46,852 nt of DNA, from IMG/VR virus record IMGVR_UViG_3300019124_000012, positions 1-46,852 of that record; one strand, 5' to 3'. The stretch is from a virus. Positions 1 to 46,852 of the stretch are shown here, piece by piece. The notes under the pieces are model-generated. The model did no database searches. It was not told where the DNA came from and saw only the letters and a list, made by a program, of their open reading frames with translations. How positions within the stretch are numbered: the first letter of the stretch is position 1; every line of letters starts with the position of its first letter. The translations under genes and the position numbers were made by a program.

Positions 1-127
1 ATCCCCAAGCGGGGACTGAAGGAAGCCACATGCCGCAAGTACGGCTATCAGGTCGCCAAGGACCGCCATATCGCGCCCTACCGTGGCGCAAACGGCCAGA
101 TCATCGCTCAGAAGATCCGCAAGGCCG
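1..127. repeat. Terminal overlap of the contig, identical to 46726..46852 (circular closure)
   Basis: Bases 1-127 (atccccaagcgggg...gcaaggccg) match the last 127 bases of the window exactly. The repeat lies inside one continuous reading frame. Confidence 0.95.
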
Positions 128-1446
128 GTAAGGATTTCTCAGTGGAGCCTGCGGGGGTCAAAGACCTACCGCTCTACGGACAGCACCTCTGGAACGGAGG
201 CAAGTCCGTGGTGATCACGGAGGGCGAGATTGATGCCCTGTCCGTGGCCCAGGCCTTCGATCTCAAATGGGCAGTCGTGAGCCTCCCCAATGGGGCAGGA
301 AGCGCCGTCAAGGCTCTCAAGAAAGCCTATGATTGGCTCGACCAGTTCGAGAATATCGTGCTGTGCTTCGACGCTGACGAGCAGGGAGAGAAGGCCGTTC
401 AGGAGGGTGCCCCTATCCTCCCCATTGGCAAGGTCAAAGTGATGACCATGCCGATGTCCAAGGATGGCAAGAGACGGCTCAAGGACGCCAATGAGGTGCT
501 TCTGGAGCTTGGACCCCAGGCCATCGTCAAAGCCTTCTGGGACGCCAAGGAATGGCGACCGGATGGCGTCGTGTCGATCAGAGACATCCGCGAGAGGGCC
601 AAGAAGCCGGTCGAATGGGGCCTGCCTTGGGCCTGGGATGCTCTGACCAAGGGCACCTATGGTCGCCGCTGGGGCGAGGTCTATACGTTCGGTGCGGGTA
701 CCGGTGTAGGCAAGACGGACCTCCTGACCCAGCAGATCGAGTTCGACGTGAACACCCTCAATGAGGAGGTTGGCGTCTTCTTCCTTGAGCAACCTATCGA
801 TGAGACGGTTCGCCGGATCGCCGGTAAGTTCGATGGGAAGGCCTACCACATCCCTGAGAACACCGATTGGACCCAGGAGGAGTACGAGAGGGCCGTTGAC
901 CGGCTCTGCGACGACAACCGGGTTCATCTCTACGACCACTTCGGTCAGAGCGATTGGGAGGTCATCAAGACCCGCATTCGCTACATGAACCGCGTCAAGG
1001 GAATCCGCATCTTCTATGTGGACAACCTGACAGCTCTTGCGGACCCGTCGAGGGAACGCGAGTCCCTTGAGATCATGACGAGGGAGATCGCTGGCCTCGC
1101 CCAGGAGCTGATGATCATCATTCACCTCGTAAGCCACCTCGCGACCCCTGAAGGAGGCAAGTCGCATGAGGAAGGTGCGGAGGTTGCGCTAAGGCACTTC
1201 AAGGGTGCCCGTGCCATTGGCTTCTGGACGCACTTTGCGTTCGGCCTGGAGCGCAACAAGAAAGACGAAGACCCCATCAAGAAGAACACGATGAAAGTTG
1301 TGTGCCTGAAGGATCGCAAGACCGGAAGGTTTGATGGCGGCTACTTCTACCTCCACTACGATCACAGAACTTGTCGTCTAAACGAAATCGATCCCAAGGC
1401 CTTCTTCGCAGATCTTGAGGATGACGGTTCCGGCTTAGACATTTGA
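1..1446 (+). CDS. DNA primase/helicase (T7 gp4-like), C-terminal 481 codons; N-terminal part is at 46531..46852
   Basis: Frame 1 is open from base 1 and in frame with the ORF starting at 46531. TOPRIM motif VVITEGEIDALS, Walker A GAGTGVGKT, and FYVDNL Walker-B-like segment. Confidence 0.9.
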   Translation: MPKRGLKEATCRKYGYQVAKDRHIAPYRGANGQIIAQKIRKAGKDFSVEPAGVKDLPLYGQHLWNGGKSVVITEGEIDALSVAQAFDLKWAVVSLPNGAGSAVKALKKAYDWLDQFENIVLCFDADEQGEKAVQEGAPILPIGKVKVMTMPMSKDGKRRLKDANEVLLELGPQAIVKAFWDAKEWRPDGVVSIRDIRERAKKPVEWGLPWAWDALTKGTYGRRWGEVYTFGAGTGVGKTDLLTQQIEFDVNTLNEEVGVFFLEQPIDETVRRIAGKFDGKAYHIPENTDWTQEEYERAVDRLCDDNRVHLYDHFGQSDWEVIKTRIRYMNRVKGIRIFYVDNLTALADPSRERESLEIMTREIAGLAQELMIIIHLVSHLATPEGGKSHEEGAEVALRHFKGARAIGFWTHFAFGLERNKKDEDPIKKNTMKVVCLKDRKTGRFDGGYFYLHYDHRTCRLNEIDPKAFFADLEDDGSGLDI

Positions 1447-1447
1447 C

Positions 1448-1465
1448 CTGAGACAACGTAATTAC
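1448..1465 (+). promoter_or_regulatory. Conserved intergenic cassette ctgAGACAACGTAATTAC (candidate phage RNAP promoter)
   Basis: Fills the 20-nt gap between the primase-helicase stop and the next ATG. The core ACAACGTAATTAC is identical to the copies at 35855 and 44638. Confidence 0.45.
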
Positions 1466-1466
1466 G

Positions 1467-1658
1467 ATGGATGATGATTTCTTCTGGCCCCACCAAGGGC
1501 CGCTCATGACCACCATCGATGTGCATGGGTACCGACTTCAGCAGCCCATCGGCTTCCTAGCCAAGCACGTCGAACCACCACCCCCGAAACCCAAACGGAC
1601 GACGAAGAAGCAGGCCTCCACCAAGGCCAGCTCTCGCACGTCCAAACGCAACGTATGA
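1467..1658 (+). CDS. Hypothetical small basic-tailed protein (63 aa)
   Basis: ORF in gene-dense plus-strand arm. ATG lies 1 nt after the conserved cassette, with no Shine-Dalgarno. Confidence 0.35.
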   Translation: MDDDFFWPHQGPLMTTIDVHGYRLQQPIGFLAKHVEPPPPKPKRTTKKQASTKASSRTSKRNV

Positions 1659-1667
1659 GGCATTGGA

Positions 1668-2051
1668 ATGCAGAAGGTGTATTTCGGTGAGTTCTCCGAT
1701 TGGACCGACGTGTCTGAGAGCTTCTCGCACATCGATTGGTCCTTCGATGGGACTTACGAACAGCGCCTTGAGAGGGCGAAGAGAGCCATCCCTCAGCCGG
1801 ATGAGGTGATCTTCGCTGGTTACGATGTCCCAGGCTACGAGGGCTATGCCCGTGTGGTCTATCGCAATGGTGATCGCTACTTCCAAGTCACCGGCTCCCA
1901 TTGCTCCTGCTATGGCCTTGAGGGTCAGTGGGAGCCTGAGGAGTACGACCTCGACACCCTGATCGCTGCCGTCGAGCAGGAGCGGGTCTATGGCAAGGTC
2001 GAGGAGGAGTGGAAGGCCGCGATCCTCCAGAACCTCAGGAGCAGCCGGTGA
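1668..2051 (+). CDS. Hypothetical protein (127 aa)
   Basis: ORF co-oriented with neighbours. Its stop overlaps the GTG start of the polymerase (GTGA). Confidence 0.5.
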   Translation: MQKVYFGEFSDWTDVSESFSHIDWSFDGTYEQRLERAKRAIPQPDEVIFAGYDVPGYEGYARVVYRNGDRYFQVTGSHCSCYGLEGQWEPEEYDLDTLIAAVEQERVYGKVEEEWKAAILQNLRSSR

Positions 2052-3838
2052 GGCTCTTCTGGGACATCGAAACCGATGGCCTTCTCGATACGGTATCTAA
2101 GGTTTGGTGCGTGGTCGCAATCGACCTCGACACCCGCAAGGAATACGTCTGGAACTGCAATGGGCTGAACGGCGGGATCGAGGCAGCAATCGAGTTTCTC
2201 TCGAAAGCTGACCTCCTCGTCGCCCACAACGGTCACCGCTACGACATCCACGCGCTCCGCAAGCTGTTCGGGTGGAAGCCTCGCCTGGAGACACAGCTTC
2301 AGGACACTATGGTCCTCGCTCGCCTTCGGTTCCCCAACCAATCGAAGGAAGACAAGGAGCTGGTCAGGAAGGGCAGACTTCCATCCAAGCTGTCGGGCAG
2401 CGACTCCCTGAAGGCCTGGGGTTACCGCATCGGAGAACACAAGGCCGAATATGATGGTGGCTGGAACGCATGGTCCCAAGAGATGGAGGACTACTGCGTT
2501 CAGGACTGCCGCACAGGCGTTGCCCTGTGGTGGCATATCAATCCTGACGATATGTCCCAAGCCGCCATCGAGCTTGAACACCAGCTCGCCTTCATCGCCT
2601 TCGAGATGGAGACGGCAGGCTGGTATCTGGACGAGAAGGCAGCTCACGAACTCTATACGGAGCTTGTGGGCCGCAGGCATGAGCTGGAGAAGCAGCTCGT
2701 CGCCAAATTCGGTTCCTGGCAAGAGGTAGACAAGGTCTTCGTCCCCAAGCGGGACAACGCGAAACTCGGTTACAAGAAGGGTGTCGCGGTCACCAAATAC
2801 AAGACCGTCACCTTCAACCCAGGAAGCCGCCGCCACATCGAGAAGAAGCTGAGGGAGATGGGATGGACCCCTGTGGTCTTCACCCCGTCAGGTGCAGCCA
2901 AACTCGATGAAGAAATCCTTGAGAACATCGACATCCCTGAAGCGAAGTTGATCATTGAGTATCTTCTGGTTCAGAAGAGACTTGGGCAGCTCGCAGACGG
3001 TGAAAACGGGCTCCTGAAGCAAGTCCGCAATGGTAAGATCCATTGTTGGTACAAGACTCTTGGGACGAATACAGGACGTTGCGCCCATGCACGGCCAAAC
3101 GTCGCTCAAACGCCTAAGAACAAGGCTCCTTACGGTAAGCAATTCCGCGCTCTCTATACCGTGCCTCCTGGCTGGTCCCTGGTGGGTGCAGACTTTGAAG
3201 GCCTGGAGCTTAGGTGCCTCGCGCATTGCCTCTCGTTCTACGACAACGGGGCATACTCCAAGATCGTGACGGACGGTGACGTTCACCAGTACCATGCAGA
3301 CATGCTTGGTGGGGTGGACCGGGACACGGTTGCCAAGCGCTACATCTATGCCTGGCTCTATGGTGCCCAGCCCCCGCTCCTCTCCACGATCCTCAAATGC
3401 ACGGTGGCTCAGGCCAAGAGGACCGGTGAGAACTTCCTCAAGCGGGTTCCTGGCCTCGATAAGCTCAAGGACAAGGTCAACAAGGGTGCCCGTAAGGGCT
3501 ACATCAAGGGCCTCGATGGGCGGCACATTCCGATCCGCAGCTCGCACTCGGCTTTCAATGCTCTTCTTCAGAGCTACGGAGCTGTCTTGTGCAAGCGCTG
3601 GCTGGTCGATTCCTACTTCGCCCTCCTGAACGCTGGGCTCCGTTGGGGCTACGACGGCGACTTTGTGATCGTAGGCTGGATTCACGACGAACTTCAGATC
3701 GCCTGCCGTGAAGGCTTGGAGGCGACTGTGGGTGAGATCGTGGTCGAGTGCGCTCGCAGAGCAGGAGATCGTTACGGCTTCCGCTGCCGTCTGGATAGCA
3801 AATGGATTCCAGGGAAATCATGGAAGGACACACACTAA
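2048..3838 (+). CDS. Family A DNA polymerase with 3'-5' exonuclease domain (T7 gp5-like)
   Basis: Exo I motif FWDIETDGL. Pol motif A GADFEGLELR, motif B RDTVAKRYIYAWLYG, motif C GWIHDELQ. GTG start at 2048 is preceded by AGGAG; the 2009 start in the ORF track lies inside the upstream gene. Confidence 0.9.
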   Translation: MRLFWDIETDGLLDTVSKVWCVVAIDLDTRKEYVWNCNGLNGGIEAAIEFLSKADLLVAHNGHRYDIHALRKLFGWKPRLETQLQDTMVLARLRFPNQSKEDKELVRKGRLPSKLSGSDSLKAWGYRIGEHKAEYDGGWNAWSQEMEDYCVQDCRTGVALWWHINPDDMSQAAIELEHQLAFIAFEMETAGWYLDEKAAHELYTELVGRRHELEKQLVAKFGSWQEVDKVFVPKRDNAKLGYKKGVAVTKYKTVTFNPGSRRHIEKKLREMGWTPVVFTPSGAAKLDEEILENIDIPEAKLIIEYLLVQKRLGQLADGENGLLKQVRNGKIHCWYKTLGTNTGRCAHARPNVAQTPKNKAPYGKQFRALYTVPPGWSLVGADFEGLELRCLAHCLSFYDNGAYSKIVTDGDVHQYHADMLGGVDRDTVAKRYIYAWLYGAQPPLLSTILKCTVAQAKRTGENFLKRVPGLDKLKDKVNKGARKGYIKGLDGRHIPIRSSHSAFNALLQSYGAVLCKRWLVDSYFALLNAGLRWGYDGDFVIVGWIHDELQIACREGLEATVGEIVVECARRAGDRYGFRCRLDSKWIPGKSWKDTH

Positions 3839-4089
3839 CCGCCATCGACCGCAAGCTCTGTGACGTGATCATCGAGGCCTACCGGCGCGGGTTCACGGTG
3901 CAGTCTGACTTTGCGCGGACGCATGCCGATTACGTTGCAATGGCAGCTTCACTCGGTCTGCTGTCCACCCGTCTCTACGGGAATGTCTTCAGCCGCGAAT
4001 GGCGACCCACGGTCAAGGGGCTCGCCTTCGTCAATCAAGCTCTCGACCTCGATTTGGAAAAGGAAGATCTGGACCCAGGCCATGATTAA
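3802..4089 (+). CDS. Hypothetical protein (95 aa; start could be the ATG at 3820)
   Basis: ORF overlaps the polymerase 3' end and runs into the ThyX start. No recognisable motif. Confidence 0.45.
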   Translation: MDSREIMEGHTLTAIDRKLCDVIIEAYRRGFTVQSDFARTHADYVAMAASLGLLSTRLYGNVFSREWRPTVKGLAFVNQALDLDLEKEDLDPGHD

Positions 4090-4921
4090 GGCTGTCTACG
4101 AAAACCACATGGGTGATGACCTCACCATCGTGAACGCTGCCCGTGTGAGCTTCGGGAAGCGTAGTCAATGGGTTGAAATCGAAGGCCCCGTGCAGACGGA
4201 GGTTGATTACGACTCCCGCTCGATCATCGAGTATCGTGAGAAGACCTACGTTCTCAAGGAGGCCGACAAGCGGCTGATCCACTTCCTGGCTCGCGGCTGC
4301 GAGTCCAAGGAATGGGACGCCCTGGTCGAGCAGATGTTCCGTGGCGTGGGTGTCTCTGACCGGTTCACTGAGAGCCGCGAGGAGGCTGAGGCCTTGGTGA
4401 AATACATCAAGGACCAGCCCACCCATTGGACACCCTTCGGGCACACCGCGATCACCCTGGTCGAGCAATGCCCGATCCCCATCGCTCGCCAGCGTTTCAA
4501 GCATGCGACCGGCACGGTCTACAATGAGATCAGCCGCCGCTATGTTGAGGACGGTATCGAGTTCTATTGGCCCGACGAGTGGCGCTCGAAAGCAGAGGAC
4601 AAGAAACAGGGCTCAGGTGATCCCCTGCCCGAAGAGGTTCAGGTGGAGATCGACCTTCTCTACGCGGAGACTGTCGGGCTCGCCTTGGAGAACCACGAGA
4701 AGGCCCTGAAGCTCGGTCTTTGCCCAGAGCAGGCTCGTTTCTTCATCCCTCAGGGAATGATGACTCAGTATTGGGTGACAGGGAACCTGTACTGCTTCGC
4801 CCAGGCCTACAAGAAGCGCATCCGTCCTGACGCGCAATATGAGATCCGCCTCCTGGCTCAGGATTGGGACCGGATCATTCGCCCCCTCTTCCCTCAAGCA
4901 TGGTCAGCCTTGGTGGACTGA
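4082..4921 (+). CDS. thyX: ThyX-like flavin-dependent thymidylate synthase family protein (279 aa)
   Basis: Segment ARQRFKHATGTVYNEISRRY aligns to the ThyX signature region (RQxFRHRxxSxNExSxRY), but the RHR triplet reads KHA. The internal ATG at 4082 was chosen because the 5' extension of the track ORF overlaps the previous gene. Confidence 0.65.
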   Translation: MIKAVYENHMGDDLTIVNAARVSFGKRSQWVEIEGPVQTEVDYDSRSIIEYREKTYVLKEADKRLIHFLARGCESKEWDALVEQMFRGVGVSDRFTESREEAEALVKYIKDQPTHWTPFGHTAITLVEQCPIPIARQRFKHATGTVYNEISRRYVEDGIEFYWPDEWRSKAEDKKQGSGDPLPEEVQVEIDLLYAETVGLALENHEKALKLGLCPEQARFFIPQGMMTQYWVTGNLYCFAQAYKKRIRPDAQYEIRLLAQDWDRIIRPLFPQAWSALVD

Positions 4922-5028
4922 TGGACAAGCCAATCCGCATCTGGTTCGCGGCCTGGATCTGTTTCCATCAGTTCTGGGCCGATGCCCTCACCACTCTTGC
5001 GTCTGAACACATGCCACCTACGGACTAA
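4921..5028 (+). CDS. Possible 35-aa peptide (MDKPIRIWFAAWICFHQFW...)
   Basis: ATG overlaps the ThyX stop (TGATG). Short and unsupported otherwise. Confidence 0.25.
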   Translation: MDKPIRIWFAAWICFHQFWADALTTLASEHMPPTD

Positions 5029-5039
5029 AGGAAATTCCC

Positions 5040-5243
5040 ATGTTCTTCAGCAATTACGCATCGATCACCAAAGGCCTGACCAAGATGGTCGCTCGCCTGG
5101 AGAAGCTCGCGGAGAAGCGCGTCGAGCAGGCTCGCAAGCAGGAGGAAGCAGCTCAGAGGGCTTTCCTTCGCGCCAATGAGGCTCGCGATGAGGCCGATAA
5201 GGCTCGCGCCACGGCTCGCAAGGTCGGGGAGCTGCTCGCGTGA
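5040..5243 (+). CDS. Hypothetical coiled-coil protein (67 aa)
   Basis: ORF preceded by aaaggaaattcccATG. Charged, heptad-like sequence. Confidence 0.5.
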   Translation: MFFSNYASITKGLTKMVARLEKLAEKRVEQARKQEEAAQRAFLRANEARDEADKARATARKVGELLA

Positions 5244-5341
5244 ATGCAGCAGCCGCCCTCCTCCTCTTCCTGATCATCGCGCCGGTCGTAGGCATCCTGT
5301 GGGTGCTGCTGATCGCGCTCATCAACGATGTGACCAAATGA
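5240..5341 (+). CDS. Possible 33-aa single-pass membrane peptide
   Basis: GTG overlaps the previous stop (GTGA) and its stop overlaps the glutaredoxin ATG (ATGA). Sequence NAAAALLLFLIIAPVVGILWVLLIALI is hydrophobic. Confidence 0.35.
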   Translation: MNAAAALLLFLIIAPVVGILWVLLIALINDVTK

Positions 5342-5601
5342 CGGACACCGCATTCGATAAGACCGGATGGGTGGTTCTTAAGCAGCCTCGGTGTCGTTAC
5401 TGCACCATTGCCATCGATCTTCTCGACAAGGCCGGTGCTGAGGTAACGATCCTCGATGTCTCGACCAATGAGGGACTGAAGACCTTCCTGAAGGCCTCAG
5501 GCCTCACCACGGTCCCTCAGGTCTTCCAGCACGGTCACCTGATCGGAGGCTCGGACGACCTGACCACCTATCTTCTGTCTCTGGGGGTGATCGATCCATG
5601 A
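5338..5601 (+). CDS. Glutaredoxin (87 aa)
   Basis: CxxC active site (CRYC), TVPQVF and GGSDD motifs typical of glutaredoxins. Confidence 0.8.
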   Translation: MTDTAFDKTGWVVLKQPRCRYCTIAIDLLDKAGAEVTILDVSTNEGLKTFLKASGLTTVPQVFQHGHLIGGSDDLTTYLLSLGVIDP

Positions 5602-5822
5602 TCCTCGCCCTCGCCCTGCACATCTACGCGCTCCTCCTGGCTGACGACATCAAACAGGAGATCGAGCGCACGGCCCCTCAGGCAGGCTCGGCGCTCTACT
5701 GCGCTGATTGGGAGAACCCCTTTCCTGGGTGGCACTTCGATCCTGAGCGCGACCGGTTTGCGATGGTCCCCCTACCCAGGTTCGCGCCTTGTGATGAGGT
5801 GAAGCATGAAGGGGAAGCGTAA
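5598..5822 (+). CDS. Hypothetical protein (74 aa)
   Basis: ATGA-coupled to the glutaredoxin stop. Hydrophobic N-terminus. Confidence 0.45.
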   Translation: MILALALHIYALLLADDIKQEIERTAPQAGSALYCADWENPFPGWHFDPERDRFAMVPLPRFAPCDEVKHEGEA

Positions 5823-6591
5823 GCCGGTCCTGTTGGTGGATGGTGACGAGTTCCTCTTCAAAGCCACCACCGCAGTCGAACAAGAGGTCCGCTGGGACGA
5901 GGACCACCACGTCCTCTACTCCAGCTTCTCTGAGGCCTGGAAGAACTTCCAAAGCCTGATCTCCGACATTCAGGAGAGGCTTGAGGTCGAGGAGATGCGT
6001 ATCGCCTTCACGAAGGGCGAGAGCTTCCGCAAGGGGATCTTCCCTGACTACAAGGGCAACCGGACGAACACCCGTAAGCCCCTGTGTTACTGGAGGGTCC
6101 GCGAGGCCGCTGAGGAGAAGTACACCACCTACTCCTACGAGGGCCTGGAGGCAGACGACATCCTCGGTATCTGGGCGACCAGAGGCGGGAACATCGATCC
6201 CATCATCGTCAGCCAGGACAAAGACCTCAAGACGATCCCCGGCAAGCTCTATCAGAAGGGCGAGCTGCGGACGATCACACCAGCTCAGGCCGACTATCAC
6301 TGGCTCTATCAAACGCTCACGGGCGATCAGGTGGATGGTTTCCCTGGTTGCCCTGGCATCGGTCCTAAGACGGCAGAGAAGATCCTTACGAAGGCCACGG
6401 AGCAGAACACCGTGAGCCCTGAGGAGCTTCTCCTGATCCGCTGGGACTTGGTCCTCAACGCATACGAGAAGGCCGGTCTGTCCGCTGAGGATGCCCTCCA
6501 GCAGGCCCGTCTCGCTCGCATTCTCCGCTCAACAGATTGGAACGCAGACAAGAAGGAGGTGATCCTTTGGACTCCAGACCCGAAGGCATGA
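5806..6591 (+). CDS. 5'-3' exonuclease / flap endonuclease (261 aa)
   Basis: PIN-like N-terminus LLVDGDEFLFK, then PDYKGNR, EADD, SQDKDL and H3TH-like GFPGCPGIGPKTA. Confidence 0.8.
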   Translation: MKGKRKPVLLVDGDEFLFKATTAVEQEVRWDEDHHVLYSSFSEAWKNFQSLISDIQERLEVEEMRIAFTKGESFRKGIFPDYKGNRTNTRKPLCYWRVREAAEEKYTTYSYEGLEADDILGIWATRGGNIDPIIVSQDKDLKTIPGKLYQKGELRTITPAQADYHWLYQTLTGDQVDGFPGCPGIGPKTAEKILTKATEQNTVSPEELLLIRWDLVLNAYEKAGLSAEDALQQARLARILRSTDWNADKKEVILWTPDPKA

Positions 6592-7151
6592 TTGGTCGCG
6601 TCTGGTGCGGCGTATGTGGCACCTACGCGGTCGAGGGGCAGAAGTTGCCCTGTGAGAATACTCAGGGTGGCTTCAACCCGACTTCGTGCGGGGCTATTGG
6701 CCGTCCCTTCGCGGACATCGAGTGGATCTCCCCTGAGGAGGTCGAGAACTCCCAGGAGGTCGCTGATGCGGCCCTGGAGGCTGTCCGTGAGGTCATGGAG
6801 GGCGGTCATGGGACGATCACGCCCCTCGACACGCCTTTCATGCGAGCCCTGAGGGATCAGACGGTCCCCAGCAACCTCGTTTCGGAGGCCTTGCAGACCC
6901 AACAGGAGATCGTGGCGGCGGCTGCCGAATTGGCGACCGCTCGCGACTCCCAGGTGGGCGGTAGTCACTACAAGACCCTGAAGATCCAACCCTTTGAGTA
7001 CAGCCTCGCGAATGGCCTCGATGCCTGCCAGCACACCGCTGTCAAGTACGTGACCCGCTGGAAGGAAAAGGGAGGCATCAAGGACATCGATAAGGCGATC
7101 CACACCCTCCAGTTCTACAAGGAGTGGGCTATCGCCAATGGCTACTCGTAA
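6588..7151 (+). CDS. DUF3310-type protein with Cys-rich N-terminus (187 aa)
   Basis: C-terminal GGSHYKTLKIQPFEY...KYVTRWKEKGGIKDIDKAIH resembles the DUF3310 signature. ATGA-coupled to the exonuclease stop. Confidence 0.55.
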   Translation: MIGRVWCGVCGTYAVEGQKLPCENTQGGFNPTSCGAIGRPFADIEWISPEEVENSQEVADAALEAVREVMEGGHGTITPLDTPFMRALRDQTVPSNLVSEALQTQQEIVAAAAELATARDSQVGGSHYKTLKIQPFEYSLANGLDACQHTAVKYVTRWKEKGGIKDIDKAIHTLQFYKEWAIANGYS

Positions 7152-7389
7152 GCGGTCAACCAAGACCATCGTCCCAGACACTGTCTACGAGACGAGGGAT
7201 TCTTGGGGGATCGAGATCGAGGTCCATGACCGCCAGGACGCAACGCCTCCTGTGTATCTCAACTGGAGCGAGGGCGATAAGGCCCTCCTCCTCAACCAAG
7301 ACAGAGACGTGATCGAGCTGACCGTGGGGCAGGCCTATGACCTCCTCACGGCGCTCTCACGCGCCCTCGACATCCCTGTGAGAATCTAA
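7138..7389 (+). CDS. Hypothetical protein (83 aa)
   Basis: ORF in operon context. No motif recognised. Confidence 0.5.
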   Translation: MATRKRSTKTIVPDTVYETRDSWGIEIEVHDRQDATPPVYLNWSEGDKALLLNQDRDVIELTVGQAYDLLTALSRALDIPVRI

Positions 7390-7391
7390 GC

Positions 7392-8060
7392 ATGCCCAAG
7401 AGACGGGAGAAGTTCGCCCATGAGCGACCAGAACCCATCCAACCCCTCACGCAAAGGCAAGCAGACTACCTCGACGCCCTCCGCTCTTCAGAGCAAGTGG
7501 CCGTTCTTGGGCCAGCCGGTACCGGTAAGACTTATATCGCCGGAACACACGCGGCTGATGGTCTGCGAGCCCAGCGCTTTCGCAAAGTCGTTATCACCAG
7601 ACCCAACGTCCCTGGAGGGCGAAGCCTCGGATACTTCCCAGGCGACCTCATGGAGAAAATCGCTCCGTGGGTGGTCCCTCTCACTGACGTTATGGCTCAA
7701 CGAATGGGCCATGCGGCTTTCGATATTGCTCTCAAGAATGGTGTGATCGAGATCGTACCATTCGAGGTAATGCGTGGCCGCTCCTGGGATGACTCCCTGG
7801 TCATCTTGGACGAGGCCCAGAACACCACGATCCCTGAGATCAAGATGTTCCTGACCCGCATCGGTCAGAACTCCCAGGTGATCATGAATGGTGACGTGAA
7901 GCAGAGCGACCTCAAGGAGTCCTCAGGGCTCCGCAAGGTCATCCACATGATCAAGTCCCACAATCTGCCCATCCCGATCATCGAGTTCACGGTGGACGAC
8001 ATCGTGCGTTCTGGCGTGTGCGAGATGTGGGTTCGGGCCTTCGATCAAGAAGGTCTATGA
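7392..8060 (+). CDS. phoH: PhoH-like ATPase (222 aa)
   Basis: Walker A GPAGTGKT, Walker B ILDEAQN, and PhoH-like GDVKQSD. Confidence 0.85.
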   Translation: MPKRREKFAHERPEPIQPLTQRQADYLDALRSSEQVAVLGPAGTGKTYIAGTHAADGLRAQRFRKVVITRPNVPGGRSLGYFPGDLMEKIAPWVVPLTDVMAQRMGHAAFDIALKNGVIEIVPFEVMRGRSWDDSLVILDEAQNTTIPEIKMFLTRIGQNSQVIMNGDVKQSDLKESSGLRKVIHMIKSHNLPIPIIEFTVDDIVRSGVCEMWVRAFDQEGL

Positions 8061-8347
8061 AAAGCAACTCCACGAACACCCCACAGCCTCCTAAGGCTCC
8101 CCCAAAGAACTTCTCGCACTTCCACATCGAGCATGATGTAGGCCCCAACGCTTTTTACCCTGAGCTGTGCATCAACATCGATGATGAAGGTGACGTGATC
8201 GTCGCGTCTGAGGATGGAAGTCTCATGCTTTCCTATGCTCAGGCCCATGCTCTTCTTTTCAAACTCAGCCAAGAACTGATCGCCTACGACCGATCCTTTG
8301 GCTACCGCCCCCGCAACTCAATCAAGGAAGTTACCAATGAACGCTGA
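8057..8347 (+). CDS. Hypothetical protein (96 aa)
   Basis: ATGA-coupled to the PhoH stop. Confidence 0.5.
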   Translation: MKSNSTNTPQPPKAPPKNFSHFHIEHDVGPNAFYPELCINIDDEGDVIVASEDGSLMLSYAQAHALLFKLSQELIAYDRSFGYRPRNSIKEVTNER

Positions 8348-8825
8348 TGTCCGTGCCCTGATCGAAGCTCTCTCCGCTGCTGCTGGCCGTCCGGTTAGCC
8401 CGATGGATATGGTCCGCGAGTTCCGTGAGAAGTTCGACGCCTCCAAAGACCCTGAGCTGTGGATCAACCTGATCCGCGAGGAGCTGAACGAGTTCGATCA
8501 GGCCCTCCAGAACCTCCTGAAGGAGTACATCGACCTCCAGTATGTCCTCATGGGTGGCTTCCAAGTCACGACTGAGGTGGACGGTCCCGATCTGCCTGAG
8601 GATCTGTCTGCCCGTACCGATGTGGCGCACATGATCGCCCAGCTCCTGTTCCCGCCGCAGATCCTCAAGGAGGCCTTCAAGGAGGTCCACCGGTCGAACA
8701 TGAGCAAGCTCGGTGAGGACGGCAAGCCGATCAAGCGCGAGGACGGCAAGGTTCTCAAGGGTCCGAATTACTCCCCGGCTGATCTGTCGAACCTCGTCAG
8801 CACGAAGGCTGCGCTGGTCGAATGA
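8337..8825 (+). CDS. mazG: MazG-like nucleoside triphosphate pyrophosphohydrolase (162 aa)
   Basis: EELNEF...EYIDLQYV helix pair typical of the all-alpha MazG/HisE fold. Sits in a nucleotide-metabolism gene block. Confidence 0.65.
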   Translation: MNADVRALIEALSAAAGRPVSPMDMVREFREKFDASKDPELWINLIREELNEFDQALQNLLKEYIDLQYVLMGGFQVTTEVDGPDLPEDLSARTDVAHMIAQLLFPPQILKEAFKEVHRSNMSKLGEDGKPIKREDGKVLKGPNYSPADLSNLVSTKAALVE

Positions 8826-8875
8826 CCGTCGTGCTTCTCCTCATCCTCATCCTCTACCTCACACGGAGACGTTAA
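8822..8875 (+). CDS. Possible 17-aa hydrophobic peptide (MTVVLLLILILYLTRRR)
   Basis: ATGA-coupled to the MazG stop, and TAATG-coupled to the next ORF. Confidence 0.25.
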   Translation: MTVVLLLILILYLTRRR

Positions 8876-9027
8876 TGTTCACCTTCCTGTTTGGCGTGAG
8901 TGTTGCCCTCAATGTCTGCCTCGGTTTCATCGTGGCCCATCTGGTGGGCGAGATCGAGGACATCTCGGACATCCTTGAGGGTGACTTCAGCGATTGGTCT
9001 GAACGGCCAGAAGATCGCCTGCACTAA
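8875..9027 (+). CDS. Small membrane protein (50 aa)
   Basis: N-terminal TM MFTFLFGVSVALNVCLGFIVAHLV followed by an acidic tail. Translationally coupled. Confidence 0.4.
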   Translation: MFTFLFGVSVALNVCLGFIVAHLVGEIEDISDILEGDFSDWSERPEDRLH

Positions 9028-9042
9028 CACGGAGATCCGCAC

Positions 9043-9132
9043 ATGGTTGACATCAGCTTGGGCCGCGCTCTGACGGCCCTCTACGTGTCTGTCGCTGTCT
9101 TCAGCTTCGCTCTGGGAGCTTTGGTCTTCTGA
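9043..9132 (+). CDS. Small membrane peptide (29 aa)
   Basis: GGAG lies 8 nt upstream. Hydrophobic ALYVSVAVFSFALGALVF. Confidence 0.35.
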   Translation: MVDISLGRALTALYVSVAVFSFALGALVF

Positions 9133-9236
9133 TGGAGCCTGAATACACCTTCCCTCATGACACGATCCTTGAGGTGATCCGCTGGATCATCTGCTCCATC
9201 GGGATTGTGATCTTCCTCCTCGCCGTTTTCGCATAA
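9132..9236 (+). CDS. Small membrane peptide (34 aa)
   Basis: TGATG-coupled to the previous ORF. C-terminal TM WIICSIGIVIFLLAVFA. Confidence 0.35.
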   Translation: MEPEYTFPHDTILEVIRWIICSIGIVIFLLAVFA

Positions 9237-9255
9237 CTGAATACAAAGGAATTAC
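9237..9255 (+). promoter_or_regulatory. Cassette variant ctgAATACAAAGGAATTAC immediately upstream of the RNR ATG
   Basis: Fills the whole 20-nt intergenic gap. Near-identical to the minus-strand copy at 12534..12551. Contains AAGGA, so it may act as an RBS as well as, or instead of, a promoter. Confidence 0.35.
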
Positions 9256-9256
9256 G

Positions 9257-11341
9257 ATGCTTTCAAACGCGCCTGTCGAGATCGCGGCTCCGTCCGTTCG
9301 CGCTCAGGTCGTTACACGTCGCACCTACAACAGGCCCCTGGATGACCAGGGGTCTATTTTTGAAACCTGGGAGCAGACGGTTGACCGTGTGATCTCCCAT
9401 CAGCGCTGGCTCTGGGAACGCGCCAAGGGCCGCGTGAAGACCGTCGAGTACGGCAACAAGTTCACTGGAGAGGTCCAGCAGCGCCAGGAGTTCGTCCCTG
9501 GCAAGCTCACGGCTCGCGAGGAGCTGGAGCTGGACGAGCTTCGTCAGCTCATGCTGGCCCGTAAGGCTGTCACGGCAGGCCGCACCCTTTGGCTGGGTGG
9601 CACGGAGATCGCGAAGCGCCGTGAAGCCTCGATGTTCAATTGCAGCTTCGCTCGCGTGGAGACAGTTAATGATGTTGTCGATGGCTTCTGGAATCTTCTC
9701 CAGGGCTGCGGCGTTGGCTTTGAGCCTGTCGTTGGCACTCTCTCAGGTTTCACAAAGCCCGTCGAATTGGAGCTTCGTCGCTCCGCAAAGACCAAAGATG
9801 ACCCGAAAGGTCGTGAGACGAATCTGGAAACCATCGAAAACGTCGATGGCAAAGTAGTCTGGACGATCCTGATCGGTGACTCGGCTGAGGCTTGGTCGAA
9901 GGTTCCCGGCAAGCTCCTGGCGAACAAGGTGATGTGCGACAAGCTCATCCTCGACTACACGGAGATCCGTGGAGCCGGTGTTCGCCTCAAGGGGTACGGA
10001 TGGATCTCCTCAGGCGACGAGACGCTCTCCAAGGCTCTCGCGGCCATCGTGACGCTCCTGAACAAGCGAGCCGGTCAGCTCCTGACCCGTATCGACATTC
10101 TGGACATCATGAACCACCTGGGGACGACCCTTAGCTCCCGCAGGAGCGCAGAGATCGCCATTGTGCCTTATGGTGATCCTGAGTGGATTCCCTTCGCCAA
10201 GGCCAAGAAAGACCACTGGATCGACAACCCTCAGAGGGCTCAGTCGAACAACTCCATCGTCTTCTACCACCGTCCCTCCAAGGCAGAGCTTCAGGACATC
10301 TTCGACCTGATGATCGATGCCGGTGGCTCGGAGCCTGGGTTCATCAACGGCACCGCAGCGCTCAAGAGAGCCCCGTGGTTCAAGGGCGTGAATCCGTGTG
10401 CAGAAATTCTGCTAGGTAATAAATCCTATTGTAACCTTGTTGAGGTGGACCTCGGCAAGTTCAATGGGGATTGGGAAGGCCTCTGCGAGGCACAGCGCCT
10501 GATCGCCAGGGCGAACTACCGGCAGACTTGCGTGGACCTCAGGGACGGCATCTTGCAGGACTCCTGGCATGAGCTGAACCAGTTCCTGCGCCTGACCGGT
10601 GGTGGTGTGACGGGTATCGTCCGCTGGGAGCATCAGCACTCCGCTGAACACCGTAAGGCTCTCAGGAACATCGCGAAGCTCGCGAGCTACAAGATGGCTG
10701 ACGAGCTGGATATGCCGCGCTCCAAGGCCGTGACCACGATCAAGCCTTCAGGAACCCTGAGCAAGATCATGGACACGACGGAGGGCCTGCATAAGCCCCT
10801 TGGCCGCTACATCTTCAACAACGTCCGCTTCTCCAAGCACGATCCCCTGGTGGAGATCTGCCGGGAGGCTGGCTACCGGGTCTTCGATGATCCCTATGCC
10901 TCGGATGCTGTCCTCATCACCTTCCCGGTCGCCTGGGAGGATGTGGAGTTCGATGTGGTCGAGCGGGATGGCAAGATCCTCCATGTGAACCTTGAGTCCG
11001 CCGTCACGCAGCTTGATCGCTACAAGGCCTGGATGGACGACTATGTCGATCACAACGCCTCGATCACTGTGTCCTACGATCCCTCGGAAGTCCCTGAGAT
11101 CGTGGATTGGATCTACGAGAATTGGGACAGCTATGTGGGTGTGTCGTTCTTGTTCCGTAACGATCCCACGAAGACCGCAGAGGACTTGGGATACCCCTAC
11201 CTCCCGCAGGAGGTCGTCACGGAGGAGGCCTACAAGGCTTACGTGGCAAACCTGAAGCCTCTGGTGCTTGAGCAGCAGGCGAACAGCCTGGACGAGCTGG
11301 AGGACGAAGGATGTGCGACCGGCGCATGCCCAATCCGATAA
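9257..11341 (+). CDS. Ribonucleotide reductase, single-chain, class II-like (694 aa)
   Basis: Active-site finger GVNPCAEILLGNKSYCNLVEV and C-terminal Cys pair CATGACPIR. No beta-subunit gene is present in the genome. The class assignment is an inference. Confidence 0.75.
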   Translation: MLSNAPVEIAAPSVRAQVVTRRTYNRPLDDQGSIFETWEQTVDRVISHQRWLWERAKGRVKTVEYGNKFTGEVQQRQEFVPGKLTAREELELDELRQLMLARKAVTAGRTLWLGGTEIAKRREASMFNCSFARVETVNDVVDGFWNLLQGCGVGFEPVVGTLSGFTKPVELELRRSAKTKDDPKGRETNLETIENVDGKVVWTILIGDSAEAWSKVPGKLLANKVMCDKLILDYTEIRGAGVRLKGYGWISSGDETLSKALAAIVTLLNKRAGQLLTRIDILDIMNHLGTTLSSRRSAEIAIVPYGDPEWIPFAKAKKDHWIDNPQRAQSNNSIVFYHRPSKAELQDIFDLMIDAGGSEPGFINGTAALKRAPWFKGVNPCAEILLGNKSYCNLVEVDLGKFNGDWEGLCEAQRLIARANYRQTCVDLRDGILQDSWHELNQFLRLTGGGVTGIVRWEHQHSAEHRKALRNIAKLASYKMADELDMPRSKAVTTIKPSGTLSKIMDTTEGLHKPLGRYIFNNVRFSKHDPLVEICREAGYRVFDDPYASDAVLITFPVAWEDVEFDVVERDGKILHVNLESAVTQLDRYKAWMDDYVDHNASITVSYDPSEVPEIVDWIYENWDSYVGVSFLFRNDPTKTAEDLGYPYLPQEVVTEEAYKAYVANLKPLVLEQQANSLDELEDEGCATGACPIR

Positions 11342-11348
11342 CGGATGT

Positions 11349-11366
11349 CCCTGGAGCAATCCAGGG
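11349..11366 (+). terminator. Hairpin CCCTGGA-GCAA-TCCAGGG just after the RNR stop
   Basis: 7-bp perfect stem with a GNRA tetraloop 8 nt after the stop. No U-tract, so it could be a processing or stability hairpin. Confidence 0.3.
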
Positions 11367-11490
11367 CATCCTTCAGATGGTCATCTGGCATTGTATGATG
11401 GCGAAGTTCGCTGAGGAATGTCAGATGCCTGAGGATCGCAGGTATCACGCCTACCATGCACTAAGGCTCTGGAGCTACTTGGAAAAGTAG

Positions 11491-11564
11491 TGGAGGCGTC
11501 GCCCGGAATCGAACCGGGATGGAAGGATTTGCAGTCCTCTGCCTCACCATTCGGCCACGACGCC
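11491..11564 (-). tRNA. tRNA-Cys (anticodon GCA), 74 nt with encoded CCA
   Basis: Folded by hand. 7-bp acceptor stem GGCGUCG/CGACGCC, T arm CCCGG-UUCGAUU-CCGGG, anticodon arm GAGGA-CUGCAAA-UCCUU, and discriminator U followed by CCA. Confidence 0.9.
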
Positions 11565-11587
11565 CCGTAAGGGAGCCGCCATATCGC

Positions 11588-11640
11588 AAAAAAACCCCTG
11601 GATAGCAAGAGGTCATCCTCAAGCCGTCCAGGGGTTTTTT
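11588..11640. terminator. Bidirectional factor-independent terminator at the convergence of the two arms
   Basis: aaaaaaa-CCCCTGGA...TCCAGGGG-tttttt: an 8-bp stem flanked by an A-run and a T-run. The loop is long (24 nt). Confidence 0.6.
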
Positions 11641-11655
11641 GTTGATTATGTAATG

Positions 11656-11907
11656 TTATTCCTTAGAGACGAAACGGTCCAGCCGGTCGCCTAAGCGATC
11701 AATGGCTGTCAGAATCCTCGCCTCGAATTTCTCAAGAGTCGCTTGGGAGACATACTCCTTCGCAACCTCTTCCCTGAAGGAAGTCAATTCCTTACGCAGA
11801 CTGCCGATCTGCCCGTTAGCCCATCCGTAGATACCGATGGCCGTAGAGACGACCGGCAGGACAATCGTGAGGATCTCGCCCCAGGTGATCGTTCCTGCCA
11901 GCGTCAT
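11656..11907 (-). CDS. Membrane-anchored coiled-coil protein, spanin-like or second holin (83 aa)
   Basis: N-terminal TM ILTIVLPVVSTAIGIYGW followed by a charged helix. Last gene of the lysis cassette. Confidence 0.45.
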   Translation of the reverse strand: MTLAGTITWGEILTIVLPVVSTAIGIYGWANGQIGSLRKELTSFREEVAKEYVSQATLEKFEARILTAIDRLGDRLDRFVSKE

Positions 11908-11910
11908 GGC

Positions 11911-12096
11911 TTAGGTCTTCGCCTTGCGCGAGACGAGGCCAGCAGCGACCTCAAGAACCTTGTAGATCTTCGACAGGACCGCGTTGTCCTTAGGTGTCGC
12001 GGTGACGTTCACAACAACCAAGCAGAGCGCATGGAGGGCGAACAGGAAGTCGAAGATGACATCCTTATAGGCAATGAGAAGCGTCAGAAATTCCAT
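11911..12096 (-). CDS. Holin-like small membrane protein (61 aa)
   Basis: Hydrophobic core DFLFALHALCLVVVNV and basic C-terminus SRKAKT. Directly downstream of the endolysin. Confidence 0.45.
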   Translation of the reverse strand: MEFLTLLIAYKDVIFDFLFALHALCLVVVNVTATPKDNAVLSKIYKVLEVAAGLVSRKAKT

Positions 12097-12107
12097 GATG
12101 AAAATCC

Positions 12108-12527
12108 TTACGGATAGGCTTTGCGATAGAGTTCAAAGTGCGGCCCATCGAGGAAGCTCTCGTCCTTGTAGGAGCCGTCGTTGTCCCAATCCCCACCCCA
12201 CACGATGGGCACACGGACATCGCGAGCAGCCTGCTTGATGTACTCAGCGAGCTGGGCGTACTTCTCGAATGTCCAATCGAGGCCCTTGCCGTCCTTGGCG
12301 AGGATCGCAACGTCCACGGCATGGCCGGTCAGGTGGCGGGATTTCATGGTCTTGGACGCACCCTTGGCGACGAGCTTCTTCTGCTCCTCAAGGGTCCGCA
12401 GGCCACAGGTGATCTTGAAGTCCAGCTCGGCAGGCACGTAGTCCTTGGCCTTCATGAACACCTTCACAAGATCAGGGTGGACCCCCTGGAGTTTATCCAG
12501 GGAGGCCTTGCTGTAAGTAATAGGCAT
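12108..12527 (-). CDS. Endolysin, peptidase M15 (VanY/L-Ala-D-Glu peptidase-like), 139 aa
   Basis: Zn-binding motifs SRHLTGHAVDV and DGPHFE, plus WGGDW. Confidence 0.85.
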   Translation of the reverse strand: MPITYSKASLDKLQGVHPDLVKVFMKAKDYVPAELDFKITCGLRTLEEQKKLVAKGASKTMKSRHLTGHAVDVAILAKDGKGLDWTFEKYAQLAEYIKQAARDVRVPIVWGGDWDNDGSYKDESFLDGPHFELYRKAYP

Positions 12528-12533
12528 TTGTCT

Positions 12534-12551
12534 GTAATTCCTTTGTATCAG
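12534..12551 (-). promoter_or_regulatory. Cassette variant ctGATACAAAGGAATTAC between tail fibre and endolysin
   Basis: The reverse complement of 12534..12551 matches the 9237..9255 copy. It fills the 25-nt intergenic gap. Confidence 0.35.
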
Positions 12552-12552
12552 G

Positions 12553-15486
12553 TCAGCGAACGAGCCACTCTTCGACCTTGTCGGAGATGTCTCGCATCTT
12601 CCGCCAGCGTGGGCCTACAGGTTCGCCCTTGAGCATCCTGAGCTTTCCCATGAGCCCGATGGGCGACCACTCAGGGCGCTCCTCGCGAGGCACGTAGGGC
12701 CGATCAGGATCGTACTCAGGATTGAGGATACGCAGCTCTTCCCACACGTACTCAGCGTCCTCAGGAGGCACGACGCCCTCAGGGATCTTATCGACCTCGT
12801 AGACGAACGACGCTCGGTTGTTGGGATCGTCAGGATCGCCGTATGGATCGAAGTCAGGGTTCTTCCAGTAGACGCGCTGGACCCTACGCCTGAGGTAGTT
12901 CCCAAAGTCATCCCGAAGGTATTGGTCCTGCCAGCGTTCCTGGGCAGAGTCGCCCATCACAACAGGGCAGGCCGACACAACACCGATGATGTCCTCAGGG
13001 TCATCCGCAGCGGTCGCACGGCGCACCTTGTCGTCCACAAGGACCACGGACCAGCCGCGACGATCCTCGTTGTCAGGGTTACCATCCTCCCACTCGAAAT
13101 ACTCGGCATAGTCAGCGCCCGTGCCTGTGTAAGGACCGTCACCAAACGTTGCACCGTCGCCTCGCACATACCATTCGGTATCAGCCGCACCGTTGTTGTC
13201 CGAAGTGGCTCGGTAGAACTTGAAGCCGGTACTCTGAGTGCGATCCGCGTAAGAGCGGACAACGTCGTCAGCGGAACCAGACCGGTTGTAACCAAACAGA
13301 GCGCGGGAAGTAGACGTGTTGTACGCACCAAGCCCGTAAGCACCGGCACCAGCATCGATGAGCAACGCAGCGCCAGTGTTGTACTTGGCCGCGAGTACGT
13401 TCGACAGCCATGCACCGGCCCACGGCATGTAGAGGTTACCGTCAGAAGCCAGGTGCCACCCACCGCGACCATCAAGGGTCGCAGAGCCTAAGTAGGACAG
13501 ACCGTCGTTATACACACGGAAGCACCAAGCACCACCAGAGCCAACGAAGCCGATAGAGCCACCGTTGTTGTGAACAAAGCGGGTGCCTTCGTCCGTATCG
13601 TGCATCTCAAGCCACGATTGGTTCTGGCCCATACCCACACGGACCCTTTCGTTGGTGTTCAGGCCATTGGGGGTCCAGAGGGTGCCGCTAGAGCTGAGGG
13701 TCAGCAGGCTGGTTTCCCAGGCACCGGAAGCGCTCAGACGGTCGATATTGACCTGTCCTGCACGGCCATAGATGACGTTCTGCTTTCCATCGCCGCCCTT
13801 ACCAACCAGACGATAACCAGCCCACCCATCAGTTCCAGGGTGTTCAGCCGTGAAGCACCAACCAGCGCCTGTAGCAGTAACCGTTCCGGTGAAGGTCGCC
13901 CCAGAGAGGTTGGCCTTCTGAGCCAGGAGGTTATCCGCCTCGGTCTTGCTGTAGTAGTTCTGGGGATTCCACGTCTGAGCATTGGCCGCGCTCTGGGCTG
14001 CATTAGCGGCACTTGCGGCAGCATTGGCCTCAGAGGTCGCCGCAGCGTTCTTATGCGCCAGGGCAGAGGCAGCGGAGGTCGAGGCCTCGGAAGCCTTGGT
14101 AGAGGCCGTAGAAGCCGAAGAGGACGCATCGGCAGCCGAAGCCGCAGCCTCGGATGCTTTCGTGGTGATGAAAGTCGGATTGTCCGCGAGGAAGAGGATA
14201 TGCTCAACCTCAAACACGTCACCAACGGACCCCTCGGACGGGTCGAAACGGACACCCGTGATCGTGTTGGTCAACCAATCGGAGCCGTTGTTGATCTTTG
14301 TACTGTCCCTGAGGTCATAGACACAGTCGTACCAGACCCCATTGGCGAACGCCGGGGTTACGAGTGGTCGCCCGTTGTAGGCACCGTGACCGTGGCTGGC
14401 CGTCGTCCAATACAACTGCATCTGAGGGACAGCCGATCCGGTAGTGCGGCGAATACGGATCACAACCCTGGTGAACTTGCTGCCGTCAATGGACAGAGAG
14501 TTCCTCACGAAGTACAGGTCCGAATTGCTCCCGGTCTGTGTCACGACCAGAGGACCGCTTCCGCTCTGCGAGAGAGTGCCGTTGACACATGAGAAGCCCT
14601 GGACACCCTTGTTAGGGAACACAAAGGACTGAGGGTGAGCCTCTTGGAACGAGAGGGCCGTCAGGTACCCCTCAGCATACGCCCTCGCCGTCTCGGCTTT
14701 CGTCTCAGAGGTCTTTGCCGCATTTTCAGAAGCCTTCGCGTTGTTCTCGGAGGTCTTGGCAGCGGTTTCAGACGCCTTGGCGTTCGTCTCGGAGGTCTTG
14801 GCAGCAGTCGCACTTGCGGATGCCTCAGAAGCCTTTGTAGAGGCCGTAGAGGCCGATGTTGAGGCGTTGGAGGCGGAAGTAGCCGCAGCGTTCTTATGGC
14901 CCTCAGCGGTCGTCGCAGAGGCCGCAGCGGCGTTCTTAGACGCCAGGGCGTTGTCCTCGGAAGTCTTAGCCGCATTCTGGCTTGCGAGGGCCGCAGAGGC
15001 GCTTGAGGCCGCATTGGAGGCCGAAGTAGCCGCAGCGTTCTGAGAGGCCTTAGCGGCGTTCTCAGAGGCCTTGGCGTTCGTCTCGGAGGTCTTTGCGTTC
15101 TGCTCGGACACACTCGCAGCCACCTTGGAGGCCGCAGCCGCGTTGGCGTTGTCGATGGTCGCCTGGAGGGACTGAGCCGCCTGGGAGGCGCTGTTGGAGG
15201 AATCCGTTGCAGAGGCCGCAGAAGCCTGAGCGCTCAGATGGGCATCTTGGGCACTCGCAGCGCTGTTCGCAGCCTGGGTCGCGCTCGCAGCTCGGCTCGT
15301 ATCGGAAGCCTGAGCAGCCACAGAGGCGTTGAACGCGCTCTGGGCCGCATCGGCAGCAGCTTGGTCAGTCTCGCTCTTCTTCTGAAGAACGATGTTCATG
15401 GCCTCGGTAGCGTCTTCAAGCAGCTCCTGGGCCAAACGAATAGATGTCGGGCTGGGGTTGCCCTTGAAAAATCCTGAACTAGCCAT
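12553..15486 (-). CDS. Tail fibre / receptor-binding protein (977 aa from the ATG at 15486)
   Basis: Long Ala/Ser-rich repeats (AKTSETNAKASENAAK...), a central beta-rich domain, and a C-terminal GTGADYAEYFEWEDGN segment typical of autoproteolytic intramolecular-chaperone domains. The track start at 15495 is TTG. Confidence 0.75.
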   Translation of the reverse strand: MASSGFFKGNPSPTSIRLAQELLEDATEAMNIVLQKKSETDQAAADAAQSAFNASVAAQASDTSRAASATQAANSAASAQDAHLSAQASAASATDSSNSASQAAQSLQATIDNANAAAASKVAASVSEQNAKTSETNAKASENAAKASQNAAATSASNAASSASAALASQNAAKTSEDNALASKNAAAASATTAEGHKNAAATSASNASTSASTASTKASEASASATAAKTSETNAKASETAAKTSENNAKASENAAKTSETKAETARAYAEGYLTALSFQEAHPQSFVFPNKGVQGFSCVNGTLSQSGSGPLVVTQTGSNSDLYFVRNSLSIDGSKFTRVVIRIRRTTGSAVPQMQLYWTTASHGHGAYNGRPLVTPAFANGVWYDCVYDLRDSTKINNGSDWLTNTITGVRFDPSEGSVGDVFEVEHILFLADNPTFITTKASEAAASAADASSSASTASTKASEASTSAASALAHKNAAATSEANAAASAANAAQSAANAQTWNPQNYYSKTEADNLLAQKANLSGATFTGTVTATGAGWCFTAEHPGTDGWAGYRLVGKGGDGKQNVIYGRAGQVNIDRLSASGAWETSLLTLSSSGTLWTPNGLNTNERVRVGMGQNQSWLEMHDTDEGTRFVHNNGGSIGFVGSGGAWCFRVYNDGLSYLGSATLDGRGGWHLASDGNLYMPWAGAWLSNVLAAKYNTGAALLIDAGAGAYGLGAYNTSTSRALFGYNRSGSADDVVRSYADRTQSTGFKFYRATSDNNGAADTEWYVRGDGATFGDGPYTGTGADYAEYFEWEDGNPDNEDRRGWSVVLVDDKVRRATAADDPEDIIGVVSACPVVMGDSAQERWQDQYLRDDFGNYLRRRVQRVYWKNPDFDPYGDPDDPNNRASFVYEVDKIPEGVVPPEDAEYVWEELRILNPEYDPDRPYVPREERPEWSPIGLMGKLRMLKGEPVGPRWRKMRDISDKVEEWLVR

Positions 15487-15491
15487 TGCGA

Positions 15492-16097
15492 TCAATCGTC
15501 AAAATTAAGGGAATACGCAGGCATCACTTGAGCGTTCGTAAGCTCATCCTCGGAGGCCTGGTTGTTGAGATCCACAATCGCCTTGACGAAGTCGTCCTCG
15601 AATACTTGCTTACGCGGGTCCGTGTAGTGACCGCAGGCAAGCGAGAGGGCTCCGTTGTAAATGATGTCCGGTGCGATCTCAGTGAGCCAGTTGGAATCCG
15701 TGTCCTCGGTCAGGGCCGAAAAGTCGGCGTTGTAAACGAGCTGGATCACGTCGCCGGTCGCAGGCCGTGGACCGATGATGAACTTGGAGCCATTCCTTGC
15801 GAAGAACCGGGGAACACCAGGGTAGCGGGACTCCCGCAGGGCCGTGGTGAGATCGACCTTGGTCAGCTCCTGATCGCCAATGGTGAGCGAAACGAGCTTG
15901 AGGAAATCGCCGGGAATGTCCAGGCCATCGAAGCCATCCTCGACCGGGATGTACGCAACAGACTCGCTCGCGGGAACACGGAGAAGCCGCTGCGCTCTCT
16001 GGATGGCACTCTTAATGAAGTTTTCGACCAGTGATGGTGTGATGTCGCGCCGGTTGAGCATGGCGCGGAATTGCGCTTTGACTTCTCCGTAATTCAT
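15492..16097 (-). CDS. Head-tail adaptor / connector-like protein (201 aa)
   Basis: Lies between the capsid block and the tail fibre. Size and N-terminal helix (MLNRRDITPSLVENFIKSAIQRAQR) fit adaptor proteins. Assignment is positional. Confidence 0.5.
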   Translation of the reverse strand: MNYGEVKAQFRAMLNRRDITPSLVENFIKSAIQRAQRLLRVPASESVAYIPVEDGFDGLDIPGDFLKLVSLTIGDQELTKVDLTTALRESRYPGVPRFFARNGSKFIIGPRPATGDVIQLVYNADFSALTEDTDSNWLTEIAPDIIYNGALSLACGHYTDPRKQVFEDDFVKAIVDLNNQASEDELTNAQVMPAYSLNFDD

Positions 16098-16109
16098 TTC
16101 GAGTACCTA

Positions 16110-16283
16110 TTAGTTTTCCTCAGCAACAGGCTCCTCGTCCTCGACGTATTCAGCCGCATAGCAGCCGCCGTTTTCCTGCTGGAGCTGTTGGAGGTAAGCG
16201 TCAATTTCTTCAAATGAGAGATGAGAAATCTCGCCGGTCGGGATGAACTCCCGCCCGACTTCCTTAAGAATACGATAGGCCAT
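16110..16283 (-). CDS. Hypothetical acidic protein (57 aa)
   Basis: ORF read by hand (MAYRILKEVGREFIPTGEISHLSFEEIDAYLQQ...). Fits the gap between neighbouring genes. Confidence 0.4.
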   Translation of the reverse strand: MAYRILKEVGREFIPTGEISHLSFEEIDAYLQQLQQENGGCYAAEYVEDEEPVAEEN

Positions 16284-16288
16284 CTTGG

Positions 16289-17005
16289 TTATCCGTAGAG
16301 GATGAAGCCGTGGACCTCATCGGCACCCACAGCGGTTGCATCGTTGTCAGCCACAGCACCCGTGATGTTGTAGGCAAGGCCGGAACCAAAGCGGATCGGA
16401 GCGCTCGGCTGGATCACACGCTCGGCACCAGCGGGGAGGACCACAGTGAACAGGGGTGTGTCTGAAGTCACAGGCGCGGAGGACTTGTTGTAGAACCTCA
16501 CGAAGCGCGTGGACGCACCGTTGTTCTGGAGGAAGATCTGGTAGACGTTACGGCCCGTGTTGCTCACAAGGGTCGCGTTGACGTTCGCAGCGGACTTGAT
16601 GCGATGCACCGTGCCACCCACAACGGAGCTGCTGGTCAACGTCGCGATGACGCCAGGGGCGTTCGTCACCTGAACGCCAGGGTTCTCCGACACCTCCTTC
16701 CGCATGTAGCCGTTCACGGTCACCGTACCGGAACCATAGGTCGAGATACGGGCACGGAAGTAGCGAGCCAGGAGCGGGAAGACGTAGTGACCGGTGGAGC
16801 TGGTCGTGGTTACCTGGGAGCCGGTCGAGTTCTGACCGGTCACCTGATGCCACGTCACGCCATCGTTCGACATCTCATAGGTGATCGTGCAGGACGTTCC
16901 TGCGCTAATCACCTGGACAACGACGGTGCGGTAATCAGGATCGCTGTCGATGGTAAAGAGTACGCCTGCGCTGGTGCGAGACGCGGAAGGATGAACATAG
17001 GCCAT
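16289..17005 (-). CDS. Beta-rich virion protein, possible capsid decoration/minor capsid (238 aa)
   Basis: Ser/Thr/Gly/Val-rich, beta-strand-like sequence. Positioned downstream of the major capsid gene. Confidence 0.45.
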   Translation of the reverse strand: MAYVHPSASRTSAGVLFTIDSDPDYRTVVVQVISAGTSCTITYEMSNDGVTWHQVTGQNSTGSQVTTTSSTGHYVFPLLARYFRARISTYGSGTVTVNGYMRKEVSENPGVQVTNAPGVIATLTSSSVVGGTVHRIKSAANVNATLVSNTGRNVYQIFLQNNGASTRFVRFYNKSSAPVTSDTPLFTVVLPAGAERVIQPSAPIRFGSGLAYNITGAVADNDATAVGADEVHGFILYG

Positions 17006-17017
17006 TTCAAGAAAACC

Positions 17018-17314
17018 TTAGAGCTTACGATCAGTCGTGATGAAGTAGTCCAGCCCTTCAGCCTTCAGTTTCGCGATCACTTTTGCCGGATGTTCTCTGC
17101 GGGGATCGAAGCCCTGGCGCAGCCAATTCTCATAGACGACCACAGGAATGCTTGCGAAACGATGGAGTTCACCCATCTTGCCTTGCGTCGAAGCCTTACG
17201 GGCCTCAGACAGATGATCAAGGAAGTCCTGGGGAATCTCCTGGGAGCGCTGGATGAATAGCTTCGCGTTCCCGTCCCCTTCATGGAACGAGTAGCGTGGT
17301 TCGATAATGTTCAT
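17018..17314 (-). CDS. Hypothetical protein (98 aa)
   Basis: ORF in the structural operon. Confidence 0.5.
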   Translation of the reverse strand: MNIIEPRYSFHEGDGNAKLFIQRSQEIPQDFLDHLSEARKASTQGKMGELHRFASIPVVVYENWLRQGFDPRREHPAKVIAKLKAEGLDYFITTDRKL

Positions 17315-17384
17315 GGTTGGAGGAAAAGAATTTCGTGAAAAATAAGGGGGCCACAGGAAACCCCATGACCCCCATAAGACTTGC

Positions 17385-18278
17385 TTACGCGCGACGGATG
17401 AGCGCCGAAGCCTTGAAGTTCTTGTGCTTCAGCGAGAACTCGCCCACGATCATCATCTTGGTCGAGTCGCCGTCCTTCGCCAGCGTCTCACGGAACCAGT
17501 TGCGGAAGATGACGAGCTTCCACTGGTCGGGATCGTAGACCAGGGTGTTGCCAGCCTGGAGCCAGCGGTTGAGCTGGATGCTCACCTGACCCACGGGCGA
17601 CACATAGAGGTCCACCGCGTTGACGATCTTGCGATCCGCCTGACCGTTGGTGATCTCGCGGAAGCGGCCAGCCGCCTTGGCGAAGTCAGCGATCACCAGG
17701 GAGTCGTCGGGCGTCACCATAGCGGTGTTCACGTCCGCGCCCTCAGCATAGGTGCGCTGGAGAGCAGCCAGGAGGTTAGCCTCGGAGATCGGGGTCGAGG
17801 CAGAACCGGTGTTGATCACCATCGACGGGTCGATCATCTTGAACACGTTCGCGAACTTGCGCGGCGTGTTGCTGGAGCCAGCGTCAGCCACCTGATCGAA
17901 GCCGATGAGGTTGTGCTCAAGGTCGCGCTTGACCTCAGCCATCGCCTTCGAGAGCTGGTAGGCGCTCTCCTTGGCGCGGCCATAGTGGTCAACGGAGTCG
18001 AGCGAGCCAGAGATCTTGATGGTCTTCTCAAGGATCTGGGTGTAGTTCTGGCGCATACGGGTCGGGCTGAGGGTTGCATCCTGAGCGGTGAAACCTTCAA
18101 CCTGAGCGTTCGCCTTCACAGCAGCCAGCTCGTCTTCCTGCCACTGGAACAGCGTGTTGTGGACCTTCTCCGTGCCGATGGTAGCAACGAACGGAGTCTT
18201 GGTCGGGGAAAGGTTGGAGATAACGTCGGAAACGTCTTCCTTCTTACCAACCGTGTCATACGAAGTGTACTGAGGCAT
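17385..18278 (-). CDS. Major capsid protein (DUF5309 / SU10-type HK97 fold), 297 aa
   Basis: N-terminal signature YDTVGKKEDVSDVISNLSPTKTPFVATIG...TLFQWQEDEL. Follows the scaffold gene and has its own upstream cassette. Confidence 0.85.
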   Translation of the reverse strand: MPQYTSYDTVGKKEDVSDVISNLSPTKTPFVATIGTEKVHNTLFQWQEDELAAVKANAQVEGFTAQDATLSPTRMRQNYTQILEKTIKISGSLDSVDHYGRAKESAYQLSKAMAEVKRDLEHNLIGFDQVADAGSSNTPRKFANVFKMIDPSMVINTGSASTPISEANLLAALQRTYAEGADVNTAMVTPDDSLVIADFAKAAGRFREITNGQADRKIVNAVDLYVSPVGQVSIQLNRWLQAGNTLVYDPDQWKLVIFRNWFRETLAKDGDSTKMMIVGEFSLKHKNFKASALIRRA

Positions 18279-18323
18279 CGAAAATGTATTCCTTCAAAAT
18301 CGAAAGCGTTGTTCAAAAAGAAC

Positions 18324-18341
18324 GTAATTACTTTGTTTCTG
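18324..18341 (-). promoter_or_regulatory. Cassette cagAAACAAAGTAATTAC upstream of the major capsid gene (candidate phage promoter)
   Basis: Lies in the 70-nt scaffold-capsid spacer, 46 nt upstream of the capsid ATG. This is analogous to the strong promoter before T7 gene 10. Confidence 0.45.
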
Positions 18342-18348
18342 GACGTGC

Positions 18349-19416
18349 TTAATCCGCTTCACGCCAGCGAGCGAGCATCAGCTCCGCAGCATCCTCGATG
18401 GAGCCCGTCCGCTTGAGACGCTCCTGCGCCTGCTTCTGAGGCGCGGTCTTCGTGATGGTGCGGGTGACTTCAGAGCTGACCTTGGACTTGATGATCTTCT
18501 TGTTCTTCTTGGTCACCGGGTTCGTCTTGGTCAGCGCCTTCTGGCCCTTGTCATGCAGATAGGCCTTGTGGATCAGTCGAATGATCGGCTCGGACACGAT
18601 CTGGTTGACGATCTCCTCAGGAACACCGGAGTTGATCGCAAACAGGCGCATGTCGTTGTAGAGAGCTTCGTTAAAGCCAGGGATGCCCGTCTTGGGGTCC
18701 GTAAGAGCCTTGAACGTAGCCCGTGCCTCGGTCATCAGCTCGTCCTTGCGAGCCTTCGCCACCTCAGCCATGAACGTATCGAGTTCCTGGGAGATGAACT
18801 GCACGTCCGCGTAGGCCTTCTCAGCCTCGCTACGGAGTGCCTGAAGCTCGTCGGTATCGAGCGTCTTAGCCGCCACAAGCCAATCGATGTCCTGATAGGG
18901 CTTGTAACGCTCCAGAGCGCGTTGCAGCATTTTCTCAGCGGTCGCCACAGCGCGAGCGCCTTGGTCTTCCGCCTTCTTGCGGAGAGCCGCAGCTTCCTGC
19001 GACTTGCGAGTCAGAGCCGCTTCCTGGCCGTAGAGGCGCTTCAGTTTCTCGACCGGAACGTCAATCTCCTTGCCGTCCACGGTCACCTTGACGATGTCAC
19101 TGTCCTTGAGAACCTTGGGCTTCTCACTGTCCTCTTCAGTCTCGGACTCGTCGTCATCGTCCTGGCCTTCGTCGTCCTCGGCCTCATCCTCGGAGCCCTC
19201 GGAATCCTCGTCGTCCTCTGGAGCCTCATGCTCGGAGTCGTCGTCGGTTTCCTCAGTCTCGTTGGTGTCTTCCTCGCGGGAGGTATCCTCCTCTTCGCCC
19301 TCGGATGGCTCGTTCTGAGCGTCCTGTGTCCAGCGTCGAAGGAGTTCTTCAGCAGCATCATCTTCAGAGATGCTAGTTTCAATAACTTGAGCGTCCTGAT
19401 GGATAGCTCCAGACAT
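18349..19416 (-). CDS. Scaffolding protein (355 aa)
   Basis: Very acidic low-complexity N-terminal third and helical C-terminal part. Positioned between portal and capsid. Confidence 0.6.
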   Translation of the reverse strand: MSGAIHQDAQVIETSISEDDAAEELLRRWTQDAQNEPSEGEEEDTSREEDTNETEETDDDSEHEAPEDDEDSEGSEDEAEDDEGQDDDDESETEEDSEKPKVLKDSDIVKVTVDGKEIDVPVEKLKRLYGQEAALTRKSQEAAALRKKAEDQGARAVATAEKMLQRALERYKPYQDIDWLVAAKTLDTDELQALRSEAEKAYADVQFISQELDTFMAEVAKARKDELMTEARATFKALTDPKTGIPGFNEALYNDMRLFAINSGVPEEIVNQIVSEPIIRLIHKAYLHDKGQKALTKTNPVTKKNKKIIKSKVSSEVTRTITKTAPQKQAQERLKRTGSIEDAAELMLARWREAD

Positions 19417-19700
19417 CAGTAGTCCTCGTGTTCTTTCTCTTCATTCTCCGCGTTCAGCCGTTCCACAACTTGATCTTTGGCTGTGCGGAATTGGTTGATG
19501 TACTGAACGAATGCTCGCATGCCGTTGTAGGTCTGGTAGAGCAATTCGCGGGTTTCTTTGTCGGCCAGTGGGGTCGCGAGGATTTCCTTGGCGATCCTGT
19601 CTTCCACCAGCTCGTAAAGCTCGTTGAACGCATCGTCGTTCATGAGCGACTCGGCCATCAGGCCAAGCGTGATGGTTTGTTCGTCTGTCGGTTGCTTCAT
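19416..19700 (-). CDS. Hypothetical protein (94 aa)
   Basis: Its stop overlaps the scaffold ATG (ATGA coupling). Confidence 0.5.
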   Translation of the reverse strand: MKQPTDEQTITLGLMAESLMNDDAFNELYELVEDRIAKEILATPLADKETRELLYQTYNGMRAFVQYINQFRTAKDQVVERLNAENEEKEHEDY

Positions 19701-19749
19701 GGGGATAGACGGCCAGGGCTTACGTAAGCAGAGGCCCTGGCACTATTCA

Positions 19750-20589
19750 TTAGAGGCCCCCGAAGAGGCCCAGGAATGCTCCTAAGATGGACTTCTTATC
19801 GATCCCACCACCCGTCAGAGCGCTCATCGGGCTCCCAGGCTCTCCAATGGGCTGCTGGAGGGCTTCAGGCCCACCATTGGCGCGGAAAGCCTTGATGCCG
19901 TCTCCAGGCTTGGAGGGCTCCGGTGCCCACGGCTCCAGGCCCATGTTCTCCCGCAAGTGCGCGTCGTTCATCTGGTTCGCGATGTCGAGCGGGATCGGCC
20001 CCTCGCCTTCCCAGGTCACCCTCGGACGAGCCGGGGGAACACCAGGGACATTGAGGTCGCCAGGACGCGGAGGAGGCAGAGGAGCCGTCTGAGGCAGCGA
20101 GGTGCCCTTCGGTTTGACCGTGAGGGTCAGCGGCTTGGCTTCCTGCCGGTCCCAATAGTCCTTAGCGATCCGCTCCACACCCACCTTGTCCTGCTCGTCG
20201 CCCCTTGCAGCTTCCTGCGGGTTGTACGCGGGAGCCGGTGGAGTGATCGAGGCAGTCGCCTGCGGAGCCTCAGGAGAGGTCTTCAGAGCCCCAAGCGGGT
20301 TCGGGTTCGCCGCAGAGATGCCAGGAGGCGCACCCCAAGGCATCGGCGGGTTGATCAATCCAGCTCGCATCTGCCCTGAGTGCATCAGAGACGGAAGCGA
20401 GCTAGAGGCAATCGGGTTGAAGCTCGGAGGTGGCGCAGGGATCTGAGGGGCCTGGGGAAGCATCCCCATCTGCCTCTCAAGCGCCTGGACCTCCTCCTCA
20501 GTGTTCGCAACGGGAACCTGAGGCTTCTGAGGGCGATAGCCCATGTAGCCAGGGGGGATCATCCCCCTGACGTTGCTAAAGATGTCCAT
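19750..20589 (-). CDS. Proline-rich low-complexity virion-associated protein (279 aa)
   Basis: ORF between portal and scaffold. Pro/Gly-rich with a hydrophobic C-terminal GAFLGLFGGL. Confidence 0.45.
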   Translation of the reverse strand: MDIFSNVRGMIPPGYMGYRPQKPQVPVANTEEEVQALERQMGMLPQAPQIPAPPPSFNPIASSSLPSLMHSGQMRAGLINPPMPWGAPPGISAANPNPLGALKTSPEAPQATASITPPAPAYNPQEAARGDEQDKVGVERIAKDYWDRQEAKPLTLTVKPKGTSLPQTAPLPPPRPGDLNVPGVPPARPRVTWEGEGPIPLDIANQMNDAHLRENMGLEPWAPEPSKPGDGIKAFRANGGPEALQQPIGEPGSPMSALTGGGIDKKSILGAFLGLFGGL

Positions 20590-20598
20590 GCGAGTTCC

Positions 20599-22644
20599 TT
20601 ACGAGTTCGGTGAGACAATAGGCTTGGCCGGTTCGGTCATCGGAGCCTTCTCGGTGATCGCGATCTCGCGCTGGGCGATGTCGATCTTGTTCGCCGTCTC
20701 CATGTCCTTCCGGTGGTTCTCAGCGAGCTTCAGGAACTGCTCCAGCTTCTCGTTCGCAGCCGCCATCTGCGCCATGAGCGTCTCATGCTGGGCCTTGGCC
20801 TGATCAGCCATAGCCTTCATCTCTTGGAGCTGCGCCTTCGCCGCCCACTCGCGCTCCTTGAACTCCAGCTCCTTCATCTTGAGCTGCACCTCAATCGGAG
20901 GCTCAGGCGGATCGAGTTCGGACGGATGCTTGATGAAGTCTGAGACGTTGCGGATGCCCTTCAGGCTCATGACCTTGGTCGCCACATTGTAACGACCTTC
21001 AGCACCGATCATCCGGTTCAGCTCAGGGTCTTGTGCCGCCATCGTCAGTAGGCCCACGTACTTCATGGCCTCGGTATCGGCAGCGCCCTGGCCCAGGTGG
21101 AAGCTGATGCGGAAGTTCTTGCGCTCGGCCCAGGTCTTCGGGTTGATCTCCACCCAATTCCCGGCCAGCTCCACGACTTGCCGGCGATCCTCGTTCTCGA
21201 TGACGAGCTGGTAAACCTCGATATACAGCTCGGCCAGGAACTCAGCGAAGTTGCGAGCCACGACTTTGGCCCTCTGCTTCGACAGGTCCACAAGGTCAGC
21301 CACAAGGCCCTGCGAGTTCTGCTTGGAGATCGCGTCCTTGTTCAGGCCCTGAGACAGCGAGCTGGTGCCCGTCGTCTCCTCCTTGTTGGCCTTGAGCATC
21401 TCAAGGGTCTGGTAGACGAACGGGTTGAGGTTCGCCTGCTCCAGCGGCTTCACGGCATCGGGACGGGTGATGTTCACCAGACCGCCCAGCCGGTTATCGA
21501 GCATTTCACGCGGGTTCGTCAGACCACCCTGGAGAACCGTGTAGCGCGGGTTCAGGGTGATCGCGGTGTGATCGAGGATGCCACGGGTCAGAACGGTTCT
21601 GGCGTTCTGCGTGGGGATCACGCGCTTGGCAAAGTTGTTACCCCAGAACGAGTGAGAGACACGCAGCGGCGTGAAGACCTTGAAGGGGCTCCGCGCCACA
21701 GGCTCCATGAGCAGGGTCTGACCGGCGCACCGGACAACCTTGTGGAGCTGGGGACGCTTACCCTTCGGGGCCAGCCTGAGATAGCACTCGTAAACCTTGT
21801 ATCGCTTCAGGCCCTGATGGTCATGCTCCTCATCGGGCGTATAGCCGCTCTCGACCTGACTGAAGCGAGCCTCAGTTTCCGTCGAGCGATCAGTGTTCTC
21901 GTCTGCGTCTGGATTGGTGTCCTTGAGCTTGGAGATGTCGAGGCCCATCGCCTCCATCTCGTCAAGCGTGAGAAGCTCCAGATGATAGTGGAATGCGTCA
22001 GCGAGGCTCTTGGCCTGCGGCTCGACGCCAAAGTTCTCCGGTGCCACCGGCTCGATACGGACCTGAGAGCGGTCAGCTTTAACCTTCGTCAGCTTCCCTC
22101 GATACAGACCAGTAGCGTCCTGCTCTGCCTCAAGCTCCTCGACTTCGTCCAGGGCGGCTAACCCCTCGACTGTGTACTCATCGAGGCCCTCAAACTCATG
22201 GTCCTCAGTTTCCTTCTGCTCGTCCCAATAGACCTTCACGATGCCGACACGGGCCTTGAGGCCATCGTCCACCACATCATGGAAGATCTGCCAGCCTGGG
22301 TTCTGCCGGTAGATGATGTACGAGCAATAGTCGGTCGCGATCCGGCAGCTTTCGACATCGTTCGGGCCTTGGGGCTCAAACTGCCCGATCTCCTGGGAAC
22401 CGCCGAAGGTTTCCAAGAGGTCTGCCTTCATGGACTCGACAGCGTCGTACACGTCCGTTGAGACATAGGAGGATTGGCCCTTGTGCTGCTGCTTCGGGGC
22501 CTCCCCGTTGTAATACTTGAGTACCTTTTCGCGCTCGTCAGAGAGCTTGGAGGTCGCTACACCGACTGCGAGGGCTACCTTGCGGTCAACGAGCAGACCA
22601 ATATCCTCCTCACTGAGCCCCTGCTTGGCTTTCGTTACCGCCAT
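20599..22644 (-). CDS. Portal protein (681 aa)
   Basis: Size and position immediately downstream of the large terminase. Coiled-coil C-terminal barrel-like region. No motif check was possible by eye. Confidence 0.7.
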   Translation of the reverse strand: MAVTKAKQGLSEEDIGLLVDRKVALAVGVATSKLSDEREKVLKYYNGEAPKQQHKGQSSYVSTDVYDAVESMKADLLETFGGSQEIGQFEPQGPNDVESCRIATDYCSYIIYRQNPGWQIFHDVVDDGLKARVGIVKVYWDEQKETEDHEFEGLDEYTVEGLAALDEVEELEAEQDATGLYRGKLTKVKADRSQVRIEPVAPENFGVEPQAKSLADAFHYHLELLTLDEMEAMGLDISKLKDTNPDADENTDRSTETEARFSQVESGYTPDEEHDHQGLKRYKVYECYLRLAPKGKRPQLHKVVRCAGQTLLMEPVARSPFKVFTPLRVSHSFWGNNFAKRVIPTQNARTVLTRGILDHTAITLNPRYTVLQGGLTNPREMLDNRLGGLVNITRPDAVKPLEQANLNPFVYQTLEMLKANKEETTGTSSLSQGLNKDAISKQNSQGLVADLVDLSKQRAKVVARNFAEFLAELYIEVYQLVIENEDRRQVVELAGNWVEINPKTWAERKNFRISFHLGQGAADTEAMKYVGLLTMAAQDPELNRMIGAEGRYNVATKVMSLKGIRNVSDFIKHPSELDPPEPPIEVQLKMKELEFKEREWAAKAQLQEMKAMADQAKAQHETLMAQMAAANEKLEQFLKLAENHRKDMETANKIDIAQREIAITEKAPMTEPAKPIVSPNS

Positions 22645-22660
22645 AAGTATTCCTCAATTA

Positions 22661-24235
22661 TTAAATGGCTTCGTAATAGAAATCGTCCGTTACGTTGATC
22701 GGAATGAACTTCCCTTCGTGGATGTGGTTTGCGATTGCCAGAGACATCACACAGTCGTCGTGGCATCCTTCCTCGGCTTCCATTGTTCCGGTTTCGGTCA
22801 CAATGTACTGAAGCATTTCACGGAGGGTTTCTTTATCGTTCACCGTGATCTCCCGCTCGCGCAAAGACGCACGAAGACGGTCGATGATCAGAGGCTTGGT
22901 CTTGACGGTCGTGCGGAAACCAATCGAAATCGATTCCTTATCCGACAGAGAGCCTTCTGTGACTTCGGTGTACGTGTTGGGGTACGCGAGATCTCGGCCT
23001 AATCTGATGGCCGTGAGGATGCCGTGGTTGTTATTCTCGACGGCAATTCGCGCTGTGTTGTAGTAGTAGCCAAGTGCGTTAAGGATCGTCGCGAAATAGT
23101 CTGGGTGAACTTGTCCTCTCCAGACAGCGACTTGCTCCCGGTTGGAGTCGAGGATCTGCGCGACCGAATAGTCGCCGTTACGTAGACCCATGCCAACGTC
23201 AGCACCGATATAATAGACTTCGCCAGGATCACGGTGTCGATAGACAAGCAATTCTCCTCTCGGATGCTCGTTGACGCCACCCTCCTCCACGGCCATACGA
23301 GCAATCGGATCGGGCGCGGACTGTAGAAGCTCCTGAATTTGCTCAGGGTTGAACACAGGACGACCTGAGCTGATGAAGGCTTCTTCAGCGTTGCTCGGAT
23401 ATTCCTGCTGGAATGCTTCGCGTCCGTTCTGAGCGATCTTCACGCGACGGAACATCAACTGCTCGTCGTCCAGGCCGTACTTCTCGGCCAGCTCCTGCTC
23501 CTCGTAGGTGCGCTCGAAATTCTCAGGCACCGGCAAGCGGTACTCAGGAGAGTCGAACCACGGAGAGAAGAACGGGATGAAGCCATTCTCGCCACGGACG
23601 GCACCCATCCACAGCTCGTAGAAGACACCGGACATACCGTTCGCGGTGGACTCCACGAACACTTCGGTGCCCTTGTCGTTCGGGATGGCCTGCAACAGAG
23701 CGTTCAGGTTGTCCGCAGCGGTCGCCTTGGGCCAGAACGCGACCTCGGAGAGGTGCGCCACGTTGATCGTTTCACCGCGAGCGATGCCATCACCACCAGC
23801 GGTCGCCACGACGATGCCCGATTGGAGCAGATCGAACGCCAGCTCCTTGCGGTTGGAGTATTTGGTGGACGGCTTGACCAGCTCAGGGCATTCCGCGTGG
23901 ATGCGCTGGTACATATCGAACAGGGTGCGGGTGGAGTCTGCCTTGTGGGCGACAACCAGGCCTTTCACACCCCGGTTCTGCGATGTCCTGAAGTAGAGGC
24001 GACCAGACGTGTAGGTCGAGAGGCCCTGCTGACGGGCCTTCAGGATGATCACACGGACCTTTCCCTCGGCCTCGTACTGCTTCTTTACGACCTCATCGAG
24101 CTTCTGCTGGATGGGATTGAAGACGAGAGGCTTGATCTCTGACTTCTTCGTGCGGATCTTCACGCAATGCTTGGCGTAGAACGCATAATCATCGTGCAAC
24201 CTCTTGCGGGTCGCCTTCAATGCCTCTTGACTCAT
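22661..24235 (-). CDS. terL: Terminase large subunit (524 aa)
   Basis: ATPase region ILKARQQGLSTY...VAHKADS...AHLSEVAFW, and nuclease region IGADVG...HDDCVMSLAIA. Confidence 0.85.
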   Translation of the reverse strand: MSQEALKATRKRLHDDYAFYAKHCVKIRTKKSEIKPLVFNPIQQKLDEVVKKQYEAEGKVRVIILKARQQGLSTYTSGRLYFRTSQNRGVKGLVVAHKADSTRTLFDMYQRIHAECPELVKPSTKYSNRKELAFDLLQSGIVVATAGGDGIARGETINVAHLSEVAFWPKATAADNLNALLQAIPNDKGTEVFVESTANGMSGVFYELWMGAVRGENGFIPFFSPWFDSPEYRLPVPENFERTYEEQELAEKYGLDDEQLMFRRVKIAQNGREAFQQEYPSNAEEAFISSGRPVFNPEQIQELLQSAPDPIARMAVEEGGVNEHPRGELLVYRHRDPGEVYYIGADVGMGLRNGDYSVAQILDSNREQVAVWRGQVHPDYFATILNALGYYYNTARIAVENNNHGILTAIRLGRDLAYPNTYTEVTEGSLSDKESISIGFRTTVKTKPLIIDRLRASLREREITVNDKETLREMLQYIVTETGTMEAEEGCHDDCVMSLAIANHIHEGKFIPINVTDDFYYEAI

Positions 24236-24236
24236 G

Positions 24237-24254
24237 CCAATTACGTTGAATTAA
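24237..24254 (-). promoter_or_regulatory. Cassette variant ttaATTCAACGTAATTGG abutting the terL ATG
   Basis: Core CAACGTAATT is identical to the consensus. It fills the 26-nt terS-terL gap, and the ATG follows after 1 nt with no Shine-Dalgarno. Confidence 0.35.
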
Positions 24255-24261
24255 ACTAAAA

Positions 24262-24834
24262 CTATTTCTCGTTCGCCTCCTCAGCGATCTGAGCGAGCCA
24301 TGCTTCAGCAGCGTTGACCGTCATTTCGGTCTTGTTGACCGGCTTCGCCATCGTCCACTCCAGAACCTGACGCGCAGCCTTGAGCTGCATGTCCTGATTC
24401 ATCGGGGACCGCATGATCGTGAGGGTTGTCTCAAGAGCCTCAGCCGCAGACTCGTTGAGGTCAGGCATAACCTTCTTGATGTTCTCCATGTCGATCTTTG
24501 CCTTCCTACGGGCCTCAGCCCAGAGTTTCTCCGCTTCCTCGCGGCGCATGCCATCAGGAACCCCTCGCCTTCTGCGGACAGGGCCTCCCGGCTTGTTGAA
24601 AAACTGTTGGATCTGACGCATCCGCTCCCGGTACCACTCCCGATAGCCGGGGATCTCACGGGACTTCTTGTGAACCGGATGGTCTTCCTTGAGGTCGGGG
24701 CGCTTCCAGGCACCCTTCGACTTGTTGTGGTCGCTCTCAGCCTTCTTGCGCGGCTTTCGAGGCTTTGTGGTCTTCTTCGCAGGGGTGGGTTCAGGAGAAG
24801 GAGCCCTCAGCTCCCCCTCCATCACCTCAATCAT
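24262..24834 (-). CDS. Terminase small subunit candidate (190 aa)
   Basis: Directly upstream of terL, with a basic N-terminal region. The ATG at 24834 is preceded by AGGA and lies just after the stop of the upstream gene. Assignment is positional. Confidence 0.45.
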   Translation of the reverse strand: MIEVMEGELRAPSPEPTPAKKTTKPRKPRKKAESDHNKSKGAWKRPDLKEDHPVHKKSREIPGYREWYRERMRQIQQFFNKPGGPVRRRRGVPDGMRREEAEKLWAEARRKAKIDMENIKKVMPDLNESAAEALETTLTIMRSPMNQDMQLKAARQVLEWTMAKPVNKTEMTVNAAEAWLAQIAEEANEK

Positions 24835-24841
24835 TCGTCCT

Positions 24842-27700
24842 TCACTTGTTGGAACGACCCTTGCGCTTTTCGTCTGCTTTGCGCTTTTGGTCTTCATTCT
24901 CCCACTTCCAGATTGAATAGAAATCCTCGGAATCGAAGTGATCCCGCATCTTCTTTCTGTCGTTGGGATCTTGAATCTTCTCAAGCATCCGCTTGACGAC
25001 TTCGCGAGCCTCGCTCTGATACTTCACGTTATTCACGAACTGGCTCTTGAACTCAGAGACAACTCTTGCGCTCTGCTCATTGATCACGCCGTCCTGATCG
25101 GCCAGCTTCTCATTGGCAGCACGGAAGTGCTTGTCCCTGCGCTCCATGCGCTGCTTCGTTCCAGCCTCGCGAGCGTATTGCGACAGGCGAGCATCCTCAG
25201 GGTTCTGAAGAGCCTCCTGATCGCCATGCGCCACGCGCCTTAGGTTCTCGTTTGCAGCTTGTGTCTTCGCCTCGGCCTTGGGAGCCTCCTTGGCCTTCTC
25301 AGCCTTGGGCTTGACCTCCTCGACCTGACGCCCCTCCTCCTTGGCCTGCATCTTGCGGACCTTCTGGATGGCGGACATGCGCTTGCGGACCTCAGCGAAC
25401 TGAGCGTCCACGTTGGCATTCTCAGCGTCAGCCTCGCGGCGAACACGACCCTCTTCCTTGGCCTTCAGGCCTTCACGGAAGTTGATCGCCTGGACACCGG
25501 CCTTCACGTCTTGCAGCTCGCGCTTGGCAGCTTGAGCCTTCATCCGTTCGCGGCCCTGGATCGCCTGAACGAGCTTCCTGGCGTTCTGCATCGCGAGATT
25601 GTCCTGAACGACCTCAGCCTGCTCGGCCTGGGCCTTCATCTTCTCGCGCTTCTGGATCGCCTGGATGCCCCGCTTGATCTCGCCCATGTCGAACTCAGGT
25701 TCGGCATTCGCAGCCTCAGCTTCCGCCTGGGCCTGGGCGAGCGCTTCAGCCTCATCGGCCTCAGCCTTTGCCTTGATCCGTTCCCGGTTCTTGATCGCCT
25801 GGACGCCCCTCCGCAGCTCGGCCCAATTCACATCGGGCTCCACAGCCGCAGCCTCGGCTTCCTTGGCTACCTTTTCGTCGTGGCGAGCCTTGAGCTTGCT
25901 CAGGGCGTTTACGACCTTGTTGGCTTCCTTGAGGCGCTTGGCCTCAGCCGCCGCATTCTTCTTGTCTTCCTTTTCCTTGAGGGTCTTCAGCAGCTCCTCA
26001 TGGCGCTTACGGGCATTGAACTCGGAGTTCTCCCGGTCAGCGTCACGGCGCATGATCTCCTCACGCTGCTGCTCCCAATTGTAGTCAGGCCGTGCAGGCA
26101 GCTCAGGCGCCTCCTGGGCTCCCTTACGGGCCATGAACTCCTTGGCGGGGTTCCGGTTACCGGTGAGCTTGTCGAGGGCGCGAGCGGCCCCGTAGACCGC
26201 CATCGGAGCAGCCAGGGTCTTGCCTGCCGTGGCCGCAGAGATACCAAGCTGGGAGGCCAGCCCCAGACCACCGATACCGGCGATCACGGAAGCACCACCC
26301 ATGCCCGTCTGGGCTCTCTGCTTGAACAGGTTGACCGGGTTGATCCATTCGAGGTGACGGGCCACGCCACCAACGAACTGTCCGTTCTTCTCCTGACCCA
26401 GCTCCCGCAGCTTGTTCAGCGCGGACTTCTGGTCGAGAGCGGAGATCAGCCGCTGGCCCTGGTCCGTCTCAGCGAGCTGGGTGGACCTCAAGGCCTCAAT
26501 AGCTTCATCGAGATCCGTGGCCTTCTTCTTCAGGCCGTCACGGATGCGTTCGACCTCGGAGCGGAGCTTCGTGCCTGCGCTCGGAGCTGAAAACTCAAGA
26601 TCGCGATAGAACCGCTCGTTGAGAGCGCTGTGGTACGTATCGATCTGGTTGTTCAGGTCCGTCTCGGTCGCCTGGATGAGCTTGAAGGCTTCATCGGCGT
26701 TGCGCGGGTCGATCCCTTGCTTCCGCATGGTTTCGGCCAGGGCAGCACCCTGAGCGTCACCAATACTGCTCATGCGGGAGTTCTGGTAGATGTCCCTACC
26801 AGCGCCTGCGCCACGAATGGCACCACCCATCGCACCACCAGCTACCAGGGATGCGACGAGGTCGTCCTTGTTCATGTTCTGCTTGACACCCTTCTCGGTG
26901 CCAATGCCCGTACCGACTTGGTTGATCAGCTCCTGGCCCAGCTCGGTACCACCCTCCTTGAGAGCGGACTTACCGACTTCCTTAGCGGCCTGCCCTGTCG
27001 TGGTCGCGAGCTTGCCTAAGGCACCCTTGGCACCCAAGGCGTTCAAAGCGGCCTCAGCGCCCGTAACGGCACCCGCCTGGAGCTTGTCTTCCGTCGTGGC
27101 AGTCTCAAGCGTCCGGTTGTTGTTCCTGGCGACCTTTTCGACGTTACGACCACCCTCACGGGCAGCGTAGGACGTACCGCCAGCCACCAGGGCACCGCCA
27201 GGGCCAGCCACCACGCCACCCACACCAGCCGCAGCGAGGTCCGCAGCCATACCGGGGGCACCTCTCGCGATCATGTAGGGGATCGCGTTCAGGCTGTAGC
27301 CACCAACCGTAATGTCGCCTTCATCGGGATTCGAGAAGCGCTCCCTGCCGTCCCTAAACTTCTGGCTCGGTCGCAGGGTCTTGCCGACTTGCTCGACTGC
27401 CTTACCAAAATCTCGTGTCTTCTCAAAGACCTGGGCCGTCTTGCCAAGGCCTTCGATGGCTTCCGCAGTACCGGCCTGAAGCTCGCCCAGGAAGGACGGC
27501 TCGGCCCCCTCTTTCGCCTTCTGCGGTGCCTTATAATGCTTGGAAATTCCGTTGAGGATGAAATCGGAGGGGACACCTTCGTTCTTGAGAGCGTCGATGT
27601 CCCCTGCCAATTCAGGAGCATGCTTGCGGACGCCCTCAAGAATGTCGTCGTCAGACATACCCTCTGAGCGGAGCGCTCGAATGTCGTCCGCAGTTAGCAT
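24842..27700 (-). CDS. Large internal virion / ejection protein with five internal repeats (952 aa)
   Basis: Size, Gly/Ala-rich N-terminal half, and five copies of (V/I)QAI(Q/K/N)xRExxKA(Q/K)xE in the C-terminal half. Position beside the lysozyme-domain protein. Confidence 0.55.
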   Translation of the reverse strand: MLTADDIRALRSEGMSDDDILEGVRKHAPELAGDIDALKNEGVPSDFILNGISKHYKAPQKAKEGAEPSFLGELQAGTAEAIEGLGKTAQVFEKTRDFGKAVEQVGKTLRPSQKFRDGRERFSNPDEGDITVGGYSLNAIPYMIARGAPGMAADLAAAGVGGVVAGPGGALVAGGTSYAAREGGRNVEKVARNNNRTLETATTEDKLQAGAVTGAEAALNALGAKGALGKLATTTGQAAKEVGKSALKEGGTELGQELINQVGTGIGTEKGVKQNMNKDDLVASLVAGGAMGGAIRGAGAGRDIYQNSRMSSIGDAQGAALAETMRKQGIDPRNADEAFKLIQATETDLNNQIDTYHSALNERFYRDLEFSAPSAGTKLRSEVERIRDGLKKKATDLDEAIEALRSTQLAETDQGQRLISALDQKSALNKLRELGQEKNGQFVGGVARHLEWINPVNLFKQRAQTGMGGASVIAGIGGLGLASQLGISAATAGKTLAAPMAVYGAARALDKLTGNRNPAKEFMARKGAQEAPELPARPDYNWEQQREEIMRRDADRENSEFNARKRHEELLKTLKEKEDKKNAAAEAKRLKEANKVVNALSKLKARHDEKVAKEAEAAAVEPDVNWAELRRGVQAIKNRERIKAKAEADEAEALAQAQAEAEAANAEPEFDMGEIKRGIQAIQKREKMKAQAEQAEVVQDNLAMQNARKLVQAIQGRERMKAQAAKRELQDVKAGVQAINFREGLKAKEEGRVRREADAENANVDAQFAEVRKRMSAIQKVRKMQAKEEGRQVEEVKPKAEKAKEAPKAEAKTQAANENLRRVAHGDQEALQNPEDARLSQYAREAGTKQRMERRDKHFRAANEKLADQDGVINEQSARVVSEFKSQFVNNVKYQSEAREVVKRMLEKIQDPNDRKKMRDHFDSEDFYSIWKWENEDQKRKADEKRKGRSNK

Positions 27701-27714
27701 TGCTTAACCTCTTA

Positions 27715-29313
27715 TTATTGCTTGTTCTTCTTTCTGTAGTCCTCAAGAATTGCGTCCTTGAGCGACCCACCTGTTTGAGATGTCGATCCAGCGCCAGCAC
27801 CAGACGCAAAGAAAGCGTCACGGCGCTTCGTGTATTCCGGCAAGAACTGACTCATGCGAGTGTTTCGCTCTTCAAATTCTTTCCGGTAGATGCCGTCAGG
27901 ATCGTAGTTCTTGTACTGGTTCAGACCCAGCTCCAGGCCCTGGTAATGCCTGCGCCAGCTCTTTTCGAGCTTGTCCGCAGCATCATCGAGCAGAGCGAGC
28001 GTGGTCTTGTTGTTGTAACCAGCCACCCCAGGCATGATCGCCTGCATCGCACGGACAGCGTCACCTTCCGTCTGGACACCCTTGGCCTCAAGCAGCCGCT
28101 GGTTCCTGAGGTCTTCGATGAAGGCCGCGAAGCGAGCCGCGTTGCGGGTCTTCTCGTCCACCTCATCGGAGTTGATCAGGTTCCTGAAGGTGTTATCCAT
28201 CCGGCTCAGGGCGCTCACGTCGAGCTTCCCTTCGGTGATCAGGTTCCGGTAGTGGTTGAGCTTGTCGAGAACGTCATAAGCGGTATCCGCAGCGACCTTC
28301 TGCTTCTCCAGGTACTCCATCGTCTTCGGCGGTAGAGCCTTGTCCTCTGGATTGAGCTGAGTGCGGTTCACGACGTTGCCCTGCGGGTCCACCGTGATCA
28401 GCTCCCGGCCCGTCCGGTCCATGATGGTCCTGTTCGCCTCCTGCTTCTCCAGCTTCTTGCGAGCATTGATCGCCATCTGGGTCCGCTTGGTCTGCTCGTC
28501 CTCCTCGATGCTCTTGAAGACAGCCGCAGCTCCCTGAGGGTTGTCGCGAGCCATCATGGCCGCACCCACACGGATCATGGTGTCCCCGAAGTTCCAGCCT
28601 TCCTGAGGACGCCCAAAGAGAGCGCCAGGACCACCGGTCAGAAACGAGGAGCTGAGGGCAGGCTGCGCGAGATCGTCGTCTCCAGACCCACCGGCCAGAA
28701 CATCGGACTCTTGGGAGCCCTGCATGGCCGCAACCATCGGGTTGGGCTCGTTCGTACCCTCAAAGACGGTCTTCGCCATCTCAAGGTCGTCGCCAGGGAC
28801 GTTGTAGTTCGGTCCACCGGACGGAGACACGTCAGCCGTTGTGATCTTGCCGCTCGTAATGGCCTCAAGAGCCTGCTTGGCGAACGCAAGCCGCCGGTCG
28901 TAGTTATGACCGCCACGGGGGTTGTTAGCAGACCATCCGGCAGGCCGCAGAGCGCTGATGACAGCGTCGTTAGCCGCAGCGATGTCCTGAGCTGACTTGA
29001 GCTTCTGACCCCACCGGCCTTCGCTACCTACCTTCCCGTCCAACTCATCGAACCAGTGAGCCGCCTGGGCCTTGGGGTCCGTGTAGTCCACGCCCATGCG
29101 CGATGCGGTGTTCTTCAGGTTGGAGAAGCGGTCGTGCCTCCACTGGAAGCCACCGAAGGCAGTTCCGTTGTCGCCAGGGCGGGTAGCCGGGTTAAGACCC
29201 GACTCCGCCATAGCGTTACCGATAGAAGTTGCGATAGCCACATCAGAGTAGCCACGCCTGCGGCCCTCAGCGATAAGCGCCTGGGCCAACGGGTTATTGA
29301 TGTTGACAGGCAC
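27715..29313 (-). CDS. Internal virion protein with N-terminal peptidoglycan hydrolase (phage tail lysozyme-like) domain (532 aa)
   Basis: SIGNAMAESGLNPATRPGDNGTAFGGFQWRHDR resembles the tail-lysozyme/transglycosylase signature. GTG start with GGAGG 8 nt upstream. Confidence 0.6.
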   Translation of the reverse strand: MPVNINNPLAQALIAEGRRRGYSDVAIATSIGNAMAESGLNPATRPGDNGTAFGGFQWRHDRFSNLKNTASRMGVDYTDPKAQAAHWFDELDGKVGSEGRWGQKLKSAQDIAAANDAVISALRPAGWSANNPRGGHNYDRRLAFAKQALEAITSGKITTADVSPSGGPNYNVPGDDLEMAKTVFEGTNEPNPMVAAMQGSQESDVLAGGSGDDDLAQPALSSSFLTGGPGALFGRPQEGWNFGDTMIRVGAAMMARDNPQGAAAVFKSIEEDEQTKRTQMAINARKKLEKQEANRTIMDRTGRELITVDPQGNVVNRTQLNPEDKALPPKTMEYLEKQKVAADTAYDVLDKLNHYRNLITEGKLDVSALSRMDNTFRNLINSDEVDEKTRNAARFAAFIEDLRNQRLLEAKGVQTEGDAVRAMQAIMPGVAGYNNKTTLALLDDAADKLEKSWRRHYQGLELGLNQYKNYDPDGIYRKEFEERNTRMSQFLPEYTKRRDAFFASGAGAGSTSQTGGSLKDAILEDYRKKNKQ

Positions 29314-29316
29314 CTA

Positions 29317-30483
29317 TTACCTCCAGTCGTAGACGCGGGTATCGATGTGCAAGATTCCGTGGATCTCCTTGACAGCCTCAGGGAAGAGCTTCTGGACATC
29401 CTGCGCGAGCGGCGTGATGTGCAGGCCCATGTGAGGCGCATCGCGGTACTGAATGAGGTACAGAGGCAGACCCTCGACCGTCTCACCCACCTTCTTGAAG
29501 ATGTGCTTGACGCGAGCGTCACACCGGAAGAGCGAACCAAGGATCGCAATGCCCGTACCAATGCTGGACAGAGCGCTTGGGCTGTTCTTGACAGTCTGGG
29601 TGCCCTGCGTGGTGCCACCCCAGCTCTTATCGCCAATGATGCTCCAGTAGTTACCCAGGTTGTTCCACTCTTTGTTCTGCTTGTAATCGTACTTGGCGAT
29701 TGCGTTATCGATCTTCGCCTGATCGAACCCTTGCAGCATGGTCGTCGCCAGGACGCCCTGGTCGAGGAGCTGCTGACGAAGATCCGTGCCCTGCTTGACA
29801 GCGCCCAGGCCCGTCTCAAGCTGGCTCTGAGAGACACCAGCCTTCGTCGTGAGGCCCTGGAGGAGGAGCTGCTGGTCAGCCTGAGACATCCCCAGGCCCT
29901 TATCCCAGGCCGCGCCCCGCATCGTTGCAGACACGTCAGCCGCCTTATCGGCCAGACCCCGCTGGGCAATACCCGCCGCAATACCAGCTCGCGTCGAGTT
30001 CATGTTGCCGGTCAGGGCAGCATTCTGGTCGATCCCGCGCATCGTCTCCTCGCTGAAGGTGCGCTGGGCATCCCGCATCGAGGCCTCGATCATCGCGTCC
30101 ATGAAGGGGTTGTTGGCGTACCGGCCAGCGTTCTCGATGTGCGTGGCCGTCCAATCGCGAGTGTTGAAATCCGTTAGTCCCCGCTGGGCTTCCGCGAGGC
30201 CTGCCTCACCGGCCTTGATCTGCCGGTTACCAGTAGCCTCCAGGCCCGAAGCGGTCTTGACACCAGCCCCGCCCGAATACTTCAGAGCGTCCTCGAAAGT
30301 CGAGCGCATCTGAGGGGTTGCTTGGGCATAGAAATCGCCCTGATAGCCAGGGTCGTTCTGCTTCTTCTGCTTATCGTAGATCGTCTGGGCTTCTTTGAAA
30401 GCATCCAGAAGATAAGGTTGCTGACCGGACCACGGCTCTTTCTTTTCGTATGTTGTCGTGGTTTGCTTTCCACCGCCGCCCAT
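29317..30483 (-). CDS. Virion protein with C-terminal S74-like intramolecular chaperone segment (388 aa)
   Basis: C-terminal CDARVKHIFKKVG...LYLIQYRD...GLHITPLAQDVQKLFPEAV resembles the SDxRxKxxI autoprocessing chaperone domain. Confidence 0.5.
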   Translation of the reverse strand: MGGGGKQTTTTYEKKEPWSGQQPYLLDAFKEAQTIYDKQKKQNDPGYQGDFYAQATPQMRSTFEDALKYSGGAGVKTASGLEATGNRQIKAGEAGLAEAQRGLTDFNTRDWTATHIENAGRYANNPFMDAMIEASMRDAQRTFSEETMRGIDQNAALTGNMNSTRAGIAAGIAQRGLADKAADVSATMRGAAWDKGLGMSQADQQLLLQGLTTKAGVSQSQLETGLGAVKQGTDLRQQLLDQGVLATTMLQGFDQAKIDNAIAKYDYKQNKEWNNLGNYWSIIGDKSWGGTTQGTQTVKNSPSALSSIGTGIAILGSLFRCDARVKHIFKKVGETVEGLPLYLIQYRDAPHMGLHITPLAQDVQKLFPEAVKEIHGILHIDTRVYDWR

Positions 30484-30498
30484 TAGAAATCCCTTATA

Positions 30499-30834
30499 TT
30501 ATTGCTTTTGAGCCTCCTGTGGGCCAAAATTGACAAAAAGACGCCGTGTTTTTCCGTCCGTACACGGGCAATCCGTTAAGTATTGAAATCCGAATTTCGA
30601 GATGAAACGCGAGAACTTCTCGTCGTCCTCTTCGCCCATGCAAAATAAAGGCGTGGGGACCGTGTGCCGGTGTTCTTCCCACTCCTTGAGCATGCGCTTG
30701 AGGATTTCTGGCGAAAAGTAAAAGACATCGAGGTGGAAGAAGGGCATCAACCGCCCTTCCCCCAGATCCTCGTAGTGCATTTCAGCGATGTACTCGGTCC
30801 CATCCCATACGACGAAGCGCATTCCAGGGGTCAT
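30499..30834 (-). CDS. Hypothetical protein (111 aa)
   Basis: ORF in the structural operon, ATGA-coupled upstream. Confidence 0.5.
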   Translation of the reverse strand: MTPGMRFVVWDGTEYIAEMHYEDLGEGRLMPFFHLDVFYFSPEILKRMLKEWEEHRHTVPTPLFCMGEEDDEKFSRFISKFGFQYLTDCPCTDGKTRRLFVNFGPQEAQKQ

Positions 30835-30986
30835 GGAACCTTCTTGCGAAGCTCCTCGATTGCCTCCACGATCTCCTTGAGGATCATTTCGAGCTTACGC
30901 AGCTCTTCCTGAATCCACTGGCGCTCAGAGCCAGGGAGAGACGGCTGAGGAGCCCTTCGATAGTTGTTGAGAGGTTTGTAAGCCAT
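30831..30986 (-). CDS. Hypothetical small helical protein (51 aa)
   Basis: Read by hand (MAYKPLNNYRRAPQPSLPGSERQWIQEELRKLEMILKEIVEAIEELRKKVP). ATGA-coupled at both ends. Confidence 0.4.
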   Translation of the reverse strand: MAYKPLNNYRRAPQPSLPGSERQWIQEELRKLEMILKEIVEAIEELRKKVP

Positions 30987-32647
30987 CAGTAGCGTCCCAG
31001 GATCGTCACATCGAAGTCAAATCCAGAGAACGAGAACGGCTTGAAGTCCTTCTGTTCGATCTTGTACGCGAGGTAACGACCCGCCTGATTGAAATCGAGC
31101 TTGTAATACGTGCGGTCCCACGTCTGAGGATCACCATAATCAGGGGCTTCCTCGACGTGATCGTAGGTGCCGAAGCTGAACTCGATAGGCAGAGCGTCCG
31201 TGTCCAGGCGTCCCTGCGGATAGATCGAGGAAATGAGCTTGTAGCCCCTCAGCTCGGCCTGTAGCTCGTCCGCGTCGATGCCCTCACGGATCAGCAGAGC
31301 CGGTCCATTGGCAGCTTCATCGAGGACGAAGACAGACGCAGCCTCCTTATAGGGCTCAAAGGTCCGCAGAGCCGCCCCAACGCCCGTTCCGGTCACACCA
31401 GCGAGCGTGAGGTTCTCCTTGACCTCCTTATCCTGCGCGGAGAACGAGCCACCGACGCTTTCAAAGGTGCCCGTAAAGGCCTCGAAGGACGTTCCCTGAG
31501 CGATTGGGCGCACAAGAGCGCTTGCGGTCACGTAAGGGAGGTCCGTGAAGTAGAAAGTCTGCGCTGCATAGTTGTAGATCACGCCACGATTGCAGCCTTC
31601 GCCGCCCTGTGACGGGAACTTGCAGTACGGATCGTCCGACACATAGCAGAACATCACCTCGTTCGTGCGCTTGTTGTGCGTCACGAAGAACTGATGCTTG
31701 CGGTCGAGGCGCAGGGAACTGAAGACAAACTTGCGGACAACACCGGTTGCCAGGGATTTATCCTGGGTACCGTCGTGCATCCACAGGTCATCGGTCCCGA
31801 AAACGTAATGAATACCGTCGTTTTCGACCACGCAGTTCGTGTTGATCACGTTCCGGTCGAACGCTCGGTCGAACCTGAACATATCCAGGCCGCCGATGAA
31901 CTCCATGAGCCAAGTCTCACGGGTACCGTAGATATACATCCGGTTCCTGAGCTTGACCCCGTCCACGATCTCACCGTCCATTTCAGCCAGGGTGTTCTCC
32001 CCGGCATTCGAGGTGGTGCTGGCGTAGTCCCAATCCGGGGGCTCCTTGCCTGCCTCGATGGCGAAATTCGACCACTTGACCATGTTGCCGTAGTGGTACG
32101 GGCCTTTATCGACGTTGAGAGCCACAAGGACGCCCGACATCGAGCGGAGAACCTTGCACTTCCAATCGTCGTGCCAGTGTTTGGAGCCAGGTAAAGCGCC
32201 TGCGGTCGGATCGGTCTTCAGGAGCGAGAATTTGGTCGTCTTGAGAGCATCCTTGGGGCGATAGGCCGGGACAGAGTCGCTCCGGTTCACGTATAGGACG
32301 TTCTGGAGCTGGCAGGAGGTAACCGTGACCTCCCCGATGCTGCTACCCACTGACCAGCCGGTAGGGGTCACACCAACGCCAGGGGCTCCAGACTCAAGGT
32401 CATAGAGCGAGCCCGTATGGGTCACGACAATCGGGTGACCCTTCCCAAGATGGTCGTCATAGGACGCGATGTGCTTGGGCTCCACTCCCAGGTCATAGAC
32501 CTTACGGAACACGGAACCCCGCTCCACCTTGTTGTCCTCGAAACGGACGTTCTTAGCGAAACTGAAGGCATGGATGGGAAGATCAAAGGGGTCCACGTCC
32601 GTGATCACCCCCAGCTTCCCCAGGTCGCGGAGGGGGACAATAGGCAT
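30986..32647 (-). CDS. Tail tubular/nozzle-like protein (553 aa)
   Basis: Size and position next to the tail collar fibre. AAGGA RBS. No diagnostic motif. Confidence 0.5.
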   Translation of the reverse strand: MPIVPLRDLGKLGVITDVDPFDLPIHAFSFAKNVRFEDNKVERGSVFRKVYDLGVEPKHIASYDDHLGKGHPIVVTHTGSLYDLESGAPGVGVTPTGWSVGSSIGEVTVTSCQLQNVLYVNRSDSVPAYRPKDALKTTKFSLLKTDPTAGALPGSKHWHDDWKCKVLRSMSGVLVALNVDKGPYHYGNMVKWSNFAIEAGKEPPDWDYASTTSNAGENTLAEMDGEIVDGVKLRNRMYIYGTRETWLMEFIGGLDMFRFDRAFDRNVINTNCVVENDGIHYVFGTDDLWMHDGTQDKSLATGVVRKFVFSSLRLDRKHQFFVTHNKRTNEVMFCYVSDDPYCKFPSQGGEGCNRGVIYNYAAQTFYFTDLPYVTASALVRPIAQGTSFEAFTGTFESVGGSFSAQDKEVKENLTLAGVTGTGVGAALRTFEPYKEAASVFVLDEAANGPALLIREGIDADELQAELRGYKLISSIYPQGRLDTDALPIEFSFGTYDHVEEAPDYGDPQTWDRTYYKLDFNQAGRYLAYKIEQKDFKPFSFSGFDFDVTILGRY

Positions 32648-32656
32648 AGGTTTTCC

Positions 32657-33406
32657 TTAGATCCTCATGATGAAAGCGAGCGCATAGAACGGAGGACGGC
32701 CATCGGGGATCGAGACGTTGTGCGCGTGAGCGCCAGCCCAATCCATGCCGACACCGTGCGAGTGCGAGCCATCCGAATTGATGCCGTGGCGATGCCCCTG
32801 ACCACCACCAACCTTGCCTGTGGAGGTCGCTAGGTAGAGCGTGCCCTGGCCGAAGTAGTTGACCGCTGATGCAGAGCCGGTCCCCATGTTCCAGACGCTC
32901 GGAAGCGAGTGGTCGTGCGAGGGGATCTGGGCAATGGTCAGCGTGTGGTAGTCCGTGTAGCCACCGTGGTTGTGCGAGCCTGCCGCACCGGTCCATGCAG
33001 AGTGAACGTGAGAGCCCTGGGAATCCGTGGAGCCCCCTTGGGCCACAGAGCCACCGGTCGCTCCAACACCATACGAAGCACCAGCCCCTACGATGAAGCG
33101 ATCCTGAAGGTTCGGAGCGGTGATCTGACCGCCACCATCAGAGCGCGTATGGGTACCACCGTTACACAAGACCCAGCCTGCCGGGATCTGATTGATCGCA
33201 CCGGACCACATGAGGATGCCACCAATCGGCACACCACCATTCAACACATGCTGGGAAGCTGTTACGGGACCACTGATGTTCGGGAAGGTGTTCTTAAGAA
33301 CCTGCTTGATCAGCCTGATATGGTTATCGGTATCCGCAACTGGATCGGAACCAGCAGGGTTACCAGGGTTCAACGAATGTAAGTACGTTGCGGATTCAAT
33401 AGGCAC
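32657..33406 (-). CDS. Tail fibre protein with phage tail-collar domain and Gly/His-rich repeats (249 aa)
   Basis: GGILMWSGAINQIPAGWVLCNG...APNLQDRFIVGAG is the tail-collar signature. It is followed by GSHxH-type repeats (GSHVHS, GSHNHG, PSHDHS, GHRHG, GSHSHG, GAHAHN). GTG start. Confidence 0.8.
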   Translation of the reverse strand: MPIESATYLHSLNPGNPAGSDPVADTDNHIRLIKQVLKNTFPNISGPVTASQHVLNGGVPIGGILMWSGAINQIPAGWVLCNGGTHTRSDGGGQITAPNLQDRFIVGAGASYGVGATGGSVAQGGSTDSQGSHVHSAWTGAAGSHNHGGYTDYHTLTIAQIPSHDHSLPSVWNMGTGSASAVNYFGQGTLYLATSTGKVGGGQGHRHGINSDGSHSHGVGMDWAGAHAHNVSIPDGRPPFYALAFIMRI

Positions 33407-33444
33407 TTAAGGAATCCTTTGGTAATGAAAATTGATTGTTGAAG

Positions 33445-33474
33445 TAAAAGGGGAGCATCAGAGGCTCCCAAAAG
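33445..33474 (-). terminator. Hairpin GGGAGC-N7-GCTCCC with flanking A/T runs
   Basis: On the minus strand it reads cttttGGGAGCctctgatGCTCCCctttta. It lies upstream of the first structural gene, where it would stop minus-strand transcription coming from 34-35 kb. Confidence 0.45.
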
Positions 33475-33538
33475 AAGAACTTAAGGTTTTTCTTAAGATC
33501 TGAAGATTTCGCGGAGGCATCTGACGGCCTCTTCTTCT

Positions 33539-33584
33539 AAGAGTGGTCATCGGCTCGCATTTTTGGGCCTTAAGTCTTTGAAAC
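33539..33584. repeat. Left copy of the 45-46-bp inverted repeat (partner 40213..40257)
   Basis: The 29-bp core aagagtggtcatcggctcgcatttttggg (33539-33567) is the exact reverse complement of 40229-40257. The next 16 aligned bp match at 12-13 positions. Confidence 0.9.
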
Positions 33585-34068
33585 ATCGAAAAATTCCTGC
33601 TACATGCCCGACATTATTCCTAAGATTGCAATTGGCATGGATCAGGAGCGGTCGAAGCTCCGCAGCAGGACAACTTGTCGCACCCTAAGAGGAGCCTGGG
33701 GCCAGCCTGGGAGTCCCTGAGAGACTGAAGGTAGCGCGAATGTAACCGGTACCTTGAGGTTGGGCTGGGGGTGGACTTATGCGTCTGGGGAATATCTGGA
33801 GGAGTCCCAGAGGGTCACTCTCGCCTCCTCGGCTGAACAACAACGCTCGACCTTTAACCCTTTTTGCGAAGTGGGGTATGGCGGACCATAGGTGCCCCAT
33901 CCGCTCGCCTGGGACTCCTAAACTCGCCTGGGATCTGCCCCGCTTGTGTGCCCCGCAAGGGTGCTAAGTGCTTGAGTTAGCTTGTGTTTCTCAGGATAAG
34001 CAATCCCTAGCGTTGCGCTATTCATGCGAGAGCATGCGCGGACATTGGCGACATATCGCCAGCGCAAG

Positions 34069-34077
34069 TTATCCACA
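34069..34077 (+). promoter_or_regulatory. DnaA box, perfect consensus TTATCCACA
   Basis: Exact 9-mer, inside the 18-bp repeat cgcaagttatccacaaga (34063-34080). Confidence 0.6.
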
Positions 34078-34087
34078 AGATCGTGAG

Positions 34088-34096
34088 TTTTCCACA
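34088..34096 (+). promoter_or_regulatory. DnaA box variant TTTTCCACA
   Basis: One mismatch to TTATCCACA. Same orientation as box 1 and 19 bp away. Confidence 0.5.
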
Positions 34097-34155
34097 AGTG
34101 CCGCGAGATTTCGCGAGCTGCCGCTTGACATGCGCGAAACGCATGATCTCGCAAG

Positions 34156-34164
34156 TTATCCACA
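34156..34164 (+). promoter_or_regulatory. DnaA box, perfect consensus TTATCCACA
   Basis: Exact 9-mer in the second copy of cgcaagttatccacaaga (34150-34167). It is followed by the AT-rich tandem GAATTTT-a-GAATTTT. Confidence 0.6.
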
Positions 34165-34240
34165 AGAATTTTAGAATTTTGCATGTCAAGCCCTTGACAA
34201 AATTTTATTGCGCGGAACCGAATGCCCCTAAGATCCCATT

Positions 34241-34260
34241 AGAAGCCCACAGAAGCCCAC
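34241..34260 (+). repeat. Tandem 10-mer AGAAGCCCAC x2 (iteron-like)
   Basis: Two exact adjacent copies. An inverted partial copy, TGGGCTTC, is at 34311-34318. Confidence 0.8.
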
Positions 34261-34339
34261 GAACCCTATTTAGCTAGGATAGTAGCTCGCATGTATCCAA
34301 TGCCGCTCTATGGGCTTCCTATGCGATTTTACGGGCACA

Positions 34340-35008
34340 TTAGTGCAAGGGATAGCTAACGTTGCTGACGTTCTTATCCCAGCAGGCGCGGCATGGTCCG
34401 CAAGCATTCCCCTGGTTACGTGCGGGGCACACATGACCGGCTGGAGTTTCCGCCTTCCGATGCACGGTTGACGTATTCTCATGGTTCGCAAGCGGCTTAT
34501 CGCCAATCATGGTCGCACTAACGCGAACCACAAGGTTCTCAGGAAAATTCCCATAGGCCTTGCGATATTCCTTAATGATCTTTGCCTCGCGAGTCGGAAG
34601 CCAATGGCGGATTGTTGGCGTCTTCTCAGCAACGCGAACGATTGCCTTAAGCATGTCCAAGCTCTGGAGATCGCCACTATCGAACCAACGATGGAAAGGC
34701 TCGCCTGTCTTCTCAGAAGCCTTGACGATTTGGAACGCCATTGCATCGGACCACTTCTCAGGATTCTCCGAGATCATGCGAGTTGCTTTGAGATAGTTGG
34801 CTTCCCATCCCATGTTGACGCTAGGCCGCATGTTCTGGAGCTTGAGAGCATAGCAACGCGAGCAAACAGAACCTTCGATTTGCGCGAGCTTTCCGCCAAC
34901 GTTGCAGCGCTTTGCTGAGATCGCAAAAGAAGAGCCCGGCATCTTTGTGTTGCGCGTAGAGATTTCGCCAGCTTCCGCCTTAGCAGCCTTAAGAGTCATT
35001 GCGACCAT
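34340..35008 (-). CDS. Cys-rich protein resembling the phage 'gene product 88' family, function unknown (222 aa from the ATG at 35008)
   Basis: N-terminal C-x14-C-x2-C (CNVGGKLAQIEGSVCSRCYA), HRWFDSGD segment, and C-terminal C-x8-C-x2-C-x2-C (CPARNQGNACGPCRAC). GGAGAA RBS before 35008. The family name is from memory and not verified. Confidence 0.6.
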   Translation of the reverse strand: MVAMTLKAAKAEAGEISTRNTKMPGSSFAISAKRCNVGGKLAQIEGSVCSRCYALKLQNMRPSVNMGWEANYLKATRMISENPEKWSDAMAFQIVKASEKTGEPFHRWFDSGDLQSLDMLKAIVRVAEKTPTIRHWLPTREAKIIKEYRKAYGNFPENLVVRVSATMIGDKPLANHENTSTVHRKAETPAGHVCPARNQGNACGPCRACWDKNVSNVSYPLH

Positions 35009-35054
35009 TGTTTTCTCCTTTCTTGCGTTGGTGGTTCGCGTTGATTTGTGGCTC

Positions 35055-35073
35055 TTAGATACATGCGAATTAC
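35055..35073 (+). promoter_or_regulatory. Cassette variant ttAGATACATGCGAATTAC in the divergent control region
   Basis: Matches the 43100 copy (GATACATGCcAATTAC) and points toward the early genes. Confidence 0.35.
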
Positions 35074-35116
35074 GTTGGATTGCAAGAGGCAATTTTTTGC
35101 CCCTGTTGGCACATTC

Positions 35117-35135
35117 TGTCGCACCCCTGTCGCAC
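35117..35135 (+). repeat. Tandem TGTCGCAC motifs 11 bp apart (TGTCGCACCCCTGTCGCAC)
   Basis: The exact 13-mer TGTCGCACCCCTG recurs at 35196-35208. Further TGTCGCAC copies are at 33676 and 40078, with TGTCGCAT at 37351. Confidence 0.8.
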
Positions 35136-35195
35136 AAGAGATAAGCGCCAGAACCGTTGATTTGCTTATGCTTTTCCCCTGCCAATGGTCACTTT

Positions 35196-35208
35196 TGTCG
35201 CACCCCTG
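35196..35208 (+). repeat. Third TGTCGCACCCCTG copy in the divergent control region
   Basis: Exact 13-mer repeat of 35117-35129. Confidence 0.8.
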
Positions 35209-35365
35209 AATTTTCCGCTTGCATCGTAATTGGCATGCGTTTATTTGTAGTGCCACAAGCTGATTTGAACGGCTCACGAATACTTCGGAATACTCAAGCG
35301 CCTGAGGGGGCCTGGGGTCGAGGGGGCTAGGGGCCAGGAGGCGATAGGCCAGGAGGCTGCTAAGG

Positions 35366-35842
35366 ATGAAAGTCGAGGTCTACTTCAACTTGCACAGAAA
35401 GGTCTGGAGCGTCCGCAACGCTAAGACCAAGCGCCTAGTGGGGCATGCGTCTAGGCTCTTGCTTCGTGATGCCACGTTCAAGGTATCGGAAGCGGGTCGC
35501 CAGAGGGTTCTGAGGGAGCGCAAAAAGAACGTCCATGCGTTCGTGCGCGGGGAGCTGGAGGCTGCGGCCTGGGGCTTCGTGATGCTCGACCATCAGAGCA
35601 TCGGAACCGAATGGAACCTCTGCAAGCGCTCGAATAACGCCTATGCGCGAGCTGCTAACCGGCTTGGGGAGGAAGTCTCTTACAATCCCTACAAGGGGCC
35701 TTCGTTCTACCGCAAGTGGGACGGGGCAGAGGTGGCAGAGGCCGATATGGTCTACATGACCCTTGAGAACCACAAGGGGCGCGTGATGGCCTTCGACCCC
35801 TGCCAGATGAGCGCAGAAGAAAGCGCAATGGCTACCGAATAA
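35366..35842 (+). CDS. Hypothetical early protein (158 aa)
   Basis: AGGAGG lies 9 nt upstream. First ORF of the plus-strand early block. Confidence 0.6.
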   Translation: MKVEVYFNLHRKVWSVRNAKTKRLVGHASRLLLRDATFKVSEAGRQRVLRERKKNVHAFVRGELEAAAWGFVMLDHQSIGTEWNLCKRSNNAYARAANRLGEEVSYNPYKGPSFYRKWDGAEVAEADMVYMTLENHKGRVMAFDPCQMSAEESAMATE

Positions 35843-35849
35843 CTGTGTC

Positions 35850-35867
35850 CAGATACAACGTAATTAC
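35850..35867 (+). promoter_or_regulatory. Cassette cAGATACAACGTAATTAC (best consensus copy; candidate phage RNAP promoter)
   Basis: Followed by tGGAGatcgcacATG of the next gene. AGATACAACGTAATT is identical to the copy at 39965. Confidence 0.5.
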
Positions 35868-35879
35868 TGGAGATCGCAC

Positions 35880-36158
35880 ATGACGACCGTGCTTTATCGC
35901 GAGGACTTTCCTGTCGCCTGCATCGAGGCTTGCTCGGCACCTGGGGACGTGTCTGAGGCCGTCGAATACTGGCTCGACACCGTAGGCCTGCCTGAGGCCG
36001 TCAGCCGGGAGGAGGCCATTGATTACCTTGAGGCCACTGGAGGCTGGGAGCGGGATGAGCTGGAGGGCATGGGGATCGATGAGCTGCACAAGCGCATCCT
36101 CTGGCTTGCCTGCTGCACCTTCAACGAAGGCGACGACATCTTCTGCCTGGAGGCCTGA
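35880..36158 (+). CDS. Strongly acidic small early protein (92 aa)
   Basis: 22 Asp/Glu versus 5 Lys/Arg, counted by hand. First gene after a consensus cassette. Confidence 0.6.
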   Translation: MTTVLYREDFPVACIEACSAPGDVSEAVEYWLDTVGLPEAVSREEAIDYLEATGGWERDELEGMGIDELHKRILWLACCTFNEGDDIFCLEA

Positions 36159-36161
36159 TCG

Positions 36162-36338
36162 ATGTACGAGGTTTGCTACTGGATGCCCACTAGCAAGCGC
36201 TGGGTTCGCCTCGACCGCTTCGGGGCACGGTGGAGGGCTCAGGACTACCTAGAGCGCCTGCAAAGGGAGATGCCTGAGGAGACTTTCGCCCTGTTCGACT
36301 GTGATGGCTGTGAGATCGAGGTAAGGGAGGCTGCATGA
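36162..36338 (+). CDS. Hypothetical small protein (58 aa)
   Basis: Read by hand (MYEVCYWMPTSKRWVRLDRFGARWRAQDYLERLQ...). Its stop overlaps the next ATG. Confidence 0.4.
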   Translation: MYEVCYWMPTSKRWVRLDRFGARWRAQDYLERLQREMPEETFALFDCDGCEIEVREAA

Positions 36339-36457
36339 GCGAGCAAAAGCCTATCCGCTGTGAATACTGCGGACACTACTACCTGAAGCCTTGCGATGCT
36401 GAGAGGCAGAAGGCTTGCCAGAACGTGAAGCTCAAGGATCGAAAGGAGGCCGCTTGA
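36335..36457 (+). CDS. Possible Cys-rich 40-aa peptide
   Basis: MSEQKPIRCEYCGHYYLKPCDAERQKAC. ATGA/TGATG coupling on both sides. Confidence 0.35.
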   Translation: MSEQKPIRCEYCGHYYLKPCDAERQKACQNVKLKDRKEAA

Positions 36458-36690
36458 TGGCTGCTGAGAATGACGAGGTTAGCTACGTGGTCCTGGTGGA
36501 CGATGGACACTCTGAAGTAATTCTCGGCTCGCCCAACAGGACACAGGCAGAGACGCTGTTCTGGATACTCACTGACTACGTGAACCGTGGGGAGGCTGAC
36601 TCGGTCGAACTTAAGGAGATGCACAGGGGCAAGCCTCTGGAGGCCGATAGAACCTTGATGGTCTGGGATAAGGAGTGTGTGGATGGTTGA
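36457..36690 (+). CDS. Hypothetical protein (77 aa)
   Basis: ATG overlaps the previous stop, with GGAGG upstream. Confidence 0.5.
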   Translation: MAAENDEVSYVVLVDDGHSEVILGSPNRTQAETLFWILTDYVNRGEADSVELKEMHRGKPLEADRTLMVWDKECVDG

Positions 36691-36967
36691 AACTTCGGAA
36701 CTCAGGTTCAACCTACCGGCCAAGCGGATCAAAATGCTCCGCGAGCTGGTCCGCAAGATGCCTGAGTACAAGCGCAAGCTGGAGGCAGAGCGCAAGCACC
36801 TAGCGGAGCTGCGGGAGGCCTGGGATCGGAACGACGGGAACAACCCTAATAAGTTCCGGTCGGACATCGAGAACGCGAAGCTCTCAATCGAGATTTACGA
36901 GAGCTGGGTGAAGTCTGGGGAGGAGGCTTTAGACGAGCTTATCGATACGATGATATTGGACGACTGA
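36683..36967 (+). CDS. Hypothetical coiled-coil protein (94 aa)
   Basis: AGGAG lies 8 nt upstream of the ATG at 36683. Confidence 0.5.
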   Translation: MVETSELRFNLPAKRIKMLRELVRKMPEYKRKLEAERKHLAELREAWDRNDGNNPNKFRSDIENAKLSIEIYESWVKSGEEALDELIDTMILDD

Positions 36968-37069
36968 CGGTCGCTCTATAGGGCTCATCGATCCACCGGT
37001 GGGCCTCGATAGAGTGATCCCCTGACCAGGGATCGTTCGTAGTTACATTAGGTCACGGAAGGATTCGCT

Positions 37070-37294
37070 ATGGCAAATGAACCAGATATGGGGCCGGTTG
37101 AGATCCAACTCGCTCGCCTCAGCATGATTGGCGAAGTTCAGCTCATGCAGGAAGGACTCGCCTATATTATCGAGCTTGCGAACCGCAGGCTGCTTCAGGT
37201 CTATGTGCCTGGAAAAGATGGGGTTTTGACTGAGACAGATGTTGTCTCTGCGAACTTCAACGGACCCTTTATTGACATCCATCTGGAGGATTGA
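37070..37294 (+). CDS. Hypothetical protein (74 aa)
   Basis: ORF preceded by cacGGAAGGattcgctATG. Confidence 0.5.
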   Translation: MANEPDMGPVEIQLARLSMIGEVQLMQEGLAYIIELANRRLLQVYVPGKDGVLTETDVVSANFNGPFIDIHLED

Positions 37295-37397
37295 GTCCTT
37301 ACGGTAGAGCTAATCCTAAGGATTGAGTCCTTTGCTACCTGTGGAAAAAATGTCGCATTGAATGGTGTTCGCGAAACGTTCTTCTAGCAGAATACGT

Positions 37398-37418
37398 TTG
37401 AATGCCACATACATTCAA
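37398..37418. promoter_or_regulatory. Candidate operator: TTGAATG-N7-CATTCAA perfect inverted repeat
   Basis: The 21-bp palindromic site lies 32 nt upstream of the winged-helix gene. A related 9-bp palindrome, CATTGAATG, is at 37356-37364. Confidence 0.4.
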
Positions 37419-37450
37419 TTGTTCACTCCGGCCTATTTGGAGATCGCACA

Positions 37451-37888
37451 ATGATGATCATGCTAGAGAACCTCACCATGAATGCAGCAACCGCTTCTGG
37501 GGTCCGAATGGCGTCAGACAAATACGCACGGCCCTCAGATGAGGCCGTTGCCGCCCTGGACCGCTCTTATCGTCTTATAAAGGCCTTCCGCGATCGTGAT
37601 CACAAGATGCCAATCAGTTACATGGCCGCATTCATTGTGGTGGCACGTTTCCCAGGCATGGGACCGTCGTTCTATGCTGAGAAGCTCGGTACCACTCAGC
37701 CGGTCGCCTCCCGCACCCTTCAAGAGATCGGCACGAATCCTCGCGTGAAGGGCAAAGGCCTGGAGCTGGTGGACAGCGAGATTGATCCAGGCAACCGCAG
37801 GCAGCACCGCTACTTCCTGACCCCTAAGGGCCGTGGGCTCTACCGGGACATTCTGACGATCATGGGTGAAGCCGCAGGACACGCCTAA
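37451..37888 (+). CDS. Winged-helix (MarR-like) transcriptional regulator, candidate prophage repressor (145 aa)
   Basis: TTQPVASRTLQEIG...LELVDSEIDPGNRRQHRYFLTPKG fits the recognition helix plus beta-wing of MarR-type wHTH proteins. It has its own 156-bp upstream region and lies beside the integrase. Confidence 0.5.
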   Translation: MMIMLENLTMNAATASGVRMASDKYARPSDEAVAALDRSYRLIKAFRDRDHKMPISYMAAFIVVARFPGMGPSFYAEKLGTTQPVASRTLQEIGTNPRVKGKGLELVDSEIDPGNRRQHRYFLTPKGRGLYRDILTIMGEAAGHA

Positions 37889-38056
37889 ATGATACAAATT
37901 GTCATTGTAACGCTTTTACTGTTGATTGTATGGGCAGCATTAGGTAGAGTGGCGAAAGCAATGGGGAGCGACAACCCCTTCGCCCCTCTCGGTTTGATGT
38001 ATGTGCTGGTCTGCTTCGGGTTCGTGGGGATGCTGATCCTCGGCACCTTTAGCTGA
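37889..38056 (+). CDS. Small two-TM membrane protein (55 aa)
   Basis: Read by hand (MIQIVIVTLLLLIVWAALG...LMYVLVCFGFVGMLILGTFS). Starts 1 nt after the regulator stop. Confidence 0.4.
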   Translation: MIQIVIVTLLLLIVWAALGRVAKAMGSDNPFAPLGLMYVLVCFGFVGMLILGTFS

Positions 38057-38062
38057 CCAAGG

Positions 38063-38087
38063 GAGGCTCTTCGGAGCCTCTCTTTTG
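38063..38087 (+). terminator. Factor-independent terminator GAGGCTC-TTCG-GAGCCTC-tcttttg
   Basis: 7-bp perfect stem, UUCG tetraloop and a T-rich tail after the regulator/TM pair. Confidence 0.65.
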
Positions 38088-38114
38088 AACCTGATATATG
38101 GGAGTTACGGTATT

Positions 38115-39281
38115 ATGCCAGTCTACATGGAAATGCGTAACGGTAAGCCTACGGGCGTCTGGATTGTCGAGGTCACGGTCAACCGGAAGCGCATGCCTCG
38201 CGTCCGTTGCCAGACGAAGCAGGAAGGCCTGAAGGTCGAGCAGCTCATCAAGGCTGGCCTGTATGACTTCGACAACAAGGACGTTCGCTCTCAGACAGGC
38301 TACACCCTTGGGCACCTCATGAACGACGAGCGCATGCTCAAGGAATGCTGGCCGACCACTGACCGGGATCGCCACAACAGCATGCGTCGGTTCCGTGAGT
38401 GCTGCGAGATCATCGGCACCAATGTGCTGCTCTCGGACCTCAAGACGGAACACATCGATGAGCTGATCGAGGAGCTGGAGAAGCGCCCTGCCCGTAAGCA
38501 GCGGACCAAGCGCAACCCCAACTCGGACAAGCAATACCGTTTCAGGGTCAAGCATGGTCTGACGAACCCTGACAATCAGGCCAAGACCCTCGCGCCTGCG
38601 ACCATCAACCGGTATCTGGCCGCGCTCTCGGAAGCTCTCGATTGGGCCAACACCCGCGAGTCCACCGGCTTCCTGGGCAAGCGCAACACGATCCACTTCT
38701 CCTGGCGTGACGAGCGCGGGAATGAGCGCGAGCATTGGCTCACCCCTGAGGAAGAGATCAGGATCGTGGAGTACCTGAGGACCAATAACGAAGACCCGCG
38801 CCCTGATGTGGCGACCGTGGTTCAGGTGCTGTGCGCGACCGGATGTCGTGTGGGCGAGATCCTCAAGCTCAAGCCGGATGCCATCGATCCCCTCGATGAA
38901 ACCATCCGCCTGGACCGCAAGACGACCAAGGGCAAGAAGACCCGCTACCAGCCGCTGGATCAGGCCCTGTGCATCGCCCTGAGGAACCTCAAGACCTCAG
39001 GCAAGATGCCGTCCTACAAGGTCATCCAGAGGCAGTTCTACCGCGCCAGGAAGGCCTGCAAGGTGGAATGTGCGGACATCACCCTTCACGGCCTGCGGCA
39101 CACCGTAGGAACGCAGATGCAGATCGCAGGCTTCACCATCGAGGAGACGGCGCAGTTCCTGGGTCACAGCTCGACCAGGGTCACAGAGCGCTACCAGCAT
39201 GCTGCCCTTCAGCAGAAGCGCCTGACCCTCGCGAAGCTCAAGGTGTCCAAGCAGCAGATGTTGGAGGCAAACAAGGCATGA
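38115..39281 (+). CDS. int: Tyrosine recombinase / phage integrase (388 aa)
   Basis: Catalytic boxes ATGCRVGEIL (Arg), HGLRHTVGT (H-x-x-R) and LGHSSTRVTERYQH (His...Tyr). Confidence 0.9.
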   Translation: MPVYMEMRNGKPTGVWIVEVTVNRKRMPRVRCQTKQEGLKVEQLIKAGLYDFDNKDVRSQTGYTLGHLMNDERMLKECWPTTDRDRHNSMRRFRECCEIIGTNVLLSDLKTEHIDELIEELEKRPARKQRTKRNPNSDKQYRFRVKHGLTNPDNQAKTLAPATINRYLAALSEALDWANTRESTGFLGKRNTIHFSWRDERGNEREHWLTPEEEIRIVEYLRTNNEDPRPDVATVVQVLCATGCRVGEILKLKPDAIDPLDETIRLDRKTTKGKKTRYQPLDQALCIALRNLKTSGKMPSYKVIQRQFYRARKACKVECADITLHGLRHTVGTQMQIAGFTIEETAQFLGHSSTRVTERYQHAALQQKRLTLAKLKVSKQQMLEANKA

Positions 39282-39493
39282 CGTTTGAAGAGTTCCTGAC
39301 GGACTTCGTTACGTTCTTCTCGACGTTACATAAGAACCCTGCGTTCTGGCTTTGGCTCCTCACGCTGGTCGCGGCCTACTTCCACATAGGACAGCTTGAG
39401 AAACAGTGGGACGCTGAGAAGCGCAGGCTGGTCGATGAGATCGGAGCTTTGAAGATCAAGCTCGGTAAACTGACCGGCAATTGGGACTTCTGA
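39278..39493 (+). CDS. Hypothetical membrane/coiled-coil protein (71 aa)
   Basis: ATGA-coupled to the integrase stop. TM segment AFWLWLLTLVAAYF. Confidence 0.45.
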   Translation: MTFEEFLTDFVTFFSTLHKNPAFWLWLLTLVAAYFHIGQLEKQWDAEKRRLVDEIGALKIKLGKLTGNWDF

Positions 39494-39519
39494 TCGAGTT
39501 ACCTTTAGCAGCCAAACTT

Positions 39520-39545
39520 GGGGCCTTCTGAGGCCCCTTTTTTTA
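39520..39545 (+). terminator. Factor-independent terminator GGGGCCT-tctg-AGGCCCC-TTTTTTT
   Basis: 7-bp GC stem followed by a T7-8 run, downstream of the integrase operon. Confidence 0.75.
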
Positions 39546-39675
39546 TCCCCAGGCACTTCCCTAGCCTGGAGCGCCCAATCGGCCTGTACGGGCTTCCTAC
39601 GCGATCTCTGGGCCTATTACGTTTCAACAGTAAGTCCGATTTTTGCCTTCAACTGTTGAACCAAGGGCTTGAGCC

Positions 39676-39693
39676 TTGACATATCGTAATTAC
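39676..39693 (+). promoter_or_regulatory. Cassette variant TTGACATATCGTAATTAC
   Basis: Shares CGTAATTAC with the consensus and begins with a TTGACA hexamer. Confidence 0.3.
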
Positions 39694-39858
39694 GGTTATT
39701 CCGGGGAGTTTTGTCCTTTTATTCCCAGAATGCCCCGTGCGGGGTACTTTGCGGGGCATTTTCGCTTCGTAATTGCAATTGTATTCTTGCCACACCAGCC
39801 TAAGAGCCTGAGATTGCTCACTAATTTTGCTGGGGATAAATTCAGGCAGTCATTCGAG

Positions 39859-39871
39859 GGATTTGCAGTCC
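39859..39871. other. 13-nt copy of the tRNA-Cys anticodon stem-loop (GGATTTGCAGTCC); candidate attP core
   Basis: Identical to 11525-11537 inside the phage tRNA-Cys gene, in the same orientation. It lies in the integrase-RNAP spacer and has the layout GGA / 7 nt / TCC. Confidence 0.35.
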
Positions 39872-39963
39872 AGGTCGTTACGCCCCTTCCTGCCCCGCAC
39901 CTGAACGGCGATTCCTTAAGACTTCCAACGGGTTAGTTGATGTCAAGGGTCGCTGGCACCCCG

Positions 39964-39981
39964 CAGATACAACGTAATTCC
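39964..39981 (+). promoter_or_regulatory. Cassette cAGATACAACGTAATTCC sitting in the loop of a 9-bp inverted repeat
   Basis: AGATACAACGTAATT is identical to the 35851 copy. It is flanked by CCCCGCAGA (39960-39968) and TCTGCGGGG (39990-39998). Confidence 0.4.
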
Positions 39982-40150
39982 ACATGGTTCTGCGGGGCAC
40001 TTGACCCGGCCCTCCTCTACCCCGCAGCTTCACCGGTTGCAAGCCGCTACCTTGTTACTGCCAAGCCTGAGTCAGCTTGTCGCACTTATGGCCCAGCTTT
40101 TCCACAGCAAAGCTCTTGCGCGTACACCCGCGTATGGTATCTAAAGCGCA

Positions 40151-40168
40151 TCGACTCATCGTAATTCC
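40151..40168 (+). promoter_or_regulatory. Cassette variant tcGACTCATCGTAATTCC upstream of the RNAP gene
   Basis: Shares CGTAATTCC with the 39964 copy. Confidence 0.3.
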
Positions 40169-40212
40169 AGTTCAAATGGAGCTACGGAGCAAAACAGGGT
40201 TTTATCGTTGGA

Positions 40213-40257
40213 TTTCAAACGGTTAAGACCCAAAAATGCGAGCCGATGACCACTCTT
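40213..40257. repeat. Right copy of the 45-46-bp inverted repeat (partner 33539..33584)
   Basis: The 29-bp core cccaaaaatgcgagccgatgaccactctt (40229-40257) is the exact reverse complement of 33539-33567. It ends 61 nt upstream of the RNAP ATG. Confidence 0.9.
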
Positions 40258-40318
40258 GCCCAGACGGCGATCTCAAACCCTGGTCCCCTCGATGGGACGC
40301 AACAAACGGGAAACAGAC

Positions 40319-42880
40319 ATGCTGCTTGATGCAACCAACTCCGCTTCCGCCACCCTGAATCCTTGGGAGGCTCGTAAGCTCTCTTTTGATCGTCAGAACG
40401 ACCGCAACATCCGCAACAATGGCTATTCCGCCACGGAAGCTGCTCAGGCGATCATCCGCAAGTTCATGGCCGAAACCACGGAGGCCGTGACCAAGGCTCA
40501 GGCTCAGGAGGTGGACTACCGCAACCAGCGGGAACATGAGTTCCAAGAGATCGCCCGTGAGATGGACCCTGAGGTTCTGGCGCTCATTGCGCTGACCGGG
40601 GGCATCCATGCGACCGCTGAGGACATGAACTACACCAACACGGTCCTTCATCTCGGTGAGATGGTTGAGGATGAGGTGTGGGCTCAGGGCCTCTATGCTC
40701 GCGATAAGGTTCTCGCTCGCAACCTTGAGAAGGCTGCTTCCAAGCGCCACGGTCGTGTCTCTGCCCGTAAGCAGGCCGTCAAGAAGATGGCTGCGAAGAA
40801 GGGCTACTCTCAGAAGGCCTGGACCCGCGAGGAGTGGGCTACGGCTGGAGCGTGGCTCTTCAACGTCCTGATCGAGACTTCCGCCTTCATGGCCGTGAAG
40901 CGCACCGACACGAACGACTATGGGACCGAAGAAACCTTCCTCGCCATGACCGAAGAGGCTCTGGCTGTGGGTGAGGCCTTCGTCCAGATGATCCTCGACC
41001 AGTACCCGATCCATCAGCCGCTCCTCAAGAAGCCTGCGCCCTGGAAGGGGCCTGAGAAGGCTCTGGAGTTCGATGGCCGGTCCTACCGTGTTCCCCTGGT
41101 TCGTAAGGACTGCAAGGTTGTTCAGTCTCACGTTGCCAATGCGATCAAGACCGGTCGCATGGATGGCGTTCTGGAGGCCATGAACAACATCGAGAGCGTG
41201 GCCTGGACGATCAACGAGCCCATGCTGGAGCTGGTCGAGTGGGCCTACAACGCGGACCCGCGCTGGGGCGAAGGCTACCGGAAGCGCCTGGAGGGCCTGC
41301 CGCCTCGCCGGAACCTCAAGGAGGTCAAGCTGCCTCAGGACACGGAAGGCAACGATATTCCTTTCGAGATGCTCGATGAGGGCCAGCGCAAGGCCTACCT
41401 GATCGCTCTCGACAAGGAGCAGACCGCGAACCGCGCCTTCAACGGCCAGCGTCGGACCCTTGAGAAGGATCTCGGCACGGCCTGGAGGATCGTGGAGGGT
41501 GGCAACAAGTTCTGGACGCCCTGCAACATGGACTACCGGGGACGGGTCTACTACCTCCCGCAGTTCAACTTCCAGCGCCAGGACTATGTCCGGTCCCTCT
41601 TCCTGTTCGCATCGGGCGAGAAGCTCAACGAGGAAGGCCTCTACTGGCTCAAGGTCCACGTCGCGAACACGGGTGCCTTCGACAAGATGGACAAGGCCCC
41701 CTTCCCTGATCGCGTGAAGTGGGTAGACGACAACATGGAGATGATCCGTGGCGTGGCTGCGGACCCCAAGGGCACCTTTGCCACCTGGGGCGAGGCTGAT
41801 GCTCCCTTCATGTTCGTCGCGGCCTGCATCGAGCTGGTGGCTGCTCTGGATAACCCTGAGTACATCTGCCGCCTGCCGGTCAACTTCGACGGCTCCTGCT
41901 CTGGCCTTCAGCATCTGGCTGCAATGACCCGCTGCGCTCGGACTGCCACCCTGGTGAACGTGAGCCCCACGGAGCGCCCTGGCGACATCTACCGGACGGT
42001 CTGGGAGGCTGTGCTTCCCAAGTTCCAGTGGGATGCCAAGCACGGCGAAGGCGAGACGAAGGTGATGGGCCAGTTGGTGGTCGATCACAACGGAGGTCGC
42101 GGCCTCGTTAAGCGGAACGTGATGGTGTACTCTTACGGCTCCAAGAAGTTCGGCATGGCTGAACAGCATCAGGAAGACCTGATGAAGCCCCTGGAGCTGA
42201 AGGTTCTCCGCAAGGAGCTGAAGGACCATCCGTTCGCCATGCCTGACGAGAAGTTCCCCGGCCAGAAGGTCGCCAAGTATCTCGCAGGGCACATCTTCGA
42301 CACCATCGAGGAGGTGGTCGAGAAGCCTGCCCAGGCCATGAAGTACCTCCAGCACATTGCGAAGGTCATGGCCCATGAGGGCAAGCCGGTGATCTACCAC
42401 ACGCCCCTTGGGTTCCCTGTGGTGATCCGCTGCCCCAATGAGAAGGTCGAACGGGTTCGCCTGTTCCTCCATGATCGCGGTGTGAAGAGCCCCATCAGGG
42501 CTTCGATCACCAAGGACGATGCCGGAATCGATAAGAAGGCTGCGGCCAACACCATCGCTCCTGGCTTCGTTCATTCTTATGACGCATGCCATTTACAGTT
42601 GGTTGCCAATTCCTGTGTGAAGGAGGGCATCCGCGAGCTGGCATTCGTTCACGATAGCTTCGGGTGCCTGCCCAACAAGGCCGGTCGCCTGCGGCAGATC
42701 CTCGTGGAGCAGTTCTATTGGCTCTACGCCATGCACGATGTTCTGGAGGACATCCGCCAGGAAGCTCTCCAGCAACTCGAAACCAACAAGGACAAGCTCT
42801 CTGACTCTTTCGACACTCAGTACGGGAAAGGAGGGCTGAACATCGAGGCTGTTCTTGATGCACAGTACGCATTTGCTTGA
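40319..42880 (+). CDS. Single-subunit DNA-dependent RNA polymerase (T7 gp1-like), 853 aa
   Basis: Motifs DGSCSGLQHLAA, RNVMVYSYGSKKFG and FVHDSFG. The start is uncertain: ATG 40319 was chosen, with ATG 40292 and TTG 40256 as alternatives. Confidence 0.9.
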   Translation: MLLDATNSASATLNPWEARKLSFDRQNDRNIRNNGYSATEAAQAIIRKFMAETTEAVTKAQAQEVDYRNQREHEFQEIAREMDPEVLALIALTGGIHATAEDMNYTNTVLHLGEMVEDEVWAQGLYARDKVLARNLEKAASKRHGRVSARKQAVKKMAAKKGYSQKAWTREEWATAGAWLFNVLIETSAFMAVKRTDTNDYGTEETFLAMTEEALAVGEAFVQMILDQYPIHQPLLKKPAPWKGPEKALEFDGRSYRVPLVRKDCKVVQSHVANAIKTGRMDGVLEAMNNIESVAWTINEPMLELVEWAYNADPRWGEGYRKRLEGLPPRRNLKEVKLPQDTEGNDIPFEMLDEGQRKAYLIALDKEQTANRAFNGQRRTLEKDLGTAWRIVEGGNKFWTPCNMDYRGRVYYLPQFNFQRQDYVRSLFLFASGEKLNEEGLYWLKVHVANTGAFDKMDKAPFPDRVKWVDDNMEMIRGVAADPKGTFATWGEADAPFMFVAACIELVAALDNPEYICRLPVNFDGSCSGLQHLAAMTRCARTATLVNVSPTERPGDIYRTVWEAVLPKFQWDAKHGEGETKVMGQLVVDHNGGRGLVKRNVMVYSYGSKKFGMAEQHQEDLMKPLELKVLRKELKDHPFAMPDEKFPGQKVAKYLAGHIFDTIEEVVEKPAQAMKYLQHIAKVMAHEGKPVIYHTPLGFPVVIRCPNEKVERVRLFLHDRGVKSPIRASITKDDAGIDKKAAANTIAPGFVHSYDACHLQLVANSCVKEGIRELAFVHDSFGCLPNKAGRLRQILVEQFYWLYAMHDVLEDIRQEALQQLETNKDKLSDSFDTQYGKGGLNIEAVLDAQYAFA

Positions 42881-43103
42881 CCTGATCGCCCAGGAGTTCG
42901 GCCTGGACGAACAGGAGATCATCGAACGGTCCCTCCTCGCTCTTGAGGAGGGCACCACAGAAGAGCGGCTTCAGGCCGTTCTTTTGCGTTTGGAGGAGGA
43001 CATTCCGGTCCCGGTGGACCTGGGAGCCTCCCTGATCGCGGAGGGAGTGATCCTGAGCGATCTTGAGGATGAGGAAGCCTACATCGGCTTCTCTTTCGCC
43101 TGA
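42858..43103 (+). CDS. Strongly acidic small protein (81 aa)
   Basis: 20 Asp/Glu versus 3 Arg, counted by hand. Overlaps the RNAP 3' end by 23 nt. Confidence 0.5.
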   Translation: MHSTHLLDLIAQEFGLDEQEIIERSLLALEEGTTEERLQAVLLRLEEDIPVPVDLGASLIAEGVILSDLEDEEAYIGFSFA

Positions 43104-43117
43104 TACATGCCAATTAC
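43100..43117 (+). promoter_or_regulatory. Cassette variant cTGATACATGCCAATTAC downstream of the RNAP gene
   Basis: Lies in the 32-nt spacer and overlaps the preceding stop codon. Confidence 0.35.
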
Positions 43118-43135
43118 AGTACGGATGGAATCACG

Positions 43136-43549
43136 ATGGATTTCAAGATTGGTCAGCGCGTGGTCCTGACAGAGGACTATCGCGCAAGCCCCACCTCCAC
43201 GGCTGCTCGCCCTGGCGCGACGGCCACGGTCAGGGGCTACAAGGAGTACGGCAGTACGCGGTTCGTTGATCTCGTCTGGGATCGCGAGAACGGGCTCGCC
43301 GGTACGCAGATGAATGGCGGCTACCGCCCTGAAGACTTCGTCGCGGACACGAACTCTCGGTTCATTGTGATCCGCGTGAACGGCAAGGGCACCTGGGAGC
43401 CTGCCACCAACCCGCATGTCCACTACAGCCGCGAGAGCGCGGAGAAGGAAGCCCAGAGGCTCGCAGGCAAGGTCGTTGGTTACACCTTCCGCGTCCTTCA
43501 GATGGGCACGGCCTACAAAGGCGTCACAACAGTTCAAGAGGTTGCTTAA
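43136..43549 (+). CDS. Hypothetical protein (137 aa)
   Basis: ORF in operon. Its stop overlaps the next ATG (TAATG). Confidence 0.55.
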   Translation: MDFKIGQRVVLTEDYRASPTSTAARPGATATVRGYKEYGSTRFVDLVWDRENGLAGTQMNGGYRPEDFVADTNSRFIVIRVNGKGTWEPATNPHVHYSRESAEKEAQRLAGKVVGYTFRVLQMGTAYKGVTTVQEVA

Positions 43550-44406
43550 TGCGTCTGACGATCCCTGCGATCATCGGGGCCTTCGTAGGCCTCCTGGGGC
43601 TCTCCGTTGTGGGAGGCTCCTTCTACACCATTGACGAGCGCGAGCGCGGCGTTCTGCTCCGCAATGGCGCGGTCGCGGGTGTGGCTAACCCCGGCTTGGG
43701 CTTCAAGATGCCGTTCATCGACACGGTGCGCGAGATCTCCGTGGAGACGCACAAGGCAGAGTTCAAGCAGCTCGCCGCATACAGCCGGGACCAGCAGCCT
43801 GCAACGATGGTTCTCTCGGTCAACTGGCGCATCGACCCCTCCCAGGTGGTCAGCGTCTACCAGCAGTACCGGGACATCGAGGGCATCGCCCAGCGGCTGA
43901 TCTACCCTCGCGTCAATGAGGCGACCAAGAACGTCTTTGGTGGCTTCAATGCCGTGACGGCCATTCAAGAACGGGCTCGCCTCAACACTGAGGTCCAGCT
44001 CGCGATCACTGAGGCGCTCAAGGGTACCCAGGTGGTCATTGAGGGCGTCCAGATCGAGAACATCGATTTCTCGGATGCCTACGAGGCCTCCATCGAACAG
44101 CGCATGCTCGCTGAGGTCGAGGTCCAGAAGGTTCGCCAGAACGCTGAACGGGAACGGGTGGCGGCTGAGATTGCCGTGACCAAGGCCGCAGCGCAGGCCG
44201 ATGCTCTCCGCAAGCAGGCTCAGGCTGAGGCCGATGCCATCCGCTTGAAGGGTGAAGCGGAAGCCCAGGCGATCCGCGCCCGTGGCGCAGCTCTTCGTGA
44301 CAATCCGCAGCTTGTCGATCTCGTCCAGGCAGAGCGCTGGGATGGCAAGCTCCCGCAAACAATGGTCCCTGGTGGGTCCGTTCCGATGATTGGAGTTAGC
44401 AAATGA
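43549..44406 (+). CDS. SPFH/band-7 (prohibitin-like) membrane protein (285 aa)
   Basis: N-terminal TM IIGAFVGLLGLSVVGG, an SPFH core (FYTIDERERGVLLRNG...), an Ala/Glu-rich coiled coil, and C-terminal AERWDGKLP. Confidence 0.8.
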   Translation: MRLTIPAIIGAFVGLLGLSVVGGSFYTIDERERGVLLRNGAVAGVANPGLGFKMPFIDTVREISVETHKAEFKQLAAYSRDQQPATMVLSVNWRIDPSQVVSVYQQYRDIEGIAQRLIYPRVNEATKNVFGGFNAVTAIQERARLNTEVQLAITEALKGTQVVIEGVQIENIDFSDAYEASIEQRMLAEVEVQKVRQNAERERVAAEIAVTKAAAQADALRKQAQAEADAIRLKGEAEAQAIRARGAALRDNPQLVDLVQAERWDGKLPQTMVPGGSVPMIGVSK

Positions 44407-44636
44407 ACGATCAGTACACCAACCGTCTCTTCAAGGCCGGGGACCGCATCAAGGTCCGTGACAACAAGGAAAGCACCCAGCAGATCGCTGGCATGACCGG
44501 TACTGTCCTGGCGCTCAACCTGTTCGCCCCGGTCTGGTTCGACGTGGAGCTGGATCAGGACGTGCCGATCCCCGGCTACAAGGGTCGCATCGTCCACCTC
44601 TTCGATGAGGAGATGGAGCTTATCGATTTCGCCTGA
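44403..44636 (+). CDS. Hypothetical protein (77 aa)
   Basis: ATGA-coupled to the SPFH stop. Confidence 0.5.
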   Translation: MNDQYTNRLFKAGDRIKVRDNKESTQQIAGMTGTVLALNLFAPVWFDVELDQDVPIPGYKGRIVHLFDEEMELIDFA

Positions 44637-44650
44637 AACAACGTAATTAC
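44633..44650 (+). promoter_or_regulatory. Cassette cTGAAACAACGTAATTAC upstream of the SSB gene (candidate phage RNAP promoter)
   Basis: Core ACAACGTAATTAC is identical to the 1453 and 35855 copies, with an RBS-like GGAA downstream. Confidence 0.5.
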
Positions 44651-44668
44651 GGAAGTACAGGAATACAC

Positions 44669-45208
44669 ATGGCTCAGAAGAAGGAGTACGTAAACCTGAC
44701 CTCTCCCCTGGTCGTCGCTCGGTATCCGAAGCTCGGCCAGCAGGATGTCTATGATGGCAAGGAAGTGGGCTACAAGCTCGGCTGCTTGCCCCACGACGAA
44801 GCTGCCTGGGAGAAGTTCAAGTCGGACATTGAGGAGGCTTCGGAGAAGCTGACCAAGGCCGCAGGCAAGAAGACCGCGAAGTTCACCCCCGTCCGTGAGG
44901 ACAAGGAGGGCAACGAGTACATCGAGTTCAAGAGCTACAAGAAGGTGCCTCTGTTCGCCCCGAAGGGTGGCAAGAAGCTGCCTGAGGGTACGCTCGCGAA
45001 GATCGGTGGCGGCTCGCTCCTGCGGGTTCAGGTGAGCCTCACGTTCTCCAACGGTGGCGTGACCGGCTACATGAACTCCATCCAGCTCGCCAAGCTCGTT
45101 GAGAAGGGCGAAGGCGGCTTTGATGATCTGGACGTGGATGACATCGACGTGCCGGATCAGGGCTTCGACGACGTGGATGAAGGGGATGGCGACGGGCTCG
45201 ATCTTTAA
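44669..45208 (+). CDS. Single-stranded DNA-binding protein (T7 gp2.5-like), 179 aa
   Basis: Position between RNAP and endonuclease I as in T7-like phages, size, and acidic C-terminal tail DDLDVDDIDVPDQGFDDVDEGDGDGLDL. Confidence 0.6.
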   Translation: MAQKKEYVNLTSPLVVARYPKLGQQDVYDGKEVGYKLGCLPHDEAAWEKFKSDIEEASEKLTKAAGKKTAKFTPVREDKEGNEYIEFKSYKKVPLFAPKGGKKLPEGTLAKIGGGSLLRVQVSLTFSNGGVTGYMNSIQLAKLVEKGEGGFDDLDVDDIDVPDQGFDDVDEGDGDGLDL

Positions 45209-45665
45209 GGTCAGCCCAGCCGTAGCTCGTTCCAGAAAGCGCACCCGCAGCGCTCCTGTGCTGATCAGGGCGGTCTACAAGTCCAAACTTGAGGACCAGC
45301 TCGCCCAGCAGCTTGAGGAGCGCGGGGTGCCTTTCGAGTACGAGCCGGTGAAGCTGAAATACACGGTCCCCGCAAAGGTCCACACATACACCCCCGACTT
45401 CGCTCTGGGACCGAAGACAGCCAAACGCCGGATCATCATCGAATCGAAGGGCTATTTCACGCCAGCAGACCGCAAGGTTATTGCATACGTGAAGGAGCAG
45501 CATCCTGATTTAGACCTTCGTATGGTGTTCAGCAGGGCCTCCACGAAGATCCACAAGAACTCCCCGACCACCTACGGCATGTGGTGTGAAAAACACGATA
45601 TACCGTATGCGGATAAGGGAACTATTCCTGAGGAGTGGATCGAGGAGGCCAGAAGCTTGGCTTGA
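45186..45665 (+). CDS. Endonuclease I / Holliday-junction resolvase (T7 gp3-like), 159 aa
   Basis: YKSKLEDQLAQQLEERGVPFEYE...HTYTPDF...IIIESKGYFTPADRKV...HPDLDLRMVFS closely parallels T7 endonuclease I. Confidence 0.85.
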   Translation: MATGSIFKVSPAVARSRKRTRSAPVLIRAVYKSKLEDQLAQQLEERGVPFEYEPVKLKYTVPAKVHTYTPDFALGPKTAKRRIIIESKGYFTPADRKVIAYVKEQHPDLDLRMVFSRASTKIHKNSPTTYGMWCEKHDIPYADKGTIPEEWIEEARSLA

Positions 45666-45702
45666 CGTGATCTTCTGTCCCGCTTGGATAGGAAAGATTA
45701 CC

Positions 45703-45939
45703 GTGAAGAAGAAACCAACACTCGCCACCACTCTCGCGCTGCATCCTCAGACCCGTGTTATCCTGGCACATCTGGAGAAGCGGAAGTCCATTTCTCCTAT
45801 GGAAGCTCTTGTTTCCTACGGCATTTTTCGCTTGTCAGCGCGCATTCATGAGCTTAGAAATTGCGGCTATCAGATCACTACCGAAATCCGGCGTGATGGT
45901 GCTTCAAAGCGATACGCGAGATACCGGTTAGAGGCCTGA
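45703..45939 (+). CDS. Small helix-turn-helix DNA-binding protein (78 aa)
   Basis: ISPMEALVSYGIFRLSARIHELRNCGYQITT fits an HTH pattern seen in small phage regulators. GTG start with GGAAAG upstream. Confidence 0.45.
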   Translation: MKKKPTLATTLALHPQTRVILAHLEKRKSISPMEALVSYGIFRLSARIHELRNCGYQITTEIRRDGASKRYARYRLEA

Positions 45940-45985
45940 TAACAGCTCTGTCTGAACAATCTTTCAGGGTTCAAGAAGAAAGACG

Positions 45986-46231
45986 ATGGGTAACTCGCTT
46001 CACATCACCGACCTTACCAAGAACATCGGGACTACTCATGAAGTGGTCACGCCAAACGGTAGCTTTACTTTCAACGTCACAGCGGATGACCTCAGCTATC
46101 TTCCGGCAATGGTGAAGAAGGCTGAGGAATTTATCCGCAAGTGTGGCTACCCTCACTTCCGCATCACGCAGAAGCAGGACGACCCCTACGATTTCAATCA
46201 GTGGGAATGGTCGAACGATCCGGTTAACTAG
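45986..46231 (+). CDS. Hypothetical protein (81 aa)
   Basis: ORF with downstream hairpin/terminator. Confidence 0.5.
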   Translation: MGNSLHITDLTKNIGTTHEVVTPNGSFTFNVTADDLSYLPAMVKKAEEFIRKCGYPHFRITQKQDDPYDFNQWEWSNDPVN

Positions 46232-46271
46232 ATCCACCATCAAATTTTCCTAACCGCCAACCATGAGGGGG

Positions 46272-46302
46272 CCTCGGAGCAATCCGGGGCCTCTCTCTTT
46301 TT
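46272..46302 (+). terminator. Hairpin CCTCGGA-GCAA-TCCGGGG followed by a T-rich tract
   Basis: 7-bp stem (one G-U pair) with a GNRA loop, then cctctctcttttt. Shares GGAGCAATCC with the hairpin at 11349. Confidence 0.45.
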
Positions 46303-46312
46303 GGAGAACGCC

Positions 46313-46531
46313 ATGCCAAAAATCGAGGTAAGCGACGAGGCCTTTGAGAACATTGTCCTGGGCTATCTCCGGTCCACCGCAGAGACGACCGCAGAAACGG
46401 CTATGGACCTGATCCGCCAGGGCAGTCCCAAGGATTTCGAGATCGAGGACATCCATAACGCGATCACGGACCTGAACGCCCTGAACCGTGTCATCGAGAT
46501 GTTCGGAGGCGATCCGGTCGATCTGCGCTAA
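46313..46531 (+). CDS. Hypothetical acidic protein (72 aa)
   Basis: GGAG lies 7 nt upstream of the ATG at 46313. Its stop overlaps the primase ATG (TAATG). Confidence 0.5.
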   Translation: MPKIEVSDEAFENIVLGYLRSTAETTAETAMDLIRQGSPKDFEIEDIHNAITDLNALNRVIEMFGGDPVDLR

Positions 46532-46852
46532 TGGGTACCTTCGTTCGTCACGCTGAATGCCTCAACCCCAAGTGTGGCTCCAGCGATGGACGAGGTGTCT
46601 ATGAGGACGGAAGCTCCTGGTGCTTCGTCTGTGAAACCTACTTCCACGCTGATGGGGCTGAGGGCGACACCAACCCCCACTTCGACCCCACCACCTTCAA
46701 GTTCAGCAAAGGAGACTACGTAGACATCCCCAAGCGGGGACTGAAGGAAGCCACATGCCGCAAGTACGGCTATCAGGTCGCCAAGGACCGCCATATCGCG
46801 CCCTACCGTGGCGCAAACGGCCAGATCATCGCTCAGAAGATCCGCAAGGCCG
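46531..46852 (+). CDS. DNA primase/helicase, N-terminal Zn-finger part (continues at base 128 of the window)
   Basis: MGTFVRHAECLNPKCGSSDGRGVYEDGSSWCFVCETYF is a gp4-type CxxC...CxxC zinc ribbon. The frame is continuous with 1..1446 through the 127-bp overlap. Confidence 0.9.
   Translation, partial: MGTFVRHAECLNPKCGSSDGRGVYEDGSSWCFVCETYFHADGAEGDTNPHFDPTTFKFSKGDYVDIPKRGLKEATCRKYGYQVAKDRHIAPYRGANGQIIAQKIRKA
46726..46852. repeat. Terminal overlap of the contig, identical to 1..127
   Basis: Exact 127-bp identity, read directly. Confidence 0.95.

Follow-up and report, generated by a model that had tools for sequence, protein, structure and literature searches.

T7-like RNA polymerases (RNAPs) need specific promoters. 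Phages may also carry regulatory sites as inverted pairs: nutL and nutR, as well as putL and putR, flank the immunity region in this way. A described counterpart of the locus studied here is found in Pseudomonas phage LUZ100, which has a collinear T7-type genome with eight experimentally mapped phage promoters, all on one strand (PMC10134795). In this phage the phage-specific promoter phi1 immediately precedes the RNAP gene and adjoins a MarR-like/integrase operon (PMC10134795).

We analyzed a window of 46,852 nt, i.e., the whole stretch of DNA in IMG/VR virus record IMGVR_UViG_3300019124_000012. It is the complete, circularly assembled genome (about 46.7 kb) of a temperate phage that encodes a T7-like single-subunit RNAP, a MarR-like regulator, and an integrase. 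A long inverted repeat brackets its control and lysogeny region. We consider it likely that the repeat represents two copies of a promoter read by the phage's own T7-type single-subunit RNAP, one copy for each of two divergent arms. Judging from sequence comparison, both copies would be recognized by this RNAP. Such a promoter pair is expected biology for a temperate phage with its own T7-type RNAP; here it appears in an uncultured lineage.

The inverted repeat and its genomic surroundings

The arms of the repeat, 33539-33583 and 40213-40257, are 45 nt each, are reverse-complementary at 41 of 45 positions (91%), and lie 6629 nt apart. The perfect core of 29 nt, CCCAAAAATGCGAGCCGATGACCACTCTT, occupies 40229-40257 on the plus strand and 33567-33539 on the minus strand, and 12 of the 16 remaining arm positions match. 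A sequence-only reading of this DNA had already described the reverse complementarity, the 29-bp core, which we confirm on both strands of the window, and 12-13 matches in the next 16 bp; only its left-arm end, 33584, has to be corrected to 33583. The pair is the top inverted repeat by length in the whole window, the runner-up having 35 nt at 77%. With up to three mismatches allowed, the 29-mer has two sites in the window and no third copy (0.00 sites are expected from 100 dinucleotide-preserving shuffles). The repeat is the sole significant repeated non-coding element in the window that is directed into each arm. Neither copy of the 45-mer has internal dyad symmetry, and no sigma-70-like sites or hexamers were found in 33000-40800.

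The genes that flank the repeat are those named in the sequence-only reading, as family matches indicate. The plus arm opens with the gene of the T7-like single-subunit RNAP (40319-42880; PF00940, E = 7e-85; phrog_414, E = 8e-184) and also encodes SSB, primase-helicase, DNA polymerase, ThyX, exonuclease, PhoH, MazG, and RNR. The RNAP aligns to T7 RNAP over the catalytic motifs and the specificity loop; with Autographiviridae RNAPs it shares only about 30% identity. The minus arm, responsible for morphogenesis and lysis, opens with a tail-collar/tail protein gene (32657-33406, minus strand; phrog_5795, E = 4e-32; PF07484) and includes genes of ejection proteins, terminase, portal, scaffold, capsid, tail fibre, and endolysin. 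This structural module is not T7-like: the best isolated-phage match of the capsid protein is ~38% identical and belongs to non-T7 phages.

Between the arms of the repeat there are about 0.9 kb of non-coding DNA, an L5-gp82-like gene, small ORFs, and a gene assigned by family match to the GP88 family (35185/35064-34340, minus strand); the ORF that overlaps the latter on the plus strand has no family match. A MarR-like winged-helix regulator (37451-37888, plus strand; phrog_9665, E = 2.5e-19) is the candidate lysogeny repressor. It matches PDB 2eth (Mar family) with E = 0.016, and its low-confidence structure model resembles MarR-family structures only. A 55-aa ORF and then the integrase, a tyrosine recombinase (38085/38115-39281), follow downstream. 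The regulator-integrase operon is closed by an intrinsic terminator (39520-39537, plus strand; GGGGCCTTCTGAGGCCCC followed by a run of seven T), which lies upstream of both the attP-like region and the RNAP-side copy of the repeat. The attP-like site, related to tRNA-Cys, is inside the bracketed segment, between the integrase gene and this copy. Thus the LUZ100-type order is present: regulator (37451-37888), integrase (to 39281), terminator (39520-39537), element (40213-40257), and RNAP gene (from 40319). The opposite orientation of the two copies reflects the division of the genome into two divergent arms.

The predicted promoter on the RNAP side (copy R, 40213-40257, plus strand, core 40229-40257) would start transcription at the G at 40258, 61 nt ahead of the RNAP ATG at 40319. 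The predicted promoter of the structural arm (copy L, 33539-33583, minus strand, core 33567-33539) would start it at the A at 33538, 132 nt ahead of the tail-collar start at 33406. Both have positional homologues in related phages. They end with ...CACTCTT followed by A or G (TCTT/A and TCTT/G, here and below the slash marks the start), i.e., they would have a purine start, with a weaker AT-rich segment at -4..-1 and no GGG. This variant end and the presence of only two copies in the window are points against a T7-type promoter. The perfect core of 29 nt and the similarity over 45 nt exceed a canonical T7-type promoter of 17-23 bp, so something else may also be encoded in the unit.

A PWM scan revealed another motif, M, with the consensus CCTGAnACAAnGnAATTAC and at least 12 strong, oriented copies, usually 1-40 nt ahead of start codons. 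One copy (40150-40168, plus strand, 17.1 bits) is located exactly 44 nt upstream of copy R, and another (33628-33646, minus strand, 18.8 bits) exactly 44 nt upstream of copy L. Motif M may represent a type of gene-start signal that has not been described before: a promoter of near-leaderless mRNAs, or else a signal for translation or processing. Like the repeat it is promoter-like, and this counts against a simple RNAP-promoter reading of the repeat.

The leader of the RNAP mRNA, as read from the sequence, carries a stem-loop GTCCC-CTCGAT-GGGAC (40283-40298, plus strand). It is kept in the related phages with different stems (GGCCC with GGGCC, GCCC with GGGC, GGGGC with GCCCC); RNAalifold recovered only a 3-bp invariant core. 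The leader of the structural arm (33440-33538, minus strand) is structured as well, with a minimum free energy of -33.7 kcal/mol (z = -4.08), a 5' hairpin at 33531-33514, and a terminator-like hairpin with a T-run at 33469-33451. If copy L is a promoter, the latter would have to be read through, since it separates copy L from the tail-collar gene.

Equivalent elements in related phages

We compared the window phage with eight relatives (L009, L014, L015, L016, L018, L019, L020, and L034; RNAP 42-57% identical), one of which, L020, is a prophage in the cultured strain Microvirga flocculans ATCC BAA-817. In all eight, a repeat was found at one or both equivalent positions, i.e., ahead of the RNAP gene and where the tail/structural arm begins. 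In every relative the RNAP-side homologue precedes the RNAP gene by 30-70 nt, and the homologue at the head of the tail arm is present in six (L009, L014, L015, L016, L018, and L034). In L009, L014, L015, L016, and L018 the top-scoring inverted repeat falls on these same two positions. L034 has a weaker pair of 15-16 nt at both of them, and L019 has an exact inverted pair of 18 nt, one copy of which is upstream of its RNAP gene and the second is unannotated. The comparison among related genomes that the sequence-only reading had suggested gives a twofold result: positions are kept, and the sequence has diverged between phages.

Three relatives have extra co-directional copies just after the RNAP gene. 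The copies are +9934, +12959, +13290, and -1999 in L016; +9949, +12731, +12777, and -1853 in L018; +9937, +12872, and +12911 in L020; all of them are co-directional with genes. T7 phi1.1A/B likewise form a tandem pair that directly follows the RNAP gene. In L016 and L018 the repeated unit lacks a 5' extension and measures only 21-27 nt; in the window phage, L009, L014, and L015 the similarity reaches about 45 nt.

In several variants of the element the 3' end and start resemble those of T7 promoters: CTTAA/GGGAGG and /GGAAGG in L018 and L020, TTTA/GAGAA in L014 and L015, CCCATA/GG in L019. A manual count gives 13 matches to the T7 consensus among 23 positions of the L014 element. Conservation halts at a purine in every copy of the window phage, L009, L014, L015, L018, and L020; of the two L019 copies, one does so and the other has T at this place, and no start position could be assigned in L016.

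The copies evolve in concert within each phage. Over the last 20 nt (21 copies in eight phages), the identity averages 0.91 for copies of the same phage, with a minimum of 0.80, and 0.32 for copies of different phages. The RNAPs of L014 and L015 are 81% identical, and their differences cluster at the equivalent of T7 744-750 (NNQICLYL and TNRLNLWL; QTRLNL in T7); the flanks are retained in the elements of these phages, which differ in the ~20 nt at the centre. The elements of L018 and L020, as well as those of the window phage and L009, differ at -9 to -6 only, and the respective RNAPs differ at the equivalents of T7 746/748 or 756/758. Overall, in sister pairs the elements change mainly at -6 to -12 and the RNAPs at the equivalents of T7 R746, N748, R756, and Q758. 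This correlation, observed in three sister pairs, suggests that the specificity region of the promoter co-varies with the specificity loop of the RNAP.

Function of the repeat and alternative explanations

The sequence-only reading had offered a duplicated promoter-operator or insulator module, one per arm, through which one regulator gates both arms. The geometry and the promoter idea stand, and the most plausible reader of both copies is the RNAP rather than a common regulator or an insulator. If so, host-dependent transcription would first make a little RNAP. The RNAP would then fire copy R, which would amplify its own synthesis (a positive feedback, with autoregulation as in LUZ100) and turn on the replication and nucleotide-metabolism arm. 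By firing copy L (33583-33539, minus strand), it would also turn on the virion genes, i.e., the morphogenesis and lysis arm. In a lysogen the RNAP loop would have to stay off, and the MarR-like regulator probably keeps it so. Upon integration at attP, the RNAP gene would come to lie, together with its promoter, at the prophage end that is remote from the regulator-integrase operon.

The first 16 nt (5') of the 45-nt unit, which are less conserved, may serve as an auxiliary site or be bound by a regulator. A tentative extension, which we consider rather less probable than not, treats the whole unit as a composite switch composed of an RNAP promoter (the 3' ~25 nt), a regulator site (the 5' ~16-20 nt, TTCAA...CTTAAGrCC), and motif M at the fixed distance of 44 nt, so that one MarR-like repressor or host factor would gate RNAP self-amplification and virion genes together. 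If this is true, the whole lytic programme would be run from just two self-promoters as a bistable loop, and attP integration would physically separate the lysogeny operon from the RNAP gene.

It is unlikely that the repeat, or its variable core, is instead the site of a phage-specific repressor, MarR-like or other, that silences both arms in the lysogen like OL/OR of lambda. The geometry is indeed lambda-like, with inverted regulatory sites that flank the lysogeny region and face outward, each to one arm, as OL/PL, OR/PR, and nutL/nutR do around the immunity region. Each phage has its own version of the element, and the copies change together, as is the case for immunity specificities; sister phages L014 and L015 share only 62% identity in their regulators; the similarity over ~45 nt in the window phage, L009, L014, and L015 exceeds a normal T7-type promoter; and a model cited in the LUZ100 paper has MarR sites flanking the promoter upstream of the RNAP gene (PMC10134795). 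However, the element has no dyad symmetry and occurs once per side, the unit of L016 and L018 consists of 21-27 nt with no 5' extension, and the copies are co-directional with downstream genes in every phage, although operators need not be. The tandem extra copies after the RNAP gene in L016, L018, and L020 and the T7-like 3' ends and starts also speak against operators. The recognition helix of the MarR-like protein (QPxxSRxLxEIG) is kept in seven of seven phages, whereas the cores of the elements are completely different. Only one MarR-type palindrome was found in the window, TTGAATG-N7-CATTCAA (37398-37418); it precedes the regulator gene, and there is none near the repeat. Lambda itself has tripartite dyad-symmetric operators and sigma-70 -35/-10 hexamers, neither of which is present in the repeat, and its sites serve the host RNAP and CI/Cro, while those of the window phage are proposed to serve a phage-encoded RNAP. 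Thus, of the earlier analogy with lambda OL/OR, the geometry is retained and the operators are not.

The copies might also act in RNA, as nut- or put-like leaders that are transcribed from an upstream promoter (e.g., motif M) and make the polymerase read through a downstream terminator. The identical distance of 44 nt from motif M to both copies, the terminator-like hairpin downstream of copy L, and the arrangement of nutL/nutR and putL/putR as inverted pairs around the immunity region would fit. But the 45-mer folds no better than shuffled sequences in either orientation (z = +0.13, +0.37, and +0.16), has no Rfam match and no boxB-like hairpin of the nut kind, and keeps neither sequence nor structure in the relatives, even though hairpins just downstream are kept there; the multi-copy T7-like layout in relatives is likewise unexpected for nut- or put-like sites. 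We consequently regard the transcribed element suggested earlier as very improbable.

There is even less reason to believe that the arms are the ends of an invertible or mobile segment and that recombination between them flips or moves the 6.7-kb control region, as was also suggested. DNA-inversion switches (Hin/Gin/Cin, Fim) resemble the locus in that an inverted repeat bounds a recombinase-encoding segment, here one with a tyrosine recombinase gene. Unlike in those switches, the recombinase is a phage integrase with an attP-like site of its own inside the segment, and relatives show no orientation polymorphism: the order integrase, then RNAP is the same in all six annotated relatives with both sides (L009, L014, L015, L016, L018, and L034), as well as in L019, whose second copy is unannotated (seven relatives with both sides). 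Further direct copies are found outside the segment in three relatives. Because attP is inside the segment, the RNAP gene of the Microvirga prophage is at the prophage edge, with host DNA starting about 300 bp upstream of it; in the integrated state the copies would flank the arms and not the control region. Finally, an inversion would cut both arms off from their leaders.

Inward-facing sigma-54 promoters (TGGTCA-N5-TCGCA) driving the control region, which the sequence-only reading mentioned without relying on them, are scarcely credible, since the weak GG-N10-GC spacing match is confined to the window, the L009 equivalents GGCTCCACTTTTGG and GGCTCCAGTTTTCG lack GC at -12, the elements of the other relatives are unrelated in sequence, and no gene of an enhancer-binding protein was found among the annotated ORFs.

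Comparison with T7-group phages and LUZ100

The pair of phage-RNAP promoters would explain the most conspicuous repeat in this genome and give a simple transcription map of an uncultured temperate lineage: two phage promoters, two arms, and the RNAP gene under its own promoter. This lineage combines a T7-type RNAP and replication module with a non-T7 structural module. The promoter pair would also provide independent comparative support for RNAP autoregulation as a part of the lysis-lysogeny switch, as has been suggested for LUZ100 and other temperate T7-like phages. The set of RNAPs and promoters can be regarded as a natural experiment on promoter recognition; the eight RNAP/promoter pairs, with their changes at -6..-12 and in the specificity loop, form a panel of candidate orthogonal RNAP-promoter pairs.

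Promoters of the T7 group (T7 phi1.1A/B and phi10; the T3, SP6, and K11 equivalents) are, like the repeat, short asymmetric intergenic elements that are near-identical within a phage and co-directional with genes. They are specific to the cognate single-subunit RNAP and track its specificity loop, and the elements of the window phage and its relatives appear to co-vary with theirs likewise. Some relatives additionally share with the T7 group the tandem pair right after the RNAP gene and starts of the TTAA/GGGAGG type. In contrast to the T7 group, the window has only two copies, one per divergent arm, with one of them upstream of the RNAP gene itself; their similarity spans 45 nt with a perfect core of 29 nt, their sequence is unrelated to the T7/T3/SP6 consensus and has no TATA/GGG, and the structural module of the phage is not T7-like.

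In both LUZ100 and the window phage a phage-specific promoter upstream of the RNAP gene is preceded by a terminator-ended MarR-like/integrase operon, the promoters being experimentally mapped in LUZ100 and predicted in the window. The positive feedback of the RNAP checked by a MarR-like protein, proposed here, is also a part of the "temperate T7-like phage" model (PMC10134795). What distinguishes the window phage from LUZ100 is that its second copy heads a structural arm on the opposite strand, which results in an inverted repeat around the lysogeny region.

Genome layout and the inverted repeat

Bases 1-127 of the window are repeated exactly at 46726-46852, and thus the window is a complete, circularly assembled phage genome of about 46.7 kb. 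The plus-strand arm opens with the gene of a T7-like single-subunit RNA polymerase (RNAP; 40319-42880, +; PF00940, E = 7e-85). This arm then runs over the ends of the window, with genes for SSB, primase-helicase, DNA polymerase, ThyX, exonuclease, PhoH, MazG and ribonucleotide reductase (RNR), and reaches about 11.3 kb. The minus-strand arm opens with the tail-collar gene (start 33406, -), followed by genes for ejection proteins, terminase, portal, scaffold, capsid and tail fibre, and closes with the endolysin gene at 12108. The tail-fibre gene (980 aa) carries degenerate repeat arrays with a period of 21 nt (7 aa) at 14026-15117. A 24-nt palindrome with A/T runs on either side (AAAAAACCCCTGGA...TCCAGGGGTTTTTT) is located where the arms converge (11589-11640) and is likely a bidirectional terminator.

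The region between the arms begins with non-coding DNA (about 0.9 kb), followed by a GP88-family gene, an L5-gp82-like gene, small ORFs, a regulator gene (37451-37888), another small ORF and an integrase gene (38085-39281, +). A strong terminator lies at 39520-39537, and the last ~680 nt are non-coding. The GP88-family gene (PF17338; 34340-35185, -) is the real gene at 34.3-35.2 kb, and its probable start is the ATG at 35064; the plus-strand ORF overlapping it (34481-34918) has no family match. For the integrase, the probable start is the ATG at 38115, directly past a copy of the motif M described below.

The two arms are headed by a 45-nt inverted repeat. Its copies, L (33539-33583, -) and R (40213-40257, +), are 91% complementary, are separated by 6629 nt and form the longest inverted repeat found by a repeat search in the window. 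The 29-nt core CCCAAAAATGCGAGCCGATGACCACTCTT is perfect in both copies, and 12 of the 16 remaining positions are identical. Allowing up to three mismatches, the 29-mer occurs at just these two sites, with an expectation of 0.00 in 100 shuffles. No third copy was found in the window with the 3' 18-20 nt as query at up to 6/20 mismatches. The inverted repeat described in the sequence-only reading is real, and its coordinates hold except for the end of the left arm, which stops at 33583. Both copies point outward, in the same sense as the first gene of the respective arm.

The ~0.9-kb non-coding region adjoining copy L includes three direct 18-nt iterons at 34063-34167: CGCAAGTTATCCACAAGA occurs at 34063 and again at 34150, and the iteron at 34082 is a 78% match. 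These iterons contain both of the perfect DnaA boxes (TTATCCACA) that the genome has, and they may mark an origin of replication.

Relatives and the phage RNA polymerase

Scans of IMG/VR with the core 20-mer and with the RNAP protein gave no relative above ~32% RNAP identity. The phage isolate database contained no close relative (RNAP ~30% or less, capsid ~39% or less), and the two 20-mer matches among JGI metagenome contigs were both chance matches in unrelated contexts. A large protein collection provided RNAPs with 42-57% identity on contigs of 26-47 kb, several of which were fetched. Two further loci came from a genome scan: a prophage of Microvirga flocculans ATCC BAA-817 (locus L020) and a contig binned with a Thiothrix MAG.

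Six related loci (L009, L014, L015, L016, L018 and L034) share one architecture: a minus-strand tail-collar gene, ~1.2 kb of non-coding DNA, plus-strand early genes, a MarR-like regulator, a small ORF, the integrase and the RNAP. In all of these except L034, the top-scoring inverted repeat lies beside the tail-collar gene and 30-60 nt before the RNAP ATG. L034 has a weaker pair of 15-16 nt at the equivalent positions, not top-ranked. In a further relative, L019, there is an exact 18-nt inverted pair; one of its copies, the one with annotated surroundings, lies ~70 nt before the RNAP gene. Over 21 copies from eight phages, the last 20 nt have a mean identity of 0.91 among copies of one phage (minimum 0.80) and of 0.32 among copies of different phages. 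A pair of near-identical elements, specific to the phage and facing outward, stands at the heads of the two arms. Since the repeat differs between phages and is near-identical within each, the reader of both copies is expected to be phage-specific as well.

We consider it likely, judging from sequence comparison, that the copies are promoters for the phage's own T7-type RNAP. L016 and L018 have four copies of the element each, and the available part of the Microvirga prophage has three; all of them are co-directional with genes. In these three loci two copies follow just after the RNAP gene. Those of L018 and L020 are in tandem within a single intergenic gap, and those of L016 are spaced ~330 nt apart. 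The same layout is known from T7, where two promoters, phi1.1A and phi1.1B, are located just after the RNAP gene. It is not expected for operators, recombination sites or leader RNAs. In the Microvirga prophage the predicted promoter, CAyTTTTGTkGACCTTAA followed by GGAA, is present as one copy ahead of the RNAP gene and as a tandem pair behind it. This locus (NZ_JAEA01000002.1, 9700-12940) belongs to a related prophage in a cultured strain, with the RNAP gene at the prophage edge, and offers a tractable experimental system.

In form, too, several of the elements resemble T7-group promoters. The repeated unit in L016 and L018 is only 21-27 nt long. Such variants end in CTTAA followed by GGGAGG or GGAAGG (L018/L020), TTTA followed by GAGAA (L014/L015) or CCCATA followed by GG (L019), and by manual count the L014 element is identical to the T7 consensus at 13 of 23 positions. 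In every copy of the phage of this window, L009, L014, L015, L018 and L020, conservation ends at a purine. The same holds for one L019 copy; a T follows the second L019 copy, and in L016 the start cannot be placed. Several copies are followed by a stem-loop.

Finally, elements and polymerases vary together. The RNAPs of L014 and L015 are 81% identical, with differences clustered at the equivalent of T7 744-750 (NNQICLYL in L014 vs TNRLNLWL in L015; QTRLNL in T7), and the flanks of their elements are retained, with the differences in the central ~20 nt. The only differences between the elements of L018 and L020 (GTTACGCTTAA vs GTGGACCTTAA) and between those of the phage of this window and L009 (TGACCACTCTT vs TGGAGCCTCTT; ACCA vs GAGC) are at -9 to -6; the RNAPs of these pairs differ at the equivalents of T7 746/748 or 756/758. 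In T7 RNAP, residues 746, 748, 756 and 758 read promoter positions -7 to -11. By copy number, orientation, form and co-variation, all read from sequence, the element homologues behave like T7-type promoters.

Other readings of the repeat

The repeat could instead be a pure operator, bound by the regulator encoded at 37451-37888. This protein is MarR-like according to its matches to phrog_9665 and PDB 2eth (E = 0.016) and to a low-confidence single-sequence structure model (pLDDT 56) that matches MarR-family structures only. Its recognition helix, QPxxSRxLxEIG, is conserved in 7/7 phages compared and therefore fits a conserved operator rather than a core that differs in every phage. The only clear MarR-type palindrome, TTGAATG-N7-CATTCAA at 37398-37418, is perfect, unique in the genome and located upstream of the regulator gene, where it is a candidate autoregulatory operator; it has no counterpart near the repeat. 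The extra co-directional copies after the RNAP gene and the T7-like form also speak against a pure operator, which is unlikely. An auxiliary regulator site in the 5' part of the repeat may nevertheless exist, because similarity between the two copies extends 16-20 nt further upstream in the phage of this window, L009, L014 and L015 (motif TTCAA...CTTAAGrCC), beyond the length that a T7-type promoter needs. Upstream of the MarR-like gene there is also a direct repeat, GGATTGAGTCCTT, at 37289 and 37321.

The suggestion that the repeat is a transcribed element acting as RNA is not supported: the 45-mers fold no better than shuffles (z = +0.13 to +0.37), and Rfam gave no match at a permissive threshold. 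Sigma-70 promoters in the control region were rejected, as a scan of 33000-40800 found no sigma-70-like site anywhere, and the GG/GC dinucleotides of a weak sigma-54 match noticed earlier are not kept in relatives.

Inversion of the segment between the repeat arms, also proposed in the sequence-only reading, is contradicted by the single orientation in all six annotated relatives that include both sides, by the further direct copies in relatives and by the position of the probable attP within the bracketed segment. Between the integrase and RNAP genes of L009 (9612-9660, -) and L014 (9587-9635, -) lies the 3' half of tRNA-Cys(GCA), probably attP; it is also present in the related locus L033 (1-47, -). 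The window has only a 14-nt tRNA-Cys anticodon arm (GGGATTTGCAGTCC) there, at ~39861-39874, and a complete tRNA-Cys(GCA) at 11491-11564 (-). The RNAP gene of the Microvirga prophage starts ~300 bp beyond the end of a host gene, so the bracket exists in the circular form only; in an integrated prophage the two copies would flank the arms.

The leaders downstream of both copies contain hairpins. The structural-arm leader from copy L to the tail-collar gene (33440-33538, -) is strongly structured (-33.7 kcal/mol, z = -4.08). It has a 5' hairpin (33531-33514) and a terminator-like hairpin with a T-run (33469-33451), which can pair with each other and may attenuate or delay late-gene expression. 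Five of the 11 CTTAAG sites of the genome are within 33293-33574, and the tail-side leaders of relatives are likewise rich in CTTAAG/CATAAG repeats. The RNAP mRNA leader has a conserved stem-loop at 40283-40298 with equivalents in L009, L014, L015 and L016. The loops are CTCGAT, CCTGAT or CGCTGAT, and the stems vary by phage (GTCCC/GGGAC, GGCCC/GGGCC, GCCC/GGGC, GGGGC/GCCCC); of the hairpin seen by eye, RNAalifold recovered only a 3-bp invariant core. This stem-loop may stabilise the mRNA or serve as a translational operator.

A second motif, the proposed circuit and known systems

Motif M (CCTGAnACAAnGnAATTAC) contains a palindromic core, for example CGTAATTACG or GCCAATTGGC, and has 22 matches at ≥11 bits in the window vs ~2.7 in shuffles. 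At least 12 copies are strong, and almost all of these lie 1-40 nt before start codons, co-oriented with the genes, which include early genes, integrase, SSB, RNR, terminase, capsid and endolysin; at four genes the arrangement is AATT-NNN-ATG. Sites include 1447-1465, 9237-9255, 35849-35867, 38090-38108, 39675-39693, 39963-39981, 40150-40168, 43099-43117 and 44632-44650 on the plus strand, and 12552-12534, 18342-18324, 24255-24237, 33646-33628 and 35084-35066 on the minus strand. Each repeat copy has an M site at a distance of exactly 44 nt on its upstream side, and M is conserved in relatives (e.g., L011:14121, L009:6385, L014:5336).

M looks promoter-like because the next base is a purine and because, at some genes, its spacing is near-leaderless. 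It is unlikely to be a promoter of the phage RNAP, because it is almost unchanged (18/19 between the phage of this window and L011) where specificity loops differ. M-like matches near the 3' ends of relatives' RNAP genes were discarded as coding sequence for a QIxTNxHR motif. Comparison by eye with the consensus sequences of sigma-70, sigma-54, ECF, CtrA, IHF and DnaA gave no convincing fit, and a literature search on the core returned nothing relevant. A conserved factor from the phage or the host may read M, or M may act at the RNA level. Candidate roles are a further class of promoter, a binding site for a regulator or host factor, and a signal for translation or processing.

If the repeat copies are RNAP promoters, the first RNAP would come from host-dependent transcription, either from transcripts that cross the terminator at 39520 or from a start site between attP and the RNAP gene. 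The polymerase would then fire copy R, giving more RNAP and the replication arm, and copy L, giving expression of the virion and lysis arm. In the lysogen this loop would be kept off, probably by the MarR-like protein, as has been proposed for the RNAP loop of phage LUZ100 (PMC10134795), and integration would set the RNAP gene apart from the lysogeny operon.

The repeat element appears to work like a T7-type phage promoter and is most likely of the same kind, with the RNAP-side copy R parallel to phi1 of LUZ100. Unlike those systems, this phage has a structural module that is not of the T7 type and lacks a close relative in culture, its element extends over 45 nt and is present in two copies only, and the divergent arms make the pair an inverted repeat around the lysogeny module.

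Follow-up and report, generated by a model that had tools for sequence, protein, structure and literature searches.

Background

Bacterial chromosomes carry loci outside the origin, such as datA, DARS and the DnaA-box clusters of B. subtilis, which titrate or remodel DnaA. datA depends on an IHF site and stimulates the hydrolysis of ATP, the core boxes of DARS are oppositely oriented, and extra DnaA-box DNA, whether datA itself or multicopy plasmids carrying boxes, delays initiation by draining DnaA. DnaA is also a known transcription factor, which stimulates lambda pR, and at the P1 oriR, F, pSC101 and RK2 origins it serves as a helper to a cognate Rep and the iterons of that Rep. T7-type phages are the textbook case of replication independent of the host initiator; the secondary origin of T7, phiOL, is said to have been placed in the left-end region by Dunn and Studier in 1983.

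In phage T5, a cluster of DnaA boxes was reportedly located by Heusterspreute, in 1987, in the left terminal repeat's injection-stop (iss) region. The untranslated terminal-repeat region of T5-like phages, which lies apart from the replication origins, holds 8 DnaA boxes set among inverted repeats (bioRxiv 10.1101/866236; restated in PMC13250531). The boxes of T5 are arranged in fixed pairs 3 bp apart, conserved in 25 of the 25 T5-like phages compared, and tethering to membrane-associated DnaA has been proposed, as a hypothesis, for those of the injection-stop region (bioRxiv 10.1101/866236).

The occurrence of consensus DnaA boxes in T7-type phages raises the question of what other uses are made of DnaA in infection. 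Here we describe such boxes in a window of 46,852 nt (the whole stretch of DNA that was analysed) and compare them with the above systems.

Results

Three same-strand DnaA boxes in a temperate T7-type phage

The window encodes a T7-type RNA polymerase, a gp4-like primase/helicase, a family A DNA polymerase, endonuclease I and a 5'-3' exonuclease, which bears out the proposal of the first-pass annotation that this phage has its own T7-type replisome. A tyrosine integrase is also encoded (38085-39281), the phage being temperate; the assembly is circular, with a 127-bp overlap, and many small early ORFs have no assigned function. The boxes lie in three 18-nt repeat units:

34063..34080, + strand: repeat copy 1, CGCAAGTTATCCACAAGA, holding a perfect DnaA box (34069-34077)
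34082..34099, + strand: repeat copy 2, CGTGAGTTTTCCACAAGT, 78% identical to copy 1, holding TTTTCCACA (34088-34096)
34150..34167, + strand: repeat copy 3, CGCAAGTTATCCACAAGA, identical to copy 1, holding a perfect DnaA box (34156-34164)

The perfect DnaA boxes of copies 1 and 3, TTATCCACA, are the only two in the 46.8-kb genome, both on the + strand, and TTTTCCACA (also +) is a one-mismatch, consensus-compatible box. The first-pass annotation had described all three boxes, with the perfect ones at 34069 and 34156 inside an exact 18-bp repeat, the one-mismatch box at 34088 and all on the same strand, and each of these elements was recovered. The boxes are spaced 19 and 68 bp from start to start, leaving 10 and 59 bp between them. 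Copies 1 and 3 match at 18/18 positions, the AG..AAG flanks are common to all three units, and the sequence flanking the units is unrelated.

The relaxed consensus TTWTNCACA was observed 7 times in the genome against 1.0 expected, a count reached by 0/100 shuffles. Likewise, the cluster score of 5 (two perfect boxes plus one with one mismatch, same strand, less than 100 bp) was reached in none of 2000 genomes simulated under a second-order Markov model, in which the top score was 3, with one occurrence; in reading these cluster statistics, the boxes are to be taken as copies of one repeat unit and not as three independent events. A chance origin of the cluster was ruled out by these shuffles and simulations. 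Further consensus boxes are found in other early-region gaps, at 37340 and 40098.

The region had no nucleotide homologues in 50,697 phage records, and the 18-mer gave in IMG/VR a single, unrelated coding match. These results bear on a further reading, which we hold to be distinctly unlikely: that a motif duplicated on the spot, or a short fragment of the host genome such as part of an oriC or dnaA-promoter region, was recently inserted into tolerant non-coding DNA as a neutral passenger with no role in the phage. The exact 18-nt duplication does suggest a recent event, but the unrelated flanks point to discrete sites and not to remnants of a segmental duplication, and no donor was found, either in IMG/VR, apart from that one coding match, or among plasmids.

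A non-coding junction beside a GP88-family gene

The gap that holds the boxes is non-coding over 930 bp and separates the late (structural) arm from the early arm; judging only from the gene order at this late/early junction, the module would occupy a terminal or leading-end position. Its surroundings comprise:

33800..34052: conserved non-coding scaffold with the blocks CTCTGGGACTCC, AACAACAAC..CTTTAaCC..TTTTgcGAA, CTAAGTGCTTGA and GGACATTGGC, from alignments with relatives
34223..34338, - strand: long imperfect hairpin just past the stop codon of the GP88-family gene (-60.2 kcal/mol, z = -4.7)
34340..35008, - strand: Cys-rich GP88-family gene (PF17338), the sole gene adjoining the module

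For the scaffold, a terminal, packaging or control function is possible. All the tested ORFs of the gap (38-88 aa) scored below zero in the codon model, at -0.25 to -0.54 per codon where real genes reached +0.09 to +0.46, and lacked GC3 bias, and the 7 scanned against PHROG gave no significant match, in agreement with the initial view that no convincing ORF covers the region. On these negative scores and the absence of significant family matches, a hidden gene was rejected. A structured RNA at the module was rejected as well: an Rfam search of the region returned no match even at E <= 1, and 34020-34222 folds only marginally better than shuffles, on both strands (z about -2). No attP or tRNA fragment was detected in the gaps.

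The GP88-family gene has a low GC3 and codon score and is horizontally mobile among these phages. With the box module it shares a GC dip (0.48-0.54 over 34000-35300), a setting that would suit a captured, neutral fragment. A GP88 homologue is present in a Cohaesibacter contig, which is only a clue to the host. The hairpin separates the GP88-family transcript from the box module, and because it follows the gene directly (34338-34223), with a folding energy of -60 kcal/mol, the transcriptional activation by read-through from the Cys-rich gene that had been envisaged at first pass is doubtful.

It is also very unlikely, in our estimate, that DnaA-ATP, from which the growth state of the host can be read, modulates a nearby promoter from these boxes and thereby biases lysis-lysogeny or timing, the candidate targets being the early genes, the late operon or an RNA antisense to GP88. 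Such transcription control would be in keeping with the integrase of a temperate phage, with the action of DnaA on lambda pR and with the consensus boxes in the early-region gaps, and the palindromes described below, together with the 3 copies of CTTGACA in the non-coding gap, could be operator or promoter parts. However, a search of both strands of 33000-35600 revealed no sigma-70-like promoter, the nearest promoter-like motif is ~400 bp away, and the same genes are regulated without boxes in relatives. That motif, the recurring GAtACAwsGyAATTAC, has a good copy at 33615-33657 (minus strand) and near the module only a degenerate one, at 34282-34300 (minus strand). These are also the copies to be weighed for a T7-type primary origin, in which a phage-RNAP promoter would directly precede an AT-rich region. 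A sigma-70 promoter overlapping the boxes was likewise discarded, the TTGACA hexamers having no usable -10 on hand inspection.

An AT-rich patch and nested inverted repeats

Several sequence features surround and separate the boxes:

34165..34210: AT-rich patch (~30% GC) on the 3' side of TTATCCACA, abutting box 3
34047-34060: palindrome GGCGAcataTCGCC
34102-34115: palindrome CGCGAgattTCGCG
34129-34145: palindrome CATGCG-cgaaa-CGCATG
34184-34199: palindrome TGTCAAgcccTTGACA
34025-34038/34140-34153: 14-nt inverted repeat TGCGAGAGCATGCG / CGCATGATCTCGCA, spanning 34025..34153
34124-34133/34181-34190: 10-nt inverted repeat CTTGACATGC / GCATGTCAAG, enclosing box 3

The patch contains the tandem AGAATTTT x2 (34165-34180), the palindrome TGTCAAgcccTTGACA and AAATTTTATT. 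The AT-rich stretch with tandem GAATTTT that the first-pass annotation had singled out is thus present, the 50-nt window from 34158 having 30% GC against 58% for the genome, but it is not unique: it ranks among the 3-4 AT-richest 40-50-nt windows, and other intergenic spots are equally AT-rich. It is moreover short (~46 bp) and broken by a GC-containing palindrome.

Among the palindromes, only the one at 34129-34145, between the boxes, had been reported before; it was confirmed, and the other three are new. The 14-nt inverted repeat encloses boxes 1 and 2 together with the palindromes at 34047-34060, 34102-34115 and 34129-34145. With boxes 1-2 and box 3 each inside an inverted repeat, and with four small palindromes, the boxes are embedded in the manner of the T5 iss region. 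The two GATC sites in 176 bp equal the genome average (8.3 per kb), and GATC enrichment at the module was rejected on this count.

Partial support for an oriC-like reading

The BUS rule for bacterial origins calls for at least three consecutive DnaA-trios (NAN, consensus 3'-GAT-5') no more than 16 bp from a box, on its correct side (PMC8287927). All three boxes, two perfect and one with one mismatch, lie within the two mismatches to TTATCCACA that this rule allows a box. None of them had three or more trios in 16 bp, the longest run being 2 at boxes 1 and 3 and 1 at box 2; the test is passed at about 15% of positions picked at random from this genome. No Rep, DnaA-like or DnaA-domain-IV-like initiator was found among 30 proteins scanned against Pfam, and the PHROGs and NCBIfam scans yielded no Rep or initiator either. 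There are no iterons other than the DnaA boxes, the 18-nt unit being the sole multi-copy repeat and AGAATTTT occurring only twice, and when 33950-34345 was compared by blastn with 72,556 plasmids, the only match was an irrelevant one of 32 nt. The GC-skew changes at the module coincide with a switch in transcription direction and are therefore uninformative about an origin; GC skew was rejected as an indicator on account of this confounding. With no such run of DnaA-trios, no Rep, no similarity to plasmid origins and no boxes in relatives (see below), the oriC-like module or plasmid-like origin proposed at first pass was not upheld, and an interpretation as an oriC-like origin is only partly supported.

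An auxiliary, DnaA-assisted origin we regard as unlikely. In such a scheme DnaA at boxes 1-3 would help to melt the AT-rich patch (34165-34210), offering an entry to the gp4-like helicase/primase or to host DnaB and hence a secondary start of replication. In E. coli oriC the unwinding element lies on the same side of R1 as the AT-rich patch does of box 3; three same-strand boxes with a patch 3' of TTATCCACA in this polarity, and the rank of the patch among the AT-richest spots of the genome, speak for the scheme. Support comes also from phiOL, the T7 secondary origin in the equivalent left-end region, and from two of the box arrays described below, those of the L001 relatives, with their AT-rich surroundings, and of L067, which passes the DnaA-trio rule at one box. 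Against this stand the runs of at most 2 trios (in a test, it should be said, that random positions pass at the above rate), the shortness and interruption of the patch, the lack of any initiator gene found, the uninformative GC skew, and the absence of boxes from 5/5 syntenic relatives, with which the module cannot be the essential origin of the family.

Syntenic relatives lack the boxes

Alignments with relatives delimited the part of the junction that is peculiar to this phage:

34053..34196: lineage-specific box-carrying segment (approximate extent)

No DnaA box was found in the homologous gap of any of the five syntenic relatives (L090, L294, L295, L304 and L308), although these relatives have kept non-coding blocks, among them GGACATTGGC and AACAACAAC..CTTTACC; the boxes therefore look like an add-on to a conserved scaffold. 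The first-pass annotation had itself held that boxes unconserved in related phages would count against its proposal, and unconserved they are. As relatives with the same replisome and scaffold do without boxes, the module is not the origin from which this phage family replicates. Anchors conserved in the relatives, GGACATTGGC (34040-34049) and ATTTTGTCA (about 34197-34205), surround the segment, and in the best alignment, by MAFFT with L304, only ~75 nt of it (boxes 3-2) are gapped in L304, which makes most of the box segment look like an insertion in the window, the remainder aligning without box matches. An indel restricted to a single lineage is also what a neutral passenger would leave.

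A mobile cassette of GP88 plus DnaA boxes had been suggested by GP88 loci of 48% identity (the L001 group) with boxes downstream, and by GP88 on 3/80 box-pair contigs. It was rejected because boxes are missing from GP88 homologues that are much closer (L304-L309, at 68-75% identity) and from about 160 other GP88 loci. In the search for a host through prophages, a first genome scan gave nothing, and a profile scan gave only distant relatives of the RNA polymerase, in Microvirga (41% identity), a Thiothrix MAG (42%) and Caballeronia (28%); no DnaA boxes were present at these loci.

DnaA-box arrays recur in other T7-supergroup phages

Arrays of DnaA boxes were found in (i) the group of GP88 homologues L001-L003 and L094-L097 (sampled twice, as viral contigs and as metagenome contigs), where 4-5 boxes follow downstream of the gene at a distance of about 290-365 nt and, in the L001 relatives, the first box directly adjoins AT-rich DNA, with ~550 bp of very AT-rich repeats close by, (ii) L067, with 4 perfect boxes upstream of an early operon encoding a T7-type primase/helicase and with one box at which the DnaA-trio rule is passed, (iii) L176, L197, L209 and L223, and (iv) two cultured Berlinvirus phages, namely Escherichia phage P483 (KP090453), with 5 perfect and 3 near-perfect boxes at 11-12-bp spacing, where the array occurs once and internally in the record, and Shigella phage A7 (MK685668), where it belongs to the direct terminal repeat and so stands at both ends of the genome. 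The A7 arrangement is a parallel to the DnaA boxes in the T5 injection-stop region. We found no paper describing the Berlinvirus arrays, though they are in public records.

Common to these phages are the 9-mer consensus and short AG...AG/GG flanks, the wider context being different, and the arrays, with their boxes in one orientation, occupy junction or leader sites that correspond between T7-supergroup phages of very different kinds. Because the 9-mer and its flanks recur in such different phages, a universal host protein is the likely reader, and the three boxes of the window are very probably genuine recognition sequences for DnaA, rather than a product of chance or a motif for a phage protein. 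Independent arrays at the equivalent position in many T7-supergroup phages also argue for selection, and against a neutral passenger. Inspected by eye, the mismatches of variant boxes fall at positions 3 and 5 in the aquatic phages and at 4, 6, 7 and 8 in Berlinvirus; with this mixed picture, the mismatch-position profile was dropped as a DnaA signature.

That the units are iterons for a phage-encoded DNA-binding protein, the DnaA consensus being incidental, seems to us extremely unlikely. Conservation does extend beyond the 9-mer (18/18 between copies 1 and 3, and AG..AAG flanks in 3/3), and the many small early ORFs with no assigned function would leave room for such a protein. Yet we estimate at about 8e-5 the probability that an arbitrary 18-mer would contain a perfect DnaA box, the 9-mer is shared by unrelated phages with different hosts and differing early proteins, and no DnaA-domain-IV-like or Rep-like protein was seen among those scanned.

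Discussion

The module is a lineage-specific stretch of ~75-145 bp that would present three same-strand sites to host DnaA within a conserved junction of ~0.9 kb in a T7-supergroup podovirus. We put at even chances that it is an accessory element, peculiar to this lineage, which docks DnaA and serves as a sink or tether, and the DnaA titration or regulatory site that the first-pass annotation listed as an alternative fits the data better than its origin reading. The analysis establishes the sequence, its non-random character, its absence from relatives and its recurrence in other T7-like phages; that DnaA binds here we infer, and with it every downstream effect. Two consensus high-affinity boxes and one TTTTCCACA would hold a few DnaA molecules tightly per genome copy. 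In the version that we prefer, accumulating phage copies would drain the host DnaA pool and so delay re-initiation by the host; alternatively or additionally, binding might keep the junction or leader DNA on membrane-associated DnaA.

Some observations sit less easily with docking. As a sink, three boxes are few beside the 8-9 that each terminal repeat holds in Berlinvirus, and their absence in relatives is equally expected of a neutral, recently captured fragment. An AT-rich patch abutting box 3 in oriC-like polarity would be superfluous for a pure sink or tether, and the 18-nt identity of copies 1 and 3 goes beyond what DnaA recognition needs.

If the docking element does act as a sink or tether, it would represent a simple cis-acting means of host takeover or genome handling for which no phage protein is needed, and the role long hypothesised for the DnaA boxes in the T5 injection-stop region would become more accessible to experiment. 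More broadly, and with considerable doubt, recruitment of host DnaA to terminal or junction DNA might be a general strategy, gained repeatedly by linear terminal-repeat phages, which may include the T7 supergroup with Berlinvirus, many aquatic podoviruses, the window phage and T5-like phages. Through this so far undescribed strategy, phages would soak up DnaA and thereby shut off initiation in the host, or else tether, bridge or protect genome ends, and the three boxes of the window would be a young instance of a convergent trait. For annotation, origin predictions that rest on DnaA boxes plus AT-rich DNA (Ori-Finder style) are unsafe in phages.

Comparison with known systems

The module resembles bacterial oriC (PMC8287927) in its high-affinity boxes, one of which has an AT-rich patch on the proper side, but differs from it in having no run of three or more trios, a short AT patch, a lack of conservation and a position away from dnaA/dnaN-type genes. 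With the P1 oriR, F, pSC101 and RK2 origins it has in common DnaA boxes beside an AT-rich stretch on an extrachromosomal replicon, whereas here no Rep gene and no plasmid similarity were found and an integrase is present. Like datA and DARS, it is a small cluster of high-affinity non-coding boxes, its three falling within the 3-5 typical of such loci and equalling the number in DARS; those loci are chromosomal and not viral, and the three boxes of the window all have one orientation.

The likeness to the T5 iss region extends to consensus and one-mismatch boxes among inverted repeats and palindromes, a long untranslated region, a lytic-type replisome, boxes away from the known or expected replication start and a function that is only hypothesised. 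The window has 3 boxes instead of eight, without 3-bp pairs and absent from relatives, and whereas the T5 iss boxes are in the terminal repeat, only gene order would put those of the window in a terminal or leading-end position. The Berlinvirus phages P483 and A7 are virulent and carry 8-9 boxes at 11-12-bp periodicity, whereas the window phage is temperate, has an inverted structural arm and bears a looser cluster of three; like it, they are T7-type and have same-orientation TTATCCACA with AG/GG flanks at a non-coding late/early junction.

Clustering of the DnaA boxes

The two perfect DnaA boxes reported in the first-pass annotation (TTATCCACA at 34069 and 34156; boxes 1 and 3) proved to be the only copies in the 46,852-base window and, as described there, have the same orientation as a near-perfect box (TTTTCCACA at 34088; box 2); all three read on the + strand. 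The 18-nt repeat noted around the perfect boxes (CGCAAGTTATCCACAAGA, two copies, +) was found again, and a third, variant copy (CGTGAGTTTTCCACAAGT, once) completes an 18-nt family holding all three boxes. In none of 2000 simulations under a second-order Markov model of the genome did two perfect and one near-perfect same-strand boxes fall within 100 bp; the clustering exceeds chance, and boxes 1 to 3 are real and non-random. Being copies of one unit, they do not count as independent events. Enrichment is genome-wide, with 7 occurrences of the relaxed consensus TTWTNCACA in the window (1.0 expected) and 16 boxes with at most one mismatch (4.9 expected). Further consensus-compatible (TTTTCCACA) and one-mismatch (TTATCCCCA) boxes occur at 37340 (-), 40098 (+), 39543 (+) and 39831 (-), where the early region has its other non-coding gaps. 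The flanks of boxes 1 to 3 are unrelated to one another, so that the boxes resemble discrete binding sites and not a decayed segmental duplication; this argues against a neutral captured fragment, which we consider unlikely.

Anatomy of the gap

A non-coding gap of 930 bp holds the boxes; it separates the tail-fibre gene from a solitary gene on the minus strand (34340-35008), which encodes a Cys-rich member of Pfam family GP88 (PF17338). The earlier statement that no convincing ORF covers the region agrees with our codon model, in which small ORFs across it score negative; these ORFs gave no significant family match, and the box region no Rfam match. Single-strand folding of the box region is only marginally better than that of shuffled controls. 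Directly after box 3, AGAATTTT occurs twice, with a stretch of ~46 bp at ~30% GC (the AT patch). This AT-rich stretch had been said to stand out; it does rank among the three to four AT-richest 40-50-nt windows of the 58% GC genome, but several intergenic spots equal it. Interleaved with the boxes are small palindromes, four in number, and a pair of longer inverted repeats. Along the minus strand, from the GP88 gene onward, the order of elements is as follows.

34338-34223, minus strand: long imperfect hairpin immediately past the stop codon of GP88 (-60 kcal/mol, z = -4.7)
Then the AT patch, box 3, the palindromes, and boxes 2 and 1
Past box 1: ~250 bp of blocks kept in relatives
33657-33615, minus strand: promoter-like motif
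Past this motif, minus strand: 45-nt element, with an inverted copy ahead of the RNA polymerase gene
33469-33451, minus strand: terminator-like hairpin, with the promoter-like motif on one side and the start codon of the tail-fibre gene (33406) on the other

The hairpin following GP88 lacks a U-tract and probably serves in 3'-end formation or stability, and the one at 33451-33469 is a possible attenuator or antitermination point for the late genes. No sigma-70-type promoter was detectable near the boxes, which speaks against their mediating DnaA-responsive transcription control, a role that we regard as very unlikely.

The promoter-like motif and the 45-nt element together form a ~100-nt unit present as an inverted duplicate (33539-33660, -; 40140-40257, +; the 45-nt element is 91% identical between copies), ahead of the tail-fibre/late operon and ahead of the RNA polymerase gene, respectively. 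In the relative L090 two copies are arranged alike but have another sequence (1922-1966 / 9898-9942). Such a layout suggests co-regulation, or the units are possibly recombination sites flanking the 6.6-kb early segment with the integrase. The promoter-like motif is common to relatives and to ~15 other window sites. A recurrent, partly palindromic and mostly intergenic motif, GAtACAwsGyAATTAC / CATGCCAATTrC, occurs at 1457, 18323, 24236, 33636(-), 35055, 35225, 35859, 39685, 39973, 40160, 43109, 44642 and other positions, and in L090 (TCCATGCCAATTGCTATCTTA) just upstream of the first early gene; candidate functions are those of a phage-RNAP promoter or a repressor operator. TTGTCGCACCC(CTG), a possible operator, is repeated at 33675, 35116, 35195 and 40079, in the three large early-side non-coding regions.

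Absence of the boxes from syntenic relatives

We compared five metagenomic relatives sharing the order tail fibre, long non-coding gap, early genes: L090, L294 and L295, with RNA polymerases 55%, 45% and 44% identical to that of the window, and L304 and L308, with GP88 75% and 68% identical and in the same position. Their gaps have in common with 33800-34052 of the window the blocks CTCTGGGACTCC, AACAACAAC..CTTTACC..TTTT.GAA, CTAAGTGCTTGA and GGACATTGGC/GCAATGTCC, which persist between phages whose proteins are only 28-55% identical. The gap is thus a conserved cis-acting region, and the blocks probably make up a site that acts in cis, for genome ends, packaging or control.

None of the five gaps contains a DnaA box, and the alignment with L304 has a ~75-nt gap across boxes 3-2. 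Replication of the phage family is therefore independent of the boxes, and the first-pass reading of an origin, which its author had made dependent on conservation of the boxes in related phages, is not supported. In this phage the boxes are a recent gain, specific to the lineage, within a junction or leader region that is itself conserved; they are not the origin of the phage family.

The GP88 gene is itself mosaic: some phages and prophages match it at 70-75% identity, although identity in their RNA polymerase and tail genes is no more than 28-38%. Its GC3 is low, 0.60 versus 0.71-0.81, and a GC dip (34000-35300) holds both this gene and the boxes. Membership of the boxes in a GP88 cassette was ruled out, since close GP88 loci lack them.

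Replication genes, host and origin models

The T7-type replisome recognized previously was confirmed (T7-type RNA polymerase, gp4-like primase/helicase, family A DNA polymerase, endonuclease I and 5'-3' exonuclease), together with ThyX, ribonucleotide reductase, PhoH and a tyrosine integrase. The assembly is circular (positions 1-127 recur at 46726-46852), with early and replication genes occupying the + strand, starting at 35366 and continuing across the circle closure to ~12.5 kb. Structural genes occupy the - strand, where the series opens with the tail-fibre gene (33406) and reaches 12553. A 980-aa ORF (12553-15495, -) carries many 21-nt (7-aa) periodic repeats, especially at 14000-15120, and an SPFH/HflK-HflC-like protein (43549-44406, +; hflC and hflK matches under curated cut-offs) lies among the early genes. 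No close cultured relative was found: in a set of 50,697 phage records, every match to the window RNA polymerase stays below 30% identity; relatives occur among metagenomic sequences. Clues to the host clade point to marine Alphaproteobacteria: a distant relative of the RNA polymerase in Microvirga, and a GP88 homologue carried by a T7-like prophage within a 5.5-Mb contig of 'uncultured Cohaesibacter sp.' (L305).

T7 has a secondary origin at its left end. Analogy with it, and the way box 3 is oriented toward the AT patch, favor an auxiliary origin at the boxes, which we nevertheless find doubtful: a bacterial unwinding module needs at least 3 DnaA-trios within 16 bp of a box (PMC8287927), while the window boxes reach 2 at most and 15% of random positions pass. 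Of the features of a plasmid-type origin, a Rep gene was not found among the ORFs scanned, and separate iterons and similarity to plasmids are absent; no clear phage promoter of a T7-type origin abuts the AT patch, and the GC skew of the window mirrors transcription direction only. The early-region ORFs scanned include no Rep-like initiator, DnaA-like domain or recognizable repressor.

DnaA-box arrays in other T7-supergroup phages

DnaA-box arrays recur at an equivalent position in other phages of the T7 supergroup: (i) the metagenomic L001 group (GP88 48% identical) has 4-5 same-orientation boxes, adjoining very AT-rich repeats, ~290-365 nt downstream of GP88; (ii) in L067, also metagenomic, two tandem pairs make up four perfect boxes, located in the divergent region that precedes an early operon encoding a T7-type primase/helicase; (iii) at least 120 IMG/VR contigs carry two perfect boxes within 30 nt, and among 80 of the matches listed, L176, L197, L209 and L223 are T7-like (GP88 and/or gp4 homologues), their arrays lying between terminal-region-type short-repeat tracts and strong early promoters; (iv) in two cultured Berlinvirus phages the arrays are dense, same-orientation and in the junction region, namely Escherichia phage P483 (KP090453, 37.2-37.4 kb; 5 perfect and 3 near-perfect boxes at 11-12-bp spacing, between a packaging gene and early genes) and Shigella phage A7 (MK685668; 1-150 and 39860-40058). 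The linear A7 record has the array at each end, which places it within the direct terminal repeat. The box-pair query further matched several Microviridae/gokushovirus records, in non-coding DNA.

What the arrays of these unrelated phages conserve is the DnaA 9-mer, along with the flanks usual for it. Boxes 1 to 3 are very probably read by host DnaA; that they are iterons for a phage protein appears highly improbable. We infer DnaA binding, and whatever would follow from it, from sequence. Chances are about even that the boxes form an accessory DnaA-docking element, either a sink, which we prefer, where multiplying phage genomes would take up host DnaA, or a tether, where bound DnaA would hold leader or terminal DNA.

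The searchable literature yielded no description of such arrays in T7-supergroup phages, and the sole described analogue is T5. Its eight DnaA boxes lie among inverted repeats in a terminal-repeat region that is untranslated and distant from the replication origins, and have been proposed, as a hypothesis only, to halt DNA injection by binding membrane DnaA (bioRxiv 10.1101/866236; PMC13250531). The T5 and T7-supergroup arrays are alike in consisting of predicted DnaA boxes in non-coding DNA, and that of A7 also in its location in a terminal repeat.

Follow-up and report, generated by a model that had tools for sequence, protein, structure and literature searches.

The spacer between the tyrosine integrase gene and the T7-type RNA polymerase gene of an uncultivated phage very likely contains the core of an attP site, GGATTTGCAGTCC, aimed at the anticodon loop of a host tRNA-Cys gene. 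The window (the whole stretch of 46,852 nucleotides that was analysed) also encodes a complete tRNA-Cys(GCA) far from the integrase, and its attP carries no spare tRNA half; the phage's complete tRNA-Cys therefore probably replaces the gene that is split by integration. We put the probability of this full reading, in which a core-only attP would interrupt the host tRNA-Cys gene and the phage tRNA-Cys would supply the function in trans, at roughly 0.7. The window is a further case of a published arrangement, not a new mechanism, and the novelty implied by an earlier sequence-only reading of this DNA was too high because the mechanism had already been published.

Assembled from a metagenome, the window closes into a circle (bases 1-127 recur at 46726-46852) and has a G+C content of 58%; in both public assemblies the phage is a free genome closed as a circle. 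The + strand carries the early and replication genes (regulator, integrase, RNA polymerase, endonuclease I, primase-helicase, DNA polymerase, PhoH, a MazG-like protein and ribonucleotide reductase) and the − strand the late genes, and the two arms meet at the tRNA (Table 1). The spacer copy of the 13-mer sits in a 1.0-kb non-coding stretch extending from the integrase and an adjoining 71-aa ORF to the RNA polymerase gene. The integrase is full length with all catalytic residues present, R245, K272, H325, R328, H351 and Y360 being invariant in our alignment of distant integrases (A2). Its N-terminal 112 aa have no Pfam match and are conserved within the integrase family in the same alignment. 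No close homologue of the protein was found anywhere except in two other assemblies of the same phage, and nucleotide BLAST of the 37-44 kb region against isolated phages returned short matches to RNA polymerase genes only. The regulator just upstream of the integrase matches the annotated 'transcriptional regulator' of phage HTVC019P (BLASTP E 5e-9) and that of phage Lo5R7ANS (E 2e-6); tblastn detects a homologue upstream of the integrase in related loci L003-L018, and its position is conserved throughout the family. The terminator that closes the regulator-integrase operon has a stem of 7 pairs, 6 of them G-C, ahead of its TTTTTTT. The 71-aa ORF has no Pfam or PHROG match, and that it could be an excision or directionality factor is an unsupported guess from its position.

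Table 1. Coordinates of the proposed integration site, the neighbouring genes and the phage tRNA in the window (distances are counted from the anticodon loop of the core).
Feature	Position	Strand	Remarks
Complete tRNA-Cys(GCA) with encoded CCA	11491..11564	−	Carries the second copy of the 13-mer; ARAGORN, Rfam
Late-operon terminator hairpin	11593..11614	−	Immediately upstream of the tRNA gene; terminator search
Winged-helix-type regulator	37451..37888	+	Just upstream of the integrase; BLASTP, tblastn in relatives
Tyrosine integrase, 388 aa	38115..39281	+	Pfam PF00589, E 1.2e-20
71-aa ORF	39278..39493	+	Overlaps the integrase stop codon; called in both public assemblies
Intrinsic terminator	39520..39546	+	Stem followed by TTTTTTT; closes the operon of regulator and integrase, ahead of attP
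Left-arm repeats TGCGGGGTA (39738-39746) and TGCGGGGCA (39750-39758)	39738..39758	+	−123 and −111
Proposed attP common core GGATTTGCAGTCC	39859..39871	+	Antisense of the anticodon stem-loop of tRNA-Cys (3-bp stem, 7-nt loop)
Right-arm repeat TGCGGGGCA	39891-39899	−	+31
Right-arm repeat TGCGGGGTG, imperfect	39957-39965	−	+97
Right-arm repeat TGCGGGGCA	39991-39999	+	+130
Right-arm repeat TGCGGGGTA	40018-40026	−	+158
T7-type single-subunit RNA polymerase	40292..42880	+	Other boundary of the attP spacer; Pfam PF00940, E 7e-85

The 13-mer occurs exactly twice in the window, at 11525-11537 and 39859-39871, each time on the + strand, and there is no third copy in the window even when one mismatch is allowed. 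It is the reverse complement of GGA-CUGCAAA-UCC, which makes up 3 bp of anticodon stem plus the loop of tRNA-Cys, and ARAGORN places 11525-11537 inside a tRNA-Cys(gca). The sequence-only reading had asserted both the identity of the two segments and their derivation from the tRNA-Cys(GCA) anticodon stem-loop, and both assertions stand. The identity covers exactly 13 bp, the neighbouring bases differing on the left (G/A) and on the right (A/T). A repeated 13-mer as such is ordinary because the window holds 86 maximal direct repeats of at least 13 nt, which agrees with the earlier remark that a repeat of this size is not rare in a 47-kb genome. The accompanying hand estimate, that the tRNA and the spacer would share a 13-mer by chance with a frequency of about 10^-3, was also close to the mark: after dinucleotide shuffling, the spacer had some 13-mer in common with the tRNA in 45 of 40,000 cases (1.1e-3). 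This particular anticodon stem-loop 13-mer arose in a single one of 40,000 such shuffles (~2.5e-5). Taken by itself the match is weak evidence, and the case therefore rests on comparison with related loci.

Searches with alignments of distant integrases (A2) and of RNA polymerases (A4) yielded about 90 loci that have the order regulator, integrase, spacer, RNA polymerase. In more than 40 of them the spacer contains a tRNA fragment that ends at the anticodon loop. These fragments stem from tRNA-Cys, Ser, Tyr, Thr, Phe and Leu and occur in all four combinations of half and orientation; they include sense 5′ halves of tRNA-Cys (L003-L005, L009-L014 and many more), 5′ halves of tRNA-Ser (L015, L018, L020), an antisense 3′ half of tRNA-Ser (L016), antisense 5′ halves of tRNA-Tyr (L197-L205, L211, L223) and 3′ parts of tRNA-Thr and tRNA-Phe. 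Whole tRNAs are present in the spacers of L187, L225 and L240, that of L187 being a tRNA-Cys.

The best-scoring integrases (27-36% identity over the full length) come from loci of the tRNA-Cys type that are oriented as in the window, with tRNA-Cys pieces that end in GGATTTGCAG(TCC) on the integrase strand. In L177, L190 and L183 this strand reads TGGAGGCC...CAA-GGATTTGCAGTCC followed by unrelated sequence, so that the antisense 3′ part of tRNA-Cys stops at the right edge of the 13-mer. In the other loci that have kept the 3′ part of tRNA-Cys (L181, L184-186, L208-210 and L254) the pieces are shorter by a few bases and stop within the loop or right behind it. L191 shows the reverse: GGATTTGCAGTCC comes after unrelated sequence and leads into an antisense 5′ half of tRNA-Cys that begins at the left edge of the 13-mer, exactly at GGA. 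The 3′-part and 5′-half loci thus overlap exactly in the 13-mer of the window. Over the 44 aligned nt from the anticodon loop to the CCA, the attP sequences of L177 and L184 are identical to the tRNA-Cys of Shinella, and the 13-mer itself is present in all alphaproteobacterial tRNA-Cys genes examined (Shinella, Sinorhizobium, Sphingomonas). The relatives amount to a natural deletion series (3′ part, 5′ half, whole tRNA, nothing) which delimits the functional core to the 13-bp stem-loop. The proposal in the sequence-only reading that the segment is laid out like the crossover core of a tyrosine integrase is thereby strengthened, as the tRNA-Cys pieces of the closest relatives end in the same 13-mer on the same strand.

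The flanks of the core in the window are of another kind. No tRNA half was found beside 39859-39871 by eye, by alignment of the phage tRNA or the Shinella tRNA, which gave nothing beyond the 13 bp, or with Rfam, whose tRNA model, run on 39480-40280, had no match at E<=10. Applied to an L177 region of the same length, the model detected the partial tRNA at 18.5 bits and thus served as a positive control. The sequence-only reading had stated that the flanks do not resemble a tRNA and that integration would not rebuild the gene, and these searches bear this out. The block of identity that runs to the end of the tRNA gene in L177, L183 and L191 is absent in the window, where the identity is confined to 13 bp; the window instead has a short core from which the tRNA would not be rebuilt, as in tRNA-dependent lysogeny, where about 8-17 bp are shared.

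The loop TTTGCAG (39862-39868) is the likely strand-exchange (overlap) segment. The core is flanked on both sides by copies of TGCGGGGYA, a motif with 7 copies in the window where 0.74 would be expected (~10-fold enrichment), 5 of the 7 being in the integrase-RNA polymerase spacer. We regard these TGCGGGG repeats as putative arm-type binding sites of the integrase. In L177 and L190 the motif is found at −146, −135, −124, −114, +127 and +137 from the loop, the last two copies having the same strand as the +130 copy of the window. The GCGGGG offsets correspond closely: −123, −111 and +130 in the window versus −124, −114 and +127 in L177 and L190. Such conserved placement is what one would expect if these are arm-type sites of an attP built like that of lambda, with the loop at its centre. 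Other repeated motifs also abound in the spacer, for example CGTAATT.

That the family integrates at this position can be seen in one contig, IMGVR_UViG_2927030885_000003, which contains both L249 and L017. Its RNA polymerase gene is at 52-2577 and its integrase gene at ~44-45 kb, with a complete tRNA-Ser directly after the integrase and unrelated genes beyond. This layout corresponds to the product expected from recombination between integrase and RNA polymerase, and this integrated relative shows that at least some members of the family persist as prophages. Three other leads from the relatives were dropped. The 377-aa integrase clade of L003-L005, with its sense 5′ half of tRNA-Cys, had suggested that the copy in the window might be inverted; closer relatives match the window in orientation. 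A 12/13 match downstream of the loop, TCGAaTGACTGCC, was rejected as homology, the spacing being different (12 vs 16 nt). Contig 2829814883_000002, the relative that is closest in its ribonucleotide reductase and PhoH, was inspected for a junction; host-like DNA precedes its RNA polymerase gene, but the contig is uninformative because it is without integrase, tRNA piece or core.

ARAGORN identifies the tRNA-Cys(GCA) as the sole tRNA of the window genome. It is a canonical tRNA, scoring 62.8 bits in Rfam (threshold 29), with a perfect acceptor stem (GGCGTCG/CGACGCC), discriminator U and an encoded CCA; it would, as had been suggested from its completeness, be able in principle to compensate for the loss of a host gene. 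It is 89% identical to the tRNA-Cys of Shinella and 88% to that of Sinorhizobium, the differences in the acceptor and D stems being compensatory, and by its sequence it is of the alphaproteobacterial type found in Rhizobiales/Sphingomonadales. A tRNA-Cys on a 290-kb bacterial metagenome contig matches it exactly over 31 bases, from the D arm through the anticodon stem-loop. Because the late-operon terminator lies right upstream, expression of the tRNA would need a promoter of its own or read-through. A consensus scan gave no E. coli-type promoter for the gene; TTGCTA-N16-CGATAT at 11608-11581 (−), read by eye, is a possible candidate. In relatives, no tRNA-Cys was found at the integrase-anchored loci, nor at 55 loci retrieved by way of ribonucleotide reductase and 30 by way of DNA polymerase. 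These genomes were sampled in part, usually 5-10 kb on either side of one gene, so a tRNA may lie elsewhere in them; among the members sampled in this way a free-standing tRNA-Cys is seen only in the window. The ribonucleotide reductase and DNA polymerase loci of the relatives yielded one odd call, a tRNA-Tyr(ata) in L125.

The anticodon-loop class of tyrosine integrases reportedly described by Williams in 2002 is said to use the 7-nt anticodon loop for crossover and the symmetric stem as core-type sites, with attP beside the integrase gene; classically, the block of identity reportedly runs to the end of the tRNA gene, which is restored. The window resembles this class in its putative crossover loop, symmetric stem and position of attP, but is without the block that restores the gene.

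A phage with the arrangement of the window is HTVC019P (Autographiviridae, Pelagivirus). HTVC019P integrates, and sequencing of its junctions shows that the host tRNA-Cys is split; Zhao et al. propose that the phage tRNA is used in its place (10.1101/410191). Its attP lies between integrase and RNA polymerase (10.1101/410191). In the HTVC019P genome we located GGATTTGCAATCC at 4714-4726, on the integrase strand and without tRNA flanks, and the tRNA-Cys at 8946-9019 on the opposite strand. Both phages have the order regulator, tyrosine integrase, attP, T7-type RNA polymerase, both have a core on the integrase strand that consists of the tRNA-Cys anticodon stem-loop only (GGATTTGCAATCC versus GGATTTGCAGTCC), and both encode a complete tRNA-Cys(GCA) elsewhere on the opposite strand; their integrases are 28% identical (E 6e-23). 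On the other hand, HTVC019P is a phage of SAR11 whose AT-rich genome carries every gene on the same strand, with the tRNA between the amidase and primase genes, whereas the window has 58% G+C, late genes on the opposite strand and the tRNA at the point of convergence after the ribonucleotide reductase gene. The integrase of the window is also 98 aa longer than that of HTVC019P and its tRNA is of the Rhizobiales/Sphingomonadales type. The integration of HTVC019P was shown experimentally; that of the window phage is predicted.

The term 'tRNA-dependent lysogeny' was introduced by Guerrero-Bustamante and Hatfull (mBio 2024) for Fionnbharth, LeBron, Gaia and others (PMC10865867). In mycobacteriophages the requirement for the phage tRNA has been proven by genetics, and the tRNA-dependent phages have cores of 8-17 bp, while sister phages of the same integrase family with cores of 40-50 bp are without the tRNA (PMC10865867). 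These actinobacteriophages share with the window a tyrosine integrase, a short core in a tRNA gene that is not rebuilt, and putative arm-type sites on either side; the relationship between the window and L177 mirrors that between Fionnbharth and its long-core relative without tRNA, Boilgate. They differ in being siphoviruses of Actinobacteria that use tRNA-Lys, tRNA-Ile2 or tRNA-Leu with the core at the 3′ side of the tRNA, whereas the window combines an anticodon stem-loop core and tRNA-Cys with a podovirus-type genome encoding its own RNA polymerase, and the need for its tRNA is a prediction where theirs was shown by genetics.

A third comparison is provided by the Lo5R7ANS-like prophages of Sinorhizobium meliloti, which are reported to interrupt tRNA-Leu(UAG) centrally and to bring a tRNA-Leu along (PMC11476347). 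Mesorhizobium phage vB_MloP_Lo5R7ANS (Autographiviridae, Pairvirus) is an alphaproteobacterial phage of the T7 type, as the window probably is, with regulator, integrase and tRNA upstream of the RNA polymerase. We find its whole tRNA-Leu between integrase and RNA polymerase, flanked by GTGACAAA repeats. Its core seems to be within the complete phage tRNA, whereas the core of the window is a bare 13-mer with the tRNA elsewhere, and its integrase resembles that of the window in the catalytic domain only (27%).

We propose that the integrase would assemble on ~300 bp of phage DNA (roughly 39730-40030), contacting the flanking TGCGGGGYA repeats through an arm-binding function, as well as the core. 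The core would recombine with the identical GGACUGCAAAUCC anticodon stem-loop of a host tRNA-Cys(GCA), with strands exchanged across the 7-nt loop. The host is probably an alphaproteobacterium; because no lysogen, attL or attR of the window phage was found in the collections searched, we infer both the host and attB. The resulting prophage would be bounded by the RNA polymerase gene, as the first gene at the left end, and by the integrase gene. One predicted junction reads ...GGCAGTCATTCGAG-GGATTTGCAGTCC-TCTGC..., that is the left arm of the phage, the core and the antisense 5′ half of tRNA-Cys; the other reads ...CAA-GGATTTGCAGTCC-AGGTCGTTACGCC..., with the antisense 3′ part of the tRNA, the core and the right arm of the phage. 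In the relatives the tRNA 3′ part or 5′ half beside the core means that the host gene would be rebuilt. Since the attP of the window is a core only, integration would leave two dead halves of the host gene, and the phage tRNA-Cys would cover the lost function in trans until excision restores the host gene.

An alternative is that the attP core is genuine and the phage tRNA-Cys is not compensatory, serving phage translation or countering tRNA-targeting defences, while the host tolerates the split gene thanks to a second tRNA-Cys copy or to the transience of integration. Roles in codon usage or anti-defence are a common proposal for phage tRNAs (discussion in PMC10865867), and the tRNA of the window lies 28 kb from attP, where the early and late arms converge, with no recognisable promoter. 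Moreover, T7-like cyanophages that have an integrase and an attP integrate only transiently and do not form stable lysogens (PMC8776855), and 'lysogeny' may therefore overstate what the phage of the window does. We nevertheless judge this alternative unlikely. The single tRNA of the phage matches precisely, in isotype and in anticodon, the tRNA that provides the loop of the core, and relatives that keep a tRNA half have no tRNA-Cys in the regions sampled. The same pairing is found in HTVC019P and repeatedly in actinobacteriophages (PMC10865867, Table 2). As to a second host copy, the Shinella and Sinorhizobium replicons gave a single tRNA-Cys match each.

It is improbable, too, that the phage descends from a tRNA-Cys integrator that has lost the tRNA part of its attP and become purely lytic, the core and the repeats being relics. 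The window does stand alone among ~15 tRNA-Cys-type loci in having no tRNA half, both of its public assemblies are free circles, and no prophage of it turned up when its integrase was searched for in genome and viral contigs. The integrase alignment retrieved from genome contigs distant integrases only, with matches in the catalytic domain and outside the family of the window. The exact left-arm-plus-core pattern had 0 matches in metagenome contigs, a collection from which the window phage itself is absent. A decayed site, however, does not sit well with an integrase that has kept its full length and all its catalytic residues, nor with a perfect core and arm repeats conserved in sequence and position. 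A relic also fails to account for the co-occurring complete tRNA of the cognate type, and integration does take place in HTVC019P, whose attP is likewise a core only (10.1101/410191). That the 13-mer is a chance repeat, or a promoter or operator element of the RNA polymerase gene unrelated to integration, is very improbable: the window is rich in repeats of this length and CGTAATT and TGCGGGG in the spacer could be regulatory, but the shuffles seldom produced this stem-loop, and independent relatives have it in the same place, on the same strand and with the same flanking repeats, where it can be seen to terminate a piece of tRNA-Cys.

The analysis supplies an uncultivated phage with a concrete proposed attP (about 39730-40030, core 39859-39871) and a predicted alphaproteobacterial tRNA-Cys attB in the anticodon loop. 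Provided that full trans-complementation by the phage tRNA-Cys is the correct reading, it also extends tRNA-dependent lysogeny by one case beyond the Actinobacteria, a question flagged as open in PMC10865867, earlier hints having come only from HTVC019P-like pelagiphages and Lo5R7ANS-like prophages. It leaves the understanding of phage integration unchanged and serves as an example from a high-GC, probably alphaproteobacterial phage with an unusual two-armed genome. The minimal attP, integrase and tRNA cassettes could be useful as integration vectors.

The core copies in the phage tRNA and in attP are in direct orientation, 28.3 kb apart, which would in principle allow the integrase to resolve the phage genome into two circles. 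A rather unlikely extension of the trans-complementation reading is that the tRNA-Cys of a prophage may re-create an attB for nested or tandem lysogeny, or that in the free genome the tRNA-Cys may recombine with attP to give circles of 28.3 and 18.4 kb, and that the family has switched repeatedly in evolution between rebuilding in cis and replacement in trans. Such an attB would arise after the chromosomal site has been destroyed and could be used by related phages that target tRNA-Cys. In the broader part of this extension, replacement in trans would have arisen independently in the high-GC lineage of the window, within a family whose cis options at attP are a 3′ part, a 5′ half or a whole tRNA.

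The order integrase, attP, RNA polymerase is shared by a large family of uncultivated phages (loci L003-L020 and L177-L256), which uses anticodon-loop sites of tRNA-Cys, Ser, Tyr, Thr, Phe and Leu. The tRNA pieces carried by these loci occur in all four configurations, as a 5′ half or a 3′ part in either sense or antisense orientation, and some of the loci hold whole tRNAs. Within the clade defined by a 377-aa integrase, a conserved CTGCC-ACTTGTAAA is found exactly 16 nt beyond the loop.

Two of these loci, L017 and L249, belong to a single contig, IMGVR_UViG_2927030885_000003, which is an integrated relative. It has the RNA polymerase at its start and the integrase together with a complete tRNA-Ser(TGA) at ~45 kb. 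After these comes a pair of genes, GMT-wHTH and DUF5131, resembling host or island DNA. The closest relative of the window by the three proteins compared is IMGVR_UViG_2829814883_000002 (L073 and L180), with values of 72% (amino acids) for ribonucleotide reductase, 69% for PhoH and 60% for the small gene after the tRNA. No tRNA is present behind its ribonucleotide reductase gene. Some 290 nt upstream of its RNA polymerase, the DNA is high in GC and resembles that of a host, and neither an integrase nor a tRNA piece was found there.

In the Mesorhizobium phage Lo5R7ANS (L260), a complete tRNA-Leu is located between integrase and RNA polymerase. Since multiple GTGACAA(A) repeats bracket this tRNA on both sides, the arrangement suggests that the attP core of Lo5R7ANS lies inside a whole phage tRNA. 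Among the DNA-polymerase-anchored loci, the distant relative L125 has a tRNA-Tyr predicted by ARAGORN, and its anticodon, ATA, is unusual.

The heptamer CGTAATT occurs 17 times in the window versus 1.4 expected, mostly in intergenic positions or at gene starts, and is frequently lengthened to ACAACGTAATTAC or present as the palindrome CGTAATTACG. Four copies are found in the attP spacer, the non-coding stretch between integrase and RNA polymerase; comparably, the pelagiphage HTVC019P has GACGTAATTAC ~30 nt upstream of its core. CGTAATT could serve as part of a promoter or as an operator. A candidate origin or control region may be provided by a second non-coding stretch, which contains an 18-nt direct repeat, CGCAAGTTATCCACAAGA, including a perfect DnaA-box-like TTATCCACA. 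A third such box, TTTTCCACA, and one of two additional copies of TGCGGGGCA are found in the same region, the other being inside the gp88-like ORF.

Positions of the sequence features discussed in the text
Feature	Position	Strand	Location
Non-coding region, 0.9 kb	33400-34340		window, between late-arm end and gp88-like gene
18-nt direct repeat	34063, 34150
Third DnaA-box-like TTTTCCACA	~34090
Additional TGCGGGGCA copies	33949	-
	34421	+
CGTAATT (among 17 sites)	1457, 35859, 39685, 39768, 39973, 40160, 44642		window
Terminal duplication	1-127, 46726-46852		window
59-aa ORF	11311-11490	+	window
tRNA-Cys	11491-11564	-	window
tRNA-Leu	8500-8900 (with the bracketing repeats)		Lo5R7ANS
tRNA-Tyr	14311-14381		L125

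The perfect 127-bp terminal duplication of the window falls within a coding region. It is an overlap from a circularly closed assembly, and the true genome therefore measures ~46,725 bp. The early genes, the replication genes and the RNA polymerase share one strand, the late genes (structural and lysis) occupy the other, and these two arms run towards each other and meet at the tRNA. This layout was noted for the window and for the related locus L004. HTVC019P, Lo5R7ANS and the classical T7-like phages are unidirectional. Two opposed arms are unusual among podovirus-type genomes that encode an RNA polymerase. At the point of convergence, the stop codon of a 59-aa ORF directly abuts the 3′ end of the opposite-strand tRNA, an arrangement that recalls the mycobacteriophage Fionnbharth, whose tRNA overlaps the end of an opposite-strand gene (PMC10865867).
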